Assembly: GCA_046756385.1 (NCBI GenBank)
Contig: JBHHWG010000003.1
Location: forward strand, 6,298 to 70,297
DNA: 64,000 nt
Direction: 5' to 3'
Origin: Sphingomonadales bacterium
GTDB lineage: Bacteria > Pseudomonadota > Alphaproteobacteria > CAZZKF01
Shown here: positions 1 through 64,000 of the stretch, piece after piece
How the letters are laid out: each line of letters starts with the position of its first letter
Position numbering within the stretch: position 1 is the first letter of the stretch
Notes under the pieces: model-generated
Databases searched by the model: none
What the model was told of the DNA's origin: nothing
What the model saw: the letters and a program-made list of their open reading frames with translations, nothing else
Translations under genes and position numbers: made by a program

Positions 1-1
1 C

Positions 2-2521
2 GACACGGACTGGGATTCGGAGGCCTACCTCACTGTTTCCGGCCAGAACTCAAATAATTCGGTTCGGATCTCCGACGATTTCATGCGCGCGGTCAGGGAT
101 GACAGCGACTGGGACCTGATCCGTCGCACGGATGGCAAGGTGGCCAGGACCGTGCGGGCCAAGGAACTTTGGGGGCAGATCGGTCACGCCGCGTGGTCGT
201 CGGCGGATCCGGGCTTGCAGTACCACACCACGATCAACGACTGGCACACCTGCCCGACCTCGGGACCGATTCGGGCATCGAACCCCTGTTCGGAATATAT
301 GTTCCTCGACGACACCGCGTGCAATCTGGCGTCGCTCAATCTGATGGCGTTCCGTCAGGCGGACGGCAGCTTTGATACTGCCTCGTTCGAACATGCCGTG
401 CGCCTGTGGACCATCGTGCTTGAAATTTCCGTGCTGATGGCCCAGTTCCCTTCCCCCCGCATTGCCGAGTTGAGCTATCAATATCGGACATTGGGCCTGG
501 GCTACGCCAATATCGGTGGTTTGCTGATGGCGTCGGGCCGGTCTTATGACAGCGATCAGGGCCGGGCCATGGCCGGCGCCATTACCGCGCTGATGACCGG
601 CGTCGCTTATGCAACGTCAGCGGAAATGGCGGGTGAGCTCGGTGCGTTCCCGGGCTATGGGGACAATGCCGAGCATATGTTGCGTGTGATCCGCAATCAC
701 CGGCGCGCCGCCCACGGCGCCGCGGATGGGTATGAGGGCCTCGCCACAAATCCGGTCGCGCTCGACATCGCCAACTGCCCCGACCGGGAGTTGACCGCCG
801 CCGTCGCCAAGGCCTGGGACCTCGCCCTGAAGACAGGTGAGCAACACGGGTTCCGCAACGCCCAGGCGACTGTAATTGCCCCGACCGGCACCATCGGTCT
901 CGTGATGGACTGCGACACGACCGGCATCGAGCCCGACTTCGCGCTTGTTAAATTCAAGAAGCTGGCCGGCGGCGGATACTTCAAAATCATCAACCGCACC
1001 GTTCCCGATGCCTTGGACAAGCTTGGTTATGACGAGGCGGCGATCAAGGAAATCGTTGATTATGCCGTCGGCCACGGAACGCTCGCCGGCGCCCCCGGCG
1101 TCAATCACGACACGCTCCGGGCGAAGGGATTCCACCAAGCTCAAATTGATGCGCTGGAGGAAGCGCTGGCAAGTGCGTTCGACATCAAGTTTGCGTTCAA
1201 CAAGTGGACCCTGGGCGCGGAATTCTGCACCAGCGGCCTGGGCTTTTCCGACGAGCAGCTTAACGATGTGACGTTTGACATGCTCAAAGCCCTGGGATTT
1301 TCCGGGAAGGAGGTCGACGCCGCCAATGTTTATTGCTGCGGCGCCATGACGCTGGAGGGCGCACCGAATATCAAGGACAAGCATCTGCCGGTTTTTGACT
1401 GCGCCAGTCCCTGCGGCCGCATCGGCAAGCGCTACCTTTCGGTCGACAGCCATATTCGCATGATGGCGGCCGCCCAGCCCTACATCTCCGGCGCTATTTC
1501 CAAGACCATCAACATGCCCAACAGCGCCACGGTGGAGGATTGCCTGAGCGCCTACATGCTGTCGTGGCGCCTGGGCCTGAAGGCGAATGCGCTCTATCGC
1601 GACGGCTCTAAACTGAGCCAACCCCTAAGCGCCATCGCTCTGGAACCCGAGGCACGTGAAGAAGAGGCAGCAAGGCAAACGCAGCCACAGGTGGTCGCCG
1701 AGCGGATTATCGAGCGAATTATCGAGCGCCCGCGCGAGGCCCATCGCAATCGAATGCCACACCGGCGCAAGGGATATACCCAGAAGGCCACGGTTGGCGG
1801 GCACAAGGTTTATCTGCGAACCGGGGAATACGACGATGGAAGCCTCGGCGAGATATTCATCGACATGCACAAGGAAGGCGCGGCGTTCCGCAGCCTGATG
1901 AACAATTTCGCCATCGCGATCTCGATCGGCCTGCAATACGGCGTGCCGCTGGAGGAATATGTCGACGCCTTCACGTTCACGAGGTTCGAGCCGTCGGGCA
2001 TGGTCGAAGGCAATGACGTCATCAAGATGGCCACTTCGCTCGTCGATTACGTGTTCCGGGAACTCGCGATTTCCTATCTGGGCAGGAACGACCTCGCCCA
2101 TGTCGAGCCGGCGGACCTTCGATTCGACACGTTGGGAGGCGGCGGCGCTGACGACCCGGAATCGGACAAACAACTCGGCGCCACCGGAGAAACCGCTTTC
2201 AAGGCGGCGATGGAGCTGGCCAGCACCGGTTACGTCCGGAGCAATCTTTATGTGTTGAACACGAAGACCAGCGAAGAAGCGCAACAAGCTGAAACCGCGT
2301 CTGCCATGGAGGCGGCACCGGTGGCGGCCGTTGCCGGCGGGGCAAGGGTCGCCACTGTTTCCGCCTCCGGCGGCGGGAGCATTACGGTGGACCAGGTTCG
2401 GGTCGCGCGAATGAAAGGTTACGAAGGCGATCCTTGCGGCGAGTGCGGCAATTTCACTCTGGTGCGAAATGGCACCTGTATGAAATGCAACACATGCGGC
2501 GCAACCAGTGGATGCTCTTGA
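2..2521 (+). CDS. nrdJ: Class II (adenosylcobalamin-dependent) ribonucleotide reductase; the 5' end lies upstream of the window
   Basis: The frame is open from position 2 ([28 protein letters not shown]...). Typical NrdJ blocks are present ([30 protein letters not shown]) and a Cys-rich C-terminal tail (CGECGNF...CMKCNTCG). Confidence 0.93.
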
Positions 2522-2692
2522 GCCGATCGGGGTTTACGAATTGTTTACTGGGACGCCATTACTCTGAACATATGATTTCGCCTCTCGAGCACGTCAGTGG
2601 AGCGCCCGCACGAGCAAAAGTAATTTGGTTTGTGGGTGGTTAACCGGACTTTCGGTCATATTGCGAAAAGATGAAGAATTCGGATCGGTCTG

Positions 2693-4489
2693 ATGGTTCA
2701 AGCAGTTGTTGAAAGCGAAAGTGTGCCAGACGACGACTCGCAATCGTCAGAAGCAACCGAAGGGGCGGAACTGAGCGCGGAGGTGCTTGTCGACCACCTC
2801 CCAATCGGCATTTTTGTGGTCGAAGTATTGGAAGACGGCGGTTTTCGCTGCGCCCAAACCAACAGTATATTCAGCTCCGTTTTGCAGCTTGCCGATCCGG
2901 ATTTACTGGATTGCCTTTTCGACGATCCCGATGTGACCGCGGATATGCAGCCGTTTATCGACCATCTCGAGTCATGCGTCTCGTCCGAACAGTCCAAGGT
3001 TTTCGAGTGGTCGCGCCAGCTTGACCGGGAGATCACCTTTTTGGAGTGTCACGTCGTTCCTGTCGCCGATGATGACGGCACGGTACGGCGAGTCGTGGGC
3101 ACAGTCGCCGACCGGACTCTTCAACGTCGATCGGAACGCCAGTTACTCCATGATGCGCTTCACGACAATTTGACGAGCCTGCCCAACAGGGGACTGTTTA
3201 TCGACCGGCTGGAGCGCGCCAGCCTTGACGCCGTAAATTCCCCAACAAGAGTTTTCGGTCTTCTTCTGATCAATATCGACCGCCTTAAGATAGTCAACGA
3301 AAGCCTGGGCCATTTGGCAGGCGACGAACTCCTGATCGCGGTGGCTTTGCGACTTCAAAAATGCGTACGCCCGGAAGACACTCTCGCCCGTCTCGGCGGC
3401 GATGAATTCGCGCTGCTGCTTGACAACATTGAAAGTGCCGGGGAAGCGCGTGCTGTCGCCGAGATGATCCACAAGCGCATGCGCGTGCCGTTAAACCTTG
3501 GCGGCGCCGAGGTCTTTGTGTCGTTGAGCATTGGAATCGCCGAGCGGCACGGTGGCGACACCGACATCGAATCGCTGATGAGCGACGCCAGCTTGGCGTT
3601 GGGTAAAGCGAAAACCGCCGGCAAGTCCAGGACCGAGGTTTACACCCACGACATCAAACAGCGCCCGAAATCGCTGCTGCAACTGGAAACCGATTTGCGT
3701 CGCGCCATAGCCCGCGAGGAGTTCGAACTCTATTATCAACCGCTCATCTCAATGGCGGACGGCAGGATTTCGGGATTCGAGGCGCTCTGTCGTTGGAATC
3801 ATCCCGACCGCGGCTTGATCATGCCGGGCGAATTCATTCCGCTGGCCGAGGAAACGGGCTTGATTTTGGACCTCGGCAGATGGACGCTGTGGGTGGCCTG
3901 CAAACAACAGAAGGAGTGGATGGACCAGCACCCCACATACCGCGACACGACAATCAGCGTCAACGTTTCCAGCCTTCAGTTCAACAGCGACATGTTAGTC
4001 TCGGACACCAGGGACATGCTCGCCCAGTGCGGGATCGGCGGCGCCAATCTCAAGCTCGAAATCACGGAAAGCGTGATCATGGAGAAACCGGATTTGGCGA
4101 CTTTGGTTCTCAATGAACTAAGAACCATGAACATAAAGTTCGCTGTCGACGATTTCGGCACCGGCTATTCGTCGCTTAGCTATCTCAACCGATTCCCCAT
4201 CGATACGCTCAAGATCGACCGCTCCTTCGTCAAGGACATGCACGAATCCGAGGAGAGTTACAAAATTGTGCAGATTTTGGCGTCACTGGCCGCCACCCTG
4301 GATCTGACATTGGTAGCCGAAGGAGTGGAAACAGTGCGCCAGCTCGCGGACCTTCAGAAGCTGGGCTGCAACATCGGCCAGGGATTCCTGTTCTCCCGTC
4401 CAGTACCCGCGGCCGAGGCCGAGAAATTCCTTCGCGACCCCCTGATCGTGGTCCCTTCCACGCCCAAGGAACAGGCAGCATCCTGCTAG
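2693..4489 (+). CDS. GGDEF-EAL domain protein (c-di-GMP diguanylate cyclase/phosphodiesterase) with an N-terminal PAS-like sensor region
   Basis: Carries the GGDEF motif (RLGGDEFALLL), the EAL motif (GFEALCRWNHP), and DDFGTGYSSLSYL and QGFLFSRP blocks typical of EAL domains. Confidence 0.9.
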   Translation: MVQAVVESESVPDDDSQSSEATEGAELSAEVLVDHLPIGIFVVEVLEDGGFRCAQTNSIFSSVLQLADPDLLDCLFDDPDVTADMQPFIDHLESCVSSEQSKVFEWSRQLDREITFLECHVVPVADDDGTVRRVVGTVADRTLQRRSERQLLHDALHDNLTSLPNRGLFIDRLERASLDAVNSPTRVFGLLLINIDRLKIVNESLGHLAGDELLIAVALRLQKCVRPEDTLARLGGDEFALLLDNIESAGEARAVAEMIHKRMRVPLNLGGAEVFVSLSIGIAERHGGDTDIESLMSDASLALGKAKTAGKSRTEVYTHDIKQRPKSLLQLETDLRRAIAREEFELYYQPLISMADGRISGFEALCRWNHPDRGLIMPGEFIPLAEETGLILDLGRWTLWVACKQQKEWMDQHPTYRDTTISVNVSSLQFNSDMLVSDTRDMLAQCGIGGANLKLEITESVIMEKPDLATLVLNELRTMNIKFAVDDFGTGYSSLSYLNRFPIDTLKIDRSFVKDMHESEESYKIVQILASLAATLDLTLVAEGVETVRQLADLQKLGCNIGQGFLFSRPVPAAEAEKFLRDPLIVVPSTPKEQAASC

Positions 4490-4592
4490 AATTTTCTGTG
4501 AATTCATTATGATGAACAGGCATGATATAATGCCTTTGCGTTAATTATGAGCCGCATGTGCCGATAAATGAAAATTAAATCGGAGAACAGCA

Positions 4593-5015
4593 ATGACGTC
4601 GCCAGCCAAGACCAGGGATGATGCCACGGATAGCAAGACGGCCCACTGGCTTAGAATATTACCGCTCATCTTTTTCGGCATCATTGCCTGGTTAATGCTC
4701 ATCGCTTCATATTTCATGGCCGCGGTTCAATTTATTGTCGTAATCGTGACCGACGAACCAAACGCCCAGCTTCGCGACTTTGCGGCACGAATCGGAAGTT
4801 TCGTGCATGAGCTGATCGACTACCTCCTGTATCGAACGGATCAAATGCCTTTCCCGTTCGCCCCGTTCCCTGACGGCGAGTCGGCCCCAACGCCCAAACA
4901 GCCCCGCGCAAAACCGGCCAGCCGGCCCAAAGCCACGAAGACCGCTAAGCCAGCAAAGGCCCCGAAGGCCGCCAAGGAAGCTGAAATCGACGAGGAAAAC
5001 AAAGAAACCTCCTAG
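4593..5015 (+). CDS. Small membrane protein, DUF4389-like, with a Lys/Ala/Pro-rich C-terminal tail
   Basis: GGAGAA lies upstream of the ATG (six intervening nt). Two hydrophobic segments are followed by a ...DEPNAQLRDF...PFPF block that I recall as DUF4389-like. The tail is PKQPRAKPASRPKATKTAKPAKAPKAAKEA. Confidence 0.65.
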   Translation: MTSPAKTRDDATDSKTAHWLRILPLIFFGIIAWLMLIASYFMAAVQFIVVIVTDEPNAQLRDFAARIGSFVHELIDYLLYRTDQMPFPFAPFPDGESAPTPKQPRAKPASRPKATKTAKPAKAPKAAKEAEIDEENKETS

Positions 5016-7150
5016 TGGTGCAAATCAGACATATGGTCTGGGCCGCGGTCGGCGCCGTCACGGTCGTCGCGGGCTATTTGGCGTTTCGCCCGCCTGGAAC
5101 AGACGAGCCGGCGATCGACGCGAGGATGGAAAACGCACGAATCGGCGACGCCGATCAAGAACCCCACAACTGGCTCGCCCACGGGCGCACCTTTGGCGAG
5201 CAGCGTTTCAGCCCGCTTCAAGAGATCAATGACGGCAATGTTGGTCGGCTCGCACTCGCCTGGCATTACGATTTGCCAACCCGCCGCGGACTGGAGGCGA
5301 CGCCGATTGTTGTCGACGGCGTCATGTACACCACCGGCTCCTGGAGCATGGTCCATGCCCTCGACGCCCGGACCGGCGCGCTCTTATGGTCGTGGGACCC
5401 CGAGGTGCCGAGGGCGTGGGCCCGATATCTGTGCTGCGACGTCGTCAATCGAGGCCCGGCGGTTTGGCGGGACAAGGTCTTTGTGGCCACCCTCGACGGC
5501 CGCCTGGTCGCACTTGAGGCCAGGACCGGGAACGTCGTCTGGACCGTACAGACCACGCCGCGCGATCGCCCTTACAGCATTACCGGCGCGCCCCGCGTAA
5601 TCAACGGCCGGGTCGTAATCGGCAATGGCGGGGCCGAATATGGCGTGCGCGGCTACGTCACCGCCTATGATGCCGAGACCGGGACCCAGGCCTGGCGCTT
5701 CTACACGGTTCCCGGCGACCCTTCTCAACCCTATGAATCCCCGGCAATGGAAATGGCCGCCAAGACCTGGACCGGCGATATGTATTGGCGCACCGGCGGC
5801 GGCGGCACCGCCTGGGATTCCATGGCGTTCGACCCCGACTTGAATCTGCTTTATGTCGGTGTCGGAAACGGTTCGCCCTGGAGCCGCGAAATCCGAAGCC
5901 CCGACGGCGGAGACAACCTTTTCCTGTCCTCGATCGTCGCTCTTGACGCCGATAGCGGCAAGCGGGTCTGGCATTATCAGACAACCCCGGGCGACAATTG
6001 GGATTATACCGCGACCCAGCATATCATCCTGGCCGATTTGAATATCCGCGGCTCTCTGCGCAAGGTCCTGATGCAGGCGCCCAAGAACGGCTTTTTCTAT
6101 GTTCTTGACCGAGCCACGGGCGAGTTGCTGTCGGCCGAACCCTACGTTCATGTTTCCTGGGCCAGCCATGTCGACCGGGAGACCGGCCGCCCCGTTGAAA
6201 ATCCGGCGGCGAGTTACGCGAACCGGCCGGCGCTGGTGTATCCGGGACCAATCGGCGGCCATAATTGGCAACCCATGGCCTTTCACCCGAAAACCGGGCT
6301 GGTTTATATCCCGGCGATGGATGTGCCATTCGTGTATGGCAAGGACAACGATTTCCGATACCGCAATTTCACCTGGAACTATGGCGTCGACATGCATCTC
6401 AGCGCCCCGCCCGAGGACCCGAGGGAGGAGGCGCGAATCCGGGCCATGTTGCAAGGCCGCCTCGCCGCCTGGGACCCGATCAATCAACGTGAGGTGTGGC
6501 GGGTCACCCATCGCGGACCCTGGAATGGCGGCGTCGTCGCAACCGCCGGTAATCTGGTCTTTCAGGGCGCCGGCGACGGACGGCTGGTGGCCTACCGGGC
6601 TGACACCGGTGAACGATTGTGGCAGGCGACAACCCAGACCGGGATCGTCGCGGCGCCCATGACTTACGCGGTAGGTGGCGAGCAATATATCGCCGTGATG
6701 GCCGGCTGGGGCGGGATCGCCCCCCTCGTGATGGGGCCGGGCGCCGCCGGTGTCAAAATCCGAAACATCAGCCGCGTTCTGGCGTACAAGCTTGACGGCA
6801 CGGACGAATTGCCCCCGATACCGGCCGAGCCGGAGCCGCCCGTCGCGCCCGCGCTGAACGCCTCTAAAAAGGTGATAGCGCTCGGAAGAAAGCTCTTCCA
6901 CTTAAGTTGCAGCAACTGCCATGGCGCCGGCGTGGTTGGCGGTGGCGTCATCTCGGATCTGCGTCACATGGACGCCGAAACGCGCACCGCCTTCAAGGAC
7001 ATCGTGCTTGGCGGCATCCTGGAAGACAACGGCATGGCCTCGTTCGCCGATATGTATGACGAGACCGAGGTCGAGGCCATCCTTGCCTATATCGTCAAGC
7101 GTGCCCGTGATGCGCAACTGGCGGCCTCGGAAAACGAGCCGCGCGATTAA
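5015..7150 (+). CDS. PQQ-dependent (quinohemoprotein, type II) alcohol dehydrogenase with a C-terminal cytochrome c domain
   Basis: Shows the vicinal Cys pair (YLCCDVVNRG), repeated beta-propeller W-motifs and the C-terminal heme-binding CSNCHG. The start is GTG 5015 (1-nt overlap with the upstream stop) or ATG 5033. Confidence 0.9.
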   Translation: MVQIRHMVWAAVGAVTVVAGYLAFRPPGTDEPAIDARMENARIGDADQEPHNWLAHGRTFGEQRFSPLQEINDGNVGRLALAWHYDLPTRRGLEATPIVVDGVMYTTGSWSMVHALDARTGALLWSWDPEVPRAWARYLCCDVVNRGPAVWRDKVFVATLDGRLVALEARTGNVVWTVQTTPRDRPYSITGAPRVINGRVVIGNGGAEYGVRGYVTAYDAETGTQAWRFYTVPGDPSQPYESPAMEMAAKTWTGDMYWRTGGGGTAWDSMAFDPDLNLLYVGVGNGSPWSREIRSPDGGDNLFLSSIVALDADSGKRVWHYQTTPGDNWDYTATQHIILADLNIRGSLRKVLMQAPKNGFFYVLDRATGELLSAEPYVHVSWASHVDRETGRPVENPAASYANRPALVYPGPIGGHNWQPMAFHPKTGLVYIPAMDVPFVYGKDNDFRYRNFTWNYGVDMHLSAPPEDPREEARIRAMLQGRLAAWDPINQREVWRVTHRGPWNGGVVATAGNLVFQGAGDGRLVAYRADTGERLWQATTQTGIVAAPMTYAVGGEQYIAVMAGWGGIAPLVMGPGAAGVKIRNISRVLAYKLDGTDELPPIPAEPEPPVAPALNASKKVIALGRKLFHLSCSNCHGAGVVGGGVISDLRHMDAETRTAFKDIVLGGILEDNGMASFADMYDETEVEAILAYIVKRARDAQLAASENEPRD

Positions 7151-8304
7151 TCAGACACACCGAGGTCCTTGAACAGTGCCTCGATGCGGCGTGCATTGCC
7201 GTCCCAGGTGTAATCGTTCTCGGATATCGCCCGCCCGGCCGAAGCCCCCAGGCGTGTCCGCAAGGCCCCGTCCGCGCACAGACGGCCAAGGGCCTGCTCG
7301 AAGGAGCCATCGGTATCGGGATCGAACAGCACAGCATTGTCGCCGTCAACCAGCACTTCCCGGATATTATCCCGCGCCGGCGCCAGAATGGCCCGTTCCA
7401 TCGCCATATATTCGAACAGCTTCAAGGGTGAGGCGTAGGGCGCGACATCGGGCTGCAAGGCGATATCGAACGCCGCGATGTAACGGGCAATGTCGGTGCG
7501 CGCCACAATGCCGGGGAAAGTCACGCGCTCGGTAATTTCCAGCGCTTTCGCCAATTCTTCCAGCCCTTCCCGCGCCGGCCCGTCGCCGACCGCCAGAAAA
7601 TGCAACCGCGGTCGAGGATCAGACGCGGCGATAAATTCGAGCACCCGATCAAGCCCGTGCCACGGCCGCATGAACCCGGTAAAGCCCAACACCAGTTGCC
7701 CGTCGAGCCCGAGGCGGGCTTTTGCCGTCTCGCCAGTGCCGGGAGCCTCGAACTCCGCCCGGTTGATGCCATTGGGCATGACCCTGATCCGATCCTCCGG
7801 CACCCCCGCCGCGTTGACATATCGTCCAAGCACTGCCGTCACCGGCAACGCAAGATCGGCCCCGCGCCACGCAAACTTCTCGGACCACGTCGCAAGCCTG
7901 GCCAGCGAAAGACCGTCGAACCGCCCACGCTCTTGCGCGAGCGGCGCATTCACCTCGATCAGCATTGGCAGATGAAAGCGCCGCTTGAGCCAAACGCCCG
8001 CGGGCATGAACAGGTTATAGCGCTCGTAAAGGCAATCCGGTTCATGCTTGAGCAGGGCCCTTTTAAGACGCCGGTATGCGTGCACCGAATAGGCCAGCTC
8101 GATCAATTCATAGACGGCGCCAGGCATGTATTTCTTCAAAGTCGCAACCAGCCCGGCGCCGGCGCCGAACCGCTCGCGCTCCACTGCCGCCGGGCCGACG
8201 ATAATCAGTTCGTGACCGCGCCGCTTGAGCGCATTGGTCAGTTCCTCGATATGGACGTACTGACCGTCCTTGGAGCGAGTGCGATGATGGTAGAGAATTT
8301 TCAT
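7147..8304 (-). CDS. Glycosyltransferase family 4 (GT-B); resembles the PEP-CTERM/EpsH-associated sugar transferases
   Basis: N-terminus is MKILYHHRTRSKDGQYVHIEEL. The C-terminal GT1 region carries an E-x7-E-like block (LKLFEYMAMERAILAP). ATG 8304 overlaps the upstream stop as ATGA. The ORF track extends to 8370, but that extension overlaps the upstream gene. Confidence 0.85.
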   Translation of the reverse strand: MKILYHHRTRSKDGQYVHIEELTNALKRRGHELIIVGPAAVERERFGAGAGLVATLKKYMPGAVYELIELAYSVHAYRRLKRALLKHEPDCLYERYNLFMPAGVWLKRRFHLPMLIEVNAPLAQERGRFDGLSLARLATWSEKFAWRGADLALPVTAVLGRYVNAAGVPEDRIRVMPNGINRAEFEAPGTGETAKARLGLDGQLVLGFTGFMRPWHGLDRVLEFIAASDPRPRLHFLAVGDGPAREGLEELAKALEITERVTFPGIVARTDIARYIAAFDIALQPDVAPYASPLKLFEYMAMERAILAPARDNIREVLVDGDNAVLFDPDTDGSFEQALGRLCADGALRTRLGASAGRAISENDYTWDGNARRIEALFKDLGVSD

Positions 8305-9482
8305 GTGCCGGGCCGCTGCCCGATGATGTCGTTGAAAAGGGAGAGCTGGCCTCTCGTGGTTTGCTCCCAACTAAAGCCTTCGGCATAGGCCCGGGTCGCC
8401 TGCCGGTCCGGCAGGTTATGTGCCAACTCCCTTACCGCCCGCGTCAGCGCGGCGGGGGTGCGTTCGTCCATCAGTATTCCCGCGTCCCGGCTCGCCACCA
8501 CTTCCGGCGTGCCCCAGACATTGGAGGCGGCCACAGGGGTGCCGCAGGCCATGGCCTCCAGAAGCACATTGGCCCAGCCCTCGCGGCTCGACGCCAACAC
8601 CACGATGTCCGCTGCCGAATAAATTTCACGTAGTTGGTCATGAGGAACACGGCCCAGAAACCGAACCCGTTCCGATACGCCCAGCTTGGCCGCCAAGGCG
8701 ATCAATGCGGCTTGCTCCGGTCCCTCGCCGACAATCAGGAGATCAAATTCAGGCAACTCACACAGCGCCCGAATCACAAGATCATGGCCTTTTCTGGCAA
8801 TCAGGAGACCGACCGACAGCAGGGTCGGGCGCGTCAGCTTCAGCCGCTGGCGAGCAGCCGCCCGATTGGCGGGGCGGAACAGCTCCAAATCGACGCCATT
8901 GCGGAGCACCTTCACCCCTTCCGGCCTCACCCCCAGTTCGACCAGGACATCCTTCAGGGCCTGGCATACCGTAATGAGACCGGCGGCCCGAAGCGCCGCG
9001 CGCCGGATCAGGTGGCGCGGAATTTTGTAGCGCGGTATCAGATTAAGGTCGGTGCCGCGCGCGGTCACGGTTACCGGTTTGCCCAGCGCCTCGCCCAGCA
9101 TCACCGCCGCCACCCCCTCGGGATAGAAATAGTGGGCATCGATAAGATCAAAATCATAGCCCGAGCGTAAAATCCGGTTCAGCACCGGCTTTAGGGCATG
9201 GAACATCAGGAACGGCGCGGCCGACATTCCGAACTTGGGAAGCAATGGGAAACGAGGGTACTGGATCGATATTCCATGCCGTTCACCGCGTTGGGGGACC
9301 GCCGCGAAAGTGGCGTATTGGCCGAACATCGAATGCCGGCAGGGAAACCAGGGAATGGGCGCCACCACCCGGGACTGCACCGCGCCGTCCCGGACCAGAT
9401 GGCGCAGCCGGTTTTCCACAAACACGCCGTGATGGGGCATTTTGGCATTGGGGTACAGCGTTGAAAACGTCAATAACTTCAT
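8301..9482 (-). CDS. Glycosyltransferase family 4
   Basis: N-terminus is MKLLTFSTLYPNAKMPHHGVFVENRL. A GT1 C-terminal block is present (SREGWANVLLEAMACGTPVAASNVWGTPEV). Start and stop overlap the neighbouring genes as ATGA on both sides. Confidence 0.85.
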   Translation of the reverse strand: MKLLTFSTLYPNAKMPHHGVFVENRLRHLVRDGAVQSRVVAPIPWFPCRHSMFGQYATFAAVPQRGERHGISIQYPRFPLLPKFGMSAAPFLMFHALKPVLNRILRSGYDFDLIDAHYFYPEGVAAVMLGEALGKPVTVTARGTDLNLIPRYKIPRHLIRRAALRAAGLITVCQALKDVLVELGVRPEGVKVLRNGVDLELFRPANRAAARQRLKLTRPTLLSVGLLIARKGHDLVIRALCELPEFDLLIVGEGPEQAALIALAAKLGVSERVRFLGRVPHDQLREIYSAADIVVLASSREGWANVLLEAMACGTPVAASNVWGTPEVVASRDAGILMDERTPAALTRAVRELAHNLPDRQATRAYAEGFSWEQTTRGQLSLFNDIIGQRPGT

Positions 9483-10720
9483 GCGCTCGCCGTTATCTTG
9501 TCGCCGTCGACCGCAAGAGCTGACCGATCAGGTGGTAAAAGCCCAAGCGCTTCACCGTAACTTTGGAACATCCGCGCTTGATCGTAATGCGCCCGAACAT
9601 GCCGGGTATTGGCGCGCCCAATGCGCTCGCGCAGCGTTCGGTCCGCAAGCAGGCGGCTCAGATTGGCGGCAAGCCCGGCGCCATCGCCCGCCGCCGCGAT
9701 CAGGGGGCGATTTTCAGGCGACACCACATCACCGACATCACCGACCCGCAAACCGGCGACCGGCTTGCCCGCCGCCATCGCCTGGAGCACGGTATTGGGC
9801 ATTTGCTCGGTATCCGATGACAGGGCATGAATATCGAACCAGCCGATAACCTGTTCCGGCGCCTCGACATGCCCGGCCAGAATCACCTTGTCGGCGATGT
9901 CGAGGACCTGGATTTCAGTCTCCAGGGACGCCCGTTCCGGCCCGTCACCCACGATCAACAGCCGCACTGGCCTGTGGCGGTCAAGACGCGAAAACGCCCG
10001 CACCAGCCGAGGCAGATTTTTCTCCCGCCGCAACGGCGCGATGGTGCCGACAATCAGTTCACCGGCTCGCTTTTCAAAGCCGGGGGCCGCCCCCGCCGTC
10101 GGCTCCTGGCCAAATTTGTCGCAATCGACCCCGTTAGGAATGTGAACCACTTTTTCAGGGCCGAGGCGCCATATCCGGGTCGCGATATCGACAAGCGTGC
10201 GCGATGGTACGATTAATCTGGAAATATTCCTCAACGCAATGCGACGCATCCAGACCCGTCTGGGAACCTGGCGCAGCGCTTCCTCGACGCCGAAGCCGCT
10301 TTCCAGATGAATGTGCCGGCACAGGGGCCGAAACCGGTTGGCCAGCGCCCATTCGATGGCGCCCCAGTTATAGGTCAACAACAGATCGGGCCGGCGCGTC
10401 CGCAACAGATGGCGGATAGCACGGTGCCGTGACGGTAAACTGAGCCCTGAGCAGCCGGGGTCGATGAACTCAGCCGCGCACGTCTCGGCAAGCCGCGTCC
10501 GGGCGCCGAAATTTCCGTCAAGAGCAACGATGGTGTGACGATTGAGGTCTCCGAGGTGGTTCAAAATGGACGCCATGCGAACCTGAACACCGCCAACGGC
10601 AAAGGTTGGGAACACATGCAGAAGGTGTGGCCCCCTCCCGTGCTCAAGGTTTGCAGCCTTTTCCCCGTGAAGCGGCTTGGTTCTGGAAGCCATCGCTACC
10701 TGTCCCGGCCCTGGCGGCAC
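9479..10720 (-). CDS. Glycosyltransferase family 4; first gene of the three-gene GT operon
   Basis: Carries HLLHVFPTFAVGGVQ and a GT1 C-terminal block (SDTEQMPNTVLQAMAAGKPVAGLRVGDVGDVV). An alternative start at Met10 (10693) is possible. Confidence 0.82.
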   Translation of the reverse strand: MPPGPGQVAMASRTKPLHGEKAANLEHGRGPHLLHVFPTFAVGGVQVRMASILNHLGDLNRHTIVALDGNFGARTRLAETCAAEFIDPGCSGLSLPSRHRAIRHLLRTRRPDLLLTYNWGAIEWALANRFRPLCRHIHLESGFGVEEALRQVPRRVWMRRIALRNISRLIVPSRTLVDIATRIWRLGPEKVVHIPNGVDCDKFGQEPTAGAAPGFEKRAGELIVGTIAPLRREKNLPRLVRAFSRLDRHRPVRLLIVGDGPERASLETEIQVLDIADKVILAGHVEAPEQVIGWFDIHALSSDTEQMPNTVLQAMAAGKPVAGLRVGDVGDVVSPENRPLIAAAGDGAGLAANLSRLLADRTLRERIGRANTRHVRAHYDQARMFQSYGEALGLLPPDRSALAVDGDKITASA

Positions 10721-10863
10721 GCCTGTCCATTCTGACGATGCGCTTAGATGTTTCGGTTAGTCATTCTCCGCGGAGCATGCGATTTTGATATACATTCCAT
10801 TACTATTCCACAACTCGACGCGATCCCCAACACCATGATGGCCGGGCCATCGCCTCGGCCCGC

Positions 10864-10879
10864 GGGCAGGGGTGATGCC
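10864..10879 (+). promoter_or_regulatory. Weak sigma-54 (-24/-12)-like element upstream of the 605-aa membrane protein gene
   Basis: GGGCAG-GGGTG-ATGCC keeps the GG-N10-GC spacing and matches GGCA...TGC of TGGCAC-N5-TTGC. It lies about 95 nt upstream of GTG 10974. Confidence 0.3.
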
Positions 10880-10973
10880 CCATTGCAGCTAATCGCTTGC
10901 TCGCATCCTTTTTAGAGCCATCTTACACCTGGAGTTTCATATTCCCGCGAGAACATTTTCTGGGAGAAAACCC

Positions 10974-12791
10974 GTGGTCAGGCATATCTGGTTCGGCTGT
11001 GGCTTAGTTATCGCGTCACTGCTTGCTTACTACACCTATGGTCAACTACCTCAAATCGTTGACTATTTCACCCCCAGAGTTCTTCAGCATGAATATGTGC
11101 TCCTGTTGCGGAACGATCCGTTCCTGGCGGTTTCGGGCTTCACTTCGTTCGGTGCGGTTTTCGCATTCATCGGGATTTTCGTCGTGCTGGCGATGTGGGA
11201 CGGCATCGCGATCCGGACGATCCGAAAGAAGCTGGAAAAACTCCACGACCGGCAGCTTTCCGGCACGGCGCCGACGGTCGGCGACCTGATTGAGGCCTTT
11301 GCCGATTCGCCGGATTTCGCACCCCATGCCATGGCTTGCGCCGCCACCCTGGAAGGAACCGCGACCGGCGCGAAAAGCCCTGGCGACGATGCTTTCACAC
11401 TGCGCTCCAGCGTTCCCCCACATGTTTTTTTCAGCCCGCGAACGTTGGTCGAAGACAATCTCTATCTGTGGATTTTCAAATCCCTGCCGTTCCTGGTGTT
11501 CGGTGTCGGCGCATTCTGTTTTGCGGGGTCTGTTATCATCAATCCTGGGTTCAGTCCCGGCGACGCCACACCGGTCACCGACGGCGACCGGCTCGTCACG
11601 CTGGCGACTTTTCGAGCCGGACTCATCGCCGTCACGATCGCCGGCTTCGTCGCCTTTCTGCTGGCCCAGTCATTGCGAATTCTCCTGGCCTTTCGCGCCA
11701 GTCAGGCCAATCGGCTGGCATCCCTTGTCGGCGCGCTGTTCCCCGGTGGCGCCGAAGCCAGATTTCTGGCGCAAGCGGCCCGGAACAGCCTTGAAGCCGC
11801 GCGCGAACTTTCAGCCTCGATGACCAGGCTAGGCAGCGACATTCATGCCGATATGGTCGAGCACGCCCAACGGGTTCTCGACGCAACCCAGGTGGCGACC
11901 GATTCCATCGTAAATAAGCTCGTCAGCGCCGTGCAAAGCACGATGGCACGACCGATCGCCAAGCTGACAACCGCCGCCAGGCAGACAACGCGCGATCAAG
12001 GCGAGCGCGTTCAGCATCTTCTGGAATCCGTACTCGCCAATTTCGTCAATGAGCTTGAGAAGAATTTTGGCAGCCAGATCAGGGCAATAGACGAGCTATT
12101 AAAAGCGTCGACCCAGACGGTCGCCAACGCGGACAAGTCCTTCGGTGACGCCATCACCGGCCTCGCCGAGGAAATCAAGGGAACCCTCAATCGCCTCCAT
12201 ACCAACGAGGGCGAGCGCTTCGATCAACTGAACCGCGATCTTGAGACTTACGCCGGTGAGCTGCGGGGGCATGTCGAAAATCACTCCCGTGCTTTCGCCA
12301 CGACGATCGAACGAATGCTGGAAGAGGCGGCGGCAATTTCCAACTCGGTTCTTACCCAAAGCGCCGGCGATATGGCCCGAACGGCGGAGAGTTTCGACGC
12401 CCTCCATGGCGCGGTTGAAAATATGCTCACGCTGATCATGCCAACGCTGCATCGAGTGATCGCCAACCAGGAAAATCTGCTGGCAGCCTTGGAAAGCGAC
12501 GCGTCGGCGAGCCGGGTCATCAGCAGGGCCTCGTCGGAGATGAGCGCGGCGGCCCAGGCTGGCCGCGATACCGTGGAACGGTTCATCACCCTGGCTGAAC
12601 GCATGCGAGAGGTCAGCAGTACCATTAACGCCAACACAGCCGGCATCCGCAACGCGCCCCGGCGCGCCCCGGCGGCAGCCTCAAAACGGCTTGCCCAGGC
12701 GGCAAACGAACTTCGCAACGTGGTCAACGAGACCTCGACTGAGATTTCGGATCCTGGCCCGGGCCCCGGACCCGATCTCCGCCGGGAATAA
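10974..12791 (+). CDS. Hypothetical membrane protein: about four N-terminal TM helices plus a roughly 350-aa Ala/Gln/Glu-rich helical tail
   Basis: The 605-aa ORF has a GTG start with GGGAGAAAA upstream and GC-rich third codon positions. I could not recognise any family motif. Confidence 0.7.
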   Translation: MVRHIWFGCGLVIASLLAYYTYGQLPQIVDYFTPRVLQHEYVLLLRNDPFLAVSGFTSFGAVFAFIGIFVVLAMWDGIAIRTIRKKLEKLHDRQLSGTAPTVGDLIEAFADSPDFAPHAMACAATLEGTATGAKSPGDDAFTLRSSVPPHVFFSPRTLVEDNLYLWIFKSLPFLVFGVGAFCFAGSVIINPGFSPGDATPVTDGDRLVTLATFRAGLIAVTIAGFVAFLLAQSLRILLAFRASQANRLASLVGALFPGGAEARFLAQAARNSLEAARELSASMTRLGSDIHADMVEHAQRVLDATQVATDSIVNKLVSAVQSTMARPIAKLTTAARQTTRDQGERVQHLLESVLANFVNELEKNFGSQIRAIDELLKASTQTVANADKSFGDAITGLAEEIKGTLNRLHTNEGERFDQLNRDLETYAGELRGHVENHSRAFATTIERMLEEAAAISNSVLTQSAGDMARTAESFDALHGAVENMLTLIMPTLHRVIANQENLLAALESDASASRVISRASSEMSAAAQAGRDTVERFITLAERMREVSSTINANTAGIRNAPRRAPAAASKRLAQAANELRNVVNETSTEISDPGPGPGPDLRRE

Positions 12792-12799
12792 GGCTGGCT

Positions 12800-15610
12800 T
12801 CATTCGCCGCGAGAGAGACGATCGAGCAGCGATTTGGCTTCGTCGACGTTTTCAAACGTCTTTCCCATGGACAAGAGGGACCGCAGTTCCCTGAGCGCCT
12901 CGTCCCGGCGTCCGTTTTTCTCCAGCGCCACCGCCAGATGGTAGCGAATGTCCGGTTCGTCGGGGGCGAGCGCATTGGCTTTGCGCAGTAGATCAAGAGA
13001 GCGCGTCTTCTCCCCGGCCTCCAGCACAATCCATCCAAGCGTGTCGTTGACCGGCGCTGAATTGGGCGCCAACGCCAACGCCTCCTCCGCCGTCGGCGCG
13101 GCCCTTGGGTCGCCAAGCTTCTGATAAAGCCATGCCAGATTATTGAGGATCATGACCTTGTTTATCTCGTCCACCTGCCGCAAGGCTTCGTACTCATCAA
13201 TCGCCAGGGCCAGTTTCTCGGTTTCAAGATAGGCGTTGGCCAGTGCATGCCGGCCGGGCACCGAATCCGGATTGGCAGCAACCCATTGCTTGAGTTCGAC
13301 AATCGCCGCCTCCATTTCGCCTTGCTTGGTCAAAGCGCCGTATAGCCGGAGCGCCAGCATATCGCTCATGGCTTTTTCCTTGGCCCGCCTGTAGGCGGTC
13401 ACGGCCTCGTCTGGACGATCCATGCGCATGTAAATGTCGCCAACAAGAACGTCTCCGACTTCTGAATCCGGGTTCAGGTCACGAAAATTGCGGACGATCT
13501 CAAGCGCCCGGTCGAAATTCCTCTCACCGGCCTCGAGAACCGCCAGGCCCTCCACCGCCGGAATAAATCCGGGGTTGATTTCCAAAGCGGCATTAAATGA
13601 TTTGCGCGCACCGTCCAGATCGGAAGAGGCCGCCTGCGCCCGGCCCGCCCAATTGTGGACTTGCGGCGATCTCGGCGCCAGCCCCGCCAGCTTTTGAAAG
13701 GTTACGGCCGCACTCGCTGCCTCTCCCGCCGCGGCCTGGGCCTTGCCCAATGTCTCAAGGGCTGACGCATTATCGGGGAACGACAGGGTCAGTTGCCTTG
13801 CGGTCGCCATTGCCTTGACGTATTCGCCCCCACTCAGATAAAATCCGGCGAGTCTGAGCCCCGCTGTAACGGTCGAAGAATTCAAGGACACAGCGCGTTC
13901 GAGCCAGCCCTCGGCCGCCGCGCGATCGTTGTTGCGAAGAGCCAGATCCGCGAGCCCGAAAAGCGCCACCAGATAACCCTGGTTCTGGTCCAGAATCTCG
14001 AGATATTTCTTCCTGGCGTCGTCGAGTTTGTTCTGCGCGACATCCATTTGGGCCAGATTTGTCATCGCTGGAAAATAGTCAGGGCGCAGCTGGAGGGCCT
14101 GCTCGAAGGCCTGTCGCGCACCCTCGGCATCACCCTTTCCAAGCAGCGCCGCGCCAATCAGATTCGCAGCCATCGGGTTCTCCGGATGGTTCTTCAGCAG
14201 TTCCCGCGATACTTCAAGAGCCCGATCGAATTCCTGTTGACGCAACGCCACCAGCGCTAACAGGACCGAAGCCTGGCCGGCCTCCGGATTGATGTCGACC
14301 ATCGATTCCAGGTCCGCGACCGCGCCCTCCGTATCGCCGGTGGCCAACTTGCTGAGCGCCAACTGGGTTTGAAGGACACTCTGTTGAGGTTCGCTCGCCG
14401 CGGCCTTTTCAAAATAGAGTGTGGCGTTGGAGAAATCGCCGATACCCATATAGGCCGCGCCGATCAATGCATTGAGCCTCGCGTCATTGCTACTTTCAGA
14501 CATCAAGGGCTTCAGTGTCTCCAGGGCGGTCGCATGCTCGCCAGTGCGCACCTGGGCCGCGCCCAGCAAGCGGCGGGCGACCTGATGGCCGGGCAAGGCG
14601 GTCAGAAACCGGGAGAGATTGATTTGCGCCTGTTCAAAGTTCCGCAGACCGTAATGTACGACGCCCTTCAGATAGAAACCGGGCAAATATGATTCGAGCA
14701 TCGCACCGGTTTTCTGCAGCAACTCATTGGCGGTCTGGAAATCACCTTTCTTGGTGAAGGTCATTGCCATGAAATAATTCGCCAACGGGTGGTTTGGCAG
14801 TAATTCGAACACTGCTTCAATATCGGGGAGCGCTTCATCATCCCTGTTCAAATCAATCAGAGTTGCGGCACGGCCCAGCAGACCGGCGACATTGCGGGGC
14901 TGAATCTCCACGACGGAATTGAAATATTCGAGCGCGCCGGCCAAATCCCGCCGCAACCTGGCGAATTCACCCTTGAGCAACAAGGCGTTGGGCAACCGCG
15001 GCGACAGCGCCAACGCCCGGTCGACAAGCGCCTCCGCCCGATCAAGCCGGCCGGCCTCGGCATCAAGCCGGGCCAGGCCAAGCTTGGCCTGCACCCCTTC
15101 CGGGCGGAGCTTCTCAGCTTTCTCGAAATTCTCCCGCGCCAGATCGAGCTGTCTGGTTCCAACCTGGGCCCTGCCGATCAGCACATACGCGTCCGGCTGG
15201 GCCTCTGGCTCGAACTCTTCCACCATTATAGTGTTAAGGAGTTCCTCGAATTTTCCTTGCAGCAACAGTGACTGGCCAAGTCGCAGCTTGACGGCCGAGG
15301 TTTGCATGCCCCGGTCCCAGGCCATTCGGAACTCCTTTTCCGCCGACGGCACGTCCCCGAGCTTCAAATACACTTCGCCCAGGAAAAAGCGGGCTTCAAC
15401 GTGATCGGGATTGGCCCGAAGCAAGTTCTTAAGTTGAATAACAGCGGCACTGTATTTTTCAGCGGCGAAATATTCTCGGGCCTCATCAAGTAAAGTCGCC
15501 GATTTCTCGTCACTGGGCCGCGCCGTGGCGGTGGCCACCCAAGTCGTTGCGGCTGCTAAGGAAATCGCCACGGCAAGCAACATATTTCGGAAAGTGCTCT
15601 GCGATTGCAT
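12800..15610 (-). CDS. prsT: PEP-CTERM system TPR-repeat protein (PrsT-like), about 936 aa
   Basis: TPR repeats run along the whole length. A signal peptide follows Met61 of the tracked ORF (MQSQSTFRNMLLAVAISLAAATTWVATATA), with GGAG 9 nt upstream of ATG 15610. It sits immediately downstream of prsK-prsR. The tracked extension to 15790 overlaps prsR. Confidence 0.85.
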   Translation of the reverse strand: MQSQSTFRNMLLAVAISLAAATTWVATATARPSDEKSATLLDEAREYFAAEKYSAAVIQLKNLLRANPDHVEARFFLGEVYLKLGDVPSAEKEFRMAWDRGMQTSAVKLRLGQSLLLQGKFEELLNTIMVEEFEPEAQPDAYVLIGRAQVGTRQLDLARENFEKAEKLRPEGVQAKLGLARLDAEAGRLDRAEALVDRALALSPRLPNALLLKGEFARLRRDLAGALEYFNSVVEIQPRNVAGLLGRAATLIDLNRDDEALPDIEAVFELLPNHPLANYFMAMTFTKKGDFQTANELLQKTGAMLESYLPGFYLKGVVHYGLRNFEQAQINLSRFLTALPGHQVARRLLGAAQVRTGEHATALETLKPLMSESSNDARLNALIGAAYMGIGDFSNATLYFEKAAASEPQQSVLQTQLALSKLATGDTEGAVADLESMVDINPEAGQASVLLALVALRQQEFDRALEVSRELLKNHPENPMAANLIGAALLGKGDAEGARQAFEQALQLRPDYFPAMTNLAQMDVAQNKLDDARKKYLEILDQNQGYLVALFGLADLALRNNDRAAAEGWLERAVSLNSSTVTAGLRLAGFYLSGGEYVKAMATARQLTLSFPDNASALETLGKAQAAAGEAASAAVTFQKLAGLAPRSPQVHNWAGRAQAASSDLDGARKSFNAALEINPGFIPAVEGLAVLEAGERNFDRALEIVRNFRDLNPDSEVGDVLVGDIYMRMDRPDEAVTAYRRAKEKAMSDMLALRLYGALTKQGEMEAAIVELKQWVAANPDSVPGRHALANAYLETEKLALAIDEYEALRQVDEINKVMILNNLAWLYQKLGDPRAAPTAEEALALAPNSAPVNDTLGWIVLEAGEKTRSLDLLRKANALAPDEPDIRYHLAVALEKNGRRDEALRELRSLLSMGKTFENVDEAKSLLDRLSRGE

Positions 15611-15659
15611 CACGACCAACTCCTGTTTTCGCTGTGCTTGAGCCCACGCCCGGACCGTG

Positions 15660-17015
15660 CTAGATCTTGAAATCATAGTGCCTGACCAGATCGTAAAATG
15701 TCGGACGACTGATGCCCAAAAGCTTGGCTGCGTGAGAGATATTCCCGTCTGACTGGACCAGGGCACGCTGAATCGCCTGGCGGTCGGCATCTTCCCGCGC
15801 CTGTTTCAAGTTGAAAATCGGCCGATTGACCTCAACGTCAAGAAAGTCCAGATCGGTCGCTGTAATCCGTTTGCCATCGAAAATGATGACGGCGCGTTTC
15901 ATCCTGTTTTCCAGTTCGCGAACATTGCCGGGCCAATCGTGTTTTTCGATGCTCGCCAATGCCCCGGAGGTAAACCCCTTGACCGGTCGCCCCATTTCCC
16001 GGCCATATTTGTGGAGAAGGTTGTGCGCCAGAAGCACGGCGTCACCCTGCCTGTCCTTGAGCGGCGGGATCTTGATTGTGATTTCACTCAAGCGATAAAA
16101 CAGGTCCTCGCGAAAGCGGCCTTCGGCGATCCGCGCCACCAGGTCTTGATGGGTGGCGGAGACCACCCGGACATCGACTGAAATCTCTTTTCGGCCCCCG
16201 ACCCGTTCGATCACCCGCTCTTGCAGAAAACGCAATAGTTTGACCTGCAGGGCGAGCGGCAAATCCCCTATTTCATCCAGAAAGAGGGTGCCCTTCTCGG
16301 CAAGTTCGATCTTGCCCGGCGTCTGTTTGACAGCCCCGGTAAAGGCGCCCTTTTCGTGCCCATAAAGCTCGCTTTCCAGGAGATTCTCGGGAATTGCGGC
16401 ACAATTGATAGCGACGAACGGGCCTTTTTTGCGCGGGCTAAGGTCATGAACCGCGCGTGCCAGCAATTCCTTGCCGGTGCCACTTCCCCCCACGAAAAGG
16501 ACACTGATTTCGGCCCGCGCCACTTTCTCCACCATTTCGCAGACCTCTATCATTTCAGCACTGCCGGTGATGACGCCGCTGAGTGGGGATTTCCTGTCCG
16601 ACCGGGCCAAAGCACGGTTTTCCGCCTCCAGTTCCGCCAAATAAAAAGCGCGACTTACGATCAAGCCCAGAACCTCCGGCTCGGCGGGTTTTTGGCAGAA
16701 GTCATACGCCCCGGCGGCGATCGCCCGCAGCGCATTCTGCCGATCCTCGTTTCCGGTCACGACCACGACCTTGGCGTCAGGGGCCAAATGAAGAATCCGC
16801 TCAAGTGTCCTGAGACCTTCGGTGGCCCCGTCAGGGTCGGGCGGCAAGCCGAGATCGAGCGTGACCACCTTCGGTTCCGCCGCGCGTAGTTGTGCGATTG
16901 CGGAATCATGATCCTCGGCAATCACGACCTTGTAATCTTCGAAATTCCAGCGAAGCTGCCGTTGAAGCCCCTTATCGTCTTCAACAACCAACAGGGTTTT
17001 CTTTTGTTCGCTCAT
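15660..17015 (-). CDS. prsR: Sigma-54-dependent response regulator (NtrC/AtoC class), PEP-CTERM-box regulator PrsR-like
   Basis: Has a receiver domain (LLVVEDDKGLQ...D...), an AAA+ sigma-54 interaction domain with the GAFTGA motif (EKGAFTGAVK) and a Walker A (GGSGTGKE), and a C-terminal Fis-type HTH. ATG 17015 overlaps the prsK stop as ATGA. Confidence 0.9.
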   Translation of the reverse strand: MSEQKKTLLVVEDDKGLQRQLRWNFEDYKVVIAEDHDSAIAQLRAAEPKVVTLDLGLPPDPDGATEGLRTLERILHLAPDAKVVVVTGNEDRQNALRAIAAGAYDFCQKPAEPEVLGLIVSRAFYLAELEAENRALARSDRKSPLSGVITGSAEMIEVCEMVEKVARAEISVLFVGGSGTGKELLARAVHDLSPRKKGPFVAINCAAIPENLLESELYGHEKGAFTGAVKQTPGKIELAEKGTLFLDEIGDLPLALQVKLLRFLQERVIERVGGRKEISVDVRVVSATHQDLVARIAEGRFREDLFYRLSEITIKIPPLKDRQGDAVLLAHNLLHKYGREMGRPVKGFTSGALASIEKHDWPGNVRELENRMKRAVIIFDGKRITATDLDFLDVEVNRPIFNLKQAREDADRQAIQRALVQSDGNISHAAKLLGISRPTFYDLVRHYDFKI

Positions 17016-19105
17016 CCGACCTCCCAGCTTTGGCACGCCATGCCATCCGACGGCAAACGCCGTGACACGGGGAGACGGACGTGCATGACCGTTCCGTGAT
17101 CGGGCCTGCTGTCGACCACAAGCTGACCGCCAAGATCCGTTATGACTTGCCGGCTCTCGAAGGCGCCAATGCCATAGCCAGTGTTCTTTGTGCTGTGAAA
17201 AGGACTGAACAGTTTGGTCCGGATGAACTCGGCATCCATGCCCGGTCCGTCATCCTCAATCTCGATAACCGCGTTGTCTCGTTCCCGGCTTAAACGAACC
17301 TCCACGGTCCCGGCCCTGTCCGCGGCATCAACAGCGTTTTGAATGAGATTCCCCAAAGCTCTGGACACCTGGTCCCCGTCGCCGTTAACCAGCAGCCGGT
17401 CCACCGCGCAGTTAAACCGCATGGTCAGTTCCGGCCGGTCCTTGCCGTCCATGGCTTCGCGCAACAGCGACACCAATTCGACTTCTTTCTCCGCCTGCCC
17501 AGGCTCGCGCGCCCGATGCAGCCGGTTCAGCAACCGGTTCATTTTGCCGATCGATTCCCGGACCGTGGCGATCATGTCGGCCTGGAACTCGGGATTGTCG
17601 CCATGGCGGTCGGCGTTCTTGGCAAGCAGCGACAACTGACTGACAAGGTTCTTGATGTCATGAAGAACGAAGGCGAACCTGCGACTGAAGTCCTCGAACC
17701 GCCGCGCCTCCATGAGCGCTTTTTGGGCCGCCTGCTCCGCCAGATAGCTGGCTACTTGCCGCCCCACCGTCTTGAGCAGGTCCAGATCCTCCCAATTCAG
17801 ATCCCTGGACGCCCGAGGCTCGCCCAACAACACAAAGCCGATCAATCGGTCATGATGAATAAGCGGCAGCACGAGCCACGCCCGGCGGATGGACCGAAGC
17901 CATCGCGGTTGCACGAAGCCCTCATAGAATTCCGATTTTTCCTTCAATTCCGCCAGGTTCACGACCCATTGCCGCCGCGCCAGGAACTGGGCCAGCGCCC
18001 CGTCAACCGGCTCCGTCTCGGTGACCTGGGAGTGGAAGTTCCATTCGGCGACCAACGCGAAATGATCAGAGCCGCCGTGCAACCACAGCCCACCCCCCGG
18101 ACTATCGGCAATGTCCGCCACCGCCTGTATCGCCCGCTGACGCAAGTCGGGACCGGTCGAAATCGTTGCAATAAAACGCAACCATTCCTCGCGATAATCA
18201 TATTTATAGTCAAAGAGATGCTTGGTCAGAAAGACCCGGATCCAGGTTCGGAATCGTCCCGAAAAGAGAACCACGCCAAGTGACAGCAATGCGCCAAACA
18301 GGAAAGTTACTTGAAATACGGTGCCCCACAGACCGCCAGCCTCCCGGATGTAATAGGCCACCGTGGCCATGATCAACAGGTAGGCGCCGCCCACAACCAT
18401 CGAAGCCGTGTGAAACACCAGGCGTCGCGACACGAAAATATCGAGTGACCATTTCTGGTTCCGGGCCGCCGCAACAGCAACCAGCGGCACGATCAGGGTA
18501 AAGGCCAAACCCCGTGCCTCAAACAGCCGCAAGTCGAGCGCTTGCAAAAGCAACGCCTGGGCGTACATGTAGAAATTGAAACCGAACAAAGCCGCCAACG
18601 CGAAACAAAAGAACCGTATTTTCCAGCGGTCATTATGTTCCGTGTTGCGAAACAGATTTTCGATCAACACGATTCCGCCGACGCTCAAGGTCAGACGTCC
18701 CACCAGGCCCCACAAATAAAGCTGCCGTTGGACAGAGGCATCAGCCGCGAACGCGGCCGCGAAGTCGACGGCAATCAACAGCGCAACAGCCAGCACAGTC
18801 ACCGCCGGCGCGATAATGCGAATTCGGGAGCGCTTGGCCTGTCGCCAGTGCAACGACAAAAGACTGAGAAGAAAAGCCAGCCATCCACCAAGGTGGATAA
18901 TCTCCAGCGGGCCGCCGGTCACCGCGTATCCGACGCCGAAACGTAAATTCGCCGCCACCGTAAGCGCCCAGACCGTGGTTAGGGCGCAAGCGGCGACCAG
19001 CCAGCTACCCGGTCCACGTTGTTTCCAGCCGATAGCCAACAGGCAGGTTAAAAGCAGGAACGCAGCTCCCGCGACCGAATAGCTTATGACGCCAATGTCA
19101 CTCAC
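17012..19105 (-). CDS. prsK: PEP-CTERM system histidine kinase PrsK-like (polytopic membrane N-terminus, GAF-like region, HisKA/HATPase)
   Basis: The hydrophobic N-terminal half is about 300 aa. An H-box (FVLHDIKNLVSQL), an N-box (GNLIQNAVDA) and a G-box (DDGPGMD...GYGIGAFE) are present. It is coupled to prsR. Confidence 0.87.
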   Translation of the reverse strand: MSDIGVISYSVAGAAFLLLTCLLAIGWKQRGPGSWLVAACALTTVWALTVAANLRFGVGYAVTGGPLEIIHLGGWLAFLLSLLSLHWRQAKRSRIRIIAPAVTVLAVALLIAVDFAAAFAADASVQRQLYLWGLVGRLTLSVGGIVLIENLFRNTEHNDRWKIRFFCFALAALFGFNFYMYAQALLLQALDLRLFEARGLAFTLIVPLVAVAAARNQKWSLDIFVSRRLVFHTASMVVGGAYLLIMATVAYYIREAGGLWGTVFQVTFLFGALLSLGVVLFSGRFRTWIRVFLTKHLFDYKYDYREEWLRFIATISTGPDLRQRAIQAVADIADSPGGGLWLHGGSDHFALVAEWNFHSQVTETEPVDGALAQFLARRQWVVNLAELKEKSEFYEGFVQPRWLRSIRRAWLVLPLIHHDRLIGFVLLGEPRASRDLNWEDLDLLKTVGRQVASYLAEQAAQKALMEARRFEDFSRRFAFVLHDIKNLVSQLSLLAKNADRHGDNPEFQADMIATVRESIGKMNRLLNRLHRAREPGQAEKEVELVSLLREAMDGKDRPELTMRFNCAVDRLLVNGDGDQVSRALGNLIQNAVDAADRAGTVEVRLSRERDNAVIEIEDDGPGMDAEFIRTKLFSPFHSTKNTGYGIGAFESRQVITDLGGQLVVDSRPDHGTVMHVRLPVSRRLPSDGMACQSWEVG

Positions 19106-19164
19106 GCTGGCTCCCTTATATTGCGCTCAAGCGCCACGCAGGCTGCGCTCCCCTTGGTCGCCAA

Positions 19165-20559
19165 TTACCGTGCTCCTTCAGGCAATAAAATCACTCTCGC
19201 GGTTTGGATCAGGATCAGGAAATCCATGAAAATGCCGCAATTTTTGATGTAGTAGAGATCGAACTGGAGTTTCTGTTTGGCATCCTCGACCGAGGCGCCA
19301 TAAGGATAATTGAGTTGGGCCCAACCCGTAATGCCTGGCTTTACCTGATGCCGCTCTGAGTAATAAGGCACTTCGCGGGTCAAGGATTCGACGAAATATG
19401 GCCGCTCCGGCCGGGGCCCCACCAAACTCATATCTCCTTTAAGGACGTTGAAAATCTGTGGCAGTTCGTCAATGCGGGTCAAACGCAGAACAGTCCCGAC
19501 CCGGGTTGCCCGCGGATCGTTCTCCTGGGCCCATTGCGGTGCGCATTTGGGTTCGGCGCCAACTTTCATGCTCCGGAATTTCAGCAGAGTGAATTCCCGA
19601 CCGTACTGCCCCACCCGCTTTTGCTGATAAAAAATCGGCCCCCGTGATGAAAGCGCAATCGCCAAAGCGGCCACCAAAAAGATCGGAAGCGTAAAAAAAA
19701 GGGAACCCAAACTGACTGTCAGGTCGAATAGCCGTTTCACGGCGCGGTCAAAACGTCCGGCGGCAAACCCGTCCGAATAGATCAGCCAGCTCGGGTCGAG
19801 GGATTCCAGATCAACCAGCCCGGTTTCCCGTTCCACAAAAGTTGAATAATCCGTGATTCCGATGCCGCTGAGTTTGCACGCCAGCAGATCACGGACCGGC
19901 AACGCGCCCCGTCGCTCCTCCGGCGCTGTAATGATTTCATCAATGTGGTTCTGTTTGGCGAAATCGACGAGCGAGACAACGGCTGAAAATTCGTGTGCGT
20001 TTGTGATGGTCATTTCCCGCGGATTCATGCGAAGGAAGCCGACGACCGCAAAACCATGGGTCAGGCCATCCGTCTCAAGGCCTTGCACCCGAAGCGCCCG
20101 TTCACCCGCGCCAAGCACCAGAAGACGATGCTTGAGGGCATTCAGATCAACCAGCCGCGCAAACAGGATTCTGTTTATCAGCAACCCGGCGAACGACGTC
20201 CCATATGAGATAATGAAAATGCTGCGCCATTCCGAGATATCCGGAATCAAATAGAACACCATCGCGAACCACAGAAAGCTCAACCCGAACACGACCATCA
20301 GGCGGCTGACGGATACCCTGAGATCGCGACAAGCGTCGCGCTGATATAGTCCCAGGGCAACCATCGCGATGGTCAGCACAGTCACAAAGTGAGCGGCTTC
20401 GCCAAGTCTTTCGTCGAACGCCGCCGGTACATTTTTCAGCTCCAGCAAGCGAATGTAGTAACCCGCATAATAGGCGGCGAACAATACAGCGATATCCAAC
20501 ACGCCAAGGGCCAGAACCGACTTTGGGACATACTGCTTGAAGATACGGATCATGCCCAA
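19165..20559 (-). CDS. Polyprenyl-phosphate sugar phosphotransferase (bacterial sugar transferase; PEP-CTERM-associated EpsB-type priming enzyme)
   Basis: Four to five N-terminal TM segments precede a C-terminal WbaP/EpsB-type domain (KRLFDL...GPIFYQQKRVGQYGREFTLLKFRSM...DELPQIFNVLKGDMSLVGPRPERP). Confidence 0.88.
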   Translation of the reverse strand: MGMIRIFKQYVPKSVLALGVLDIAVLFAAYYAGYYIRLLELKNVPAAFDERLGEAAHFVTVLTIAMVALGLYQRDACRDLRVSVSRLMVVFGLSFLWFAMVFYLIPDISEWRSIFIISYGTSFAGLLINRILFARLVDLNALKHRLLVLGAGERALRVQGLETDGLTHGFAVVGFLRMNPREMTITNAHEFSAVVSLVDFAKQNHIDEIITAPEERRGALPVRDLLACKLSGIGITDYSTFVERETGLVDLESLDPSWLIYSDGFAAGRFDRAVKRLFDLTVSLGSLFFTLPIFLVAALAIALSSRGPIFYQQKRVGQYGREFTLLKFRSMKVGAEPKCAPQWAQENDPRATRVGTVLRLTRIDELPQIFNVLKGDMSLVGPRPERPYFVESLTREVPYYSERHQVKPGITGWAQLNYPYGASVEDAKQKLQFDLYYIKNCGIFMDFLILIQTARVILLPEGAR

Positions 20560-20685
20560 ACCCTGCCATGCATGAGCTTTTGGCGTGGTTGCAATAAATG
20601 CCGGTAATCTGGTTGCTCGCCAGAAAATCCGACAATTAGGCGTTACAGACTTCGGCCGAACGACTTATCCCGATGCATGTATCCT

Positions 20686-20701
20686 AGCAAAAACAGCGCC
20701 T
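20686..20701 (-). promoter_or_regulatory. Candidate sigma-54 promoter for the sugar transferase-prsK-prsR-prsT transcription unit
   Basis: The minus strand reads AGGCGC-TGTTT-TTGCT. GG and TTGC have exact consensus spacing. It lies about 130 nt upstream of ATG 20559 and points toward it. Confidence 0.45.
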
Positions 20702-20801
20702 ATTCGATACCGTTAGAAGATGGAGCGAAATCTCTATGGTTGAAAAATTATCCAGGCCGCGGTGACAAGTATCCCACCAGCTGCAAAGAGACCGCCGCGC
20801 C

Positions 20802-23216
20802 TTATAATGAGCGGCCCGGCCGATCGAGCTTCAGCAGCAAGGCAGGCAGCAGCATAAAGTCCGCCGGCAAGGCAATGGCAATTGTCACGGAGGCCAGAAC
20901 CCCCATCCCCCAGGTCGGTTGAAATCCGGACATCGTAAGCGTCAGGAAACCGGCGACCAGAACGAGCGTGGTGATCAGCAGCGCTTTTCCGACATTCAGG
21001 AAGGCATACCGAATTGACGCCTCCGGCCCGAGACCAAGGCTCCGGCGCGCGCGAAGATATTTGCTGAGCAGATGAATTGTATCATCGACGACGATACCAA
21101 AAGTCACCGCGGCGACGATCGATATCGCCACGCCAACCTCGCCCACAAGAAAGCCCCACAGGCCGAACGCGGTTACCGCCGGAACAAGGTTGGGCACCAG
21201 GCTGATCAGGCCCACTTTGACGCTGCGCAGGGCGATGATAAGGATGGCGGATACCAGACATAGCGCCAGCATCGTCCCCCATAACATGCTGCGAATATTC
21301 CGGTCCGACAAATGCGCGAACATGATCGGCACCCCGGTCCCCTTCAGCGGTTCGTGAAGGCCGTGGCCGGTCCCGGCGCTGTGTTTGTCGTTATCGGCTG
21401 CAAACCAGGCCGCCGCGCGTTTATCAAACGTCCTTAGCTGCCGCGAAGACAGCCCCCGGGTGGCCACGCTCACCCTGGTTCCCAATTTGGCGACGTCAAT
21501 CCGATCATTGAGATCCAGGCCGAACGGCAAGGACATCTCGTAAACGAGCAGATACTGCGCGGCGAGCGCCGCGGTTTCCGGAAGCCTGAAATGGCCCGGT
21601 TCATCGCCGTTGAAATTCTTGTTAAGCCGCTTGAGTATCTGCGTGATCGCCCGAACGTTCACGACTTCGGGCTGACGCTCAGCCCATGCCACGAACCGGT
21701 CGACCCGCTCCAGATAAGCCGGTTCGTATATGCCGCTGTCTTGTCCCGACTCGATGACATATTCGACAACATTGACCCCGGTCAGACGTTCGCGCACGAA
21801 ATCCGTATCCCGCCTCAGGGAAAAGCTGTGGTCGAAATACTCGACCCAGCTATCGTTGAGCTCAATTCTCGAAAGCCCTGTCATAAGGCCGATGACGACC
21901 GCCAAACACCCCCAGAACAGAACACGATGGCGCCGCGCCACGGCCCCGTGCCACCGCGACAAAACATGATGAAAGCGCACCGGGCGGCCCTTTCCCGCCG
22001 TCGCCGAAAACATCGACATCAGCGCCGGCAGAAAGACCACCGCGCAAAAAAAGCCGGCGCCGACACCGACCGCGACCAGATTGCCCAGATCGCGAAACGG
22101 TTTCGAATCGCTGGCGTTTAAACTGAGAAAACCAATCGTTGTGGTGGCGCTGGTCAGGAACACGGGCCACAGATTGGTCTCCAACGCCTCAATGACCGCC
22201 CGATACCGCGAGCCGCCATGGGCCTGCCGCTCAAAAAAAGACGTTAAAATGTGGACGCTGTTGGCGACCGCCAGCGTCAGCACGATTGTCGGCGCCGCCG
22301 CTGAGCCAGGATTCAGGACCAATCCCGACCAGCCCGCGAGGCCCAAAGCCGTCGACGCCGCGACAATGGCCACCGACAACACCGCCGCCATCCCCGCCCA
22401 GGACCGCAATAAGAGAGCCATCATGACCGCAATGACCAACAGCATGACCGGAAACAAAGTCGTGAGTTCGCGCCTCGTCGCCTCGGCAAAAGCGTCGGAC
22501 ATCATCACCGACCCGGTGAGGTAAAATCTGATTTCCGGGAAACGCTTCATAAGGCGCGACGTCAACAAGCGCACATGAGCGGCGGCCTGCTCGGCGGCTT
22601 GCCGCTGGCCCTCGCGATAGATCAAATTCACCACCACGCCGGTGACGTCGCCGCCCGGTGAAACGATCAGGCCGTTGAGCATCGGCTCGGACAGCGCGGC
22701 TTCCCGGACCGCCCGCAGTTCATCATCGCCAAGACCGGCCGCGCCGACAACCAGGTCACGGATGATCAGATCGTCCTCGAAGGCCCGCGAATATTGGAAA
22801 TTCGTAAGCGAGTCGACACGGGCGGCGAACGGAATCCGCCACGCCTGTTCCGTCAACATCTCGACAGCCGACAGGACTTCCCGGGTAAAAACGTCACCAT
22901 CGCGCGGCGCCAGCACAATGAGCAGATCATTGGATTCGGAAAAACGCCCCTCAAGCGCCTCGAACGCCAGCCGAAATGGGTTGTGTTTACCGAAAAAAAC
23001 GCGACTGTCAGTGGTGTGTTCGACCCGCGTGATGCCCGCGCCGACAGCCCCAACCATAAGAATGGTCACCAGGATTACCGCCCAACGCCACCGTATGGCG
23101 GCCAAGCCCAGGCGGCGCGGCAAGGCGCGTGACGGCTTCACACTTCCCGTGTTTGTTTTTTCAGTGACACCGGGCATTTGCATCAACCAGACGCTGGTCC
23201 GGTCTCCACACTGCAT
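20802..23216 (-). CDS. RND-superfamily exporter, MMPL/HpnN-like (HAE3-type) with two 6-TM bundles
   Basis: The roughly 800-aa protein has duplicated TM clusters separated by large soluble loops, the typical MMPL/SSD architecture. The start is ambiguous (Met1, Met12 or Met14). Confidence 0.82.
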   Translation of the reverse strand: MQCGDRTSVWLMQMPGVTEKTNTGSVKPSRALPRRLGLAAIRWRWAVILVTILMVGAVGAGITRVEHTTDSRVFFGKHNPFRLAFEALEGRFSESNDLLIVLAPRDGDVFTREVLSAVEMLTEQAWRIPFAARVDSLTNFQYSRAFEDDLIIRDLVVGAAGLGDDELRAVREAALSEPMLNGLIVSPGGDVTGVVVNLIYREGQRQAAEQAAAHVRLLTSRLMKRFPEIRFYLTGSVMMSDAFAEATRRELTTLFPVMLLVIAVMMALLLRSWAGMAAVLSVAIVAASTALGLAGWSGLVLNPGSAAAPTIVLTLAVANSVHILTSFFERQAHGGSRYRAVIEALETNLWPVFLTSATTTIGFLSLNASDSKPFRDLGNLVAVGVGAGFFCAVVFLPALMSMFSATAGKGRPVRFHHVLSRWHGAVARRHRVLFWGCLAVVIGLMTGLSRIELNDSWVEYFDHSFSLRRDTDFVRERLTGVNVVEYVIESGQDSGIYEPAYLERVDRFVAWAERQPEVVNVRAITQILKRLNKNFNGDEPGHFRLPETAALAAQYLLVYEMSLPFGLDLNDRIDVAKLGTRVSVATRGLSSRQLRTFDKRAAAWFAADNDKHSAGTGHGLHEPLKGTGVPIMFAHLSDRNIRSMLWGTMLALCLVSAILIIALRSVKVGLISLVPNLVPAVTAFGLWGFLVGEVGVAISIVAAVTFGIVVDDTIHLLSKYLRARRSLGLGPEASIRYAFLNVGKALLITTLVLVAGFLTLTMSGFQPTWGMGVLASVTIAIALPADFMLLPALLLKLDRPGRSL

Positions 23217-23261
23217 TACCCGGACAATAAAATCAATCGGCGCATCCAGCCTGTGTAAAAC

Positions 23262-23289
23262 TTGAAAAAATACAAATCATTGCGATAAT
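23262..23289 (+). promoter_or_regulatory. Candidate sigma-70-type promoter for the second TPR gene
   Basis: TTGAAA (23262-23267), a 16-nt spacer, then GATAAT (23284-23289), in the divergent intergenic region. Confidence 0.35.
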
Positions 23290-23394
23290 GTATTACTTCT
23301 CTTTCCGTAGCTCATGATGGCCAGAACCTATCGCTCCACGAACTCGATTGTGCGCCCAGCGCACCCGACGCATTCAATTCGAGGGTCCGGTTCC

Positions 23395-26226
23395 ATGTTC
23401 ACGAAAATACCCAAGCCAGAAGTTCGGAATTTTGGGATTCAACGCTCTAAATTCCGGCGCGGCCTGGCCCTGGTCGCATTTATCGTGGTGGCCCTGAGCG
23501 CATGCGACAACGCGGCAAACTTGACGGCCGAGGAGTATCTTCTAAGAGCCCGCGAATTTCAGGTCGCCGGAGATTTGCGCTCCAGCATTATCGAACTGAA
23601 AAATGCGCTGCAGAAAAACCCTGACAGCTCGGCCGCGCGCTTTCTTCTGGGTGGCATTTATTTGGAAATCGGCGAAGCGGAGGCCGCCGAAAAGGAGTTG
23701 CTGCGGGCGATCAGTCTCGGGATGGGCCGGACGTCGGTGGCCCTGTCGCTCGGCCGGGCGTGGCTGATGCAGGGGAAATTCCAGAATGTGCTGGAGGAGA
23801 TTTCCTTCGAATCCGGCGATTCAAACAGCTACAAGGCCTCGGTTCTCGCCTTGCTTGGCGACGCCTATCGCGGTCTGCGAATGCCGGGCGAGGCCGAAAA
23901 GTCGTTTCGCGCCGCGCTTGAAGTCGACGCAAATTCTCATGTGGCCCGGGTCGGCCTGGCCCGAGCCTACAAGGACCTCGGTGATTTGATCCAGGCAGAG
24001 GCGTATTTGCGCCAGGCTCTGGAGATTGCCCCTCAGGATTTCCACGTCAGGTCCTTACAAGGCGATCTCGCATTTGCCCGTGGCGACCATGAAGATTCGG
24101 AGCGGATCTACGCCGCGCTGCTGGCGGAAAATCCGAATTACCATGTCGCTCGAATGGGCCTGGCGCTGGCTCAAATCGGCGCACAAAAATACGACAACGC
24201 CAAAAACAACCTGGCGGCTCTGTTAAAAGTCTCCCCCAACCACGCCTATACCAATTTTCTGCGGGCTCTGGCCGCCTACCTGGATGGTGAATATGAGGAC
24301 GCGAAGACCTTCGGGGACAAGGTTTTCCGTCAGGAAAGCGCTCACCTGCCCACGCTTCTGGTGGCCGGAGCAGCAAGTTTCGCACTCGAACAGTTCGAGC
24401 AGGCGGCGAACTACCTGCTGCAATTTGTCGATCAGGTTCCCGACCATATGACAGCCCGAAAATTATTGGGTGGCACGCTGTTGCGGCTTGGTCAGTCGCG
24501 GCAGGCTTTCACCATCCTCGAACCACTTGCGGATAAAGACACCGGCGACGCCGAGCTGCTGACCATGGTTGGCGCCGCCGCCGTCCGGAGCGGCGACATC
24601 GCCAATGCCGGCCGATATCTCAGAAGCGCGGTTGCGCTTCGCCCACACGACGCCGCGCCATTGCTGCAGCTTGGCACTATCAGAATGGCGCTCGGGGAGA
24701 CGGAGGAGGGCTTAACCGACATCGAACGCGCGATCACGCTGGAACCCGGAAAGGAAGCCAACGAAATCGCCTATATCGGCATCCTGCTGCGGGCAAAGGA
24801 GTTCGAGCGGGCCCTGACGGCGGCGCGGCAGCTGGAGGCTCGACAGCCAGCAAGCCCCATTGGCGCGACCCTGGCTGGCCAGGCCCTGACTGGACTAAAG
24901 GATTTCGCCGGCGCCGAGGCCGCCTTCAGGAAGGCACTGACAATTGACCCCGGATTTTTCGAGGCCACCCACTATCTGGCGGTGATGGCATTGGGCCACG
25001 GTCAGCCCGACAGGGCGCGCTCCCTTTATCACGGCCTTTTGAAACACAAACCGAAACATCTGAACGCCTTGCTCAGCCTGGCCCAGCTTGAAACGATTGA
25101 AAAAAACCACGCGGAAGCCGGCCGCCTGCTCGAGATCGTGGTCCAGGACAATCCCGACAATGCAACGCTGCGAATATTGGTTGCTCAGGCCCATCTCAGG
25201 ACCGGCGCGCCCCTGAAGGCGCTTTCGGCGACCAACCAGATCCTGGAGAAATTTCCGCGAAATCCGTCGTTGCTGGAGGTCACCGGGAAGGCGCAACTGG
25301 CCGCCGGCCAGGTCGACGCGGCACTGGCAACCTTCGAATCCCTCATCAGATTGCAGTCTCAATCGGCCGCCGCCCGACACATGAAGGCAACCGCGCTTGA
25401 AGCCAGGGGTGATTGGAACGGGGTCGAACAGGCGATCCAGGAAGCCCTGGCCCGGGCCCCCGATTATCTACCAGCGAGGATCCTGGAAACCCGCGCACTC
25501 GGTCGAAAGCAAGACACTGACGCCGCCAGGAAACTGATCGCGGACCTGGCGGTCGAGCACCCCGACCATCCGGAGGTGATCGAACTGCAAGGCAATCTGG
25601 CGCTCCAGCAAGGCAAGTTCGATGTTGCAATCGAACATTTCAAACGGGCTCAACAGGCGGACGCCACCAGCGGGGCAGCGGTAAAGCTGTCATTGAGTCA
25701 GTGGCGGTCCGGAGATCGGCAGGCGGCGTGGGCAACGTTGGAGCAGTGGTTGACAGACTTCCCCAGCGACGTGGCCGTTCGCCTCCAACTGGCCAGCACA
25801 TACGAAGAGACCGGGCGTTTTGAGGATGCGCGGCAACATTATGAAACCGTCATCCGGCAAATGCCGGGGCACTGGATAGCAAGAAACGATCTCGCCTGGA
25901 CGCTCATGAAAATGAAAAAGCTGGACGAGGCGCTTGATCACGCGGAGTTGGCGCATACCGCCAGTTCCTCCGATCCGGCCGTTGCGGACACACTGGGCCT
26001 GATCTTGTTGCGACTCGGTGAAAATTCGCGCGCCGAACGTCTGTTGCGAGAGGCGGCCGATGGCATGCCGGAGGATCAGAACGTTCGCTATCACCTCGCT
26101 CTGGCGTTGTCCCGGGCGGGGAAACAGGAAGAATCCCAGGACCTTCTGAAAAAGATCCTGGCATCCGACCAACCCTTCCCGGAACGCGCCGCCGCACAAG
26201 CGTTGCTGGAGGGTGCCGGCCGTTAA
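23395..26226 (+). CDS. Second PrsT-like TPR-repeat protein, predicted lipoprotein
   Basis: TPR repeats run throughout, and its size and repeat organisation match the prsT product. The signal peptide has a lipobox (LVAFIVVALSAC). GAGGG precedes ATG 23395. The tracked ORF opens at 23314. Confidence 0.8.
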   Translation: MFTKIPKPEVRNFGIQRSKFRRGLALVAFIVVALSACDNAANLTAEEYLLRAREFQVAGDLRSSIIELKNALQKNPDSSAARFLLGGIYLEIGEAEAAEKELLRAISLGMGRTSVALSLGRAWLMQGKFQNVLEEISFESGDSNSYKASVLALLGDAYRGLRMPGEAEKSFRAALEVDANSHVARVGLARAYKDLGDLIQAEAYLRQALEIAPQDFHVRSLQGDLAFARGDHEDSERIYAALLAENPNYHVARMGLALAQIGAQKYDNAKNNLAALLKVSPNHAYTNFLRALAAYLDGEYEDAKTFGDKVFRQESAHLPTLLVAGAASFALEQFEQAANYLLQFVDQVPDHMTARKLLGGTLLRLGQSRQAFTILEPLADKDTGDAELLTMVGAAAVRSGDIANAGRYLRSAVALRPHDAAPLLQLGTIRMALGETEEGLTDIERAITLEPGKEANEIAYIGILLRAKEFERALTAARQLEARQPASPIGATLAGQALTGLKDFAGAEAAFRKALTIDPGFFEATHYLAVMALGHGQPDRARSLYHGLLKHKPKHLNALLSLAQLETIEKNHAEAGRLLEIVVQDNPDNATLRILVAQAHLRTGAPLKALSATNQILEKFPRNPSLLEVTGKAQLAAGQVDAALATFESLIRLQSQSAAARHMKATALEARGDWNGVEQAIQEALARAPDYLPARILETRALGRKQDTDAARKLIADLAVEHPDHPEVIELQGNLALQQGKFDVAIEHFKRAQQADATSGAAVKLSLSQWRSGDRQAAWATLEQWLTDFPSDVAVRLQLASTYEETGRFEDARQHYETVIRQMPGHWIARNDLAWTLMKMKKLDEALDHAELAHTASSSDPAVADTLGLILLRLGENSRAERLLREAADGMPEDQNVRYHLALALSRAGKQEESQDLLKKILASDQPFPERAAAQALLEGAGR

Positions 26227-26231
26227 ATTGA

Positions 26232-28250
26232 TTGGCAAAGTACGCCCGGCTCGGGAAACGGAGTGTTTTGGCTGTGTCCGATCAGTTCGATTACGCCGGG
26301 GCGTTTGATAGAAATATCGGATGGATCACCGAGTTCGAACAGCAAGTCCTTAAAGGCAAAAAGATTGCCATAGCGGGCCTTGGGGGCGTCGGCGGCATCC
26401 ATTTGCTCTCGCTCACCCGACTCGGCATTGGTTCATTTCACATTTCCGATCTCGACAGGTTCGACCTCGCCAACTTCAATCGCCAGATCGGGGCCCATCT
26501 CGGCTCGCTCGGAAAACCGAAGACCGAGGTGCTGGAGGCCATGGCACGGGACATCAACCCGGAAATATCACTCTCCACATTTCCAGACGGGGTTCACGAT
26601 CAGAATCTCGACGCCTTTTTGAACGGCGCCGACCTGTTTGTGGACGGCCTGGATTTCTTTGAGCTCGGAATTCGGTCGAAAATCTTCGCTCGCTGCAGCG
26701 CGCTGGCTATTCCCGCGATCACCGCCGCGCCCATCGGCATGGGGGTGAGCTATCTCATATTCATGCCCGGTCACATGACGTTCGAGCAATATTTTCGCCT
26801 TGCCGGCCTGGCGGCGGACCGGCAGTACGTCAATTTCGCGTTGGGCCTGACGCCAAGGGCGTTTCATCGATCCTATCTACTCGATCCCACCCGCCTCGAT
26901 CTGGCGGGCCACCGCGGCCCCTCCAGCATCGCCGCGTGCAATCTGTGCGCCGGCGTGGTTGCGGCCGAGGCGGTGAAAATTCTCTTGCGCCGGGGGCTGG
27001 TGCGTGCCGCGCCCTGGTGTCACCAGTTCGACCCCTATCAGGACAAAGCCCATTCGACTTATCTGTGGTCAGGCAATCGCAACCCGCTTCAGACCGTCAA
27101 GCGGCATATCGGGTACCGGCTCTTCGCCCGCCTGTCCCGCATTGCCCGCCCCTCCTTGGAGAAGGAGGGAACGACCGAAATCGGGAAGATTCTCAGTTTC
27201 GCCAAGTGGGCTCCCAGCGGGGACAACGCGCAGCCCTGGCGATTTGCCATTCGCGATACGGACAAGGTGGATATTTTTCTCGGTGGCCGCGAGCACCACA
27301 ATATTTATGAATATCGCGACGGTGAGCCGACCCTGATGTCGGGGGGCTTTCTCCTCGAAGGGATTCGGATCGCAGCCCGTCGGTTCGGCCGCTCCTGCGA
27401 ATGGCGCCATACCGGCACCGGCCACGATGGCGCCCATGAAATTTCGGTCTGGCTGCCCAAGGACAGGCCGGTCGACCCTGACCCCTTGTTCCCATATCTG
27501 ATGCTTCGTTCGGTGGATCGCAGGCGCTACCGGATGATGCGCCTCACGGACGAACAAAAGCAGGAACTGGAAGCCGCCCTGGGCGCCGGTCTTTCGGTGT
27601 CGTGGTTCGAAACGCCAGGCCAAAAATGGCGCATGGCCCGGATCAATGCCGCCGCCACCGACATCAGACTGCGCCTGGCCGCCGCCCACGAGGTCCATCG
27701 CAAGATTCTGGACTGGAACCACGCCTTCAGCGCGACCGGCGTCCCGGTGGCCAGTCTTGGCCTGGACAGGATGACCGTGCGGCTGATGGCCTGGTTCATG
27801 ACCAATTGGGCGCGCCTCGATTTCGCCAACCGCTTTTTGAATGCGACCGTCATTCCCCGAGTCGAGATGGACTTGCTGCCGGGACTTTATTGCGCCGCCC
27901 ATTTCCTTATCACCTGCAATACCGCCACTGAGAGCGGCAATCGGGAGACCGTGCTGCTGCGCCGGGGTCAGGCCTTGCACCGCTTTTGGCTCACGGCGAC
28001 GCGACTTGGCCTGGTCGCGCAACCCTCATTGGCCCCCCTGTGCTTCGCGAGCCACGCCCGCGAGGGCCAGCGCTTTTCGGATCGGGTTCGGCTGACGCGA
28101 GCCGCCGACCGGCTGGCGGCGCGACTTGATACCGTCAGTGGCGGTCGCGAAATCTGTTTTCTCGGGCGCGTTGGATGGCCCCGGCAGCCTGGCGGGACCT
28201 CACGATCATGGCGCAAGCCGCTGACCGAGCTATTGCAGGGAACCTCCTGA
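26232..28250 (+). CDS. Two-domain fusion: N-terminal ThiF/MoeB/HesA E1-like adenylyltransferase and C-terminal nitroreductase-fold (Acg/SagB-like) domain
   Basis: E1 Rossmann and ATP-binding motifs are present (IAIAGLGGVGG...SDLDRFDLANFNRQ). Nitroreductase signature is WAPSGDNAQPWRF. The start is TTG 26232 (or GTG 26274), 5 nt after the TPR gene stop. Confidence 0.85.
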   Translation: MAKYARLGKRSVLAVSDQFDYAGAFDRNIGWITEFEQQVLKGKKIAIAGLGGVGGIHLLSLTRLGIGSFHISDLDRFDLANFNRQIGAHLGSLGKPKTEVLEAMARDINPEISLSTFPDGVHDQNLDAFLNGADLFVDGLDFFELGIRSKIFARCSALAIPAITAAPIGMGVSYLIFMPGHMTFEQYFRLAGLAADRQYVNFALGLTPRAFHRSYLLDPTRLDLAGHRGPSSIAACNLCAGVVAAEAVKILLRRGLVRAAPWCHQFDPYQDKAHSTYLWSGNRNPLQTVKRHIGYRLFARLSRIARPSLEKEGTTEIGKILSFAKWAPSGDNAQPWRFAIRDTDKVDIFLGGREHHNIYEYRDGEPTLMSGGFLLEGIRIAARRFGRSCEWRHTGTGHDGAHEISVWLPKDRPVDPDPLFPYLMLRSVDRRRYRMMRLTDEQKQELEAALGAGLSVSWFETPGQKWRMARINAAATDIRLRLAAAHEVHRKILDWNHAFSATGVPVASLGLDRMTVRLMAWFMTNWARLDFANRFLNATVIPRVEMDLLPGLYCAAHFLITCNTATESGNRETVLLRRGQALHRFWLTATRLGLVAQPSLAPLCFASHAREGQRFSDRVRLTRAADRLAARLDTVSGGREICFLGRVGWPRQPGGTSRSWRKPLTELLQGTS

Positions 28251-28273
28251 CCGGAACGGCCGAGACCTTGGAC

Positions 28274-28304
28274 AAAAAACCCCCGAGGATTGCCCTCGGG
28301 GGTT
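28274..28304 (-). terminator. Rho-independent terminator of the PEP-CTERM gene (also a hairpin for the convergent plus-strand gene)
   Basis: A 9-bp GC-rich stem (CCCCCGAGG / CCTCGGGGG) closes a 5-nt loop. On the minus strand it is followed by a U6 run (A6 at 28274-28279 on the plus strand). Confidence 0.8.
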
Positions 28305-28324
28305 AGGACTCCCAGTGGTGAGAA

Positions 28325-29200
28325 TCAGGACCGGCGACGTCGACGATGCGCGAGCATCCCCAGGCCGATCAGACCAAATCCGAACAGCGCCATTGCAGTC
28401 GGCTCTGGAATTGCGGCGCCTCGCAGGTCAACCGACCCACCCAGCGGGAAATTCGAGACCGGGATCGTGGCGAAGGACGACCCAAGCAGGAAGTCCTGGC
28501 CGCTTGGCTGACCATTGGTATCGAAATTGGTGTTAGCGACGCCCGGGCCAAAAATATCGACATCAAAGAAGCCAGACCCCGTGCCGCTGCTGACAGTGCT
28601 CAGATCGCCCGCCACGGCCAGGAAGATAGTGGAGACCAGCGTGATTGCCGGGCCGGCGCCTGAGAAGCAGGTCGCATCGCAGACCGTACCCGTGCCTGCT
28701 CCCAGGAGATTGACAAACGGCGTGCCATTCGTGGCCGAAGCAATATCACCAGGAATACCGCCACCTGACGCGCCGCCGGAGAAATCCTGGAGCGGGTCGG
28801 AAAACAGGTCCGCGAAGCCGCCACTGAACTCGACAACGGCAACCGTTCCAGCCAATGTTATCCTTTCAACAAGGAACCCCCCGAATTCAAATGTCAGTTC
28901 GCGGCCGTTATCTCCGTTTTGCCAAAATATGACAGCCCCCGAACCATCCTTGACGGCGTCCACTATGCCGACGCCAAACAAGATGTCTCCGGGCAAGACC
29001 ACGATGTTTTCCCAAATTGTTCCGATCTCAAGAATCGAGCCCGGGGAGAACTCGATACCGGCCTTTTTCACGGCTTCCGCTGGTCCCGAGACGGAAATCA
29101 GCGCGGCGCAAAACAGCGCGCTGATGCCTTTGGCGATCCCAACCGAAACATCTCTTTTGATATGTTTAATGAATCCTACCATCTCGATATCCTTTTTCAT
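28325..29200 (-). CDS. PEP-CTERM sorting-domain protein (secreted Gly/Ser/Thr-rich cargo)
   Basis: The C-terminus IPEPTAMALFGFGLIGLGMLAHRRRRRS is a PEP motif, a TM helix and an Arg cluster. An N-terminal signal peptide ends ...SGPAEA. An alternative start at Met7 (29182) has AAGGAT upstream. Confidence 0.88.
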   Translation of the reverse strand: MKKDIEMVGFIKHIKRDVSVGIAKGISALFCAALISVSGPAEAVKKAGIEFSPGSILEIGTIWENIVVLPGDILFGVGIVDAVKDGSGAVIFWQNGDNGRELTFEFGGFLVERITLAGTVAVVEFSGGFADLFSDPLQDFSGGASGGGIPGDIASATNGTPFVNLLGAGTGTVCDATCFSGAGPAITLVSTIFLAVAGDLSTVSSGTGSGFFDVDIFGPGVANTNFDTNGQPSGQDFLLGSSFATIPVSNFPLGGSVDLRGAAIPEPTAMALFGFGLIGLGMLAHRRRRRS

Positions 29201-29298
29201 GGCCCGTACCGCTACCGCGACTTCGTTACCGATTAAGCTTCAGCGGCTGGCCGACGCCGATAGATGCGCAGTCTTTTCCGCTATCCACACGCAATAAA

Positions 29299-29314
29299 TG
29301 CAATTAGTGTGCCA
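29299..29314 (-). promoter_or_regulatory. Consensus sigma-54 (-24/-12) promoter of the PEP-CTERM protein gene
   Basis: The minus strand reads TGGCAC-ACTAA-TTGCA, an exact match to TGGCAC-N5-TTGCA. It is oriented toward the gene, about 100 nt upstream of ATG 29200. Confidence 0.7.
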
Positions 29315-29544
29315 TGCGACAAACCATTACCATTTCAATGCTTTAGCGCCCCAGGCCAACCTGTGAGATTCAAATTTGTAAGATTTTCCGACACCGGCGC
29401 TCGCGGATCATCCGCAACTACGCTTCACCTGCCCCACAACAGGGCGGACTTTCATGTGTTTTCAATCGGTTAGCGCCTGCGAACGGGGGCACCGGGAGTG
29501 TAAAGAAATCCGACAGTCAGATGGTCCGTAATTCGGCCCAGCCG

Positions 29545-30282
29545 CTATTCGGCAACCGCTTTCCAGATGTCAGGCCGGCGTTTGCGCAGCCCGTCAAAAA
29601 TGTCGAGGAATTTGCCGTAGCACGGTTGTCGGAGGCCGTGATACTCGACCAGCGGACCAAAGGGATGAAGATAAACCCCCATGCGCGCCAAGATCCGCAG
29701 CAGCGTTGGCTCCATGATCGCGCACCAGTGGGTGATGCCATTGGCGCGGCTCATTTCAACAATCGCCCGAAACAGCCCGATGGTGACCTCGGGCGTGGAA
29801 CGCCGGTTGCGCGCCTCAGCCAGACTGCCTCGCCGCGACGGGCGGGAATCGGCATAAAGCGTGTCCGAAAGCCGTCTGCGAAATTCCCTGGACACAGTGA
29901 ATCGTGAAATTTCGGCGGTCGTCGCCGCCGGCAACAACCTCTCCGGCCACGGACTTAGTTGAGGACAGGCGCCGAGAATCGGAAATCGGGGGCCATCGTG
30001 GCCGGACAAGGGCAGGACCAGTCGGACCGTGCCAGCCACATCACCGGTTTCACGATGCAGCAACAGGCAGTGGTCCGAATGAGCATCGAATTCATCTTTC
30101 TCGCGGCGGTTCAGGTTGCTGGCGGGGTCCTCGTACGGGCGTTCGACGCAATAGACCTGATAACGGATTTTGTAGACACGGTCTCGCAGCTCGTCCGTGT
30201 CAGCGTGAACCACTTTGAAATGGTGATTATAGCGTTCGGCAAAAGACTTCTTGCCCCCCTGTATGGACCGCGCCTGATGCAT
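29545..30282 (-). CDS. GNAT-fold N-acyl amino acid synthase-like acyltransferase (PEP-CTERM/exosortase system-associated acyltransferase family)
   Basis: Carries LRDRVYKIRYQVYCVE...HSDHCLLLHRETGDVAGTVRLV...AEISRFTVSREFRRR, the pattern of LuxI/NasY-like Acetyltransf_5 proteins that I recall as TIGR03694. Confidence 0.78.
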   Translation of the reverse strand: MHQARSIQGGKKSFAERYNHHFKVVHADTDELRDRVYKIRYQVYCVERPYEDPASNLNRREKDEFDAHSDHCLLLHRETGDVAGTVRLVLPLSGHDGPRFPILGACPQLSPWPERLLPAATTAEISRFTVSREFRRRLSDTLYADSRPSRRGSLAEARNRRSTPEVTIGLFRAIVEMSRANGITHWCAIMEPTLLRILARMGVYLHPFGPLVEYHGLRQPCYGKFLDIFDGLRKRRPDIWKAVAE

Positions 30283-30608
30283 TTAGCTATCCACCGCACT
30301 TTCTTTTTTTCGGCACTGCGCCTCGCTCGAAAAAGAGGCGCCTGGCCCTCAATCGAACACTCGCATTGGACCAGAAATTCCTTGCACTTTTGTTAATCAA
30401 AAACCCATGAAGCGCCCGTGTCGCCAACACAATTACCGATTGTTTTCAACAGCCTTTCACGACCGATCGAGCCCCGATTACCCAGTGGCACAATTTTTTG
30501 TTATACTAGGGAACATGGACCACGCTTTATCCGTCAGGGCCGGACAAGGCGAGCGACCTGCTCCCAAGTCTGGCATCTTTTGCCCGACCAAGGCGCGCCA
30601 GAAAACAA

Positions 30609-31574
30609 GTGATGCTGGTGAACACGAACATACCGGCGGCCCGAGTCCCTCAACCGGACCGTCAAAAGGGTGTTCCGCGAAATTGGCTCGTGAAATATCT
30701 GGCCGTACTTGCCATCGCATCCCTGGTTTGCGGCCAGCCGACGGCCAATCCCATTTCCAGCCAGCCGGAAACACCGGCAAAGCCGTCGTGGACGACCGCC
30801 GCGGTTCATACAGGCCCCGACATTGGGCATGCCATGTCATCCGGGCCACGAAGTGCCGCCATGTGGCTGGACAGTACAACTCCGGTTAGCCCGGAACTGA
30901 GAGGCTCAACTACTGACGCTCCCCTCGCTCCGGTAGTCAATTTCGGTTTTTCAAATGGCGAGAGTCTGGCAAGCGGGGCCGTGGCGTCCGCCGAAGCGGC
31001 TCGGGAATTGCGGGACTGGTCCAGCAGCTTCAACGCCCCCCGACAAAGCGGCTCGGCGGCGGGTCCGAACGGCAGTGGCTCACGCCGGGTTGGCCGGGTT
31101 GCGCCGAGCCCACCCGGCCAATCCCGCCGCACAGCCGTCCAGGCGATTTTCACCGCGGTTGAGGACCCGTTCCTGCGATCGGCCATCACCAACATGGCCC
31201 GCTTGGCAAGCGACGAAAACGCCCGCGCTGAATTCAGCTTTTTCGGGCTGAAAGGCTTCGATATCTTTGGCCAAACCGCCGAAAACGGGGCGCGGAATCC
31301 CTGCGCCACGTCCTGGCGCGACGATTATCCCCCCCCAAATGACGCCGCCTCAGGTCAATCCGGCACACAGGGAGCCACGAGGGCCAGCACCGACCCGGGT
31401 TCATTGCTCCGCGCGCTGTCGCTATTCGTCGAACTGATTAATTTTTTGACCCATCCATTGGTCCTCACCATCGCGTTTCTGGTCGGCCTATTCGGAATCA
31501 CGCTAAAATTGCTTGGACGAGCCAAACGCGCCAAACAGCGCCGTCGATTCTCGATTTACCGGAGAATGCGCTGA
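30609..31574 (+). CDS. Hypothetical protein: N-terminal signal-like segment, low-complexity Ser/Ala/Pro/Gly body, C-terminal TM helix plus a basic tail
   Basis: The 321-aa ORF has GC-rich third positions. N-terminal segment is WLVKYLAVLAIASLVCG. The C-terminus is LVLTIAFLVGLFGITLKLLGRAKRAKQRRRFSIYRRMR. No family was recognised and the start is uncertain. Confidence 0.5.
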   Translation: MMLVNTNIPAARVPQPDRQKGVPRNWLVKYLAVLAIASLVCGQPTANPISSQPETPAKPSWTTAAVHTGPDIGHAMSSGPRSAAMWLDSTTPVSPELRGSTTDAPLAPVVNFGFSNGESLASGAVASAEAARELRDWSSSFNAPRQSGSAAGPNGSGSRRVGRVAPSPPGQSRRTAVQAIFTAVEDPFLRSAITNMARLASDENARAEFSFFGLKGFDIFGQTAENGARNPCATSWRDDYPPPNDAASGQSGTQGATRASTDPGSLLRALSLFVELINFLTHPLVLTIAFLVGLFGITLKLLGRAKRAKQRRRFSIYRRMR

Positions 31575-31587
31575 CTCCACATCTGTT

Positions 31588-32604
31588 TTATCGGTCACCG
31601 CCGATCCATTCCAGGATATCCCGCCACACCACCTCCGCTTGCAGATCGCGCAGCAACATGTGATAGCCGTTTTCATAGATGATTGTCCGTGACGCGCCAT
31701 TCAGTCTTTCGGCCACTTTATGAATAGGTTCAGCCGGTATGATTTCATCGTGCCGCCCGTAGAGAAGCAGAATCGGGACATTGAGTTTGGAGGCATTGCG
31801 ATAAGCCCGTTCCATCAATCCCGTCAAACCATACACCGCGTCGATCCTGGTTTTCTTTATAACCAAAGGGTCACGGCCGAGGGCCCGCAGCATTTCAATA
31901 TTGTCGGACGGCGTGATTTCGAGGCTGCCGCCGGTCACCCTCTTCCAGGGGATGGTGTGCGCGGACAGCCACAGCGCGACCCGATAAAGCGGATTCATCG
32001 AGCTCCATCCCCACACTGCCGGGGCGGCGAGGATGACCCCGTCGACCGGAAGGCGCCCTCCCTCCCCATCACAAAGCGCGGCCATGGCGACGGCGCCGCC
32101 CATGCTCTCCCCCAGGACAAGGACCCGGGCATCGGGGTGTTGGCGTCGAACCGACGATACCATCAGTCTCAGGTCCGACTTCAGGGCCTCGGTCCCGGCC
32201 CAGATTCCGCGCCCGGCAGTGTCACCGAAACCGCGCTGATCGTAAGCATAGGTTGTGATGCCGTGACGCGCCCACCAGGTGGCCGGCGCATCAAACGCCA
32301 TGCGGTAGTCGTTAAAGCCATGGAGCGCGATAATTACCGCCGTGACGGGCCCATCGCCATTCCATTTTTTCACCGGCAGCCGTTGACCGTCCGTGGCCAC
32401 CAACCCGGCAGCGGTGAGGCCCGGCGCCGCGGCCGGATTCGGCTCGACCGCCCCAAATTTCTGCACTTTCGGCGCGCAAACGGCCAGGGACAGCGACATT
32501 CCAATCATGGCGGCGGCTCTCCCCATTGCGCGCCATCCGATCCTGGGCAACACACTCATTGCCGGATTAAGCCTCTTTCCCATGTTTTTCTCCGCTCTGT
32601 CCAC
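31588..32604 (-). CDS. Alpha/beta hydrolase (lysophospholipase / monoacylglycerol lipase-like), probable lipoprotein
   Basis: Has HGFNDY, the nucleophile elbow GESMGG, and a signal with a lipobox-like LSLAVCAP. Confidence 0.85.
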   Translation of the reverse strand: MDRAEKNMGKRLNPAMSVLPRIGWRAMGRAAAMIGMSLSLAVCAPKVQKFGAVEPNPAAAPGLTAAGLVATDGQRLPVKKWNGDGPVTAVIIALHGFNDYRMAFDAPATWWARHGITTYAYDQRGFGDTAGRGIWAGTEALKSDLRLMVSSVRRQHPDARVLVLGESMGGAVAMAALCDGEGGRLPVDGVILAAPAVWGWSSMNPLYRVALWLSAHTIPWKRVTGGSLEITPSDNIEMLRALGRDPLVIKKTRIDAVYGLTGLMERAYRNASKLNVPILLLYGRHDEIIPAEPIHKVAERLNGASRTIIYENGYHMLLRDLQAEVVWRDILEWIGGDR

Positions 32605-32728
32605 CCCCAGAACCTGGTAATCTCGGCGCCGGGCGCCAATACGGCTTGCTTGCCGCGCCTGCTATCGTATAGTTGCAGCCTCTCGCGGAAACGGGGCCGA
32701 TATTGGTATCAGGCCGAGGAAAGGACAC

Positions 32729-33724
32729 ATGAACGATTTACCGGCCACAGTGCGATTCTACGACTTTAGACCGACCGCGCAATCGTTTGGTGATGCAGTC
32801 GCCGAGGGCTTGCGCAAGGACCAGAAATCCATCCCGTCCCGGTTCTTTTACGATGATCGCGGGTCCGAACTGTTCGAGCGCATTTGCGAGCTTGATGAAT
32901 ATTACGTGACCCGCACCGAGCTGTCGCTGCTGCGGGAAACCAGCGCCAAAATCACCCGGCATATGGGCCGGAATCGTGACGTCGTCGAGTTCGGATGCGG
33001 CTCAAGCGCCAAGGTGAGGGCCGTGCTCGATGCGGCCGACCAGCCGTCGTCCTACTGCGCGATCGACATATCCAAAAGTGCCCTTCTAACCCTCGCCCGG
33101 GAACTGGCCGACGCCTATCGCGCCCTCGAAATCATCGCCGTTTGCGCGGACTACACGGCTCAGCTTTCCTTGCCGGGCACGAACGGCGGCAGCCTTAAAT
33201 CGAGCGAGGGCCAGGCCAAAGTCGGTTTCTTTCCGGGCTCCACGATCGGCAACTTCACACACAAGGACGCCGAACAGTTCCTCCAAACCGCCGCCAGCAT
33301 GCTGGGTCCCGGCGGCAGCCTGATTATCGGGGTCGACCTGAAAAAGGACATCCGGACGCTGGAAGCAGCCTATGACGACGCCAAGGGCGTCACCGCGCAG
33401 TTCAACCTCAATCTGCTGGCGCGCATCAACCGGGAGCTTGGAGGCAAAATCGAGCTTTCGTCATTTCGCCACAAAGCATTTTTCGACCCGGTCGAGGGCC
33501 GGGTCGAGATGCATCTGGAAAGTCTGGTCGATCAACACATTGCGCTGGAGGGCATGGAGGTCCGTTTAGCCGCGGGCGAGACCATTCATACCGAGGACTC
33601 CTACAAATACACGATCGACGAGTTCAAGGCGTTGGCGTCAAGATGCGGCTTCGAACCAGTAGCGGCCTGGACCGATGATGATGCCTTGTTCAGCATCCAC
33701 TATCTCACGGTCGCCGCAGGCTAG
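32729..33724 (+). CDS. egtD: EgtD-type SAM-dependent L-histidine N-alpha-methyltransferase
   Basis: Carries FYDDRGSELFERICELDEYYVTRTE...VEFGCGSSAKV...TEDSYKY, typical of the EgtD/DUF2260 family. Confidence 0.82.
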   Translation: MNDLPATVRFYDFRPTAQSFGDAVAEGLRKDQKSIPSRFFYDDRGSELFERICELDEYYVTRTELSLLRETSAKITRHMGRNRDVVEFGCGSSAKVRAVLDAADQPSSYCAIDISKSALLTLARELADAYRALEIIAVCADYTAQLSLPGTNGGSLKSSEGQAKVGFFPGSTIGNFTHKDAEQFLQTAASMLGPGGSLIIGVDLKKDIRTLEAAYDDAKGVTAQFNLNLLARINRELGGKIELSSFRHKAFFDPVEGRVEMHLESLVDQHIALEGMEVRLAAGETIHTEDSYKYTIDEFKALASRCGFEPVAAWTDDDALFSIHYLTVAAG

Positions 33725-33885
33725 AGCGTTTTTAACTTAACCGGAATCAAGTTCGGCTGTTTATATGCCGCCCTGGCGGCGTCCTTAAAGCCTTGCATAG
33801 CGCTGCTATGCCGCGTTTTAACGACTTGCCAGGACAACATCTAAACACCCTCCTTTTGATCCAGATTAAGTTAAAAACGCTCTAG
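33721..33885. mobile_element. 165-bp MITE/RIME-like palindromic element: 20-bp perfect terminal inverted repeat, possibly 16-bp TIRs plus a CTAG target duplication
   Basis: CTAGAGCGTTTTTAACTTAA (33721-33740) is the exact reverse complement of TTAAGTTAAAAACGCTCTAG (33866-33885). Pairing extends imperfectly inward, and there are internal hairpins (GCATAGC-GCT-GCTATGC). There is no coding capacity. Confidence 0.55.
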
Positions 33886-35027
33886 AACGCCTTCCGGTCC
33901 AGGGTCTCGAAGCGGCGCAAATGATGCGCGGCATTGCCGAACAGGGCGTCGATCATGGTCAGGCGTTTGAAATAAGCGCCGATATTCAATTCGTCAGTCA
34001 TGCCCATGCCACCATGTAGCTGGATCGCCTGCTGACCGACGAAGCGGCCCGCCCGGCCAATCTGCACCTTGGCCGCCGATATCGCCCGGGTCCGCTCCCC
34101 AGGGTCGGAATTATCAAGCTTCAGGGTCGCCATGTAAGCCATCGAGCGCGCCTGTTCGCAGGCCATGTGCAGGTCCGCCATTCGATGCTGAATCACCTGA
34201 AATTTGCCGATTTCGGCGCCAAACTGCTTGCGTGTTTTTGTATATTCCAGCGTGTACGCCATCGCCGCGGACATCGCCCCGACAGCCTCCGCGCACAAGG
34301 CCGTGATCGCTTGGTCAAATACCGTTTCAAGCACGGGAAGAGCGCCGCCAGGCGCACCGATCAGCGCCCCTCCATCAAGGCTTACGTCCGCGAACGACAG
34401 ATCGCATACCCGCGATCCATCTATCGCCGTGTAGCGCCGGCGCGTCAGGCCCGAGCTGGAGGCGTTGACCCAGAATAATGACAGGCCGCCGTCATCGCCG
34501 ATTTCACCGGCGGTTCGGGCGCACACGACAAAATGATCAGCCGCCGCGCCCCCTAACACCATGGATTTCGCCCCGTTGAGTCGAAAGCCATCGCCGTCCC
34601 GGTTCGCGGTGGTGGCGACATGGGCGCTGTTGTAGCGCGCGCCCCGCTCACTGTGAGCAAGCGCGGCGATCGTGCGACCCTCAACGATACCCGGCACCAG
34701 CGCCCGCCGTTGCTCAACCGATGCCGTCAGTCGCAAAACGCCGCCCGCCAGCACGATCGAGGCCAGATAGGGCTCGACAACCAGTCCCTGACCGAACGCT
34801 TCCATCAGGATCATGGTTTCAACCGGGGTTCCGCCGATGCCGCCGTCATCCTCGGCGAATGGCAACGCCAGCCAACCCAATTCGGCGAACCTGGACCAGA
34901 AATCAGGCCGATATCCCAGGTCCGAGCGAACAATCGCCGTCCGTGTTGCAAAATCATATTCGTCGCGGATAAACCGCTCCACGCTGTCCTTTAGAAGGGC
35001 CTGCTCCTCGCTAAAGCCAAAATCCAT
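33882..35027 (-). CDS. Acyl-CoA dehydrogenase family protein
   Basis: N-terminus is MDFGFSEEQALLKDSVERFIRDEY. Conserved C-terminal ACAD blocks are present (YTKTRKQFG..IGKFQ, QLHGGMGMTDE). Confidence 0.92.
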   Translation of the reverse strand: MDFGFSEEQALLKDSVERFIRDEYDFATRTAIVRSDLGYRPDFWSRFAELGWLALPFAEDDGGIGGTPVETMILMEAFGQGLVVEPYLASIVLAGGVLRLTASVEQRRALVPGIVEGRTIAALAHSERGARYNSAHVATTANRDGDGFRLNGAKSMVLGGAAADHFVVCARTAGEIGDDGGLSLFWVNASSSGLTRRRYTAIDGSRVCDLSFADVSLDGGALIGAPGGALPVLETVFDQAITALCAEAVGAMSAAMAYTLEYTKTRKQFGAEIGKFQVIQHRMADLHMACEQARSMAYMATLKLDNSDPGERTRAISAAKVQIGRAGRFVGQQAIQLHGGMGMTDELNIGAYFKRLTMIDALFGNAAHHLRRFETLDRKAF

Positions 35028-35136
35028 AACCGCCGGCTCCTGTCTTCGCCCATCTAGTCAATGTGCGGTCCATAGTAGAGCGGCCCACAGACCAGTTCAA
35101 CGCAGTCGGGCAATGGGAAATTCAATTCGGTTGTGA

Positions 35137-35961
35137 TCAATCGAGAGGGCCGGCTTCAAGCTTGCGGCCGGACATGGCGCCGAGCCAGTCAAGCCCGGCC
35201 CTGAGGCGGACCACTTCGCCGAGCACGACCATGCAGGGAGGCTCAATCGATTTCTCGACAGCGGCCTGCGCGCAGCTTCCCAACGTGGTTTCAACGATCC
35301 TCTGGTCCGGCGTGGTCGCCTTGCTGACCAAAGCCACCGGCTCGTCGGCCCGCCTGCCCGCGTCGAGCAGCCGACCCGCCAACGCCTCCAGATTCGACAG
35401 CGCCATGTAAATGACCAGCACCGGCGATCCCTTGGCCAATGCGGGCCAGTCGAGCGTGCCCGAGACCGACCCGGAAACATCGTGGCCGGTGACGAAAGTA
35501 ACCGCTGAATTGATCGACCGGTGCGTCAGGGCGATGCCGGCATAGGCCAGGCCGCCGACGCCAGCCGATATTCCGGGAACAATGCGAAACGGCACCCCGG
35601 CCGCGGCCAGCGCCAGCGCCTCTTCCCCTCCCCGGCCAAATATCAGCGGGTCGCCGCCTTTCAGGCGCAGCACCCGCTTGCCCGCCCGGGCCAGTTCAAC
35701 AAGCCGCCTGGAAATGTCCGACTGGGTGGGCGACGGCCGCCCACCCCTTTTGCCGGCGTCTATCATCTGGGCCCGGTCGCCGGCCAGCGCCAGGACACCG
35801 GGGCTTACCAGCGCGTCATAAATCACGACGTCAGCCTGACGCAGTCCGTGGCAGGCCAACAGCGACAACAGGCCCGGATCACCGGGCCCGGCCCCGGTCA
35901 GCCATACCCAGCCGGGTTCCAGCGTCGGCAGGTCTTGCAGCAATTTATCCCAGGTTTTCAC
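35137..35961 (-). CDS. cobA: Uroporphyrinogen-III C-methyltransferase (SUMT)
   Basis: Has the TP-methylase fold motifs (VWLTGAGPGDPGLLSL, VLRLKGGDPLIFGRGGEE). Confidence 0.9.
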   Translation of the reverse strand: MKTWDKLLQDLPTLEPGWVWLTGAGPGDPGLLSLLACHGLRQADVVIYDALVSPGVLALAGDRAQMIDAGKRGGRPSPTQSDISRRLVELARAGKRVLRLKGGDPLIFGRGGEEALALAAAGVPFRIVPGISAGVGGLAYAGIALTHRSINSAVTFVTGHDVSGSVSGTLDWPALAKGSPVLVIYMALSNLEALAGRLLDAGRRADEPVALVSKATTPDQRIVETTLGSCAQAAVEKSIEPPCMVVLGEVVRLRAGLDWLGAMSGRKLEAGPLD

Positions 35962-36203
35962 TTACTCTCGTCCGCTGGTTTCTCTTGGCGATGAAGCTTT
36001 AAACCATGCCATGGTCGTCGGCTGGGCCAAAGCGGTCAACACCCTTGATGACAGAGCGGCGGGCGGCGGCGTCGCGGATTATTGGATCAGGTTGAGAACT
36101 ATTTGTGTGAGGCACGCAAATTTGGCAAAATGTTCCGGTTGCGGTGGCGCGATAAGCCAACAAAAACAACGAAAACAATATGAACAACGCTGGGGAGGCG
36201 ACG

Positions 36204-38621
36204 ATGTCATTCTTCAATCGGAATTTGAGGCGGGCCGCTTTTTTGCTCTGTGGCACGGCACTTCTGCCCTGGGGGGCGCCAGAGGCCCTGGCCCAGCAAG
36301 CCGACAGCGAACCAGACCTGCAAACCCTTGAAGAAATAGTGGTCACGGCGCGCAAGCGGGAGGAAAGCCTGCAACGAACCCCAATTTCGATCACAGCCTT
36401 TACCGGAATGAGCCTGGACCAGCAGAACATCACCAATGTCTCGCAGATCGCCGAGGCGACGCCCAATCTTATTTTCGATACCGGCGCGCCGATTTCGGGT
36501 ACCAGCTCGGCGGCGTCGGTTTATATCCGTGGCATCGGCCAGATTGATTTCACGCTCACAACCGAGCCCGGCGTCGGCATTTACCTCGACGGCATCTATT
36601 TATCTCAATCCATCGGCGGGGTTCTCGACCTCGTGGATGTTGAAAGAATTGAAGTGTTGCGGGGGCCGCAAGGCACCCTGTTCGGCCGCAACACCATCGG
36701 CGGCGCGATTAACATCACCTCGAAACTTCCCGACGACGAATATTCCGGCAACCTGTCGGTTACCGCGGGCAAATTCGATCGCATCGACACCCGGCTCAAT
36801 GTCAACCTGCCTCTGTCCGACACCTTGTTCGCCAAGGCCTCGGCGGTCACCTTCAACCGCAACGGATTCGTCGATACGCCGAACCGCCCCGGCAGGCTGG
36901 GCGACGATGACTTGCAGTCTGGCCGCCTCGCATTGCGCTGGACACCCTCGGGCACCTTCGAGGCTAACTTCTTCGCCGATTACACCCGCGGGCGCGAAAA
37001 CGGCGCCCCGGCGGTCTTGGTCGGCGAATTTACGGGATTGCCGTTCCCCCCCGCGCCGCTGCCGCCCAGTTTCGCCCAGCTTCACAATATTCTCACAGCC
37101 ATCGGCGCACTTCCGGGCGCGGCCTTTTTCGGCCCCGCCGATGTTGTCGATATCGATGGCCCCCTGGTCAATACCAGCGACATCGACCTCAGTTCAGAGG
37201 CCGACATCTGGGGCCTCGGCCTGGTGATGGACTGGGATATCGGCTTCATGAATATCAAGTCGATATCCTCGTTTCGCAGCGTGGAAGCCCGGACGGGTCG
37301 CGATCAGGATGGCACGCCGGCGATCATCGGCCAGCAGCTCGATACCTTTGACGTCGATCAATTCAGCCAGGAGCTGCAATTTTCCGGCGAGGCCATGGCC
37401 GGCCGGCTCAACTGGATCCTCGGCCTTTATCACTTTATCGAGGATGGGGTGAATATCGACGACGTGGAATTCACGCCGGTCCGCATCATTTCCGGGGCCA
37501 AGGTCGACAACCGCAGCTCCGCTGTTTTCGGCCAATTCTCCTATGATCTTCTCAATGACTTGAGCCTCACGGCCGGCTTTCGGTTCACCGACGAGCGCAA
37601 AAAAGTCATCATCGACGACAGCATACAGTTCGTCCTGAATTCCAAGTTCACGAGTTCCAATATTCCGTTCCCGCCCGGCCCGCCGGTGCTGCCGTTATCC
37701 GACGCCCAGGGCAATTTCGTGGCTCCGCTGTTCGGGCTGATCGGCGTGGGCGAGCCTGACCCCGCCAATCCCGGCTTTTTCGGGCCGACGCGGGTGCTGC
37801 CCGAGGGCATCAGCACCCAGGACATCAGCGAGTTCACGCCCTATGTCAGCCTGGCCTACCAGTGGACCGCGGACATCATGACCTATGTCTCCTACTCCGA
37901 GGGCTTCAAGTCGGGCGGCTTCACCCAGCGGGTATTCCCACCCAAGACCGGCATTCCGGTGTTCGCACCGGAATTCGCCCAGGTCTTCGAGGCCGGTTTC
38001 AAACTCTCGGCGCTCGACAACCGGCTGCGGTTCAACGGCGCGGCATTCCATACCGATTACGACGATCTTCAAATTCAGGTTAATGACGGCATCGCGCCGG
38101 TTACCCGCAATGCGGCGGCCGCCGAGATCGACGGATTTGAGCTGGAGCTGACCGCCCTGCCCGCGCCCGGCTGGATGATCAGCGGCGGCGTCGGCTTTAT
38201 GGATGCAGACTATACCGCGCTTGATCCCAGCGTCGCGCTGGCGACTGACATTCGCACCATCACCCTCGACAGCAAGCTTCCCAATGCGCCGAAGTGGCAG
38301 CTCAACGGCGCGATCAGCTATACCCATTCCCTGGCCAGCGGCGCGGCATTGGCGACCCGGTTCGACGTATCGTACCGCTCGCTCACCTTTAACGACGCCC
38401 TGAATTTCCCGGAAATCGCGCAGCCCGGCTACGCGTTGGTGAATGGCAGCATCACCTATGTCGCGCCCGGCGATAACTGGGAGGTCACCTTCTTCGTGCG
38501 CAACCTGACCGACAAGCGCTATCTTGTGTCGGGCTTCGCCAACGCACTCACCCAGGGGACCGCCGACGGCATTGTGGGCCGGCCCCGCGAATGGGCGGTG
38601 CGGGTCGGCTACAGCTTTTAG
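36204..38621 (+). CDS. TonB-dependent outer-membrane receptor
   Basis: A signal peptide ends in ALAQQ. Plug-domain blocks are present (EEIVVTARKREESLQRTP, RIEVLRGPQGTLFGRNTIGGAINI), and the protein ends in a terminal aromatic residue (VGYSF). GGGGAGG precedes ATG 36204. The tracked ORF opens at 36180. Confidence 0.9.
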   Translation: MSFFNRNLRRAAFLLCGTALLPWGAPEALAQQADSEPDLQTLEEIVVTARKREESLQRTPISITAFTGMSLDQQNITNVSQIAEATPNLIFDTGAPISGTSSAASVYIRGIGQIDFTLTTEPGVGIYLDGIYLSQSIGGVLDLVDVERIEVLRGPQGTLFGRNTIGGAINITSKLPDDEYSGNLSVTAGKFDRIDTRLNVNLPLSDTLFAKASAVTFNRNGFVDTPNRPGRLGDDDLQSGRLALRWTPSGTFEANFFADYTRGRENGAPAVLVGEFTGLPFPPAPLPPSFAQLHNILTAIGALPGAAFFGPADVVDIDGPLVNTSDIDLSSEADIWGLGLVMDWDIGFMNIKSISSFRSVEARTGRDQDGTPAIIGQQLDTFDVDQFSQELQFSGEAMAGRLNWILGLYHFIEDGVNIDDVEFTPVRIISGAKVDNRSSAVFGQFSYDLLNDLSLTAGFRFTDERKKVIIDDSIQFVLNSKFTSSNIPFPPGPPVLPLSDAQGNFVAPLFGLIGVGEPDPANPGFFGPTRVLPEGISTQDISEFTPYVSLAYQWTADIMTYVSYSEGFKSGGFTQRVFPPKTGIPVFAPEFAQVFEAGFKLSALDNRLRFNGAAFHTDYDDLQIQVNDGIAPVTRNAAAAEIDGFELELTALPAPGWMISGGVGFMDADYTALDPSVALATDIRTITLDSKLPNAPKWQLNGAISYTHSLASGAALATRFDVSYRSLTFNDALNFPEIAQPGYALVNGSITYVAPGDNWEVTFFVRNLTDKRYLVSGFANALTQGTADGIVGRPREWAVRVGYSF

Positions 38622-38633
38622 GACCTGAAACTG

Positions 38634-40025
38634 ATGTCCCGGAGCCATCTCGGCGATCTCACGGCGATCATTGACGAACTGGACCGCCTTGGCCGCTTGA
38701 TCCGGGTAAAATCAGCGGTCGATCCCGCGTTCGATCTGGCCGGCATCGCCGCCAAATTCGAAGGCGGGCCGTCCGCGGTTCTGTTCGAAAACGTCAAGGG
38801 CCACAGCCATCCGGTTTTCACCGGCCTTTACTGGTCGCGGGAGTTGCTCGGCGATCTGATGGACAAGGATCAGCTTGAACTCCCGGCCGTCATCTCGGGC
38901 CATATCAAGAAATGGCAAAAGGACCCGGTGCATCCGGTCGTGGTCGAGACCGGTCCGGTGATGGAAGTCACCGAAAACGAAGTGGATCTGTCCAAACTGC
39001 CGATTCCCGTTCACGCGCTAAAAGATGGCGGCCAATATTTCGACGCCCCGGTGGTGATTGCGAAGGATCCGGAGACCGGGGTTCGCAACGCGTCGATTCA
39101 GCGGTTCATGGTGGTCGACAGCAACACGATGACCGTCAATATCGACGCCGGACGCCACCTGGAACTCTATCTCGACAAGGCGGCGAAACGGGGCGAAAGC
39201 CTGCCATTTACGCTCAATATCGGAGTCGGTCCCGGCCTGCATTTTGCCGCCGCCGCGCCGTCCGAGGCCGCGCCCGCCGATACCGACGAACTGGGCATCG
39301 CCAGCGAATTCCAGGGATCGCCGGTCGAACTGGTGCCGGGCACGGTCTCAGCGGTGGAAATGGTCGCCAGCGCCATGTACGCCCTGGAATGCGAAATCAA
39401 ATCCGGCGAACTTGCCGACGAGGGGCCGTTCGCGGAGGTGACCGGCTACTACGCCAAACGCGCGCCCCGCCCGGTGGTCCACGTCAAGGCGGCGCATCGG
39501 CGGCGCAACCCGGTATTTCAAACCATCCTGTCAGGCATCGAGGTCTGGAACTCGGTCGGGCTGCTGGGTGAGGCCAATGTTCTGGCGTTGCTCCAGCAGC
39601 AAATCCCTGGTGTGCGGGACGTCTATTTCACCCATGGCGGCGGCGGCTTTTACCACGCCGTGGTGCAAATCGAACAAAAGCGCGCCGGCTGGCCCAAACA
39701 GGCCATGATGGCGGCTTTCGCGGCATTCCCGCCGCTTAAAATGGTGACGGTGGTCGATGAGGATGTCGATATCCGCAACCCGTCCGACGTTGAATGGGCG
39801 ATGGCCACCCGCCTCGACCCCAACTCCGGCATCCTGGTCATTGAAAATGTATTCGGCCACGGCCTCAATCCCGGCTTTCCCGGCTATCTCGGCGCCAAGG
39901 TCGGTTTCGACGCCACCAAGCCCTATCCGCCAGGCCCCGAATATGAACGCGCGTCCTATAAACCGGTTTCACTGGACGGGCTCGATATCGATTATCCGGC
40001 GGCGCGTATCAAATCAACCCGGTGA
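38634..40025 (+). CDS. UbiD-family (prenylated-FMN-dependent) decarboxylase
   Basis: The N-terminus is UbiD-like (LGDLTAIIDELDRLGRLIRVKSAVDP...GGPSAVLFENVKG) and the size is right (463 aa). It starts 13 nt after the receptor gene. Confidence 0.88.
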   Translation: MSRSHLGDLTAIIDELDRLGRLIRVKSAVDPAFDLAGIAAKFEGGPSAVLFENVKGHSHPVFTGLYWSRELLGDLMDKDQLELPAVISGHIKKWQKDPVHPVVVETGPVMEVTENEVDLSKLPIPVHALKDGGQYFDAPVVIAKDPETGVRNASIQRFMVVDSNTMTVNIDAGRHLELYLDKAAKRGESLPFTLNIGVGPGLHFAAAAPSEAAPADTDELGIASEFQGSPVELVPGTVSAVEMVASAMYALECEIKSGELADEGPFAEVTGYYAKRAPRPVVHVKAAHRRRNPVFQTILSGIEVWNSVGLLGEANVLALLQQQIPGVRDVYFTHGGGGFYHAVVQIEQKRAGWPKQAMMAAFAAFPPLKMVTVVDEDVDIRNPSDVEWAMATRLDPNSGILVIENVFGHGLNPGFPGYLGAKVGFDATKPYPPGPEYERASYKPVSLDGLDIDYPAARIKSTR

Positions 40026-41376
40026 CAAATATTAAAGCGACGGCGGCGGGCGCTATATAGCGCAGCAGGAAACGCCACAGGCTGTACGCTCCGCCGTCGC
40101 CCATGCCGAGTTCCTCGCACACCAGGTCTCGCGACAGCCGCCAGCCGACAAACAACGCGATCAGAATACCGCCCATGGGCAGCATGATTTTACTGATCAG
40201 CCCGTCGGCGAGGGCGAACAGGTTTGCTTCCCTGAATTTCCCGATGAACGCCAGCGGATAAAACTGTTTCCAAACGCTGAATGACAGCAGGCTGGCCAGA
40301 CCGAGCACCCACGCGCCGATGCCGGCGAAGACGGCGCCCCAGCACCGTCTGATGTTCAGTTTTTCCTCAGCCCACGAAACGACCGGTTCGAGGACGCCAA
40401 TCGAAGACGTCAGCGTGGCAATCACAAGCAGCACAAAAAACAGGGTGCCCAGCAACCCACCACCCGGCATGCCGCCCAGCGCGAGGGGAAAGATCACAAA
40501 TACCAGACCCGGCCCGTGGGCGGGATCGAGGCCGGTTGCAAACACGATCGGGAAGATCGCCAACCCGGCCAGCAGGGCCGCCAGGGCATCGGCCATCGAG
40601 ATTGTGGCGGCGGCGCGGCCGATCGAAATATTCGACGGCACATAAGCGCCATAGGCCATCATGATCCCCGACGCGATGCCGATCGACAAGAACGCCTGCC
40701 CAACCGCCTCGAGAACCACGCCTGCGTCAATGGCCGAAAAATCGGGCGCGAACAGAAACGCGAGGCCGGCCGCAAAATCGCCGGCGACCGCGGCATAGCC
40801 GACCATAATGATCAACAGTCCGAATAGCGCCGGCATCAGCAGCTTTACGCTTTTTTCGATGCCCTTTTTGATGCCGCGGGCGACGATGAAAGCGGTCAGC
40901 GCCAGAAACAGGCCGTTCAGTGCGACCAGTTGAACCGGGTTGTGCAACACCGCCTTCAACGTGGCCTCGGCTTCGCTGCCCGACATGCCGGAAAGCGCGC
41001 CGGAAGCCGCGAGGGGAATAAAGGAAGCGGCCCAAGCTGCGATCGGGCCGAAAAATGACAGCACCAGAAACGCCGCCGTCATTCCCAACCAGCCGACGCC
41101 CCGCCACGCCGGCGACAGCCTGGCTTCGGCGGCCACGGCGGCCATGGCGTTCACCGGGCTTTGCTGGCCTCGCCGCCCGATCAGGAATTCGGCCATCAGG
41201 ATCGGAATCGCGACCGCGACCACGCACACCAGATAGACCAGCACGAACGCGCTGCCGCCATTCTTTCCAACCATGTAGGGAAACCTCCAGATGTTTCCCA
41301 TGCCCACGGCGCCGCCAATCGCCGCCAGCAAAAAACCCGCCCGCGACGACCACAGTTCATGATGACGCTGCTCCAT
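40009..41376 (-). CDS. Sodium-dependent transporter, neurotransmitter:sodium symporter (SNF) family
   Basis: N-terminal signature is WSSRAGFLLAAIGGAVGMGNIWRFPY, and the protein is polytopic with about 11-12 TM helices. Its 3' end overlaps the convergent UbiD gene by 17 nt. Confidence 0.92.
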   Translation of the reverse strand: MEQRHHELWSSRAGFLLAAIGGAVGMGNIWRFPYMVGKNGGSAFVLVYLVCVVAVAIPILMAEFLIGRRGQQSPVNAMAAVAAEARLSPAWRGVGWLGMTAAFLVLSFFGPIAAWAASFIPLAASGALSGMSGSEAEATLKAVLHNPVQLVALNGLFLALTAFIVARGIKKGIEKSVKLLMPALFGLLIIMVGYAAVAGDFAAGLAFLFAPDFSAIDAGVVLEAVGQAFLSIGIASGIMMAYGAYVPSNISIGRAAATISMADALAALLAGLAIFPIVFATGLDPAHGPGLVFVIFPLALGGMPGGGLLGTLFFVLLVIATLTSSIGVLEPVVSWAEEKLNIRRCWGAVFAGIGAWVLGLASLLSFSVWKQFYPLAFIGKFREANLFALADGLISKIMLPMGGILIALFVGWRLSRDLVCEELGMGDGGAYSLWRFLLRYIAPAAVALIFVTGLI

Positions 41377-41520
41377 TGCGCCCCTCCCCTTTTTTCTTTT
41401 ACGCCCGGTTGTTGTTTTACGGCCGATCGCCAGCCATTTCCACCGGCCTCGCGATCATGGCGCTCAGAACCGCCACCATTGGTGAGAGACGGCAAACACC
41501 GGACTCCCCATCTTCATCAA

Positions 41521-41880
41521 AACATGTTAGTCTTTTTTTATTATTTTTTATCACAAAATGTAATCATGCGCATCGCATGTATATCCTTCATTACCATCGA
41601 CAAAATTACAGTATATCACTCATGTTAGCATTGACATCGCAACAACTAATGCGTTTTTTCTACTCATATATTTTTTTGGAAATATAATATCGCTCTCTAT
41701 ATTTACCATCATATCAAACAAAGACATTTTTGCTTGCTTTTCTATTTATATCAAATCACGTAACACACCACAGCAACAAGAGTGGTGAATATTTTCCTAA
41801 TTTTATAGCTTATACAAAAAAGACATGCGTCAATATCTCTCAACGTCGACGTGGCTAATTTCTCGTTTTGTACTACATTA
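41521..41880. promoter_or_regulatory. AT-rich island within the divergent intergenic region between the SNF transporter and the PAS kinase
   Basis: My hand count over 41521-41880 gives 110 G+C in 360 nt (about 31%), against clearly GC-rich flanks. It contains the palindrome CATGCG-CAT-CGCATG and several T/A runs. Confidence 0.5.
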
Positions 41881-41939
41881 TTTTACCTACGTATATTGCA
41901 GGCCTTGATGCGCGGACGCAACGGCACGAAAGGCCGCAC

Positions 41940-44582
41940 ATGGCCAAATCAGCAACTACCGGGAATCGAATACTCGCCTCGATCCGCACGGGGATCGAAC
42001 ACATGGATCAAGGGGTCAGCATTTACAATGCCGATCTTAATTGCGTCGTTTGCAACCAGGCCTTTGTCGACTTTCTCGGGTTATCCGGGGAACTGGCCCA
42101 GCCCGGCGCCCGTCTTGTTGATCTTGTCGATTTCCTGTCGTCACCAACCGATTACGGACCCCGCGACCTCGAAGCACTGATACGACGGCGCCTGGATCTG
42201 GTTGCCGATTCTTCGTTTTGCGCCTTTGACGGACTGCCGCCCAGGAACAGCGACATTGAAATTCGCCAGACCAGGCCCCCGGAAGGCGGGCTTGTCCTCA
42301 CCCTGACCGATGTCCCCAAATGTCGGCAAATATCTGACAGATCACAATTTCAAGCGGAAATTATAAATCAGATACAGGAAGCGGTAGTAGTCACCACAAT
42401 AGACGGCGTCATTACTTTTTGGAATGCGGCGGCCGCAAAATTGTGGGGCTACAGCGCCAGCGAGGCGATCGGCCAACATAATTCCATGCTGCATGCCGAC
42501 TGTGTGCCCCAAACCGCCGAATCAGACCTGATACCCATCCTTAGGCAGGGCGTGAAACAATATGCCGCCCGACAATACAAGCGCAAGGACGGCGAGGTTT
42601 TCTGGGGGCGCCTGTCACTATCCGTTCTTGACAACGCCGATGGCGCGGCAGTCGCCATGATCGGATGCGTTGAGGACATCACTGAACGAAAACGGACCGA
42701 GGATGCGCTCAAGCGGAGCGAAAGGGAATATCGCAACCTGATTGATGAGTCTCCCCAGGGAATACTCATCACACGGGACAACAAGATCATCTATGCCAAC
42801 CAGGCCAAGGCGGAAATGCACGGCTACACCGTGGATGAACTTATTGGCATGGATGTCGGCCAACTTCTTCCGCCCAGCGAGCTGAAACGTATTCTAGCCC
42901 TTCGTGTTCTGGAAAAAATCAGGCATATCGAGTTGCGCACCTTGACACGCGACGGTGGCGAAATCTGGACAGTGGGCAACGCCATGAACATACAGTGGGA
43001 GGGGTTGCCCGCCAGGTTGTCCGCCACCGTCAACATCACCGGACACAAGCATGCCTTGGCCCAGCTGGAGGCCAGCGAACTGCAATTGCGCACCACCCTC
43101 GATACGTTGACCGACGCGATTATCACCATCGAAGAGCGGGGAACAATTTTGTCCTTTAATCCGGCGGCGGAGCGCATCTTCGGCTATGACGCACAAAACG
43201 TGATAGGGAAGAACGTGCAAATTCTCATGCCGCCCGCCATGGCTCGGATGCATAACGAATCTCTTGGCAAATTGATCGAAAATGCCGACAGGGCGATCGA
43301 GCCGCGCCGACGAGAAGTCACGGGGCGGCGGGCCGACGGCACGCTTTTCCCTATCGAGATCGACATCAACGAAATGTCCAGCGACGGACGGCGGCGGTTC
43401 GTCGGATCGCTGCGGGATATCACTGAAAGACAACAAACCGAACGCATTCTAAGCCGCCAGGCCCTGGCGCTGGCCAGCCTGAGCGAGGGGGTCGTCATGA
43501 CCGATCTGCGGCAGAAAATAGTCGATTGCAATGCCGCCGTGGAAAGTCTCTTTGGCTACTCCCGCAATGAGCTGATTGGAAAATCCGTTTGCAAACTGTT
43601 AACCCATCCCGGTAAATGGGAGCCGGCCACAGTCACTGCCATGGGTGACCAGGCAAGCCCGGTCCGTGACTTTACGGAAGTGCAATGTCTTCGACAGGAC
43701 GGGACCAGCTTTGATGGTGAACGGTTGGCCAGCCCTTTATACGACAAGGCCGGCACTTTGGCCGGAACTGTTTGCGTCTGGCGAGACGTTACGGAACGCA
43801 AAAAGACCGAAGCCATGTTGCGCCAGTCTCAAAAAATGGAGGCCGTGGGTCAGTTGACGGGAGGCATCGCACACGATTTCAATAACCTGCTCGCCATCAT
43901 TCAAGGCAATCTCGAACTGATTCTGGATGGAATGACGGACGACAAAGAGGTTATTCACCGCATCAGCCGTGCCCTGGATGCGACCGGTCGAGGCGCCAAA
44001 CTGGTCCGGCATCTGCTGATTTATTCCAGAACCCAGAGACTATCGCCAACAATTCTTGACGTTGGCGATGTTGTCGGCGAAATGGGTGAGTTAATGAAGC
44101 GAAGCATTGGCGGGCGGGCCCAAATCAAGACAGAATTTGAGCGCGATCAGTGGCCGGTGAAAATTGATCGTTCTCAGTTGGAAAACGCCATTCTCAATTT
44201 GGCGATCAATGCCCGCGACGCCATGGCCGGTGGCGGAACAATAACCATCACGACGGCCAACCTCGACGTGGACAGAGCAGTTCAGGAGAAGCACCCCTTT
44301 TTGAAAACCGGCCACTATGTGACCATTACGGTTTGCGACAACGGGGTCGGTATGGCGCCCGAAGTCGTCAAACACGCCTTTGACCCCTTCTTCACGACCA
44401 AGCCGGTCGGCCAGGGCAGCGGGCTGGGACTATCCATGGTGTTTGGATTCGTCAAGCAATCCGGCGGATACGTCACAATCGACAGCGCGGTCGGCGTCGG
44501 GACCAAAGTCGCACTCCACCTGCCGCGTTACAGCGAGGCGGCAAGTCTGGTCGAACCCGATCGCGTATCCGCCGCAAGATAG
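41940..44582 (+). CDS. Cytoplasmic multi-PAS sensor histidine kinase (no receiver domain)
   Basis: Four to five PAS/PAC repeats are present (recurring ...DITERK/DVTERKK junctions). It has an H-box (GGIAHDFNNLL) and HATPase N/G boxes (NLAINARDAM, DNGVGM, GQGSGLGLSMV). The likely start is ATG 41940. The tracked ORF opens at 41868 inside the AT-rich region. Confidence 0.9.
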   Translation: MAKSATTGNRILASIRTGIEHMDQGVSIYNADLNCVVCNQAFVDFLGLSGELAQPGARLVDLVDFLSSPTDYGPRDLEALIRRRLDLVADSSFCAFDGLPPRNSDIEIRQTRPPEGGLVLTLTDVPKCRQISDRSQFQAEIINQIQEAVVVTTIDGVITFWNAAAAKLWGYSASEAIGQHNSMLHADCVPQTAESDLIPILRQGVKQYAARQYKRKDGEVFWGRLSLSVLDNADGAAVAMIGCVEDITERKRTEDALKRSEREYRNLIDESPQGILITRDNKIIYANQAKAEMHGYTVDELIGMDVGQLLPPSELKRILALRVLEKIRHIELRTLTRDGGEIWTVGNAMNIQWEGLPARLSATVNITGHKHALAQLEASELQLRTTLDTLTDAIITIEERGTILSFNPAAERIFGYDAQNVIGKNVQILMPPAMARMHNESLGKLIENADRAIEPRRREVTGRRADGTLFPIEIDINEMSSDGRRRFVGSLRDITERQQTERILSRQALALASLSEGVVMTDLRQKIVDCNAAVESLFGYSRNELIGKSVCKLLTHPGKWEPATVTAMGDQASPVRDFTEVQCLRQDGTSFDGERLASPLYDKAGTLAGTVCVWRDVTERKKTEAMLRQSQKMEAVGQLTGGIAHDFNNLLAIIQGNLELILDGMTDDKEVIHRISRALDATGRGAKLVRHLLIYSRTQRLSPTILDVGDVVGEMGELMKRSIGGRAQIKTEFERDQWPVKIDRSQLENAILNLAINARDAMAGGGTITITTANLDVDRAVQEKHPFLKTGHYVTITVCDNGVGMAPEVVKHAFDPFFTTKPVGQGSGLGLSMVFGFVKQSGGYVTIDSAVGVGTKVALHLPRYSEAASLVEPDRVSAAR

Positions 44583-44606
44583 CCTTGGAATTTCTAATCG
44601 TCCGGC

Positions 44607-46418
44607 CTAATCGTCGGGAACAATATCGGAAACCACGGTCGTACGCGTCTCGTTCGAGCTGAAGGGGACGGTCCCGTGCCACAGATAGGACGGGAATACC
44701 GCGACCACCCCTTCGGCCGGCTGAATATAGCGCATCGGCTCGACCGGCGGATCGTACCGCGCGCCCGGCTGGCCGAAATGAATCCAGCCCTCGCGGGTGT
44801 TTTCGTTGGCGACCACCTTGGGCAGCTGGACGTAGAAGCAGGAACTCAGCCAACCGGCCGGATGAACATGATTGGTGTGCCATCCCTGTTTGCGCAACCT
44901 CACGGTAAAGGAGCCGGTAAACCGGGTCTTTTTGCACTTGCGCGAAAAAAGCGGATGAGTGGGGTCGTCGTCGAGGTCGGCGATATATTCCTGAATCACC
45001 TTTTCGAAAGACTGCTTGTAAAGCTGCACCATTTCGATGTCTTTATCAAACAATCCCTCATAGGACTGCGAGCCGCCGCGAAGCGTCTGGTCCATCGGAT
45101 GGTTTCTGGTCTCGCTATGCAGCGGCGTCAGGGCATGGAACAAATCACGGCAAAAGGCCGAGGAATCGTTGTATCCCGCCGGCAACGGCAGCTTGAACAC
45201 CCGGACCATGCGTTGGTAATCATTAACAATATCGTACCGCTTATCGCCGAGAAAACGCCAGCAGTCGGACTGATAGGCGATCAGTTCCTGGTCAAGCGGA
45301 TCGAGGGCGACAGCGCTGTTCATGATCTCAAGCGCGGCTTCGTATTCGTGAATACGGAGCAACGTGTCTGCATAACTCAGCAGATATTGCGGGTCATCAT
45401 CGACGAGATCCAGGCAGTTCTGGTGGTACACCAAGGCCTCTTCCTCGCGCCGTTGATGCGCCAGCGTTTTGCCTAACAGGTTCAACAGTTCCGGTTTCTG
45501 GCCAAAATGCTGGATTGCGGCTCTCAGGGTCTCCTCCGCCGGCGTCGAGGCCTTGGCGGAAATCAGTCGCTCCACATAGCGCAGCCACAAATCAAGCGAG
45601 TCCGGCTTGCGCTGAATTGCCGCCGGATAGGACTGCAGGAATTTGTTGGAATCGCCCCGGGTCCACAGAAGCTGATTCAAGTCATAGTGAGCCTCTTCGA
45701 AATCCGGCCTTAGCTCAATTGCCTTGTTATAGGAAGCCTCGGCCTCCTCTACCTTTTCCAGCAGTTGCAGGGCATTGGCGAGATTATAATGGGCCTCGGC
45801 GATGTTGGGATCGCCTTTGAGCACCTTGCGGTAGCATTCGATCGCGCCTTCGAGGTTACCGGAAAGCCGTAACGCAACACCCAGATTATGCATGGCCTTC
45901 AGGTAATCGGGCCGGATCTCGAGCGCCTTATGATAGGCCGCAACAGCCTCATCGATCTTCCCCGCATCCTTGAGCACATTACCCAGGGAATTGTAGGCCT
46001 GATGATACTTCGGATGGACCGAAACCGCCGTGCGCAAGGCGTCTATCGCCTGATCAAGCTCCTCCGTCGATCTTAGAGCCAGGCCGAGATTATGCCACGC
46101 CTCGGCGTAATCGCCCTTCAGCTCTGTCGCGGTCCGGTAGCAAGCGATGGCGTCCTTCTCCCGGCCGAGAGCCCTTTGCACATTGCCCAGATTATTGTGA
46201 ACGTGCGGCTGCTCGGGAACCTTTGCGATCGATTGCCGCATCAGGCTATCGGCGCGCTCATACTGCCCCATGTTCTGACACAGCAGACCATAAAGCTGGA
46301 GGGCATCCGGATTATCCGGGTGTTCATCCAAAAATCGGCGATAAAGCTTTTCCGCCTCCCCCCGATCACCCTGTCGGTGCTGCGTCATGGCAGCTTGCAG
46401 CAGACTCTGATCCAACAC
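44607..46418 (-). CDS. TPR-repeat protein fused to a C-terminal 2OG-Fe(II) oxygenase-like domain
   Basis: About eight N-terminal TPRs are present (AWHNLG, AYNSLG, AMHNLG, AHYNLA). The C-terminal block WHTNHVHPAGWLSSCFYV...VFPSYLWHGTVPF resembles the putative 2OG-Fe(II) oxygenase family (PF13759-like, from memory). Confidence 0.8.
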   Translation of the reverse strand: MLDQSLLQAAMTQHRQGDRGEAEKLYRRFLDEHPDNPDALQLYGLLCQNMGQYERADSLMRQSIAKVPEQPHVHNNLGNVQRALGREKDAIACYRTATELKGDYAEAWHNLGLALRSTEELDQAIDALRTAVSVHPKYHQAYNSLGNVLKDAGKIDEAVAAYHKALEIRPDYLKAMHNLGVALRLSGNLEGAIECYRKVLKGDPNIAEAHYNLANALQLLEKVEEAEASYNKAIELRPDFEEAHYDLNQLLWTRGDSNKFLQSYPAAIQRKPDSLDLWLRYVERLISAKASTPAEETLRAAIQHFGQKPELLNLLGKTLAHQRREEEALVYHQNCLDLVDDDPQYLLSYADTLLRIHEYEAALEIMNSAVALDPLDQELIAYQSDCWRFLGDKRYDIVNDYQRMVRVFKLPLPAGYNDSSAFCRDLFHALTPLHSETRNHPMDQTLRGGSQSYEGLFDKDIEMVQLYKQSFEKVIQEYIADLDDDPTHPLFSRKCKKTRFTGSFTVRLRKQGWHTNHVHPAGWLSSCFYVQLPKVVANENTREGWIHFGQPGARYDPPVEPMRYIQPAEGVVAVFPSYLWHGTVPFSSNETRTTVVSDIVPDD

Positions 46419-46665
46419 GCCGCCTCCCCTGAATCCCTTTTCGCCCGAGCGGTCTCATGAACCGAACCGACCATAGCCCGTGACGACCGCTTCTCCCGGT
46501 TCCACCTTGAACACCGCGCATAAACGCCCGCGGGTCGCGGAGCGGAATTACCCTACCGGCAGGAGAGTATTTAAACCACCTCGCCATGGCCCGGTCAAGC
46601 AGCAAAGCCGCCCCGCCAATCATGCCGCGTTTCATGAAATCACTGAATCCGCGCTGAAATCCACC

Positions 46666-46802
46666 AAAAAAAAGCCGGGCCCTTGAACAGGCCCGGCTAG
46701 TCATGGTTTGGAGGCTTCACGTCTGGGAGAGACAGTGAAGAATACCGTCCGGGAAATCAGGGGGGCCCGGACGGCGGCGGCTCAAAGGCTTTCGCCTTGA
46801 GC
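46666..46802 (-). ncRNA. Candidate trans-acting small RNA: three hairpins plus an intrinsic terminator (5' end undefined)
   Basis: Minus-strand hairpins lie at 46802-46780, 46774-45 (9-bp perfect stem, C-rich loop) and 46740-15 (loop CUCCC). A single-stranded CCUCC follows, then the terminator stem 46698-46673 and U8 (A8 at 46666-46673 on the plus strand). No credible minus-strand CDS lies upstream. Confidence 0.4.
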
Positions 46803-46984
46803 AATGCAGATACTGCGGTGCAACATCTGAAGACAGACTTAGGATTTGTCATGCACGACTGCCAGCGTTCATTTGGCAGATCAGCCATGCATTTCTGCAT
46901 TGCACCCTGGCACACGCCTTATTTGTCAGCGGATTTATAAGTCCGCGTTGACTTGGTGGTCCGTTCTGGCCATGATCGGCGACC

Positions 46985-47092
46985 ATGAAATTACTCAGAA
47001 AGAAAACGCTCGCCGACATAGTCATTTTCGCCGGACTTGTCGTGAACGCTCTTGTCATCCTGGCACTCATCGTTTTCTACGTGATCAGCTAG
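46985..47092 (+). CDS. Possible 35-aa small hydrophobic protein (below the ORF-track cutoff)
   Basis: Translates to MKLLRKKTLADIVIFAGLVVNALVILALIVFYVIS: a basic N-terminus plus a single TM helix. There is no SD, but a TTGACT-N17-CATGAT promoter-like element (46948-46976) would make the mRNA nearly leaderless. Confidence 0.25.
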   Translation: MKLLRKKTLADIVIFAGLVVNALVILALIVFYVIS

Positions 47093-47428
47093 ACATGGGC
47101 TTTCAACAAACCGTCAAATAGCGATTCGCCCGGATAATTGGCCCCTCCCCGGCTCACCCCGGCAAACCACTCGGGATATCTTCACGAAGTTGTGATTACC
47201 GTCTTTTGACCTCCTTTCGATAGGCACAGAACCGGTCCGTGCCAAATTCTACTTATAGGGCAATGCGTTAGGAATAATTGCTAAGGTGCTGGTCGAATCC
47301 TCCAAATCCCTTGATGTCTCATGGATCGCGTCAATAGTCTCTTTTTCGGCACTGCATTTGCGGATAGAAGGGAACTTGCATCATCAAGAACCAGTTTGAC
47401 TGGCCATAAACAAAACCAAGGGGGGAGT

Positions 47429-50400
47429 ATGCTTAGAACGCGTTCTCAAAAACATACCTATCTCTATTTAAGAACGGCTATTGCGCTGACAATGACCGCG
47501 GCGGCAACCGCGGCCCTTACACCCACGGCGGTCGCACAGCAGACAACGTCGGTGATTAACGGCAGTGTAGTCACAAGCGTTGGACAGGCGGTTGCGAACG
47601 CCAGGGTGGTAGTCGTCGATAGCCGGACCAATCAGCGGCGCACATTTACGACGAATTCGCAGGGCCGTTTCGTTGCCCGCGGCCTTCGCGTCGGCGGCCC
47701 CTACACGGTCACCCTGGAAGGCTCGGCCGATTACGAATCCTTTTCGCAGGAAAATGTCTTTCTGGAATTGGCGGAAACCACGCCGGTTTTCCTGGTCGCG
47801 CGCGCTGAAGGCGTGGTCGAGGAAATCGTGGTCACCGGTCGGCAGTCGGACACTCAGATTCAAATGGGCGCCGGAAGCCTGTTCGGCAGCGATAACATCA
47901 ACGCGCAGGCCAATGTCGGACGTGATTTTAAGAATATCATCCGTCAGAACCCGCGGGTCTCGATCGATCTGACCAACTCCAACGCGGTCTCCATCGGCGG
48001 GGGCAACAACCGATTCAACAGCTTGACGATCGACGGCGTTCGCCAAAATGATGACTTCGGCCTGAACAACAGCGGCCTGCCGACCCAACGTACCCCGGTC
48101 TCACTTGACGCCATCGAGCAGATCGGTGTCGAGGTCGCCCCCTTTGACGTCACCTTCGGCTCCTTCCAGGGCGGCACGATCAATATCGTGACCAAGTCGG
48201 GCACCAACGAGTTTCATGGTTCGGGCTTTTTCCATTTCTCGAACGAGGGTCTGACCGGCAACAGCACCGGCGACATCGACGCGCGCCTGGGTAATTTCAC
48301 CGAGAAATCATTTGGCGGCACGCTTTCCGGGCCAATCATCAAGGACAAGCTGTTCTTCTTCGCGAGCTATGAGAAATTCTCGGCCTCGGACACGTCGGGC
48401 CTGGATTTCGGCCCCGCCGGCTCCGGCCGCGCCAATGAGATTGACAGCGTCACCCAGGCCGACATCGATCGGGTCCTCGATATCGCCAATCGCGTCTATG
48501 GCTTTGACGCCCTGCCCCTGCCCACCAGCGGCAGTACTGTGACCGACAAGAAGTTCCTGGCCAAGATCGACTGGAATATTTCCGAACTGCACACGCTGAC
48601 AGCGACCTATCAGTACGTTAAGGGGAACGACCTCGTTCCTCAGGGCAATAGGCGGGGTCGGCGGATCGGGCTGCCTTCGAACTGGTACAACAAGACCGAG
48701 AAACTTCAGTCCCTGTCGACCCAGATCTTCTCGGACTGGACCGACGCCTTCTCGACCGAATTCAAATTCGCGCTGAAAAAGGTCGATACGTTCCAGGAAA
48801 GCCTGGGCGGCACCGACTTCGCCCAGATGACCATCGACACGCCAGGCGGCGGCGAGATCCGGATCGGTCCGGACTTTTTCCGTCACGGCAACCGGTTGGC
48901 GAACGACCAGGTTCAGGTGAAGTTCAAGGGCGATTATCTGTGGCGTGAACACCTGTTCACCGCAGGCTACGAGCGGGACACCCTTGATATTTTCAACCTG
49001 TTTACGCCCGGCTCCGAAGGTGACTACAACTTCGACAGCATCGACGATTTCGAAAACAGGATCGCGTCGAGCCTGTTCTATCAGAACGCGTTCACCAACG
49101 ATGAAAACGACGCCGCGGCCAATTTCGACTTCACGATCAACAGCGCCTACGGCCAGGACAAGTGGGAACCCACGGATAGCCTGACGATCATGGCCGGCTT
49201 CCGGTACGACTGGTACACCGGAAGCGACGCTCCCGAGCTTAACCAGAACTTCGTCGACCGGCATGGCTTCTCGAACCAGGAGACCCTGGACGGCCGCAGC
49301 ATCTTCATGCCGCGATTCGGGTTCAACTATCTGGTTGACGAACGAACCGTGGTTCGCGGCGGCGCCGGCCTGTTCTCGGGCGGGACGCCGAATGTGTGGT
49401 TGTCCAACAGCTTCTCAAACGACGGCGTGACCTTCACGGTCGCGGGCGACGACGGCAACAACCCGCAGTGCGCCGGCATCATGAGTTCGGCGGCCGCCTT
49501 GACCAACGTTGACGGTTTCAATGTCGCGCAGGAAGTTCAGGACTGCATGTTCTCGGGCAACGGCAACGTGAATGCCGTCGACCCCGACTTCGACATCCCG
49601 TCAAACTGGAAGTTCAATCTGGCCCTCGAGCATGACTTCGATTTCGGTCCGCTGGGCGAGGATTGGCACGTCACCGTCGAGGCGATCTGGTCGCGGGTGA
49701 AGGATGCCGTCGACTGGCGCGAACTGCGCCGGGTCCAGGTTGGCACGGCCTCCGACGGTCGTCCGATTTTCGACACGATCGACACCAATGGCTTCGATCT
49801 TTTGCTCACCAACACATCGAAGGGCAAGTCGGACAGCTACTCGGTCGCCGTCGATAAAACGTTCGAGGACCGGTTTGCCGGCGAGACCTACTTCTCGGCA
49901 TCCTACACCTATTCGGACGTGGAGGATGTGAACCCGGGCGAAAGCTCGACCGCAACGTCGAACTTTGGCAAGCCGGCGGCATCGGACCGCAACAACAAGC
50001 CGCTTGGCACCTCCGACTTCGAAATTCGCCACCGGGTGACCGGTTCTCTGTCCTACAAGAAGGCGTTTTTCGGCGACAACAACACGACGATCAGCTTCTT
50101 CCTGGAAACCCGTTCCGGCAAGCCGTTCAGCTACACCTTCGACAACAACAATCGTGACACCAGCGTCTTCGGTGGTGACCGCGAGTTTGTGCGGCGGGAC
50201 AGCCAGTTGCTTTACGTGCCGACCGGGGCGAACGACCCGAACGTGACATTCGCTCCCGGGTTCGACCAGGCAGCGTTCTTCGCGTTTGTCGAATCCTCGG
50301 GCTTGTCCAAGTTCGCAGGCCAGATTTCCGAGAAGAATGCGTTCCGCAGCCCGTGGCGGACCCGGGTCGACATGCGCTTCGTCCAGGAAATCCACATGCC

Positions 50401-50653
50401 AAGCCTGCCGGTGTTTGGGGGCAACAAGTTCGAATTCTTCTTCGATATGGAGAACCTCGCGAACTTCCTGAACAACGATTGGGGCCGGGTCGAGCAGGTG
50501 AGCTTCCCGTTCACCGCGCCGATCGTCCGTGCATCCACGGATGCCAACGGCAAGCTCGTCTTTGAGAGCTTCAACGCCGGGCGTGCGGCTCCACGTGTGT
50601 CCACATTGCCATCGCTGTGGAAAGTCCAGTTGGGCGTAAGGTTCGCCTTCTAG
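47429..50653 (+). CDS. Large TonB-dependent receptor with an N-terminal carboxypeptidase-regulatory-like domain (Oar-like)
   Basis: GGGGGGAG precedes ATG 47429. The signal peptide ends AVAQQ. An ING(S)VV...G..V..A.V beta-sandwich start and plug blocks follow (EEIVVTGRQSD, the FQGGTINIVTKSGTNEFHG block), and the protein ends in a terminal Phe (GVRFAF). The tracked ORF opens at 47321. Confidence 0.9.
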   Translation: MLRTRSQKHTYLYLRTAIALTMTAAATAALTPTAVAQQTTSVINGSVVTSVGQAVANARVVVVDSRTNQRRTFTTNSQGRFVARGLRVGGPYTVTLEGSADYESFSQENVFLELAETTPVFLVARAEGVVEEIVVTGRQSDTQIQMGAGSLFGSDNINAQANVGRDFKNIIRQNPRVSIDLTNSNAVSIGGGNNRFNSLTIDGVRQNDDFGLNNSGLPTQRTPVSLDAIEQIGVEVAPFDVTFGSFQGGTINIVTKSGTNEFHGSGFFHFSNEGLTGNSTGDIDARLGNFTEKSFGGTLSGPIIKDKLFFFASYEKFSASDTSGLDFGPAGSGRANEIDSVTQADIDRVLDIANRVYGFDALPLPTSGSTVTDKKFLAKIDWNISELHTLTATYQYVKGNDLVPQGNRRGRRIGLPSNWYNKTEKLQSLSTQIFSDWTDAFSTEFKFALKKVDTFQESLGGTDFAQMTIDTPGGGEIRIGPDFFRHGNRLANDQVQVKFKGDYLWREHLFTAGYERDTLDIFNLFTPGSEGDYNFDSIDDFENRIASSLFYQNAFTNDENDAAANFDFTINSAYGQDKWEPTDSLTIMAGFRYDWYTGSDAPELNQNFVDRHGFSNQETLDGRSIFMPRFGFNYLVDERTVVRGGAGLFSGGTPNVWLSNSFSNDGVTFTVAGDDGNNPQCAGIMSSAAALTNVDGFNVAQEVQDCMFSGNGNVNAVDPDFDIPSNWKFNLALEHDFDFGPLGEDWHVTVEAIWSRVKDAVDWRELRRVQVGTASDGRPIFDTIDTNGFDLLLTNTSKGKSDSYSVAVDKTFEDRFAGETYFSASYTYSDVEDVNPGESSTATSNFGKPAASDRNNKPLGTSDFEIRHRVTGSLSYKKAFFGDNNTTISFFLETRSGKPFSYTFDNNNRDTSVFGGDREFVRRDSQLLYVPTGANDPNVTFAPGFDQAAFFAFVESSGLSKFAGQISEKNAFRSPWRTRVDMRFVQEIHMPSLPVFGGNKFEFFFDMENLANFLNNDWGRVEQVSFPFTAPIVRASTDANGKLVFESFNAGRAAPRVSTLPSLWKVQLGVRFAF

Positions 50654-50678
50654 TCCTTTGGACATCGCACCAAAATCG

Positions 50679-50709
50679 AGGGGCGGCCTTTGGGTCGCCC
50701 CTTTCTTTT
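50679..50709 (+). terminator. Rho-independent terminator after the TonB receptor gene
   Basis: AGGGGCGGCC ... GGGTCGCCCCT forms a stem of about 10 bp with a tetraloop, followed by TTCTTTT. It lies between convergent genes. Confidence 0.75.
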
Positions 50710-50738
50710 CGCCTCACCGTTGACGGGGCCGCTCTCGA

Positions 50739-51845
50739 TTAATGATCTTTCAGATCATCGAGCGACATGGTCACGGCCCGCACGGTCTTCCCGGCAATAT
50801 TCTTGAGCTCAAGGTTCAGGATCTGATCGCCCCAGTCGACCGAAATCAGGCCGAAATTCTCCGGCCCATAGAGGTGGCCCATTTGATGGGGGCCGTATTC
50901 GGGCACGGTGGCGCCCATTGCAAAAGACTTGTTGATCGAGCTGGACGTGAATTCGTACAGCGGATAGTCCGAGACGCCTTCCAGGCGATAGAAGCCGCCG
51001 ATATGACGATCACCGGACAGCAGGATCACGTTTTCGGCTCCGGTTTCCCGGATCAACTGATAAAGCCGCTCACGCTCGCGCGGCAGGTTGCCCCAGCGCT
51101 CCCACCCGTGGCCGTCGGCAATCACCTGGATTGACGAAACCAGCAGCCGCAACTCGGCCGGCTTCCCAAGCTGCTCCTCCAACCAGGCCCATTGCTCGTC
51201 ACCCAGCATCGTCTTGGACGGATCGTCTTCGGGCAGGTAGCGTTCCTTGCCTGGTGCGCCCATTTCGTCGGTGGGCTTGAGGGTGGAGCGGAACCAGCGG
51301 GTATCAAGCAGGATGATCTGCACCCGCTGTCCTTCCGGGCCGAATATCGCGGCGTTGTAAACGCCGTCATGCCCGCGCACCGCGGCATCCTCGGGCACCT
51401 CGAAGAAATCGAGCATCAGGTCCTTCGATTTTGCTTTCAGCGGGAACTCCGCGCCGGCGTCATTGAAACCGTAGTCGTGATCGTCCCAGGTGACCATCAT
51501 CGGAACTTTCTGGCGAAAGGCCCTGAAATCCCGTCGGGCGCCAAGAGTCTTATAGGCGTACTCGATCGCCTCCAGATTTGGGCCGTCAACCCACCTCCCC
51601 TTATAGATATCGGCATACACATTATCGCCGATGAACAGGAAAAGGTCGGGATCGGACTTGGCGATTGTCGACCAGATCGGCTGCGGCAGGACTTCATCGG
51701 CGCAGGAGCCGAACGCGATTCTGGTAATCAGGCTATCGGAAGATGGCAGTGACGCCGCAACGCGATCGCTCCCCTCATCCGCGAACGACCATGCGGCGAA
51801 CCCAACGGCCAATGCGATAGCGGCGGCTGATATCCTGAATTTCAT
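50739..51845 (-). CDS. phoD: PhoD-like phosphatase/phosphodiesterase (alkaline phosphatase D family), secreted
   Basis: Metallophosphatase blocks are present ([37 protein letters not shown]). The signal is Sec-type ([22 protein letters not shown]). Its ATG overlaps the deoB stop as ATGA. Confidence 0.85.
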
Positions 51846-53071
51846 ATTGTTTCCCCTGGAACCGTCTTGCCCGCCTTAAGCGGTTTGATCCCCAGATGAC
51901 GGGCCACGGTCTGGCCGATATCCGCGAAGCTGTCCCGAACCCCGATGCTGCCCGCCGGTATCCCCGGGCCAAAGGCAATGAACGGCACGCATTCGCGGGT
52001 ATGATCCGACCCGGCCCATGTCGGATCACAGCCGTGATCCGCGGTCAGCACCACAAGATCGCCGGGCTCAAGCCGTGCGGTAAGCTCCGGCAACCGCTTG
52101 TCGAACAATTCCAGTTCGGCGGCATAGCCCAGCGGATCGCGCCGATGGCCGTGCAGGGAATCGAAATCCACGAAATTCGTGAACAGCAAGCTGCCGTCAG
52201 GCGCGCGTCCCAGTTCCTCCAGCGTCGTGTCAAACAGCGCGGCGGTCCCGGCGGCCTTGCGTTTGCGGGTCATCCCGCGATGGGCGAAAATATCACCGGT
52301 CTTGCCGATCGCGATCACCTCCCGCCCGGCCTCGGAAAGCTTGTCAAGCAGCGTCGGCTGGTGCGGTGGCGTCGCATAGTCCCGCCGGTTTGCCGTGCGT
52401 TCATAGGCGCCATTCGCGCCAACAAAAGGCCGGGCGATCACCCGCCCGATATTGTAAGGGTCGACCAGCTTGCGCGCGATCTCACAGACCTCATAAAGCC
52501 GCGCCAGACCGAAATGTTCTTCGTGGGCCGCAATCTGGAATACGCTGTCAGCCGATGTGTAAACGATGGGTTTTCCGCTGGCCACATGCTCGTCGCCCAA
52601 CTCGGCGATGATTGTCGTGCCAGAGGCATGACAATTGCCCAGAACGCCAGGCAGCCCCGCCTGGTCAATCAGACCGTCAATCAGACCCGCTGGAAAGCTC
52701 GGATAGTCAGGGGGGAAATAGCCCCAGTCGAACAGCACCGGCACGCCCGCCATTTCCCAGTGGCCGCTCGGCGTATCCTTGCCGTGGCTAAGCTCGGCAC
52801 AGGCGCCGTACATCCCCTGTGCAGGGCCGGTCTGTTCCAGTCCTTGCGGCACACGGCCGGTAACCAGGCGGGCGGCCTCACCCAGGCCCAGCGCGGAAAG
52901 ATTGGGTATTTGCAACGGTCCGGCCGCCGGGCGCTTGGCACTGGTGTCGCCGCGGTGGCAGACCTCCGCGATATGGCCCAATGTATCCGCGCCCACATCG
53001 CCGAACCGGTCGGCGTCGGGCGCGGCGCCGATGCCAAAGCTGTCCAGGACCAGTATCGCGGCGCGCGGCAT
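51842..53071 (-). CDS. deoB: Phosphopentomutase
   Basis: Carries [20 protein letters not shown]...GADTLGHI and the [10 protein letters not shown] block. Confidence 0.95.
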
Positions 53072-53081
53072 TAAGGTCTCC

Positions 53082-54410
53082 CTATCCTGTAATGATCTCT
53101 TTTACCATACCAGCCGCATCAACCGGCTGATCGGAAATTTCGATCGCCGCGCGAACCATCGCGGCGGCTTGATCGGCTGCCTGTTCATCGCGGGCGTGAA
53201 CCAGACAGATCGGCTGCTCCGGCCCGGCCGAATCGCCGATTCCGGCGATGTCCGTCAAGCCGACCGCCGGATCGATCTCCTGGTCGGCGCGGGTTCGTCC
53301 GCCGCCGAGCGCGACCACGGCCAGCCCCATGGCGCGGGCATCCATGGCGCTGATTGATCCTTCGATCTCGGGATGGATCGATTTCACGACCGGAGCAGCG
53401 GGGAGATGCCGTTCGGCGTTCTCCATGAAATCGGAAGGCCCGCCCTGGGCAACAGTCATTCTTGCGAAAATATCGGCCGCCCGACCGCTATTGAGCGCGC
53501 TCGTCGCTTTGCCGAGGGCGGATTTCGCATCGTCAGCCAGTCCGGTCAGAACCAGCATCTGGCTCGCCAGTTCCAGCGTACAGGCCTTGAGCCTCGGCTC
53601 CTGGGCGTCGCCTTTAAGAAAGGCCACGCATTCCGCGATCTCAACCGCATTGCCGGCGGTTTTCCCAAGCACCTGATTCATATCGGTCAGCAGCGCGGTG
53701 ACCGGCAGACCCGCAACCCCGGCCACCCGGACGATATTCTCAGCCAGCACCCGCGCCTTGTCAGCGGTGTCCATAAACGCGCCGGATCCGAACTTGACGT
53801 CCATCACCAGGCCATCCAGCCCCGCCGCCAGCTTCTTGGACAGAATGGAAGCCGTGATCAGCGGCACGGATTCGACAGTCGCCGTGACATCGCGGATGGC
53901 GTAAAAGCGCCGGTCGGCGGGCGCCAGATTCCCGGTCTGACCGATGATCGAACAGCCCACTTCCCGCGTGATCCGGGCGAACAGATCCAGCCGAGGGGTC
54001 GCGTCATAACCCGGGATGCTTTCAAGCTTATCGAGCGTACCCCCGGTATGCCCCAGCCCGCGGCCCGAAATCATCGGGACATAGCCCCCGCAAGCCGCGA
54101 CAATCGGGGCCAGTACAAGGCTTACCTTGTCGCCCACGCCTCCGGTGGAATGTTTGTCGACAACCGGCCCGTCCAGCGCCGCGCTTCCCCAGTCAAGCAC
54201 GTCTCCGCTGTGGGTCATGGCTGTGGTAAGCGCCGCCTGCTCCGTCGCCTCCAGCCCATTGAAGAAAACCGCCATGGCGAAGGCGGCGATCTGTCCCTCG
54301 CTGACCGAACCGTCGGTAATGCCGGCCACGAATCGCTCGATGTCCCGGTCCGGCAAATTCTTGCCATCGCGTTTGGTGCGGATGAATTCCTGCGGCAGAA
54401 ACGTACTCAT
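53082..54410 (-). CDS. deoA: Thymidine (pyrimidine-nucleoside) phosphorylase
   Basis: Carries [24 protein letters not shown] and [16 protein letters not shown]. Confidence 0.95.
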
Positions 54411-54439
54411 TGAACTGTCTTGACCCCGAACTGATTATC

Positions 54440-54838
54440 TTAGCCGTTGAGCGTGAACGCGTGCGGCAGAAGCTCGCCCATTGTGGTTTCCAGCAGCACG
54501 CCGCCGGGTCCACAGACTATGACACTGGTATCCGGATCGGCGAATTCCCGAATGCGCTGGCGGCAGCCGCCGCATGGGGTGCACGGCTCATCGGTGGGCC
54601 CGGCGATCACCACCTCGACAATCTTGCGGTCCCCGGCCCTGATCATGGCCCCGATCGCACTCGCCTCGGCGCATTGGCCGAGCGGATAAGCCGCATTCTC
54701 GACATTGCAGCCGGTGTAAACCCTTCCGCTCTCACTGCGAACCGCGGCCCCGACCATGTAATTGGAATATGGCGCATAGGCTCGTCGGCGTGCGCTTTCG
54801 GCCTCGTCGATCATCGCGCGGATTTTTGAATCGGACAT
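54440..54838 (-). CDS. cdd: Cytidine deaminase
   Basis: Zinc-binding motifs are present (CAEASAI and PCGGCRQ); 132 aa. Confidence 0.93.
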   Translation of the reverse strand: MSDSKIRAMIDEAESARRRAYAPYSNYMVGAAVRSESGRVYTGCNVENAAYPLGQCAEASAIGAMIRAGDRKIVEVVIAGPTDEPCTPCGGCRQRIREFADPDTSVIVCGPGGVLLETTMGELLPHAFTLNG

Positions 54839-55813
54839 CTAGTCCCCCTTGGAATAGGGCAGCCCACTTGCCTTCGGCGCCTGAATCCGCCCCACGAACC
54901 CTGCCAGGATGATCACGGTCATGACATAAGGCAACATGATCGTGAACTGGAACGGTATCTCACCCAGCACCGGAAACTCGAAACCCTGGAGCCGCCCTTG
55001 CAGCGCATCGACAAAACCGAATAACAGGCACGCGAACAAGGTTGGTATCGGCTTCCACTTGCCGAAGATCATCGCCGCCAGCGCCAGAAAGCCCTTCCCC
55101 GCCGACATATCGCGAACGAACGACGACCCCAGCGCGGTCGACAACACGGTTCCCGCCAGCCCGCACAAGAAGCCGTTTACCAGCATCGCCTGATAGCGCA
55201 GCAGGTAGACACTGATGCCGGCGGTATCGACGGCCTCCGGATTCTCGCCAACCGCCCTGAGGCGCAATCCGAACCGGGTTCGATAGAGGACCCATGCCGC
55301 CAGCGGGACGATCAGGGCCGCCAGATAGGTGATCGCGTTGTGGCCCGAGATCACTTCGGTATAAAGCGGTCCGATCACCGGGACCATGCTGGCTTCGGCG
55401 GCTCCGAACCAGGTGATTGCGCCAAAACGCGCTTCCCCCGACAACAATGGCGTCTGGCCATTCAGGTGGAACCAGTGATTGGCGAGCGTCGGCGCCAGCC
55501 CGGCGACCATGAGATTGATCGCCGCGCCCGACACGATCTGATTGCCGCGCTGATGTATCGCCACCCAGCCATGCAACAGCGCCAGCAGCATCGAGGACAC
55601 AACCCCCGCGCCCACGCCGAGCCAGGCCGAACCGGTAACCGCGGCGACGGCGGCCGCGGCAAAAGCGGCGCCCAGCATCTTGCCTTCAAGCCCGATGTCG
55701 ACCACGCCGGACCGTTCGGCATACAGACCGGCGAGCGCCGCCAAAACCAACGGCGTAGCGGTCCGAAAGGTTGAATCCGCCAGGATCAGGATATCGAAAT
55801 ACAGATCAGCCAT
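54839..55813 (-). CDS. ABC transporter permease (BMP/nucleoside-type, NupQ/YufQ-like)
   Basis: Polytopic membrane protein in the BMP-family transporter operon. The likely start at Met27 (MADLYFDILIL) overlaps the upstream gene by 8 nt. The tracked ORF extends to 55891. Confidence 0.9.
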   Translation of the reverse strand: MADLYFDILILADSTFRTATPLVLAALAGLYAERSGVVDIGLEGKMLGAAFAAAAVAAVTGSAWLGVGAGVVSSMLLALLHGWVAIHQRGNQIVSGAAINLMVAGLAPTLANHWFHLNGQTPLLSGEARFGAITWFGAAEASMVPVIGPLYTEVISGHNAITYLAALIVPLAAWVLYRTRFGLRLRAVGENPEAVDTAGISVYLLRYQAMLVNGFLCGLAGTVLSTALGSSFVRDMSAGKGFLALAAMIFGKWKPIPTLFACLLFGFVDALQGRLQGFEFPVLGEIPFQFTIMLPYVMTVIILAGFVGRIQAPKASGLPYSKGD

Positions 55814-56945
55814 TGGCGGCCTCCGCCGGCTGTAGCCGCCGTAGCAGATAACGCAACTGTGGCCGGAACAAATGCTCAAGCGCGCCGGCAAACAGGATCA
55901 CCAGCCCTTGCACCATGACAATCAGATCGCGCGTGATGCCCGGCATCTCAAAGGCGACCTCCGCGCCACCCTGATAGAGCGCGCCGAACAGGACAGCGGC
56001 CAGCACAATGCCGATCGGGTGGTTTCTGCCCATAAAGGCCACCGCGATCCCGACAAAGCCGAAACCCATCGTGAAATTCGCGATCAGACGATGCTGCACG
56101 CCCATCAGCTCATTCAGTCCCATCAGGCCCGCCAGGCCGCCCGCCACCAACATCGACAGAACGATGTTCCGGGAAACGGAAATCCCGCCGAACCGGGCCG
56201 CGTGAGGGTTGCCGCCAACCACGCGAATGGCGTAGCCCCACTTCGTTCGCTCGATGAAGAACCACGCCAGGGCGCAGCAGGCGAGCGCGACAACGAAGGA
56301 CAGATTGAGCGGCGAGCCTTCAATGTTGATGCCCATCGAGGCAAAAACATCGTGAATTTTGGGCATCCACGCAGCCATCGGGAAATCAGGACTTTCAAGG
56401 CTTTGCGCATCGGGATGCTTGAGGATGCCCACCAGCAACCAGGATACGAACGAGGCGGCGATAAAATTGAACATGATCGTCGTGATCACGATGTGGCTGC
56501 CGCGCCTTGCCTGCAGCCAGGCGGGTATCGCCGCCCACGCCGCGCCCAGGGCCGCCGCCCCAAGCATCGCCAGCGGGATCAGGAGGAGAGCCGGCAAATC
56601 GCCCAGGTACAACGCGACCAATGTCAGGCCCAGCCCGCCCATGATCGCCTGCCCCTCGCCGCCAATATTGAACAGGCCGCATCGGAACGCGACCGACACC
56701 GCAAGCCCGGTGAAGATGAAATTGGTCGCATAATAAAGGGTATAGCCAACCGCCTCGCCATAGCCGAAAGCGCCGAAAACAAGCAACTTTACGGCTTCAA
56801 GCGGGGATTCACCGATCGCCAGAACCACCAGCCCCGACAACGCGAAAGCCGTGGCGAGCTGAAGCACGGGCAGTACGCCGGCACTGGCCCAGAGCGGCAA
56901 ATCGTCGTCTTGGCGCTCAGCCGACATATTGTTCCCTTTCCTCAC
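55806..56945 (-). CDS. ABC transporter permease (BMP/nucleoside-type, NupP/YufP-like)
   Basis: Polytopic membrane protein. The start is Met1 (56945) or Met7 (56927); both overlap the ATPase gene's 3' end. Confidence 0.9.
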   Translation of the reverse strand: MRKGNNMSAERQDDDLPLWASAGVLPVLQLATAFALSGLVVLAIGESPLEAVKLLVFGAFGYGEAVGYTLYYATNFIFTGLAVSVAFRCGLFNIGGEGQAIMGGLGLTLVALYLGDLPALLLIPLAMLGAAALGAAWAAIPAWLQARRGSHIVITTIMFNFIAASFVSWLLVGILKHPDAQSLESPDFPMAAWMPKIHDVFASMGINIEGSPLNLSFVVALACCALAWFFIERTKWGYAIRVVGGNPHAARFGGISVSRNIVLSMLVAGGLAGLMGLNELMGVQHRLIANFTMGFGFVGIAVAFMGRNHPIGIVLAAVLFGALYQGGAEVAFEMPGITRDLIVMVQGLVILFAGALEHLFRPQLRYLLRRLQPAEAANG

Positions 56946-58500
56946 CTTCTTGCGGGGTTTGACCCGCCATCATCAAGCCAAGCGTCCGCTCGTCGGCCTC
57001 GCCGCCTGTCACCTCACCGACAATGCGGCCATCGAACATCACGACAATCCGATCAGCCAAAACAAGCAGTTCGTCAAGATCGGCCGAGACCACCAGGTTT
57101 GCCTTGCCCTGGTTACGCAAGGAAATGATCTGGTCGTGGATGTTGGTTACCGCCCCAATATCGACGCCACGGGTCGGCTGGCCGATCACCAGCAAGGTGG
57201 GGTCATGGGCGATCTCGCGGGCGATCACGAGTTTCTGCTGATTGCCGCCGGAGAAATTACCGAACGGCAAATCCGGCATGGGCGGCCTGACATCGTAATC
57301 CGCCATGCAGCTTTCACAATGTTCCTTAATCGCGGCCGGATCAAGAATGCCACGGCGCGAGAAGCGATCTGTTTCGTGATAGCCGAGTATTGCATTGTCG
57401 GACGCGATCATGCCCGAAACCGCGCCCGCCCTAAGGCGGTCTTCCGCGACATGGCCCAGGCCCATGCGGCGCAAGGTTCCACCATCAGTGTGCCTCGTCT
57501 GGTCGGCGATCACCTGATTGTCGAACAAAATCCGGCCGGTGGTCGGCGCCGATATTCCGGTGATGACCTCAAGGAGCTCAAGCTGGCCGTTGCCGGCCAC
57601 CCCTGCAATGCCGACAATTTCGCCGCTTCGGACCGTCAGCGAGATGTCCTTCAGCCGCTCCACCCCGGCTTCATCGACCAGACTGACCGATTCCAGCCGC
57701 AACATCTCGGGCTGGTCCCCAACCTCGATACGCGCGGTTTTGCGACCCACCTTGCGACCGACCATCAGTTCGGCAAGTTCGGCCTCGTTCGTATCGGCAA
57801 TCGCCCGCCGGGCCACCGCGCGTCCCCGGCGCATCACAGTCGCATGGTCGGCAATGCGCATAACCTCGCGCAGCTTGTGCGAGATGAAAAGGACCGCTTT
57901 GCCTTGCTCGCGCAGCGTCTCAATTATGCGAAACAGCTGCTCCGCCTCCTGAGGCGTGAGTACGCCGGTCGGCTCGTCAAGGATCAGAATCTCGGCCCCT
58001 CGATAAAGCGCCTTGAGGATTTCGACCCGCTGTTGCAGCCCAACCGGCAGATCGGAGATCGTTGTGTCGATATCGACTTGCAGATCGTAATCCCGCTCAA
58101 TCTGACGAAGGCGGTCGGCGGCTTCTTTCCGATGTCGCGCCAGGATCGCGCCACCTTCAAAACCGAGCATGATGTTTTCAAGTACGGTAAAATTTTCAAC
58201 CAACATGAAATGCTGGTGCACCATTCCGATACCTGCGTGATGCGCGTCGCTGGGTGAGGCGAACTGACATGGCGCGCCATTGACGCGGATTTCGCCGCTG
58301 TCCGGGCGATACAGCCCGTACAGCATGTTCATCAGCGTCGATTTGCCGGCTCCGTTTTCGCCGATCACCGCATGGACGGCGCCGCGCTCAATCCTGATAT
58401 CGACGCCCGCATTGGCCTGTACCGGGCCGAACGACTTTTCCAACCGCACGGCCTCGATAGCGAGGCGCCCGCCCTCAGTCTTGAGCGCATCACTTGTCAT
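56917..58500 (-). CDS. ABC transporter ATP-binding protein with duplicated ATPase domains
   Basis: Has Walker A (GENGAGKST), the signature LPVGLQQRVEI, Walker B (ILILDEPT), a second signature (SGGNQQK) and a second Walker B-like block (LLVIGQPTRGVD). Confidence 0.93.
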   Translation of the reverse strand: MTSDALKTEGGRLAIEAVRLEKSFGPVQANAGVDIRIERGAVHAVIGENGAGKSTLMNMLYGLYRPDSGEIRVNGAPCQFASPSDAHHAGIGMVHQHFMLVENFTVLENIMLGFEGGAILARHRKEAADRLRQIERDYDLQVDIDTTISDLPVGLQQRVEILKALYRGAEILILDEPTGVLTPQEAEQLFRIIETLREQGKAVLFISHKLREVMRIADHATVMRRGRAVARRAIADTNEAELAELMVGRKVGRKTARIEVGDQPEMLRLESVSLVDEAGVERLKDISLTVRSGEIVGIAGVAGNGQLELLEVITGISAPTTGRILFDNQVIADQTRHTDGGTLRRMGLGHVAEDRLRAGAVSGMIASDNAILGYHETDRFSRRGILDPAAIKEHCESCMADYDVRPPMPDLPFGNFSGGNQQKLVIAREIAHDPTLLVIGQPTRGVDIGAVTNIHDQIISLRNQGKANLVVSADLDELLVLADRIVVMFDGRIVGEVTGGEADERTLGLMMAGQTPQEGEEREQYVG

Positions 58501-58529
58501 GCCTGATCCTTGACCCGTTTGTGGAAATG

Positions 58530-59537
58530 TTACTGCACCGTGCTCATGGCGTCCGTCACCACGATATCCCCGGCCACGATTTGCCGTCTGGCCTCCTCGA
58601 CACGGTTCTTCATTTCCGCGGTGATCAGGGCACGGTTGTCATCGTCGAGAGTATAAGTCACGCCATCTTCCTTGAGGCCCTTTATAATCACGCCCGGTTT
58701 CCAGCTTCCGTCATGCGCCGAAAGCATGGCTTCGTATACCGCAAGATCGACGCGCTTGAGCATCGACGTCAAAACATAGCCCGGCTGGATGTGGTTTTGG
58801 TTGCTGTCCACACCGATCGCCAATTTTTCAACGTCGCGCGCCGCCTGAAGAACGCCCAGCCCGGAGGGTCCGGCAGCCGCAAAAATAACATCGGCGCCAC
58901 GCGCAAACTGGCTCCGCGCCAGTTCCGCGCCCTTGATCGGGTCGGTCCATGCCAACGGCGTGGCCCCTATCATATTCTCGATGACTCGGATATCCGGGTT
59001 GACGTGGCGCGCGCCCTCGGCATAACCGACGGCGAACCGGCGGATCAGCGGAATGTCCATGCCGCCAACGAATCCAACGGCCCCGTTTTCGGCCTTCATC
59101 GCCGCAAGCATGCCAACCAGAAACGATCCCTCATGTTCCTTGAACAAGATCGATTGCACGTTAGGAAGGTCGACGGACGCGTCGATGACGGCGAAGCGCT
59201 GGTTCGGAAATTCGCGCGCCACATTGCGCAAGGGAACAGCGTATGAGATTCCCACGGCGACGACCAGGTTCGCCTTGCGCTGAGCGAACCTTCTCAGTCC
59301 TTGTTCGAACTGCGCTTCGTTCGTTGGTTCGAAATCCTGGAATCTGACTTTCGTTACCCGGCGAAATATTTTTGCGCCCTTGAAGGCCGATTCATTAAAG
59401 GATCGGTCGAATTTTCCACCCAGATCGTAGAGAAGCACGAACTGGGCGTCCCGTGCGGTGGCCGGTGCGCCGTTCACAAGCGCAGCCAGCGCCGCCACGA
59501 ACACTACAAATCGCAGCCATCGAAAATTTTTCCCCAT
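58530..59537 (-). CDS. BMP-family (Med/PnrA-like) ABC substrate-binding protein, paralog 1
   Basis: A signal peptide is followed by GGKFDRSFNESAFKG, FKEHEGSFLVG and GVDSNQN blocks. Confidence 0.9.
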   Translation of the reverse strand: MGKNFRWLRFVVFVAALAALVNGAPATARDAQFVLLYDLGGKFDRSFNESAFKGAKIFRRVTKVRFQDFEPTNEAQFEQGLRRFAQRKANLVVAVGISYAVPLRNVAREFPNQRFAVIDASVDLPNVQSILFKEHEGSFLVGMLAAMKAENGAVGFVGGMDIPLIRRFAVGYAEGARHVNPDIRVIENMIGATPLAWTDPIKGAELARSQFARGADVIFAAAGPSGLGVLQAARDVEKLAIGVDSNQNHIQPGYVLTSMLKRVDLAVYEAMLSAHDGSWKPGVIIKGLKEDGVTYTLDDDNRALITAEMKNRVEEARRQIVAGDIVVTDAMSTVQ

Positions 59538-59638
59538 CTCCCCGATCCCCGCTCTTTTCCATTTACATTAGGTGTGCGTTAGACCACCCCTTAGGATCGG
59601 GCAGATTCCCCCCTCTCAACGTTTATTGCAACCGTTTT

Positions 59639-59652
59639 TTACCAATTGGTAA
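59639..59652. promoter_or_regulatory. Perfect 14-bp palindrome TTACCAATTGGTAA (candidate operator) between binding-protein paralogs 2 and 1
   Basis: The exact dyad is read directly from the sequence. It lies about 100 nt upstream of the paralog-1 start, in a 184-nt gap. Confidence 0.35.
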
Positions 59653-59721
59653 GAAAAGGCTTCTGCGACGTCCTAAAATCCCGGACAGCAGACGTGGCTG
59701 CCGTCACCTGCCGGCACGACT

Positions 59722-60744
59722 TTAGGGTGCCGTGCTCATGGCGTCCGTCACCACGATTTCCCCGGCCACGATTTGCCGCTTGGCCTCCTCGACGCGGCTC
59801 TTCATTTCCTCGGTGATCAGAGCGCGGTTGTCGTCATCAAGGGTGTAATCGACACCATTTTCTCGTAGACCCAAAACCGTCACGCCGGGCTTCCAGGTCC
59901 CATTGACCGCTGCCGTCATGGTTTCAGAAACCGCCAGATCAACCCGCTTGACCATGGAGGTCAGGACGAACCCCGGATGGATTCGGTTTTGGTTGCTGTC
60001 GACGCCAATCGCCAACTTGCCGGCATCGTGTGCGGCATGAAGCACGCCCAGACCGGAGCCGCCCGCGGCCGCAAAGATCACCTCGGCGCCGCGCTCAAAC
60101 TGGTCCAATGCCAGTTCCGCCCCTCTGTCCGGGTTTTTCCATGCCATTTCGTCCGTGCCCACCGTGCTCTCGATAAGCTTGATCCTCGGATTGACATGGC
60201 GCGCGCCCTCGGCATACCCGACGGCGAACCGGCGGATCAGCGGAACGTCCATGCCGCCAATAAATCCGATGGTTCCCTTCCTGGCCTTCATGGCGGCCAA
60301 CATACCGACCAGGAAAGAGCCCTCATGTTCCTTGAATAAAATGGACTGCACATTGGGGAGATCGATCAGGCCGTCGATGCTTGTAAAGTTCTGGTCTGGA
60401 AACTCGGCGGCAACTTTTCGCAAATGTTGCGCATAGGGGATGCCGATGGCGACGATCAGATCGAATTTTTCCTCGGCGAACCGGCGAAGGGCCGGTTCGA
60501 ATTGCGCCTCATCGGTCGGTTCGAACTCAGCGAAGCGGTTTCTTGTTACCCTTCGGAAGATTTTGGCGCCCCGGAAGGCCGCTTCATTGAAGGAACGGTC
60601 GAACTTGCCCCCGATCTGGTACAGCACCACCACCTTGAAGTCCTTCGCACTCACCGGCGCGGCACTGAACAATGCTACAACTGAAACCAGCGCGAGCCCA
60701 AGGCCCAACTTCTTAATTCGTTTAAACATCCCACACCTCTCCAT
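59722..60744 (-). CDS. BMP-family ABC substrate-binding protein, paralog 2
   Basis: Shares the conserved blocks of paralog 1. The probable start is Met6 (60729), giving MFKRIKKLGLGLALV. Confidence 0.9.
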   Translation of the reverse strand: MERCGMFKRIKKLGLGLALVSVVALFSAAPVSAKDFKVVVLYQIGGKFDRSFNEAAFRGAKIFRRVTRNRFAEFEPTDEAQFEPALRRFAEEKFDLIVAIGIPYAQHLRKVAAEFPDQNFTSIDGLIDLPNVQSILFKEHEGSFLVGMLAAMKARKGTIGFIGGMDVPLIRRFAVGYAEGARHVNPRIKLIESTVGTDEMAWKNPDRGAELALDQFERGAEVIFAAAGGSGLGVLHAAHDAGKLAIGVDSNQNRIHPGFVLTSMVKRVDLAVSETMTAAVNGTWKPGVTVLGLRENGVDYTLDDDNRALITEEMKSRVEEAKRQIVAGEIVVTDAMSTAP

Positions 60745-60887
60745 CTTTGATGGTTTTATCGGGCTTCATCCCGTCACCCCTTATAGTTGGCGCAGTTTTA
60801 TCCTTCTTTCCGGTGTTTGCAACTGATTTTTGTTTGCCCAACCACCAATAACCGCATCAGTACACATGCTCAGGATCATTCCAAAAG

Positions 60888-61913
60888 TCAGTGCCCGCCC
60901 GATTGGTCATCGGCCATGGCGTCAGTCACCGTGATCGCCCCGGAAACGATCTTCTTTTTTGCTGCTTCCAGCCGCTCAATCATTTCAGATGTCATGAGGG
61001 AACGGTTGTGGTCATCGACCGCATAATCGACCCCGGCCTCCTTCAGACCCAGGATCGTGATCCCAGGCTTCCAGGAACCATCCCGCCCCTCAGCCATTGC
61101 GCGATAGACAGCGAGATCGACCCGTTTGAGCATCGAGGTCAGCACATATCCCGGCTGAATATGGTTCTGGTTGCTGTCCACGCCGATCGCGAATTTTTCA
61201 GCATCGCGCGCGGCCTGAAGCACGCCCAGGCCGGCCGGCCCGGCGGCTGCAAAAATAATATCGGCGCCACGGGCATATTGGCTCCGCGCCAGTTCAGCGC
61301 CCTTGATGGGGTCGCTCCACGCCGATGGCGTTGTCCCCACCATGTTCCTTAATATCCGGATATCGGGATTGACGTATTTCGCGCCCTCGGCATAACCGAG
61401 CCCAAAACGACGTATCAGCGGAATGTCCATGCCGCCAATAAATCCAATGGTCGCATTCTCCGCTTTCATCGCCGCCAGCATGCCGACCAGGAACGACCCT
61501 TCGTGTTCCTTGAACAGAATGGACTGCACATTGGGAAGGTCCACCGACGCGTCGACCGCGGTAAAGCGCTGGTCCGGGAATTCCCTGGCGACATTGCGCA
61601 GGGGAACCTTATAGGAAACTCCGATTGCGACAATCAGGTCCGCCTTGCGGCGCGCGAAGCGCCTCAGCGCCTGTTCGAACTGCGCCTCATTGGTGGGCTC
61701 GAAATCGCGATAGCGGATATTGGTCTCCTCGCGAAATTTTTCCGCGCCCTTGTAAGCGGCCTCGTTAAAAGAGCGATCGAATTTTCCGCCAAGATCGTAA
61801 ATGAGGACGGTTCGAAAATCATCCGCGTGCGCCGGGGTGATTTGCCAGATCGCCACCAGGCCAACCAGGCTAGCCCCAATCACCAACCTTCGGAGTTTTT
61901 CCACTATTGTCAT
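60888..61913 (-). CDS. BMP-family ABC substrate-binding protein, paralog 3
   Basis: Shares the same conserved blocks. A signal peptide follows Met99 of the tracked ORF (MTIVEKLRRLVIGASLVGLVAIWQITPAHA). The upstream 98 codons look non-coding. Confidence 0.88.
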   Translation of the reverse strand: MTIVEKLRRLVIGASLVGLVAIWQITPAHADDFRTVLIYDLGGKFDRSFNEAAYKGAEKFREETNIRYRDFEPTNEAQFEQALRRFARRKADLIVAIGVSYKVPLRNVAREFPDQRFTAVDASVDLPNVQSILFKEHEGSFLVGMLAAMKAENATIGFIGGMDIPLIRRFGLGYAEGAKYVNPDIRILRNMVGTTPSAWSDPIKGAELARSQYARGADIIFAAAGPAGLGVLQAARDAEKFAIGVDSNQNHIQPGYVLTSMLKRVDLAVYRAMAEGRDGSWKPGITILGLKEAGVDYAVDDHNRSLMTSEMIERLEAAKKKIVSGAITVTDAMADDQSGGH

Positions 61914-62132
61914 TTCACCCTTTCCCGGTACTTTGGCGGCAAGAATTCTTTTGCCTCTGGCATGACGGTGCAGAATTACTATTTGCCATCTAGAATGCAA
62001 CAGTTTTTCGTCCCGCCAAACTCCCGCTCGCGGCGCTGTCAACAGCCCAACGGACTTGACGCCTAGACCTCCGTAAGGCATGAGAAGCCTGACTGCCGCG
62101 CGAAGTGGCATGCCAACCGAAGGATCCATGCC

Positions 62133-62795
62133 ATGACCAGCCAAACGCACTCGAATTTGCCGGAAGGCGCCCCAATTACGGTCGTCGACCACCCGTTGGT
62201 GCAGCATAAATTAACGCTAATGCGGCGCAAGGCGGCGAGCACGGCGGAGTTCCGAAAACTCCTGCGCGAAGTGAGCTCGCTGCTCGGCTATGAGGCGATG
62301 CGCGACCTGCCGCTTAGTTCGGTAATGATCGAAACACCGATCCGCGGGATGGAAGCGCCGATCCTGGCCGGAAAGAAACTTTGCTTCATTTCCATCCTTC
62401 GGGCGGGCGATGGGCTGCTCGCGGCCATGCTGGATCTGGTTCCATCGGCGCGGGTCGGCCAGATCGGCCTGTATCGTGACGAGGAAACCCTCCGCCCGCA
62501 CAAATATTTTTTCAAACTGCCCAAGGATATCGAGCATCGGAGGTCCATTCTGCTGGACCCGATGCTGGCGACCGGCCATTCGGCGGCGGCGGCGGTCGAA
62601 GAGGTCAAACGCGCGGGCGCCAGGGATATCCGCTTCGTATGCCTGGTCGCGGCGCCCGAGGGCGTGAGCACCTTCCGCGAAGCCCACCCCGATGTGCCGC
62701 TGATCACGGCCGCGGTGGACGAATGTCTCAACGAAAAGGGTTATATCGTCCCCGGTCTGGGCGATGCCGGCGACCGCCTTTTCGGCACCAAGTAA
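62133..62795 (+). CDS. upp: Uracil phosphoribosyltransferase
   Basis: Carries [15 protein letters not shown], the [15 protein letters not shown] loop and [16 protein letters not shown]. Confidence 0.95.
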
Positions 62796-62822
62796 CACAC
62801 CGCTTGCAATTTCGAGGACAGC

Positions 62823-63404
62823 ATGACCTGGACAGGGAAATATTTTGTAACGGCTCAAGGCTTGCTCGAGGATTCGATCCGGCTTGGATTCCAGATTCTT
62901 GACAGTGGCTTCGCGCCCAAGTTCATTGTCGGGGTGTGGCGCGGCGGCGCCCCGACGGGCATCGCGGTCCAGGAGATCCTGGACTTCCACGATGTGCAGT
63001 CCGACCATATCGCGATCCGGACCTCATCCTATATCGGCATGGAACAACAGAAGGTGGTTCGGGTTCACGGCCTCGAATACATCGTCAACAACATCGACGC
63101 GCAAGACAGCCTGCTGATCGTCGATGACGTTTTCGATTCAGGAAAAAGTCTTGCCGCTATTCTTGATAAGCTGCGGCGCAAATGCCGGCGCAACATGCCT
63201 GATGTCGTCAAGATCGCCACGGTTTACTACAAGCCCAAACACAATGTGACCGATCTGAAGCCCGATTTTTACATCCATGAAACCGACGCCTGGCTGGTCT
63301 TCCCACACGAATTGCATGACCTGACGCCCGAGGAAATCCGAGACCAGAAAGGGCTGGACTTTGACGAACTCAGGAAACCCGTAAAGACCGACCACGTAGG
63401 ATAG
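62823..63404 (+). CDS. Phosphoribosyltransferase family protein (purine PRTase-like)
   Basis: Has the PRPP-binding motif LLIVDDVFDSGKSL. It lies between upp and punA. Confidence 0.8.
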   Translation: MTWTGKYFVTAQGLLEDSIRLGFQILDSGFAPKFIVGVWRGGAPTGIAVQEILDFHDVQSDHIAIRTSSYIGMEQQKVVRVHGLEYIVNNIDAQDSLLIVDDVFDSGKSLAAILDKLRRKCRRNMPDVVKIATVYYKPKHNVTDLKPDFYIHETDAWLVFPHELHDLTPEEIRDQKGLDFDELRKPVKTDHVG

Positions 63405-63442
63405 GGACAGCCTGCCGATAAGGGTAAAAAAAAGGAAACAAA

Positions 63443-64000
63443 ATGACAAACGTGCCCGAAATGAAGGAAAAAATACTGGCCTCGGTGGCTGCCGTGAAAA
63501 AGCGCTACAATGGTGTGATGCCCGAGGTTGCCCTGGTGCTCGGCAGCGGCCTCAACGGCATTGCCGAAGCGATGGATATCGAGACCGCGATTTCCAATTC
63601 AGACGTCCCCGGGTTCCCGCAGCCTTCGGTTCAGGGACACGCCGGGCGCATGCTGATTGGCCGGTTGGACGGTGCGCCGGTGGTTTGCCTTCAGGGCCGC
63701 GTGCATTTCTACGAAGGCCAGGGGCTCGACGCGATGGTGGTCCTGGTCCGAACGCTAAAGGCGCTGGGCGTCAAGACGCTGGTCCTGACAAATGCCGCCG
63801 GAAGTTTGAACCCGGAGGTGGGGCCGGGCAGCCTGATGGCGCTGACCGACCATATCAACTTCGCCGGGGTCAATCCGCTCATCGGCCCGAACGACGATGA
63901 AATCGGGCCCCGTTTCCCCGACATGACCGGGGCCTATGACAGTGAACTGCGTCAAACGCTTTTTGCCGCCGCCGCCGATGAGGGCGTCCACCTTAATGAA
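63443..64000 (+). CDS. punA: Purine nucleoside phosphorylase (inosine/guanosine/xanthosine phosphorylase family); the 3' end lies beyond the window
   Basis: My own translation from ATG 63443 runs open to the window edge (186 codons): MTNVPEMKEKILAS...VALVLGSGLNG...VQGHAGRMLIGRLDGAPVVCLQGRVHFYEG...LTNAAGSLNPE...GPRFPDMT. It is absent from the ORF track because no stop codon is reached. Confidence 0.9.
   Translation, partial: MTNVPEMKEKILASVAAVKKRYNGVMPEVALVLGSGLNGIAEAMDIETAISNSDVPGFPQPSVQGHAGRMLIGRLDGAPVVCLQGRVHFYEGQGLDAMVVLVRTLKALGVKTLVLTNAAGSLNPEVGPGSLMALTDHINFAGVNPLIGPNDDEIGPRFPDMTGAYDSELRQTLFAAAADEGVHLNE

Follow-up and report, generated by a model that had tools for sequence, protein, structure and literature searches.

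We interpret the region tabulated here, part of a 64-kb stretch of DNA analysed as a whole (the window), as the PrsK/R/T arm of an XrtA-type PEP-CTERM system in which an oxzA/oxzB oxazolone-lipid pathway is embedded, a reading to which we assign a probability of roughly 0.78. An earlier note had taken the combination of genes to imply undescribed chemistry. The ThiF–nitroreductase fusion and the N-acyltransferase, however, correspond to OxzA/OxzB, a two-enzyme oxazolone pathway already reconstituted in vitro; because the apparently unusual genes are this known pathway, the chemistry is not new. What the recurring PEP-CTERM link does suggest is where oxazolone lipids act. All of the genes listed previously, including the RND transporter, the second PrsT, the ThiF–nitroreductase fusion, the PEP-CTERM gene, the acyltransferase and the tail ORF, are present where they had been placed (Table 1).

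Table 1. Features of the PEP-CTERM and oxazolone locus, in window coordinates
Feature	Position	Strand	Basis
PrsT (first)	12800-15790	-	TIGR02917 760 bits, above cut-off
PrsR	15660-17036	-	TIGR02915 693 bits, above cut-off
PrsK	17012-19105	-	TIGR02916 734 bits, above cut-off
EpsB_2 priming transferase	19165-20559	-	TIGR03013 530 bits, above cut-off
MMPL/HAE3-type RND transporter, candidate lipid exporter	20802-23069	-	Pfam MMPL 114.7 bits
PrsT paralogue (TPR lipoprotein), oxzB-linked clade	23314-26226	+	TIGR02917 702 bits (cut-off 312)
Putative oxzB-type oxazolone synthetase, ThiF and nitroreductase-type domains	26274-28250	+	Pfam, NF006077, Skermanella identity
Intrinsic terminator after PEP-CTERM gene	28278-28304	-	12-bp stem, 8 G-C pairs, then T run
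PEP-CTERM protein, distantly PepA-like, one-gene operon	28325-29200	-	PF07589 and TIGR02595 at C-terminus
Predicted sigma-54 (-24/-12) promoter of PEP-CTERM gene	29300-29314	-	TGGCACACTAATTGC, zero mismatches
TCTTACA, presumed PrsR enhancer site	29377-29383	-	Like 3' end TTTACA of Haft's motif 1, one mismatch
Putative oxzA-type N-acyl amino acid synthase (TIGR03694 family)	29545-30282	-	TIGR03694, Pfam
Orphan ORF, low-complexity, C-terminal transmembrane stretch and polybasic tail	30609-31574	+	No family

The four PrsK, PrsR, PrsT and EpsB_2 proteins pass equivalog models, matching the loci described by Haft (2006) and the pepA–prsT and epsB2–prsK loci of Aquincola (2023). As had been claimed, the window holds no exosortase, Wza, chain-length or EpsI gene: an NCBIfam scan of its likely-gene ORFs of at least 200 aa returned no exosortase, Wza-like, chain-length-determinant, FemAB-like or deacetylase protein, and tblastn with exemplars across all 64 kb likewise failed to find the missing components. 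This absence is the rule rather than an anomaly, as prsK/R/T lie close to EpsH in just 3 of 13 genomes, and their separation from the exosortase, shared by the Aquincola loci, has been known since 2006 (Haft). Unlike these loci, the window carries two PrsT paralogues, the second of which is joined to oxzB.

By homology, the fusion protein is an OxzB-type oxazolone synthetase and the acyltransferase its partner OxzA. OxzB matches the Pfam families ThiF (119.6 bits) and Nitroreductase (34.7 bits), exceeds the NF006077 cut-off (390 against 266 bits) and shares 52% identity with the Skermanella protein (P0077) across 97% of its length. Its N-terminal part gives PDB profile matches to TcdA, ThiF and MoeB, its C-terminal part to Acg (2ymv), and in an alignment of 18 sequences the GxGxxG, NRQ and Asp motifs do not vary. 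The longest ORF begins at a TTG (26232-28250), whereas the called protein (P0001) starts at the GTG at 26274, preceded by GGAG; the 5-nt spacing once reported from the PrsT stop to the E1 start holds for the former only and becomes 47 nt with the called start. OxzA scores 240.7 bits against TIGR03694 (cut-off 111.95), matches Acetyltransf_5, FeeM and Autoind_synth (31.4 bits) in Pfam, and shares 38% identity along its entire length (E 4e-59) with the TIGR03694 gene directly upstream of Skermanella oxzB. The "LuxI/NasY-like" enzyme of the earlier note is this same partner of OxzB.

The window thereby has the same two proteins as the pathway of Pseudoalteromonas rubra and Skermanella aerolata (de Rond, Asay and Moore 2020/2021), namely a TIGR03694-type N-acyltransferase and a ThiF–nitroreductase fusion of about 660 aa, with NF006077 above cut-off in both the Skermanella and the window enzyme. 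In vitro, OxzA yields N-decanoyl-Tyr, which OxzB, purified as a soluble protein, turns into tyrazolone only with ATP; the Skermanella aerolata pair was expressed too (de Rond et al.). In the canonical arrangement, oxzA is directly upstream of oxzB; in the window that place is taken by a PrsT gene, oxzA is found past the PEP-CTERM gene in reverse orientation to oxzB, and the locus adjoins an MMPL-type RND gene. The same chemistry of N-acylation, ThiF cyclisation and flavin-dependent desaturation is found in TyzACB (Rv2336-Rv2338c) and TrzAS (Rv1356c/Rv1355c) of M. tuberculosis. TrzS has the fused architecture of the window OxzB, and its mutagenesis placed cyclisation before desaturation, in an enzyme that binds FMN; tyzACB adjoins mmpL9 as the window locus adjoins its RND gene. 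Against the Rv1355c model, however, the window OxzB reaches only 126.5 bits (cut-off 476), and the mycobacterial literature that we consulted does not describe a PEP-CTERM context. [quoted passage not shown]

An association of such enzymes with PEP-CTERM genes has been recorded before. The name of the NasY/TIGR03694 family, "PEP-CTERM/exosortase system-associated acyltransferase" (Haft), which the window OxzA passes, records it, and a NAS–PEP-CTERM link was published in 2011 (Craig, Cherry and Brady). The putative stieleriacine cluster of the planctomycete Stieleria maiorica (MIBiG BGC0002080) likewise brings NAS, ThiF, nitroreductase, transporter and PEP-CTERM genes together, and its authors remarked on a link to EPS and PEP-CTERM. 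It departs from the window in its separate ThiF and nitroreductase genes, its four NAS genes and its methyltransferase and desaturase tailoring genes, and the paper makes no mention of PrsK/R/T. Within the oxazolone literature that we searched, we found no mention of PEP-CTERM.

Our comparison covered 80 oxzB loci, drawn from the Alpha-, Beta- and Gammaproteobacteria as well as from other phyla. Short-range counts are based on the 57 loci flanked by 3 kb or more on each side, and 10-kb counts on the 49 with flanks of 9 kb or more. In 33/57 loci oxzB has a NAS gene within 500 bp, and in 38/57 within 3 kb; for a PEP-CTERM ORF the corresponding counts are 21/57 and 30/57. The number of PEP-CTERM ORFs declines steeply with distance (21, 6, 1, 1, 1, 2, 0, 2 and 2 in successive 1-kb bins, numbered 0 to 8), 27 of 33 adjacent PEP-CTERM proteins match the PepA model, and a PEP-CTERM-system marker occurs within 10 kb in 35 of the 49 loci. 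Skermanella has the order oxzA, oxzB, PEP-CTERM gene, with XrtA–EpsI 5 kb away. The window's own gene order is kept in one further genome (L044: PrsK, EpsB2, RND, PrsT, OxzB, PEP-CTERM, OxzA, hydrolase, EgtD). The combination of acyltransferase, E1–nitroreductase, PEP-CTERM gene and PrsT paralogue is thus a neighbourhood that recurs across many taxa, which supports this part of the earlier interpretation.

The PEP-CTERM protein ends in IPEP, a transmembrane stretch and RRRRRS, and resembles floc_PepA over residues 103-287 at 42.7 bits, below the 80-bit cut-off. It shares 28% identity along its whole length (E 2e-9) with the PEP-CTERM protein encoded next to Skermanella oxzB, and 34-38% with its counterparts beside oxzB in L003, L025, L028 and L029. 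The "perfect sigma-54 promoter" ascribed to it stood up: the predicted site is the single perfect match to TGGCAC-N5-TTGC in the window, and the ATG follows 99 nt downstream of it. Sigma-54 sites precede 40% of PEP-CTERM genes and 0.8% of other genes. The presumed PrsR enhancer site, recognised by its sequence, lies 62 nt upstream of TGGCAC, and the mean spacer reported is 62.8 nt (Haft 2006). The window thus shares the TTTACA-like element, the spacer, the sigma-54 site and the one-gene operon with the "PEP-CTERM box" arrangement known since that work.

In a neighbour-joining tree, the second PrsT clusters with the oxzB-adjacent PrsT of L044, L009, L025, L028 and L029, a separate paralogue clade that accompanies oxzB, whereas the window's first PrsT falls in a PrsR-adjacent clade. 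In L025, L028 and L029, the PrsT gene is inserted between NAS and oxzB within the oxz operon. The window's PrsT paralogue and oxzB are probably co-transcribed, with a sigma-70-like site before them at 23262-23289. Neither oxzA nor the PrsT–oxzB unit carries a sigma-54 site in the window, which weakens the case for their co-regulation with the PEP-CTERM gene.

Two proposed members of the module fared less well. The RND transporter had been called MMPL/HpnN-like; the MMPL/HAE3 match stands, and an MMPL fold and a sterol-sensing-like region are shared with HpnN/MmpL lipid exporters, but the protein (755 aa as called, not the 804 aa of the longest ORF, 20802-23216 on the minus strand) reaches the cut-off of no named NCBIfam family and falls far below those of the HpnN models (106.7 vs 751.85 and 56.4 vs 1100 bits). 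Apart from the window, it adjoins the oxzB locus in L044, L007, L011 and L043 alone, and it is close to oxzB in 3/49 loci, a link limited to one clade. Its homologues usually form an operon with a LolA-like protein (PF17131) and a protein of about 400 aa, both absent from the window, and distant homologues occur in unrelated contexts. Its adjacency in these few genomes is what makes it a candidate for lipid export. The orphan ORF is a doubtful member. It has no Pfam or NCBIfam match, a search of 5.8 billion clusters returned no homologue except itself, and its similarity to the ORF at the equivalent position in L044 is confined to 40 C-terminal residues (E 0.001); its GC3 is 0.66 and its GC2 0.58. 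Of the description "secreted tail-anchored protein", the C-terminal transmembrane stretch holds, and the secreted N-terminus is uncertain, as the searched collection contains the ORF only as a 237-aa product beginning at residue 85.

By homology to a family for which each of these reactions is established, we envision that OxzA would transfer the acyl group of an acyl-CoA to the nitrogen of an aromatic amino acid, that the ThiF domain of OxzB would cyclodehydrate the N-acyl amino acid with ATP, and that the flavin oxidase domain would desaturate the product to a 4-arylidene-2-alkyl-oxazol-5-one, which would hydrolyse to an N-acyl-dehydro-amino acid. The PepA-like gene would be expressed from its own PrsR/sigma-54 box, the PrsT paralogue may share a transcript with oxzB, and the RND transporter may insert the lipid into the envelope or carry it across. 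Lipid and PEP-CTERM protein may then serve one matrix- or floc-forming process, with exosortase and EPS export genes presumably elsewhere in the genome, as usual. In Methylomonas, knockout of a TIGR03694-type gene abolishes a polysaccharide band, and floc formation in Aquincola requires pepA, prsT, epsB2 and prsK.

Alternatively, the oxazolone or its N-acyl-dehydro-amino acid could be a signal, either diffusible or carried in the membrane, that is detected by the multi-pass sensor domain of PrsK, for which no ligand is reported, closing an autoinducer-like loop that activates PEP-CTERM genes. The distant LuxI relationship of OxzA fits this idea, as do the TGGCAT-N5-YTGC sites on the NAS–oxzB operons of L026, L045, L056 and L080, which positive feedback would predict; oxazolones are labile and inducible, their discoverers proposed them as signals, and stieleriacines alter biofilm composition. 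Yet oxzB lies far nearer to the PEP-CTERM structural gene than to prsK (0/57 within 500 bp; 9/49 within 10 kb) or prsR (8/49 within 10 kb), and cells exposed to oxazolones showed no phenotype (de Rond et al.). The pathway also occurs in Planctomycetes, Actinomycetota and Pseudoalteromonas, which counts against sensing by PrsK. To our knowledge, PrsK/R are not to be expected in these groups. We regard a signalling role of this kind as unlikely.

A self-contained stress-response lipid cluster, functionally unconnected to the PEP-CTERM system and placed by chance in a variable region of EPS and surface genes, is a distinctly improbable reading of OxzAB. Fourteen of 49 oxzB loci, such as that of Pseudoalteromonas ardens (L072), lack any PEP-system marker within 10 kb, the promoter types before PrsT–oxzB and the PEP-CTERM gene differ in the window, and added flanking genes left oxazolone products unchanged (de Rond et al.). 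Chance placement nevertheless sits poorly with an adjacency that recurs in three proteobacterial classes and a planctomycete and fades with distance, with a dedicated PrsT clade, with the curators' independent naming of TIGR03694 and with the Methylomonas phenotype.

Lipidation linked to PEP-CTERM sorting, suggested in the earlier note, is very unlikely in our view. Here the unsaturated azlactone would act as an electrophilic acyl donor towards the adjacent PEP-CTERM protein or EPS, with the PrsT paralogue as periplasmic adaptor. Azlactones react with amines, which favours such a role, as do the PepA-like gene directly adjacent in about 40% of oxzB loci, the PrsT insertions within oxz operons and the three bands of recombinant PepA, read by its authors as post-translational processing and modification. 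No conserved Lys/Cys acceptor is visible, however, because, the sorting signal apart, no position is invariant among the 33 adjacent PEP-CTERM proteins; moreover, OxzA and OxzB are soluble and presumably cytoplasmic while the PEP-CTERM protein is exported, oxazolones hydrolyse within hours, and no lipid adduct is reported. A protein or peptide C-terminus (ubiquitin-like or RiPP-type) as the substrate of the E1–nitroreductase is barely credible: ThiF-family enzymes mostly adenylate such termini and OxzB has PDB matches that include ThiF, MoeB, MccB and PaaA, but close family members use free N-acyl amino acids in vitro, and the conserved neighbour of oxzB is the NAS gene, with no conserved small ORF family among the 80 loci.

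For the OxzA/OxzB family, the PEP-CTERM neighbourhood offers a useful lead to the function of oxazolones.

Open reading frame (ORF) listing and HMM scans of the window gave the features collected in the table, and every member of the gene set described in the earlier note was found among them. The remaining DNA carries unrelated metabolism and transport genes, and an Rfam scan of the window returned no family at gathering score. The 5-nt gap described between the second PrsT gene and the E1 gene holds for the longest ORF only; in the called protein the start is GTG 26274, preceded by a GGAG, and the gap widens to 47 nt.

Features of the PEP-CTERM region, with strand and the matching model where scored
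Feature	Coordinates	Strand	Model and score
Three GT4 glycosyltransferases	7147-10720	-	
Weakly ZorA-like membrane protein	10974-12791	+	
PrsT	12800-15790	-	TIGR02917, 759.8 bits (cut-off 312.2)
PrsR	15660-17036	-	TIGR02915, 693 bits
PrsK	17012-19105	-	TIGR02916, 734 bits
EpsB_2 priming transferase	19165-20559	-	TIGR03013, 530 bits
MMPL/HAE3 RND transporter	20802-23216	-	
Second PrsT	23314-26226	+	TIGR02917, 702.3 bits (cut-off 312.2)
ThiF + nitroreductase fusion	26232-28250 (longest ORF)	+	
PEP-CTERM protein	28325-29200	-	
Acyltransferase	29545-30282	-	
ORF without family	30609-31574	+	
Hydrolase_4 esterase	31588-32604	-	
EgtD	32729-33724	+	

The fusion protein is, as judged by its domains, motifs, homology and partner gene, an OxzB-type oxazolone synthetase, for which an ATP- and O2-dependent conversion of an N-acyl amino acid to an oxazolone is predicted. 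Its N-terminus is a ThiF/E1 adenylating domain (PF00899, 119.6 bits), followed on the same polypeptide by a C-terminal nitroreductase domain (PF00881, 34.7 bits against a cut-off of 23.5) that the Acg-family model also recognises (90.6 bits, residues 320-667). Across 18 OxzB-type homologues, G35, G37, G38, G40, G41, N69-R70-Q71, K83 and D120/D124/D127 are invariant and the nucleotide-binding motifs are intact; a profile of the 18 members matches TcdA, ThiF and MoeB in its N-terminal part and the Acg nitroreductase (PDB 2ymv) in its C-terminal part. The family is large, with 1,782 database matches at E <= 1e-10, mostly about 50-57% identical. Among them, the homologue P0077, named Skermanella aerolata at NCBI, shares 52% identity with the window protein over 97% of its length. 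The partner oxzA is found 1.3 kb further downstream, on the other strand, a non-canonical arrangement common to a second oxzB locus, L044 (L numbers denote the compared loci).

De Rond, Asay and Moore gave the name OxzB to the ThiF-nitroreductase di-domain enzyme and OxzA to the N-acyltransferase encoded upstream of it. In their work OxzA made N-decanoyl-tyrosine in vitro, OxzB converted N-decanoyl-tyrosine to tyrazolone with a requirement for ATP, and oxzAB pairs from five species, Skermanella aerolata included, yielded oxazolones in E. coli. The mycobacterial counterparts are TyzACB and TrzAS (Rv1356c/Rv1355c), and TrzS performs cyclisation first and FMN-dependent desaturation second. The proposal of the earlier note that the locus encodes undescribed chemistry is therefore superseded, since the family matches this published pathway and the window proteins are 52% and 38% identical to the Skermanella pair. 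A ubiquitin-like or RiPP role of the E1 domain was rejected because no conserved small ORF accompanies the E1-nitroreductase gene in the compared loci. In seven compared loci (L037, L041, L046, L050, L062, L066 and L067), from Janthinobacterium, Ferrovum and other Betaproteobacteria, OxzB is split into a ThiF-only ORF of about 290 aa and a nitroreductase-only ORF of about 365 aa; in Janthinobacterium, tandem PEP-CTERM genes of EDSAP-1 type and a GT1 glycosyltransferase come after the split pair.

The partner enzyme connects this chemistry to a family that curators had named from a different direction. The window acyltransferase passes TIGR03694 (240.7 bits against a cut-off of 111.95, residues 16-244), whose curated name is "PEP-CTERM/exosortase system-associated acyltransferase", and it shares 38% identity (E 4e-59) with the gene that immediately precedes the Skermanella oxzB. 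Since that Skermanella oxzA also passes TIGR03694, the chemists' OxzA and the curators' exosortase-associated acyltransferase are, at the level of sequence families, one and the same. [quoted passage not shown] Both NF011425 and NF006077 are still called "hypothetical protein" in NCBIfam; positions 8961-9821 of L056 and 8654-9532 of L026 were noted alongside NF011425.

To place the window among its relatives, tblastn, ORF clustering and motif search were applied to the best 80 of 559 oxzB loci confirmed in a genome scan; these 80 represent Alpha-, Beta- and Gammaproteobacteria, Planctomycetes, Myxococcota and Omnitrophota. Close-range counts were confined to the 57 loci flanked by at least 3 kb on each side, and 10-kb counts to the 49 flanked by at least 9 kb on each side. 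A NAS gene lies within 500 bp of oxzB in 33 of the 57 loci and within 3 kb in 38; for a PEP-CTERM ORF the figures are 21 and 30. PEP-CTERM ORFs become fewer with distance, numbering 21, 6, 1, 1, 1, 2, 0, 2 and 2 in successive 1-kb bins (0-8) from oxzB. At least one PEP-system marker (PEP-CTERM ORF, PrsT, PrsK, PrsR or EpsB_2) is present in 35 of the 49 loci, and PrsT itself in 19. The PepA flocculation model is matched (E <= 1e-5) by 27 of the 33 oxzB-adjacent PEP-CTERM proteins, the others being of THxN or EDSAP-1 type.

L044 repeats the whole window order of PrsK, EpsB_2, RND, PrsT, OxzB, PEP-CTERM, OxzA, hydrolase and EgtD at 39-63% protein identity, so that the gene set is not unique to the window and its dismissal for want of synteny fails. 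Three loci (L025, L028 and L029) have the order NAS, PrsT, oxzB. In a neighbour-joining tree, drawn without support values, the PrsR-adjacent PrsT proteins, with the first copy of the window, form a clade apart from an oxzB-adjacent clade that holds the second copy together with those of L044 and L009. In Skermanella, oxzA and oxzB are followed by a PepA-like PEP-CTERM gene in convergent orientation; XrtA-EpsI, accompanied by FemAB-like, deacetylase and ATPase genes, lies another 5 kb on. A macrolide-type GT1 glycosyltransferase adjoins oxzB in 15 loci (L023, L024, L026, L043, L065, L078 and L080 among them), often with a MacB-type ABC permease and a LolA-like protein; this adjacency hints at glycosylated lipids derived from oxazolones, and glycosyltransferase neighbours of oxz genes are also mentioned by De Rond et al.

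No such exosortase cluster accompanies the window genes: HMM scans and tblastn with exemplars found no exosortase, Wza-like, chain-length, FemAB-like or deacetylase gene in the 64 kb. The stretch does not hold a complete XrtA/PEP-CTERM EPS locus, being without exosortase, EpsI, Wza-like exporter, chain-length determinant/tyrosine kinase and ATPase, and the list of missing parts drawn up from the sequence alone is correct within these bounds. The conclusion drawn from it, a non-canonical system, does not follow, because Haft et al. 2006 found prsK/prsR close to EpsH in no more than 3 of 13 genomes, and having no exosortase within 64 kb is thus the norm. What the window holds is an ordinary PrsK/R/T arm, not a defective PEP-CTERM system. 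Two further ORFs of the window were noted. The ZorA-like protein (605 aa), encoded between the glycosyltransferases and PrsT, matches models of ZorA (anti-phage Zorya, MotA-like) at 87 bits against a cut-off of 250 and has a partial counterpart in L036, beside the PrsT and glycosyltransferase genes of that locus. A 603-aa protein (44607-46418, minus strand), 16 kb away from the PEP-CTERM locus, carries PrsT-like TPR repeats (131 bits, under the cut-off) fused to a TIGR02466-family domain at its C-terminus.

The perfect sigma-54 promoter reported before the PEP-CTERM gene was recovered as TGGCACACTAATTGC (29314-29300, minus strand); no other -24/-12 match in the window is perfect. It lies 99 nt from the PEP-CTERM ATG, with TCTTACA, one mismatch to the TTTACA ending, 62 nt upstream of it, and a strong terminator (28304-28278) follows the gene. 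In the PEP-CTERM box of Haft et al. 2006, a motif with TTTACA at its end is followed by a spacer of 62.8 nt on average, a sigma-54 motif and about 71 nt to the start, mostly at single-gene PEP-CTERM operons; the window gene is a textbook case of this regulon layout, with the 17-nt first motif judged on its TTTACA ending. The encoded protein passes the PEP-CTERM domain model (TIGR02595, 22.3 bits against 16) and falls short of the PepA model NF033554 (42.7 bits over residues 103-287, cut-off 80), which by profile score makes it a distant relative of PepA only; a single-sequence structure model was unusable (pLDDT 34.7). Across the compared loci, sigma-54-type sites precede 18 of 45 PEP-CTERM genes, 4 of 52 NAS genes and 6 of 714 other genes. 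Among the PEP-CTERM, NAS and PrsT-oxzB genes of the window only the first has such a site, and PrsT-oxzB is preceded by a sigma-70-like site (23262-23289), so the window promoters do not demonstrate co-regulation. Co-regulation of the lipid pathway with PEP-CTERM genes is plausible in Nitrosospira-type loci. In L026, L045, L056 and L080 (Nitrosospira and a few others) the NAS-oxzB operon carries its own TGGCAT-N5-YTGC sigma-54-type site, which suggests that the pathway belongs to the PrsR regulon in these bacteria.

Membership of the remaining genes in the module is less uniform. The RND transporter, which had been called HpnN-like, is not HpnN, its scores of 106.7 bits against 751.85 and 56.4 against 1100 falling far below the cut-offs of TIGR03480 and NF052374. 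It has its place in the order shared with L044, and in the wider sample no more than 3 of 49 loci have an RND gene close to oxzB; it is not a conserved part of the module. The usual operon of its family encodes the RND, a LolA-like protein (PF17131/DUF1329) and a protein of about 400 aa without family (L081-L083, L007 and L043), and three homologues with 46-50% identity lie in such operons without Oxz or PEP context. Both partners are absent from the window, the RND stands alone there and in L044, and the homologue P0152 (1053 aa) has RND and LolA-like parts fused. A lipid-type exporter, either RND or MacB-type ABC with a LolA-like protein, occurs within 10 kb of oxzB in 11 of 49 loci, and tyzACB of M. 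tuberculosis adjoins mmpL9; an export role for the RND can reasonably be inferred.

The tail-anchored protein proposed as a further member (30609-31574) returned only itself in the homologue search, shows only a 40-residue C-terminal similarity to the ORF at the same position in L044 and has an ambiguous codon-position GC pattern, and we would not count it. About 110 nt upstream of it is a sigma-54-like sequence, TGGCACAATTTTTTGT (30486-30501, plus strand), whose -12 element is shifted by one base and reads TTGT instead of TTGC, so that it is probably non-functional as a sigma-54 site. The Hydrolase_4 alpha/beta-hydrolase adjoins oxz genes in three loci, namely the window, L044 (about 15812, minus strand) and L034 (about 1014, plus strand), in the last directly upstream of the NAS gene; one may speculate that it opens the azlactone ring by hydrolysis or supplies acyl groups. 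The histidine methyltransferase EgtD (378.6 bits) has no recognisable EgtB adjoining, and an EgtD occupies the same position in L044. An ORF at 31720-32769 (plus strand), which matches no family and overlaps the hydrolase gene on the opposite strand, is probably a shadow ORF.

By homology to steps established for the family, OxzA would N-acylate an aromatic amino acid, and in OxzB the ThiF domain would adenylate and cyclise the N-acyl amino acid and the flavin domain would desaturate the cyclised product to the oxazolone, which would hydrolyse within hours to an N-acyl-dehydro-amino acid. We envision that the lipid shares a surface, matrix or floc process with the PepA-like protein, because the adjacency statistics are joined by a Methylomonas knockout of a TIGR03694-type gene, which lost a polysaccharide band, and by Aquincola flocs, which require pepA, prsT, epsB2 and prsK. 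The lipid could serve as a signal to PrsK, as a covalent modifier or as a surfactant of the matrix. No conserved residue outside the sorting signal was found among the adjacent PEP-CTERM proteins compared, which argues mildly against a fixed lipidation site. In the most far-reaching reading, to which we give a probability of about one in five, oxazolone lipids would be dedicated parts of the PEP-CTERM/exosortase system, either as a PrsK ligand or as a reactive lipid placed onto PepA-like proteins or the matrix, with the oxzB-linked PrsT as periplasmic adaptor and delivery by an RND or an ABC/LolA-like system.

Every component and every pairwise link discussed here is already published or curated. 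In the literature searched, which included neither Craig 2011 nor the journal article of de Rond et al. in its final form, oxazolones are nowhere tied to PEP-CTERM: no paper was found for PEP-CTERM with ThiF and nitroreductase, and one for oxazolone with PEP-CTERM, without a link between them. The oxazolone and exosortase lines of work, which concern the same gene pair, do not cite each other in the searchable literature; the exosortase field is aware only of an "associated acyltransferase", and in the words of natural-product chemists what oxazolones do physiologically is "a major unresolved question". The comparison joins both fields by placing oxzB beside PepA-like PEP-CTERM genes, a dedicated PrsT clade and, in Skermanella, XrtA; through this adjacency the question of the role becomes testable in floc- and biofilm-forming bacteria. 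For the window itself, two genes labelled "hypothetical" or "ThiF family" in current models gain a defined chemistry. The association of oxzB with PepA-like and PrsT genes is a modest, testable lead on what oxazolones do; if the dedicated role proposed above is true, it would give oxazolones a physiological role and PEP-CTERM sorting and regulation a chemical input.

Follow-up and report, generated by a model that had tools for sequence, protein, structure and literature searches.

A probable OxzB-type oxazolone synthetase gene within a PEP-CTERM/exosortase regulatory locus

What might a protein do that joins an E1-like adenylating domain to a nitroreductase-fold domain, and why should its gene reside among genes of a PEP-CTERM system? 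In the 64-kb window (the whole stretch of DNA analysed), the gene in question likely encodes, at a probability we place near 0.85, an OxzB-type oxazolone synthetase that works with the acyltransferase encoded at 29545-30282. The fused architecture is that of a family already characterised between 2020 and 2025, and the mildly new point is the tight placement of oxzB in a PEP-CTERM/exosortase surface-protein locus. The architecture, the ATP- and FMN-site motifs, the folds, the homology and the pairing with the acyltransferase come from our own analysis, and the chemistry comes from the literature. The gene and its domains are:

26274-28250, + strand, predicted oxzB-type oxazolone synthetase gene, 658 aa from GTG 26274
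26307-27047, + strand, ThiF-like adenylating/cyclase domain, residues 26-272 of the 672-codon ORF, PF00899, E 1.6e-34
27165-28232, + strand, Acg-type (flavin-dependent oxidase) nitroreductase-fold domain, residues about 312-667, PF00881 and NF047509

The longest open reading frame covers 26232-28250 (+ strand), with 672 codons from TTG 26232, and the fused E1-like/nitroreductase ORF reported for these positions in the preliminary description is real, judging by the ORF itself, the spans of the Pfam and NCBIfam matches and the AlphaFold2/Foldseek folds. The true start, however, is probably GTG 26274: the collection's own gene call for the product (P0001) is 658 aa long with the N-terminus MSDQFDY, the closest homologue begins likewise, and a GGAG is found 10 nt 5' of this GTG. 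From here, the spacer to the stop of the upstream prsT gene amounts to 47 nt, instead of 5 nt from the TTG start, a gap compatible with an operon, but not evidence of translational coupling, and the translational linkage of the two genes proposed earlier is not supported from the likely start. An antisense ORF within oxzB (27069-28022, - strand) was dismissed as a high-GC shadow ORF, because the homology support is all on the + strand.

Both domains are well delimited. The PF00881 match starts at residue 316, and PF00881 and NF047509 together cover residues 320-667. Among the NCBIfam models, PRK08223 is matched above its cutoff (390 bits, cutoff 266), hits to PRK14851 and PRK14852, which model the di-domain protein over its full length, stay below threshold, the Rv1355c family model NF005901 reaches 126.5 bits versus a cutoff of 476, aligning well in the C-terminal half only, and the Acg family model NF047509 reaches 90.6 bits versus 199, indicating kinship at the level of fold only; a curated OxzB model is not present among the profile libraries searched. 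The AlphaFold2 model (mean pLDDT 85.8), when compared by Foldseek, has its ThiF domain matched most closely by AclA (9egb, TM 0.84) and also by ThiF itself (1zud, TM 0.78 on target), and matches the Mycobacterium smegmatis Acg homologue 2ymv with TM 0.74 over 381 columns. The early reading of an E1-like domain followed by a double-lobed Acg-type nitroreductase fold is therefore confirmed by PF00899, PF00881 and the Foldseek matches to ThiF and 2ymv.

The signature motifs recognized earlier for ThiF/MoeB and nitroreductases are also present, GLGGVGG, DLDRFDLANFNRQ and WAPSGDNAQPWRF all occupying positions that do not vary among the 25 aligned family sequences. In the ATP site, GxGGxGG, Asp59, Arg70, Lys83 and Asp127 (P0001 numbering) are invariant in the 25 homologues, as is the Arg of an N-terminal AFxRN motif, and the alignment with Escherichia coli ThiF and MoeB reveals conservation of the GxGGxGG, Asp, NxxRQ, Lys and DxxD ATP-site residues. 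Asp127 is the counterpart of the ThiF/MoeB Asp in this alignment and would correspond to D217 of TrzS, a correspondence drawn via ThiF rather than by direct alignment; the D217A variant of TrzS has its cyclisation abolished (PMC12856293). In the nitroreductase half, the WAPSGDNxQPW and RSVDRR motifs are invariant in the family, and R465 and Q583 are conserved in an alignment whose members do not include the TrzS sequence, the reference residues of the TrzS flavin-dependent oxidase domain being R540 and Q651 (PMC12856293). Across the same 25 sequences, the crossover-loop region (residues ~165-218) is conserved but contains no Cys, and zinc CxxC motifs are absent, which fits direct cyclisation.

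As to the identity of the enzyme, the product shares 52% identity over 97% of length (687 bits) with a ThiF-nitroreductase protein of Skermanella aerolata (P0077) and 42% identity with a Pseudoalteromonas ardens homologue, while its closest relative, at 65% identity, is encoded at a locus of the same gene order. Enzymes of the OxzB family make acyl-oxazolone lipids from N-acyl amino acids: the S. aerolata oxzAB genes expressed in E. coli gave rise to acyl-oxazolones (tyrazolones/phenazolones), P. rubra OxzAB were reconstituted in vitro, and pairs from Rheinheimera, Colwellia and Undibacterium were also tested (de Rond, Asay and Moore, bioRxiv 10.1101/2020.06.11.147165). The tie to the tested S. 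aerolata pair is at the species level, P0077 being the di-domain protein of that species. The resemblance to M. tuberculosis Rv1355c (MoeY) suggested in the preliminary description is correct, from the domain architecture and from the NF005901 match, even if the latter is sub-threshold. The function given there as unknown is out of date, since this architecture is that of OxzB (bioRxiv 10.1101/2020.06.11.147165) and Rv1355c has become known as TrzS, an N-acyl-tryptazolone synthase characterised in 2025 (PMC12856293). Homologues carry the public annotation 'molybdopterin/thiamine biosynthesis adenylyltransferase', a label that misleads on such genes.

The partner is encoded downstream:

29545-30282, - strand, oxzA-type N-acyl amino acid synthase (PEP-CTERM/exosortase system-associated acyltransferase), TIGR03694, 240.7 bits versus a cutoff of 112

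This gene, which also matches Pfam Acetyltransf_5, FeeM and Autoind_synth, is located 1.3 kb from oxzB, in convergent orientation, with a PEP-CTERM gene in between. [quoted passage not shown] The partner position is occupied by two unrelated synthase families, TIGR03694 and FeeM (PF21926). One locus (L014) encodes all three as a ThiF-NTR-TIGR03694 fusion. A FeeM-type synthase (L055) aligns with the N-terminal portion of PRK14852, a model of 989 residues in which the ThiF-like region starts near 314. In 12 of the 80 related loci ThiF and NTR are separate adjacent genes, as in the characterised TyzB/TyzC system. The ORFs upstream in two loci without a recognisable synthase (L034 and L073) have no Pfam match and may represent divergent acyltransferases or unrelated proteins.

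Put together, the following sequence of reactions may be proposed. The acyltransferase would take a fatty acyl group from either acyl-CoA or acyl-ACP and attach it to an amino acid, which is most probably aromatic (Tyr, Phe or Trp), and the ThiF-like N-terminal domain, with ATP/Mg2+, would adenylate the carboxylate of the resulting N-acyl amino acid. Intramolecular attack of the amide oxygen on the acyl-adenylate would then produce a 5(4H)-oxazolone ring, the closure proceeding without an E1-type cysteine thioester. The C-terminal Acg-type FMN domain, with O2, would introduce a C-alpha/C-beta double bond to give a yellow 4-arylidene acyl-oxazolone, and this would slowly hydrolyse to the N-acyl-dehydroamino acid. 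The activity of the protein itself, as well as its amino acid and acyl chain, are inferred, and the sequence by itself does not identify the substrate. Of the two carboxylate substrates first envisaged, the acyl-amino acid agrees with the OxzB/TrzS chemistry, and the protein C-terminus finds no support. According to the literature, the producers of stieleriacine, kyonggic acid and thalassotalic acid yield N-acyl-dehydrotyrosines only, with no oxazolone detected, suggesting that the ring-opened form may be the final product in the cell.

The neighbourhood of oxzB in the window is that of a PEP-CTERM system:

12800-15790, - strand, prsT, NCBIfam match above cutoff
15660-17036, - strand, prsR, NCBIfam match above cutoff
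17012-19105, - strand, prsK, NCBIfam match above cutoff
19165-20559, - strand, EpsB_2 glycosyltransferase, TIGR03013, above cutoff
20802-23216, - strand, MMPL/RND transporter, NCBIfam match, the exception in not being above cutoff
23314-26226, + strand, prsT paralogue (XrtA/PEP-CTERM TPR lipoprotein), TIGR02917, 702 bits versus a cutoff of 312
28278-28304, - strand, G+C-rich hairpin with a T-run, terminator-like, between the convergent oxzB and PEP-CTERM genes
28325-29200, - strand, PEP-CTERM cargo protein gene, convergent with oxzB, PF07589 at residues 262-286
29299-29314, - strand, sigma-54 -24/-12 promoter element TGGCACACTAATTGCA, upstream of the PEP-CTERM gene 28325-29200

The above-cutoff matches for the context genes between 12800 and 20559 are to NCBIfam equivalog or subfamily models. 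The exosortase XrtA was not found among the window ORFs scanned, and of a PEP-CTERM system these ORFs represent only the regulatory and glycosyltransferase portion. The TPR lipoprotein encoded upstream of oxzB is a bona fide PrsT, as originally described, with TIGR02917 matched above cutoff and the lipobox LSAC recognizable within …VVALSAC…. Its gene and oxzB probably form one transcript, as suggested by the consensus scan, which places a sigma-70-like site at 23262-23289, ahead of prsT, and detects no terminator-like site between the two genes; the prsT-oxzB order recurs in related loci (L081, L043, L024, L027 and L028). The C-terminal sorting signal assigned in the preliminary description to a neighbouring protein does exist, not on PrsT but on the product of the downstream gene 28325-29200, which ends in IPEPTAMALFGFGLIGLGMLAHRRRRRS and has a weak floc_PepA match. 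The hairpin between this gene and oxzB has a 12-bp stem with 8 GC pairs (consensus scan only). The element TGGCACACTAATTGCA is the sole zero-mismatch match to TGGCAC-N5-TTGCW in the window, and similar sigma-54 elements are found upstream of PEP-CTERM ORFs in related loci, 12 of 52 with the strict pattern and 31 of 52 with the relaxed one, with about 0.2 and about 1, respectively, expected.

Could the protein instead be a classical ThiF/MoeB/MoeY-type E1 that adenylates a ubiquitin-like sulfur carrier, the nitroreductase domain serving it as an accessory redox module? The PF00899 match, the intact ATP site and the public label of the homologues would agree with this, but we find it extremely improbable: the ThiF, MoeB, MoeZ and UbaA equivalog models all score far below cutoff (TIGR02356, 77 versus 275; NF004281, 73 versus 266; TIGR02355, 59 versus 377), the zinc CxxC motif and the crossover-loop Cys are both missing, the conserved partner is an acyltransferase, no small ThiS/MoaD-like protein appears among the conserved neighbour clusters (ORFs of at least 70 aa), and a small-molecule substrate has been demonstrated for the family (OxzB, TrzS). 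Very unlikely, too, is a RiPP-type cyclodehydratase/dehydrogenase that would modify a peptide or the C-terminus of the neighbouring PEP-CTERM protein, even though the gene for the latter adjoins oxzB and the peptide-modifying MccB and PaaA are structural neighbours. The analogy with azoline-forming RiPP enzymes drawn early on is valid as chemistry, with cyclodehydration followed by FMN dehydrogenation, but fails for the substrate, a small lipid and no peptide; moreover, MccB and PaaA align over the Rossmann core only (TM on target about 0.55, Foldseek), the PEP-CTERM proteins adjacent to oxzB belong to more than one family, and neither YcaO nor an RRE/peptide-clamp domain was detected among the scanned ORFs. 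The reported absence of a nearby YcaO holds, with none in the window ORFs of at least 150 aa scanned with NCBIfam/Pfam and none in the conserved neighbour clusters of the 80 loci.

A different kind of proposal retains the OxzB enzyme and would assign it a physiological role inside the PEP-CTERM/exosortase system, either as a source of a signal, with the acyl-oxazolone or its hydrolysis product sensed by PrsK/PrsR, or as a source of an acyl donor, with the electrophilic azlactone lipidating PEP-CTERM cargo or exopolysaccharide. We regard such a role as possible, though on the improbable side. The connection suspected in the preliminary description is real as a gene neighbourhood: oxzB is flanked by the prsT paralogue and by a PEP-CTERM gene whose sigma-54 promoter matches the consensus perfectly, with prsK, prsR and epsB_2 close by, the layout is common to the 65%-identical relative and to several alphaproteobacterial MAGs, Emcibacter among them, and 29 of 80 loci have a PEP-CTERM cargo ORF no more than 500 nt from oxzB, while 44 of the 56 well-flanked ones have a PEP-system marker or PEP-CTERM ORF within 10 kb, the 80 loci being the closest relatives of the query oxzB and phylogenetically non-independent. 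The synthases also have a LuxI-like fold, as seen from the Autoind_synth match, and the link between synthase and PEP-CTERM is embodied in the very name of the TIGR03694 model. [quoted passage not shown] Against the role, the evidence for it is gene co-location, OxzAB are also encoded with no PEP-CTERM gene nearby, as in Pseudoalteromonas (L072) and Fluoribacter (L034), and added oxazolones gave no phenotype (de Rond et al., bioRxiv 10.1101/2020.06.11.147165). Likewise, the mature parts of the PEP-CTERM proteins adjacent to oxzB have no mutual homology detectable by BLAST or hhalign; a single conserved family of OxzB-associated PEP-CTERM proteins was rejected, as these fall into several BLAST clusters once the sorting signal is removed, and hhalign leaves the clusters unjoined (probabilities at most 58%, short segments). 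A link between oxazolone synthetases and the exosortase system was not found in the searchable literature, and the OxzB preprint makes no mention of the PEP-CTERM/prsT context (bioRxiv 10.1101/2020.06.11.147165). The value of the context is that oxzB is repeatedly set between prsT, PEP-CTERM cargo genes driven by sigma-54 and the acyltransferase associated with exosortases. The stronger proposition, that OxzB carries the product of this acyltransferase on to the acyl-oxazolone, a reactive azlactone, as an integral part of the PEP-CTERM system, we consider rather unlikely. If true, either the PrsK/PrsR sigma-54 circuit could respond to the oxazolone as a diffusible cue, or cargo or exopolysaccharide could be acylated by it as an activated lipid donor; oxazolones would gain their missing biological role, and the exosortase system would gain its missing small-molecule component.

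With the OxzB-type synthetase as the preferred reading, the protein can be placed among the known systems. With the Acg (Rv2032) family, exemplified by M. smegmatis 2ymv (TM 0.74), it shares a nitroreductase fold that is monomeric and double-lobed and has a single FMN site, but it remains below the family cutoff (NF047509, 91 versus 199 bits). Acg proteins, according to the literature, occur unfused, are assigned to the FDO-B group and have no implicated part in oxazolone synthesis; the OxzB-type nitroreductase domain is FDO-A. The M. tuberculosis TyzA, TyzB and TyzC proteins (PMC10404671) possess the same three activities, predicted here from homology; they are separate in that organism and fused here, and the split TyzB/TyzC genes for ThiF and nitroreductase resemble the split versions in 12 of 80 related loci. 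The TrzS (Rv1355c)/TrzA system of M. tuberculosis and M. smegmatis is similar in its fused ThiF-like cyclase and flavin-dependent oxidase, with the acyltransferase (TrzA) encoded upstream and ATP-dependent cyclisation followed by O2-dependent desaturation (PMC12856293), and both proteins have ThiF 1zfn and Acg 2ymv as structural neighbours. However, the oxzB product represents a different subfamily (126 bits on NF005901 versus a cutoff of 476), TrzS falls into a network subcluster apart from OxzB and TyzB, and, unlike the protein described here, it is actinobacterial, with tryptophan-derived, short-acyl products (PMC12856293). The acyltransferase at 29545-30282, above the TIGR03694 cutoff and in an XrtA/PEP-CTERM locus, is like the PEP-CTERM/exosortase-associated N-acyl amino acid synthases. 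The closest likeness is to OxzB of P. rubra and of the other tested pairs, in a ThiF plus nitroreductase di-domain of the same order and length, in sequence (identity of 52% with the S. aerolata protein and of 42% with one from Pseudoalteromonas), in an OxzA-type partner and in a proteobacterial origin. Unlike in those systems, oxzA here is not directly upstream but convergent, 1.3 kb off and behind a PEP-CTERM gene, and the gene that precedes oxzB is a prsT paralogue, both lying in an XrtA/PEP-CTERM regulatory locus.

The gene at 26232-28250 (+) is, judging from its sequence, a further member of a known enzyme family rather than a novel system. The ThiF-nitroreductase di-domain protein was targeted and named OxzB by de Rond, Asay and Moore (10.1101/2020.06.11.147165), who expressed the genes of P. 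rubra, Rheinheimera, Colwellia, Skermanella aerolata and Undibacterium heterologously and, together with in vitro reconstitution, showed that OxzA forms an N-acyl amino acid, which OxzB turns into an acyl-oxazolone (tyrazolone or phenazolone). With the S. aerolata di-domain protein, the protein encoded in the window shares 52% identity across 97% of its length; with a homologue from Pseudoalteromonas ardens, whose gene overlaps an upstream synthase gene by 4 nt, it shares 42%.

Within the 672-codon ORF found by scanning the window, Pfam places ThiF (PF00899) at residues 26-272 (E 1.6e-34) and Nitroreductase (PF00881) from residue 316. Of the NCBIfam models, PRK08223, a 296-residue ThiF-like equivalog named 'hypothetical', is matched at 390 bits (cutoff 266), and matches to PRK14851 and PRK14852 (di-domain and tri-domain models), to the Rv1355c family model (126 bits, cutoff 476) and to the Acg family model (91 bits, cutoff 199) remain below threshold. 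In an AlphaFold2 model built from a 25-sequence family alignment (mean pLDDT 85.8) and compared with the PDB by Foldseek, the predicted N-domain resembles ThiF (1zud, TM 0.78 on the target), MoeB, MccB and PaaA, its best match being 'AclA from Tenacibaculum discolor in complex with substrate' (9egb/9egc, TM 0.84, released in August 2025), possibly a further ThiF-like cyclase acting on small molecules, and the predicted C-domain resembles the Mycobacterium smegmatis Acg homologue (2ymv, TM 0.74 over 381 columns). The E1-like/nitroreductase-fold fusion recognized in the preliminary description is thus confirmed by Pfam, NCBIfam and AlphaFold2/Foldseek, and the motifs quoted there fall into invariant columns of the alignment.

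The gene is real and intact. The collection's own gene call is of 658 aa, starting with MSDQFDY, a homologue at 65% identity opens likewise (MSDRYHY), and GGAG lies 10 nt 5' of GTG 26274, which together make this GTG the probable start and the spacer between the stop of prsT2, the second prsT of the window, and oxzB 47 nt. Translational coupling of the two genes, as proposed earlier, is not shown, the likely start leaving this spacer; a scan of the spacer revealed no terminator-like site, and a common operon is plausible.

The ATP site is intact: GxGGxGG, Asp59, Arg70, Lys83, Asp127 and the arginine of an N-terminal AFxRN are invariant in the 25-sequence alignment and align to ThiF. The counterpart of the E1 crossover loop (approximately residues 165-218), where a catalytic cysteine had been proposed as a check, is expanded and conserved, with no cysteine in this region and no CxxC zinc motifs in the same alignment. 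This fits a mechanism in which the amide oxygen would attack the acyl-adenylate directly, over one with a thioester intermediate. The nitroreductase lobes presumably share parts of one FMN site, with 'APSxxNxQPW' in the N-lobe and 'RSxxRR' in the C-lobe, a division that would be expected where a pseudo-dimeric monomer, as in Acg, carries a single FMN site.

This is a large family: among 8,000 scored candidates, 1,782 clusters formed at 90% identity reach E ≤ 1e-10, and clustering at 50% identity gives 553 with E ≤ 1e-30, most members carrying generic molybdopterin/thiamine adenylyltransferase annotations. ORFs were searched and clustered in 80 loci, whose genomes belong to alpha-, beta- and gammaproteobacteria, to Planctomycetales and Omnitrophota, and to other groups; these loci are the nearest relatives of the target and not independent. 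Of them, 48 have a TIGR03694-like gene, and about 10 more a FeeM-family gene (PF21926, 181 bits) directly 5' of oxzB; among the 56 that extend 3 kb or more on each side, 42 encode one synthase or the other, at most 500 nt from oxzB in 35.

The ThiF, nitroreductase and synthase modules have been shuffled repeatedly. One locus encodes a ThiF-nitroreductase-TIGR03694 triple fusion (L014:9932-12745, +), and among family proteins P0189, P0198, P0217, P0221 and P0234 the ThiF domain is C-terminal or follows 230-470 extra residues. As the FeeM-type synthase of locus L055 aligns with the N-terminal portion of PRK14852 (a model of 989 residues), and the ThiF-like region of the model starts near position 314, PRK14852 would seem to represent a FeeM-ThiF-nitroreductase fusion. 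In 12 of the 80 loci, from betaproteobacteria (L036, L040, L045, L048, L049, L057, L061, L065-L068, L075; from Janthinobacterium, Massilia, Zoogloea, Accumulibacter, Ferrovum, Thiobacillaceae and Nitrosomonas), each half has a gene of its own, the two lying side by side and in many cases abutting: one for a ThiF-like protein of about 290 aa (PRK08223 type) and one for a nitroreductase of about 365 aa. In Candidatus Thiomargarita nelsonii, a single NRPS module (C-A-T-TE; L004:12080-16018) comes after oxzB in place of a synthase; no N-acyl amino acid synthase is recognizable among the ORFs of this locus, and its substrate may instead come from a starter condensation domain. Genes of the GT1/macrolide-glycosyltransferase family lie near oxzB in 16 loci (such as L022:11956-13170) and hexapeptide-repeat acyltransferase genes in eight (such as L025:13529-14281), a hint that lipids derived from oxazolones may be glycosylated or acylated further; glycosyltransferase neighbours are also mentioned by de Rond et al. 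(10.1101/2020.06.11.147165).

The window holds the regulatory core of an XrtA/PEP-CTERM system, and the ORF scans of its 64 kb did not find XrtA itself:

7147-10720: GT4 glycosyltransferases
12800-15790 (-): prsT, first copy, 760 bits to the PrsT model
After the first prsT (-): prsR, prsK, TIGR03013 EpsB_2 glycosyltransferase, MMPL/RND transporter
23314-26226 (+): prsT2, TIGR02917, 702 bits, lipobox
26232-28250 (+): oxzB, the target
28325-29200 (-): PEP-CTERM cargo gene, convergent to oxzB, C-terminal signal IPEP…RRRRRS
29545-30282 (-): oxzA, convergent; TIGR03694 'PEP-CTERM/exosortase system-associated acyltransferase', 240.7 bits (cutoff 112), Pfam FeeM and autoinducer-synthase

The upstream gene, earlier called a PrsT-like TPR lipoprotein, is a true PrsT, and the C-terminal sorting signal ascribed to a neighbour is found in the convergent cargo gene but not in PrsT. 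The locus carries two full-length PrsT paralogues, the copy linked to oxzB being the more divergent from the model; a third TPR protein, partial, is encoded at 44607-46418 (-). Beyond oxzA, two overlapping ORFs (160 and 321 aa) at 30407-31574 (+), divergent from it, have no Pfam or NCBIfam match, and a sigma-54-like site with two mismatches lies at 30486-30501 (+). An alpha/beta-hydrolase gene (31588-32604, -), weakly matching an exosortase-associated hydrolase model, is followed by a gene for an EgtD-type histidine N-alpha-methyltransferase (32729-33724, +; 379 bits), and both also stand beside the cluster in locus L043; an ORF overlapping this region (31720-32769, +) matches no family and may be a shadow ORF. 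A 605-aa protein beside the PEP-CTERM locus (10974-12791, +) has a sub-threshold likeness (87 bits, cutoff 250) to ZorA, a component of Zorya anti-phage defence that resembles MotA.

The association recurs. PEP-CTERM ORFs were recognized by a C-terminal regular expression (52 matches in 5,546 ORFs, 0 with shuffled tails), and a cargo ORF of about 250-350 aa lies at most 500 nt from oxzB in 29 of the 80 loci, bearing out, at the level of gene neighbourhood, the PEP-CTERM connection suspected earlier; 44 of the 56 well-flanked loci have a PEP-system marker or PEP-CTERM ORF within 10 kb. The order prsT-oxzB followed by a convergent PEP-CTERM gene is shared with L081 (the closest relative, at 65% identity), L043, L024, L027 and L028, and Nitrosospira has prsT-FeeM-oxzB. 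In L081 an extra SAM-dependent methyltransferase gene, missing from the window, lies between oxzB and the PEP-CTERM gene (12004-12846, -), recalling the methyltransferases of stieleriacine clusters. Comparison of the cargo proteins near oxzB detected no single family in their mature parts, and OxzAB also occur with no PEP-CTERM genes nearby, for example in Pseudoalteromonas and Fluoribacter.

A scan for the -24/-12 consensus (TGGCAC-N5-TTGCW) found one zero-mismatch element, TGGCACACTAATTGCA, at 29314-29299 (-), about 100 nt 5' of the PEP-CTERM gene, the sole perfect sigma-54 match in the 64 kb. Similar elements stand 5' of many PEP-CTERM ORFs in related loci: under a strict pattern 12 of the 52 ORFs have one and under a relaxed pattern 31, where approximately 0.2 and 1 would be expected, a distribution that fits control by PrsR, a sigma-54 activator.

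As to known systems, the Eltis laboratory later characterized TyzACB of Mycobacterium tuberculosis (PMC10404671) and, in 2025, TrzAS, in which TrzS is Rv1355c (PMC12856293), so the premise of unknown function in the preliminary description is outdated for both this architecture and Rv1355c. Its guess of an acyl-amino acid substrate proves right, per the OxzB literature, and its ideas of protein C-terminus activation and of RiPP machinery are unsupported. TrzS contains FMN and carries out ATP-dependent cyclization, then O2-dependent desaturation, the former abolished in D217A and the latter impaired in R540A (PMC12856293); its structural neighbours, ThiF (1zfn) and Acg (2ymv), are those of the window protein. 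A link between the synthase and PEP-CTERM has already been published (Craig et al. 2011); no paper in the literature searchable here combines an oxazolone synthetase with exosortase or PEP-CTERM, and the OxzB preprint (10.1101/2020.06.11.147165) does not mention such a link. By lying repeatedly inside PEP-CTERM loci, oxzB gives a testable clue to what oxazolones do for the bacteria that make them.
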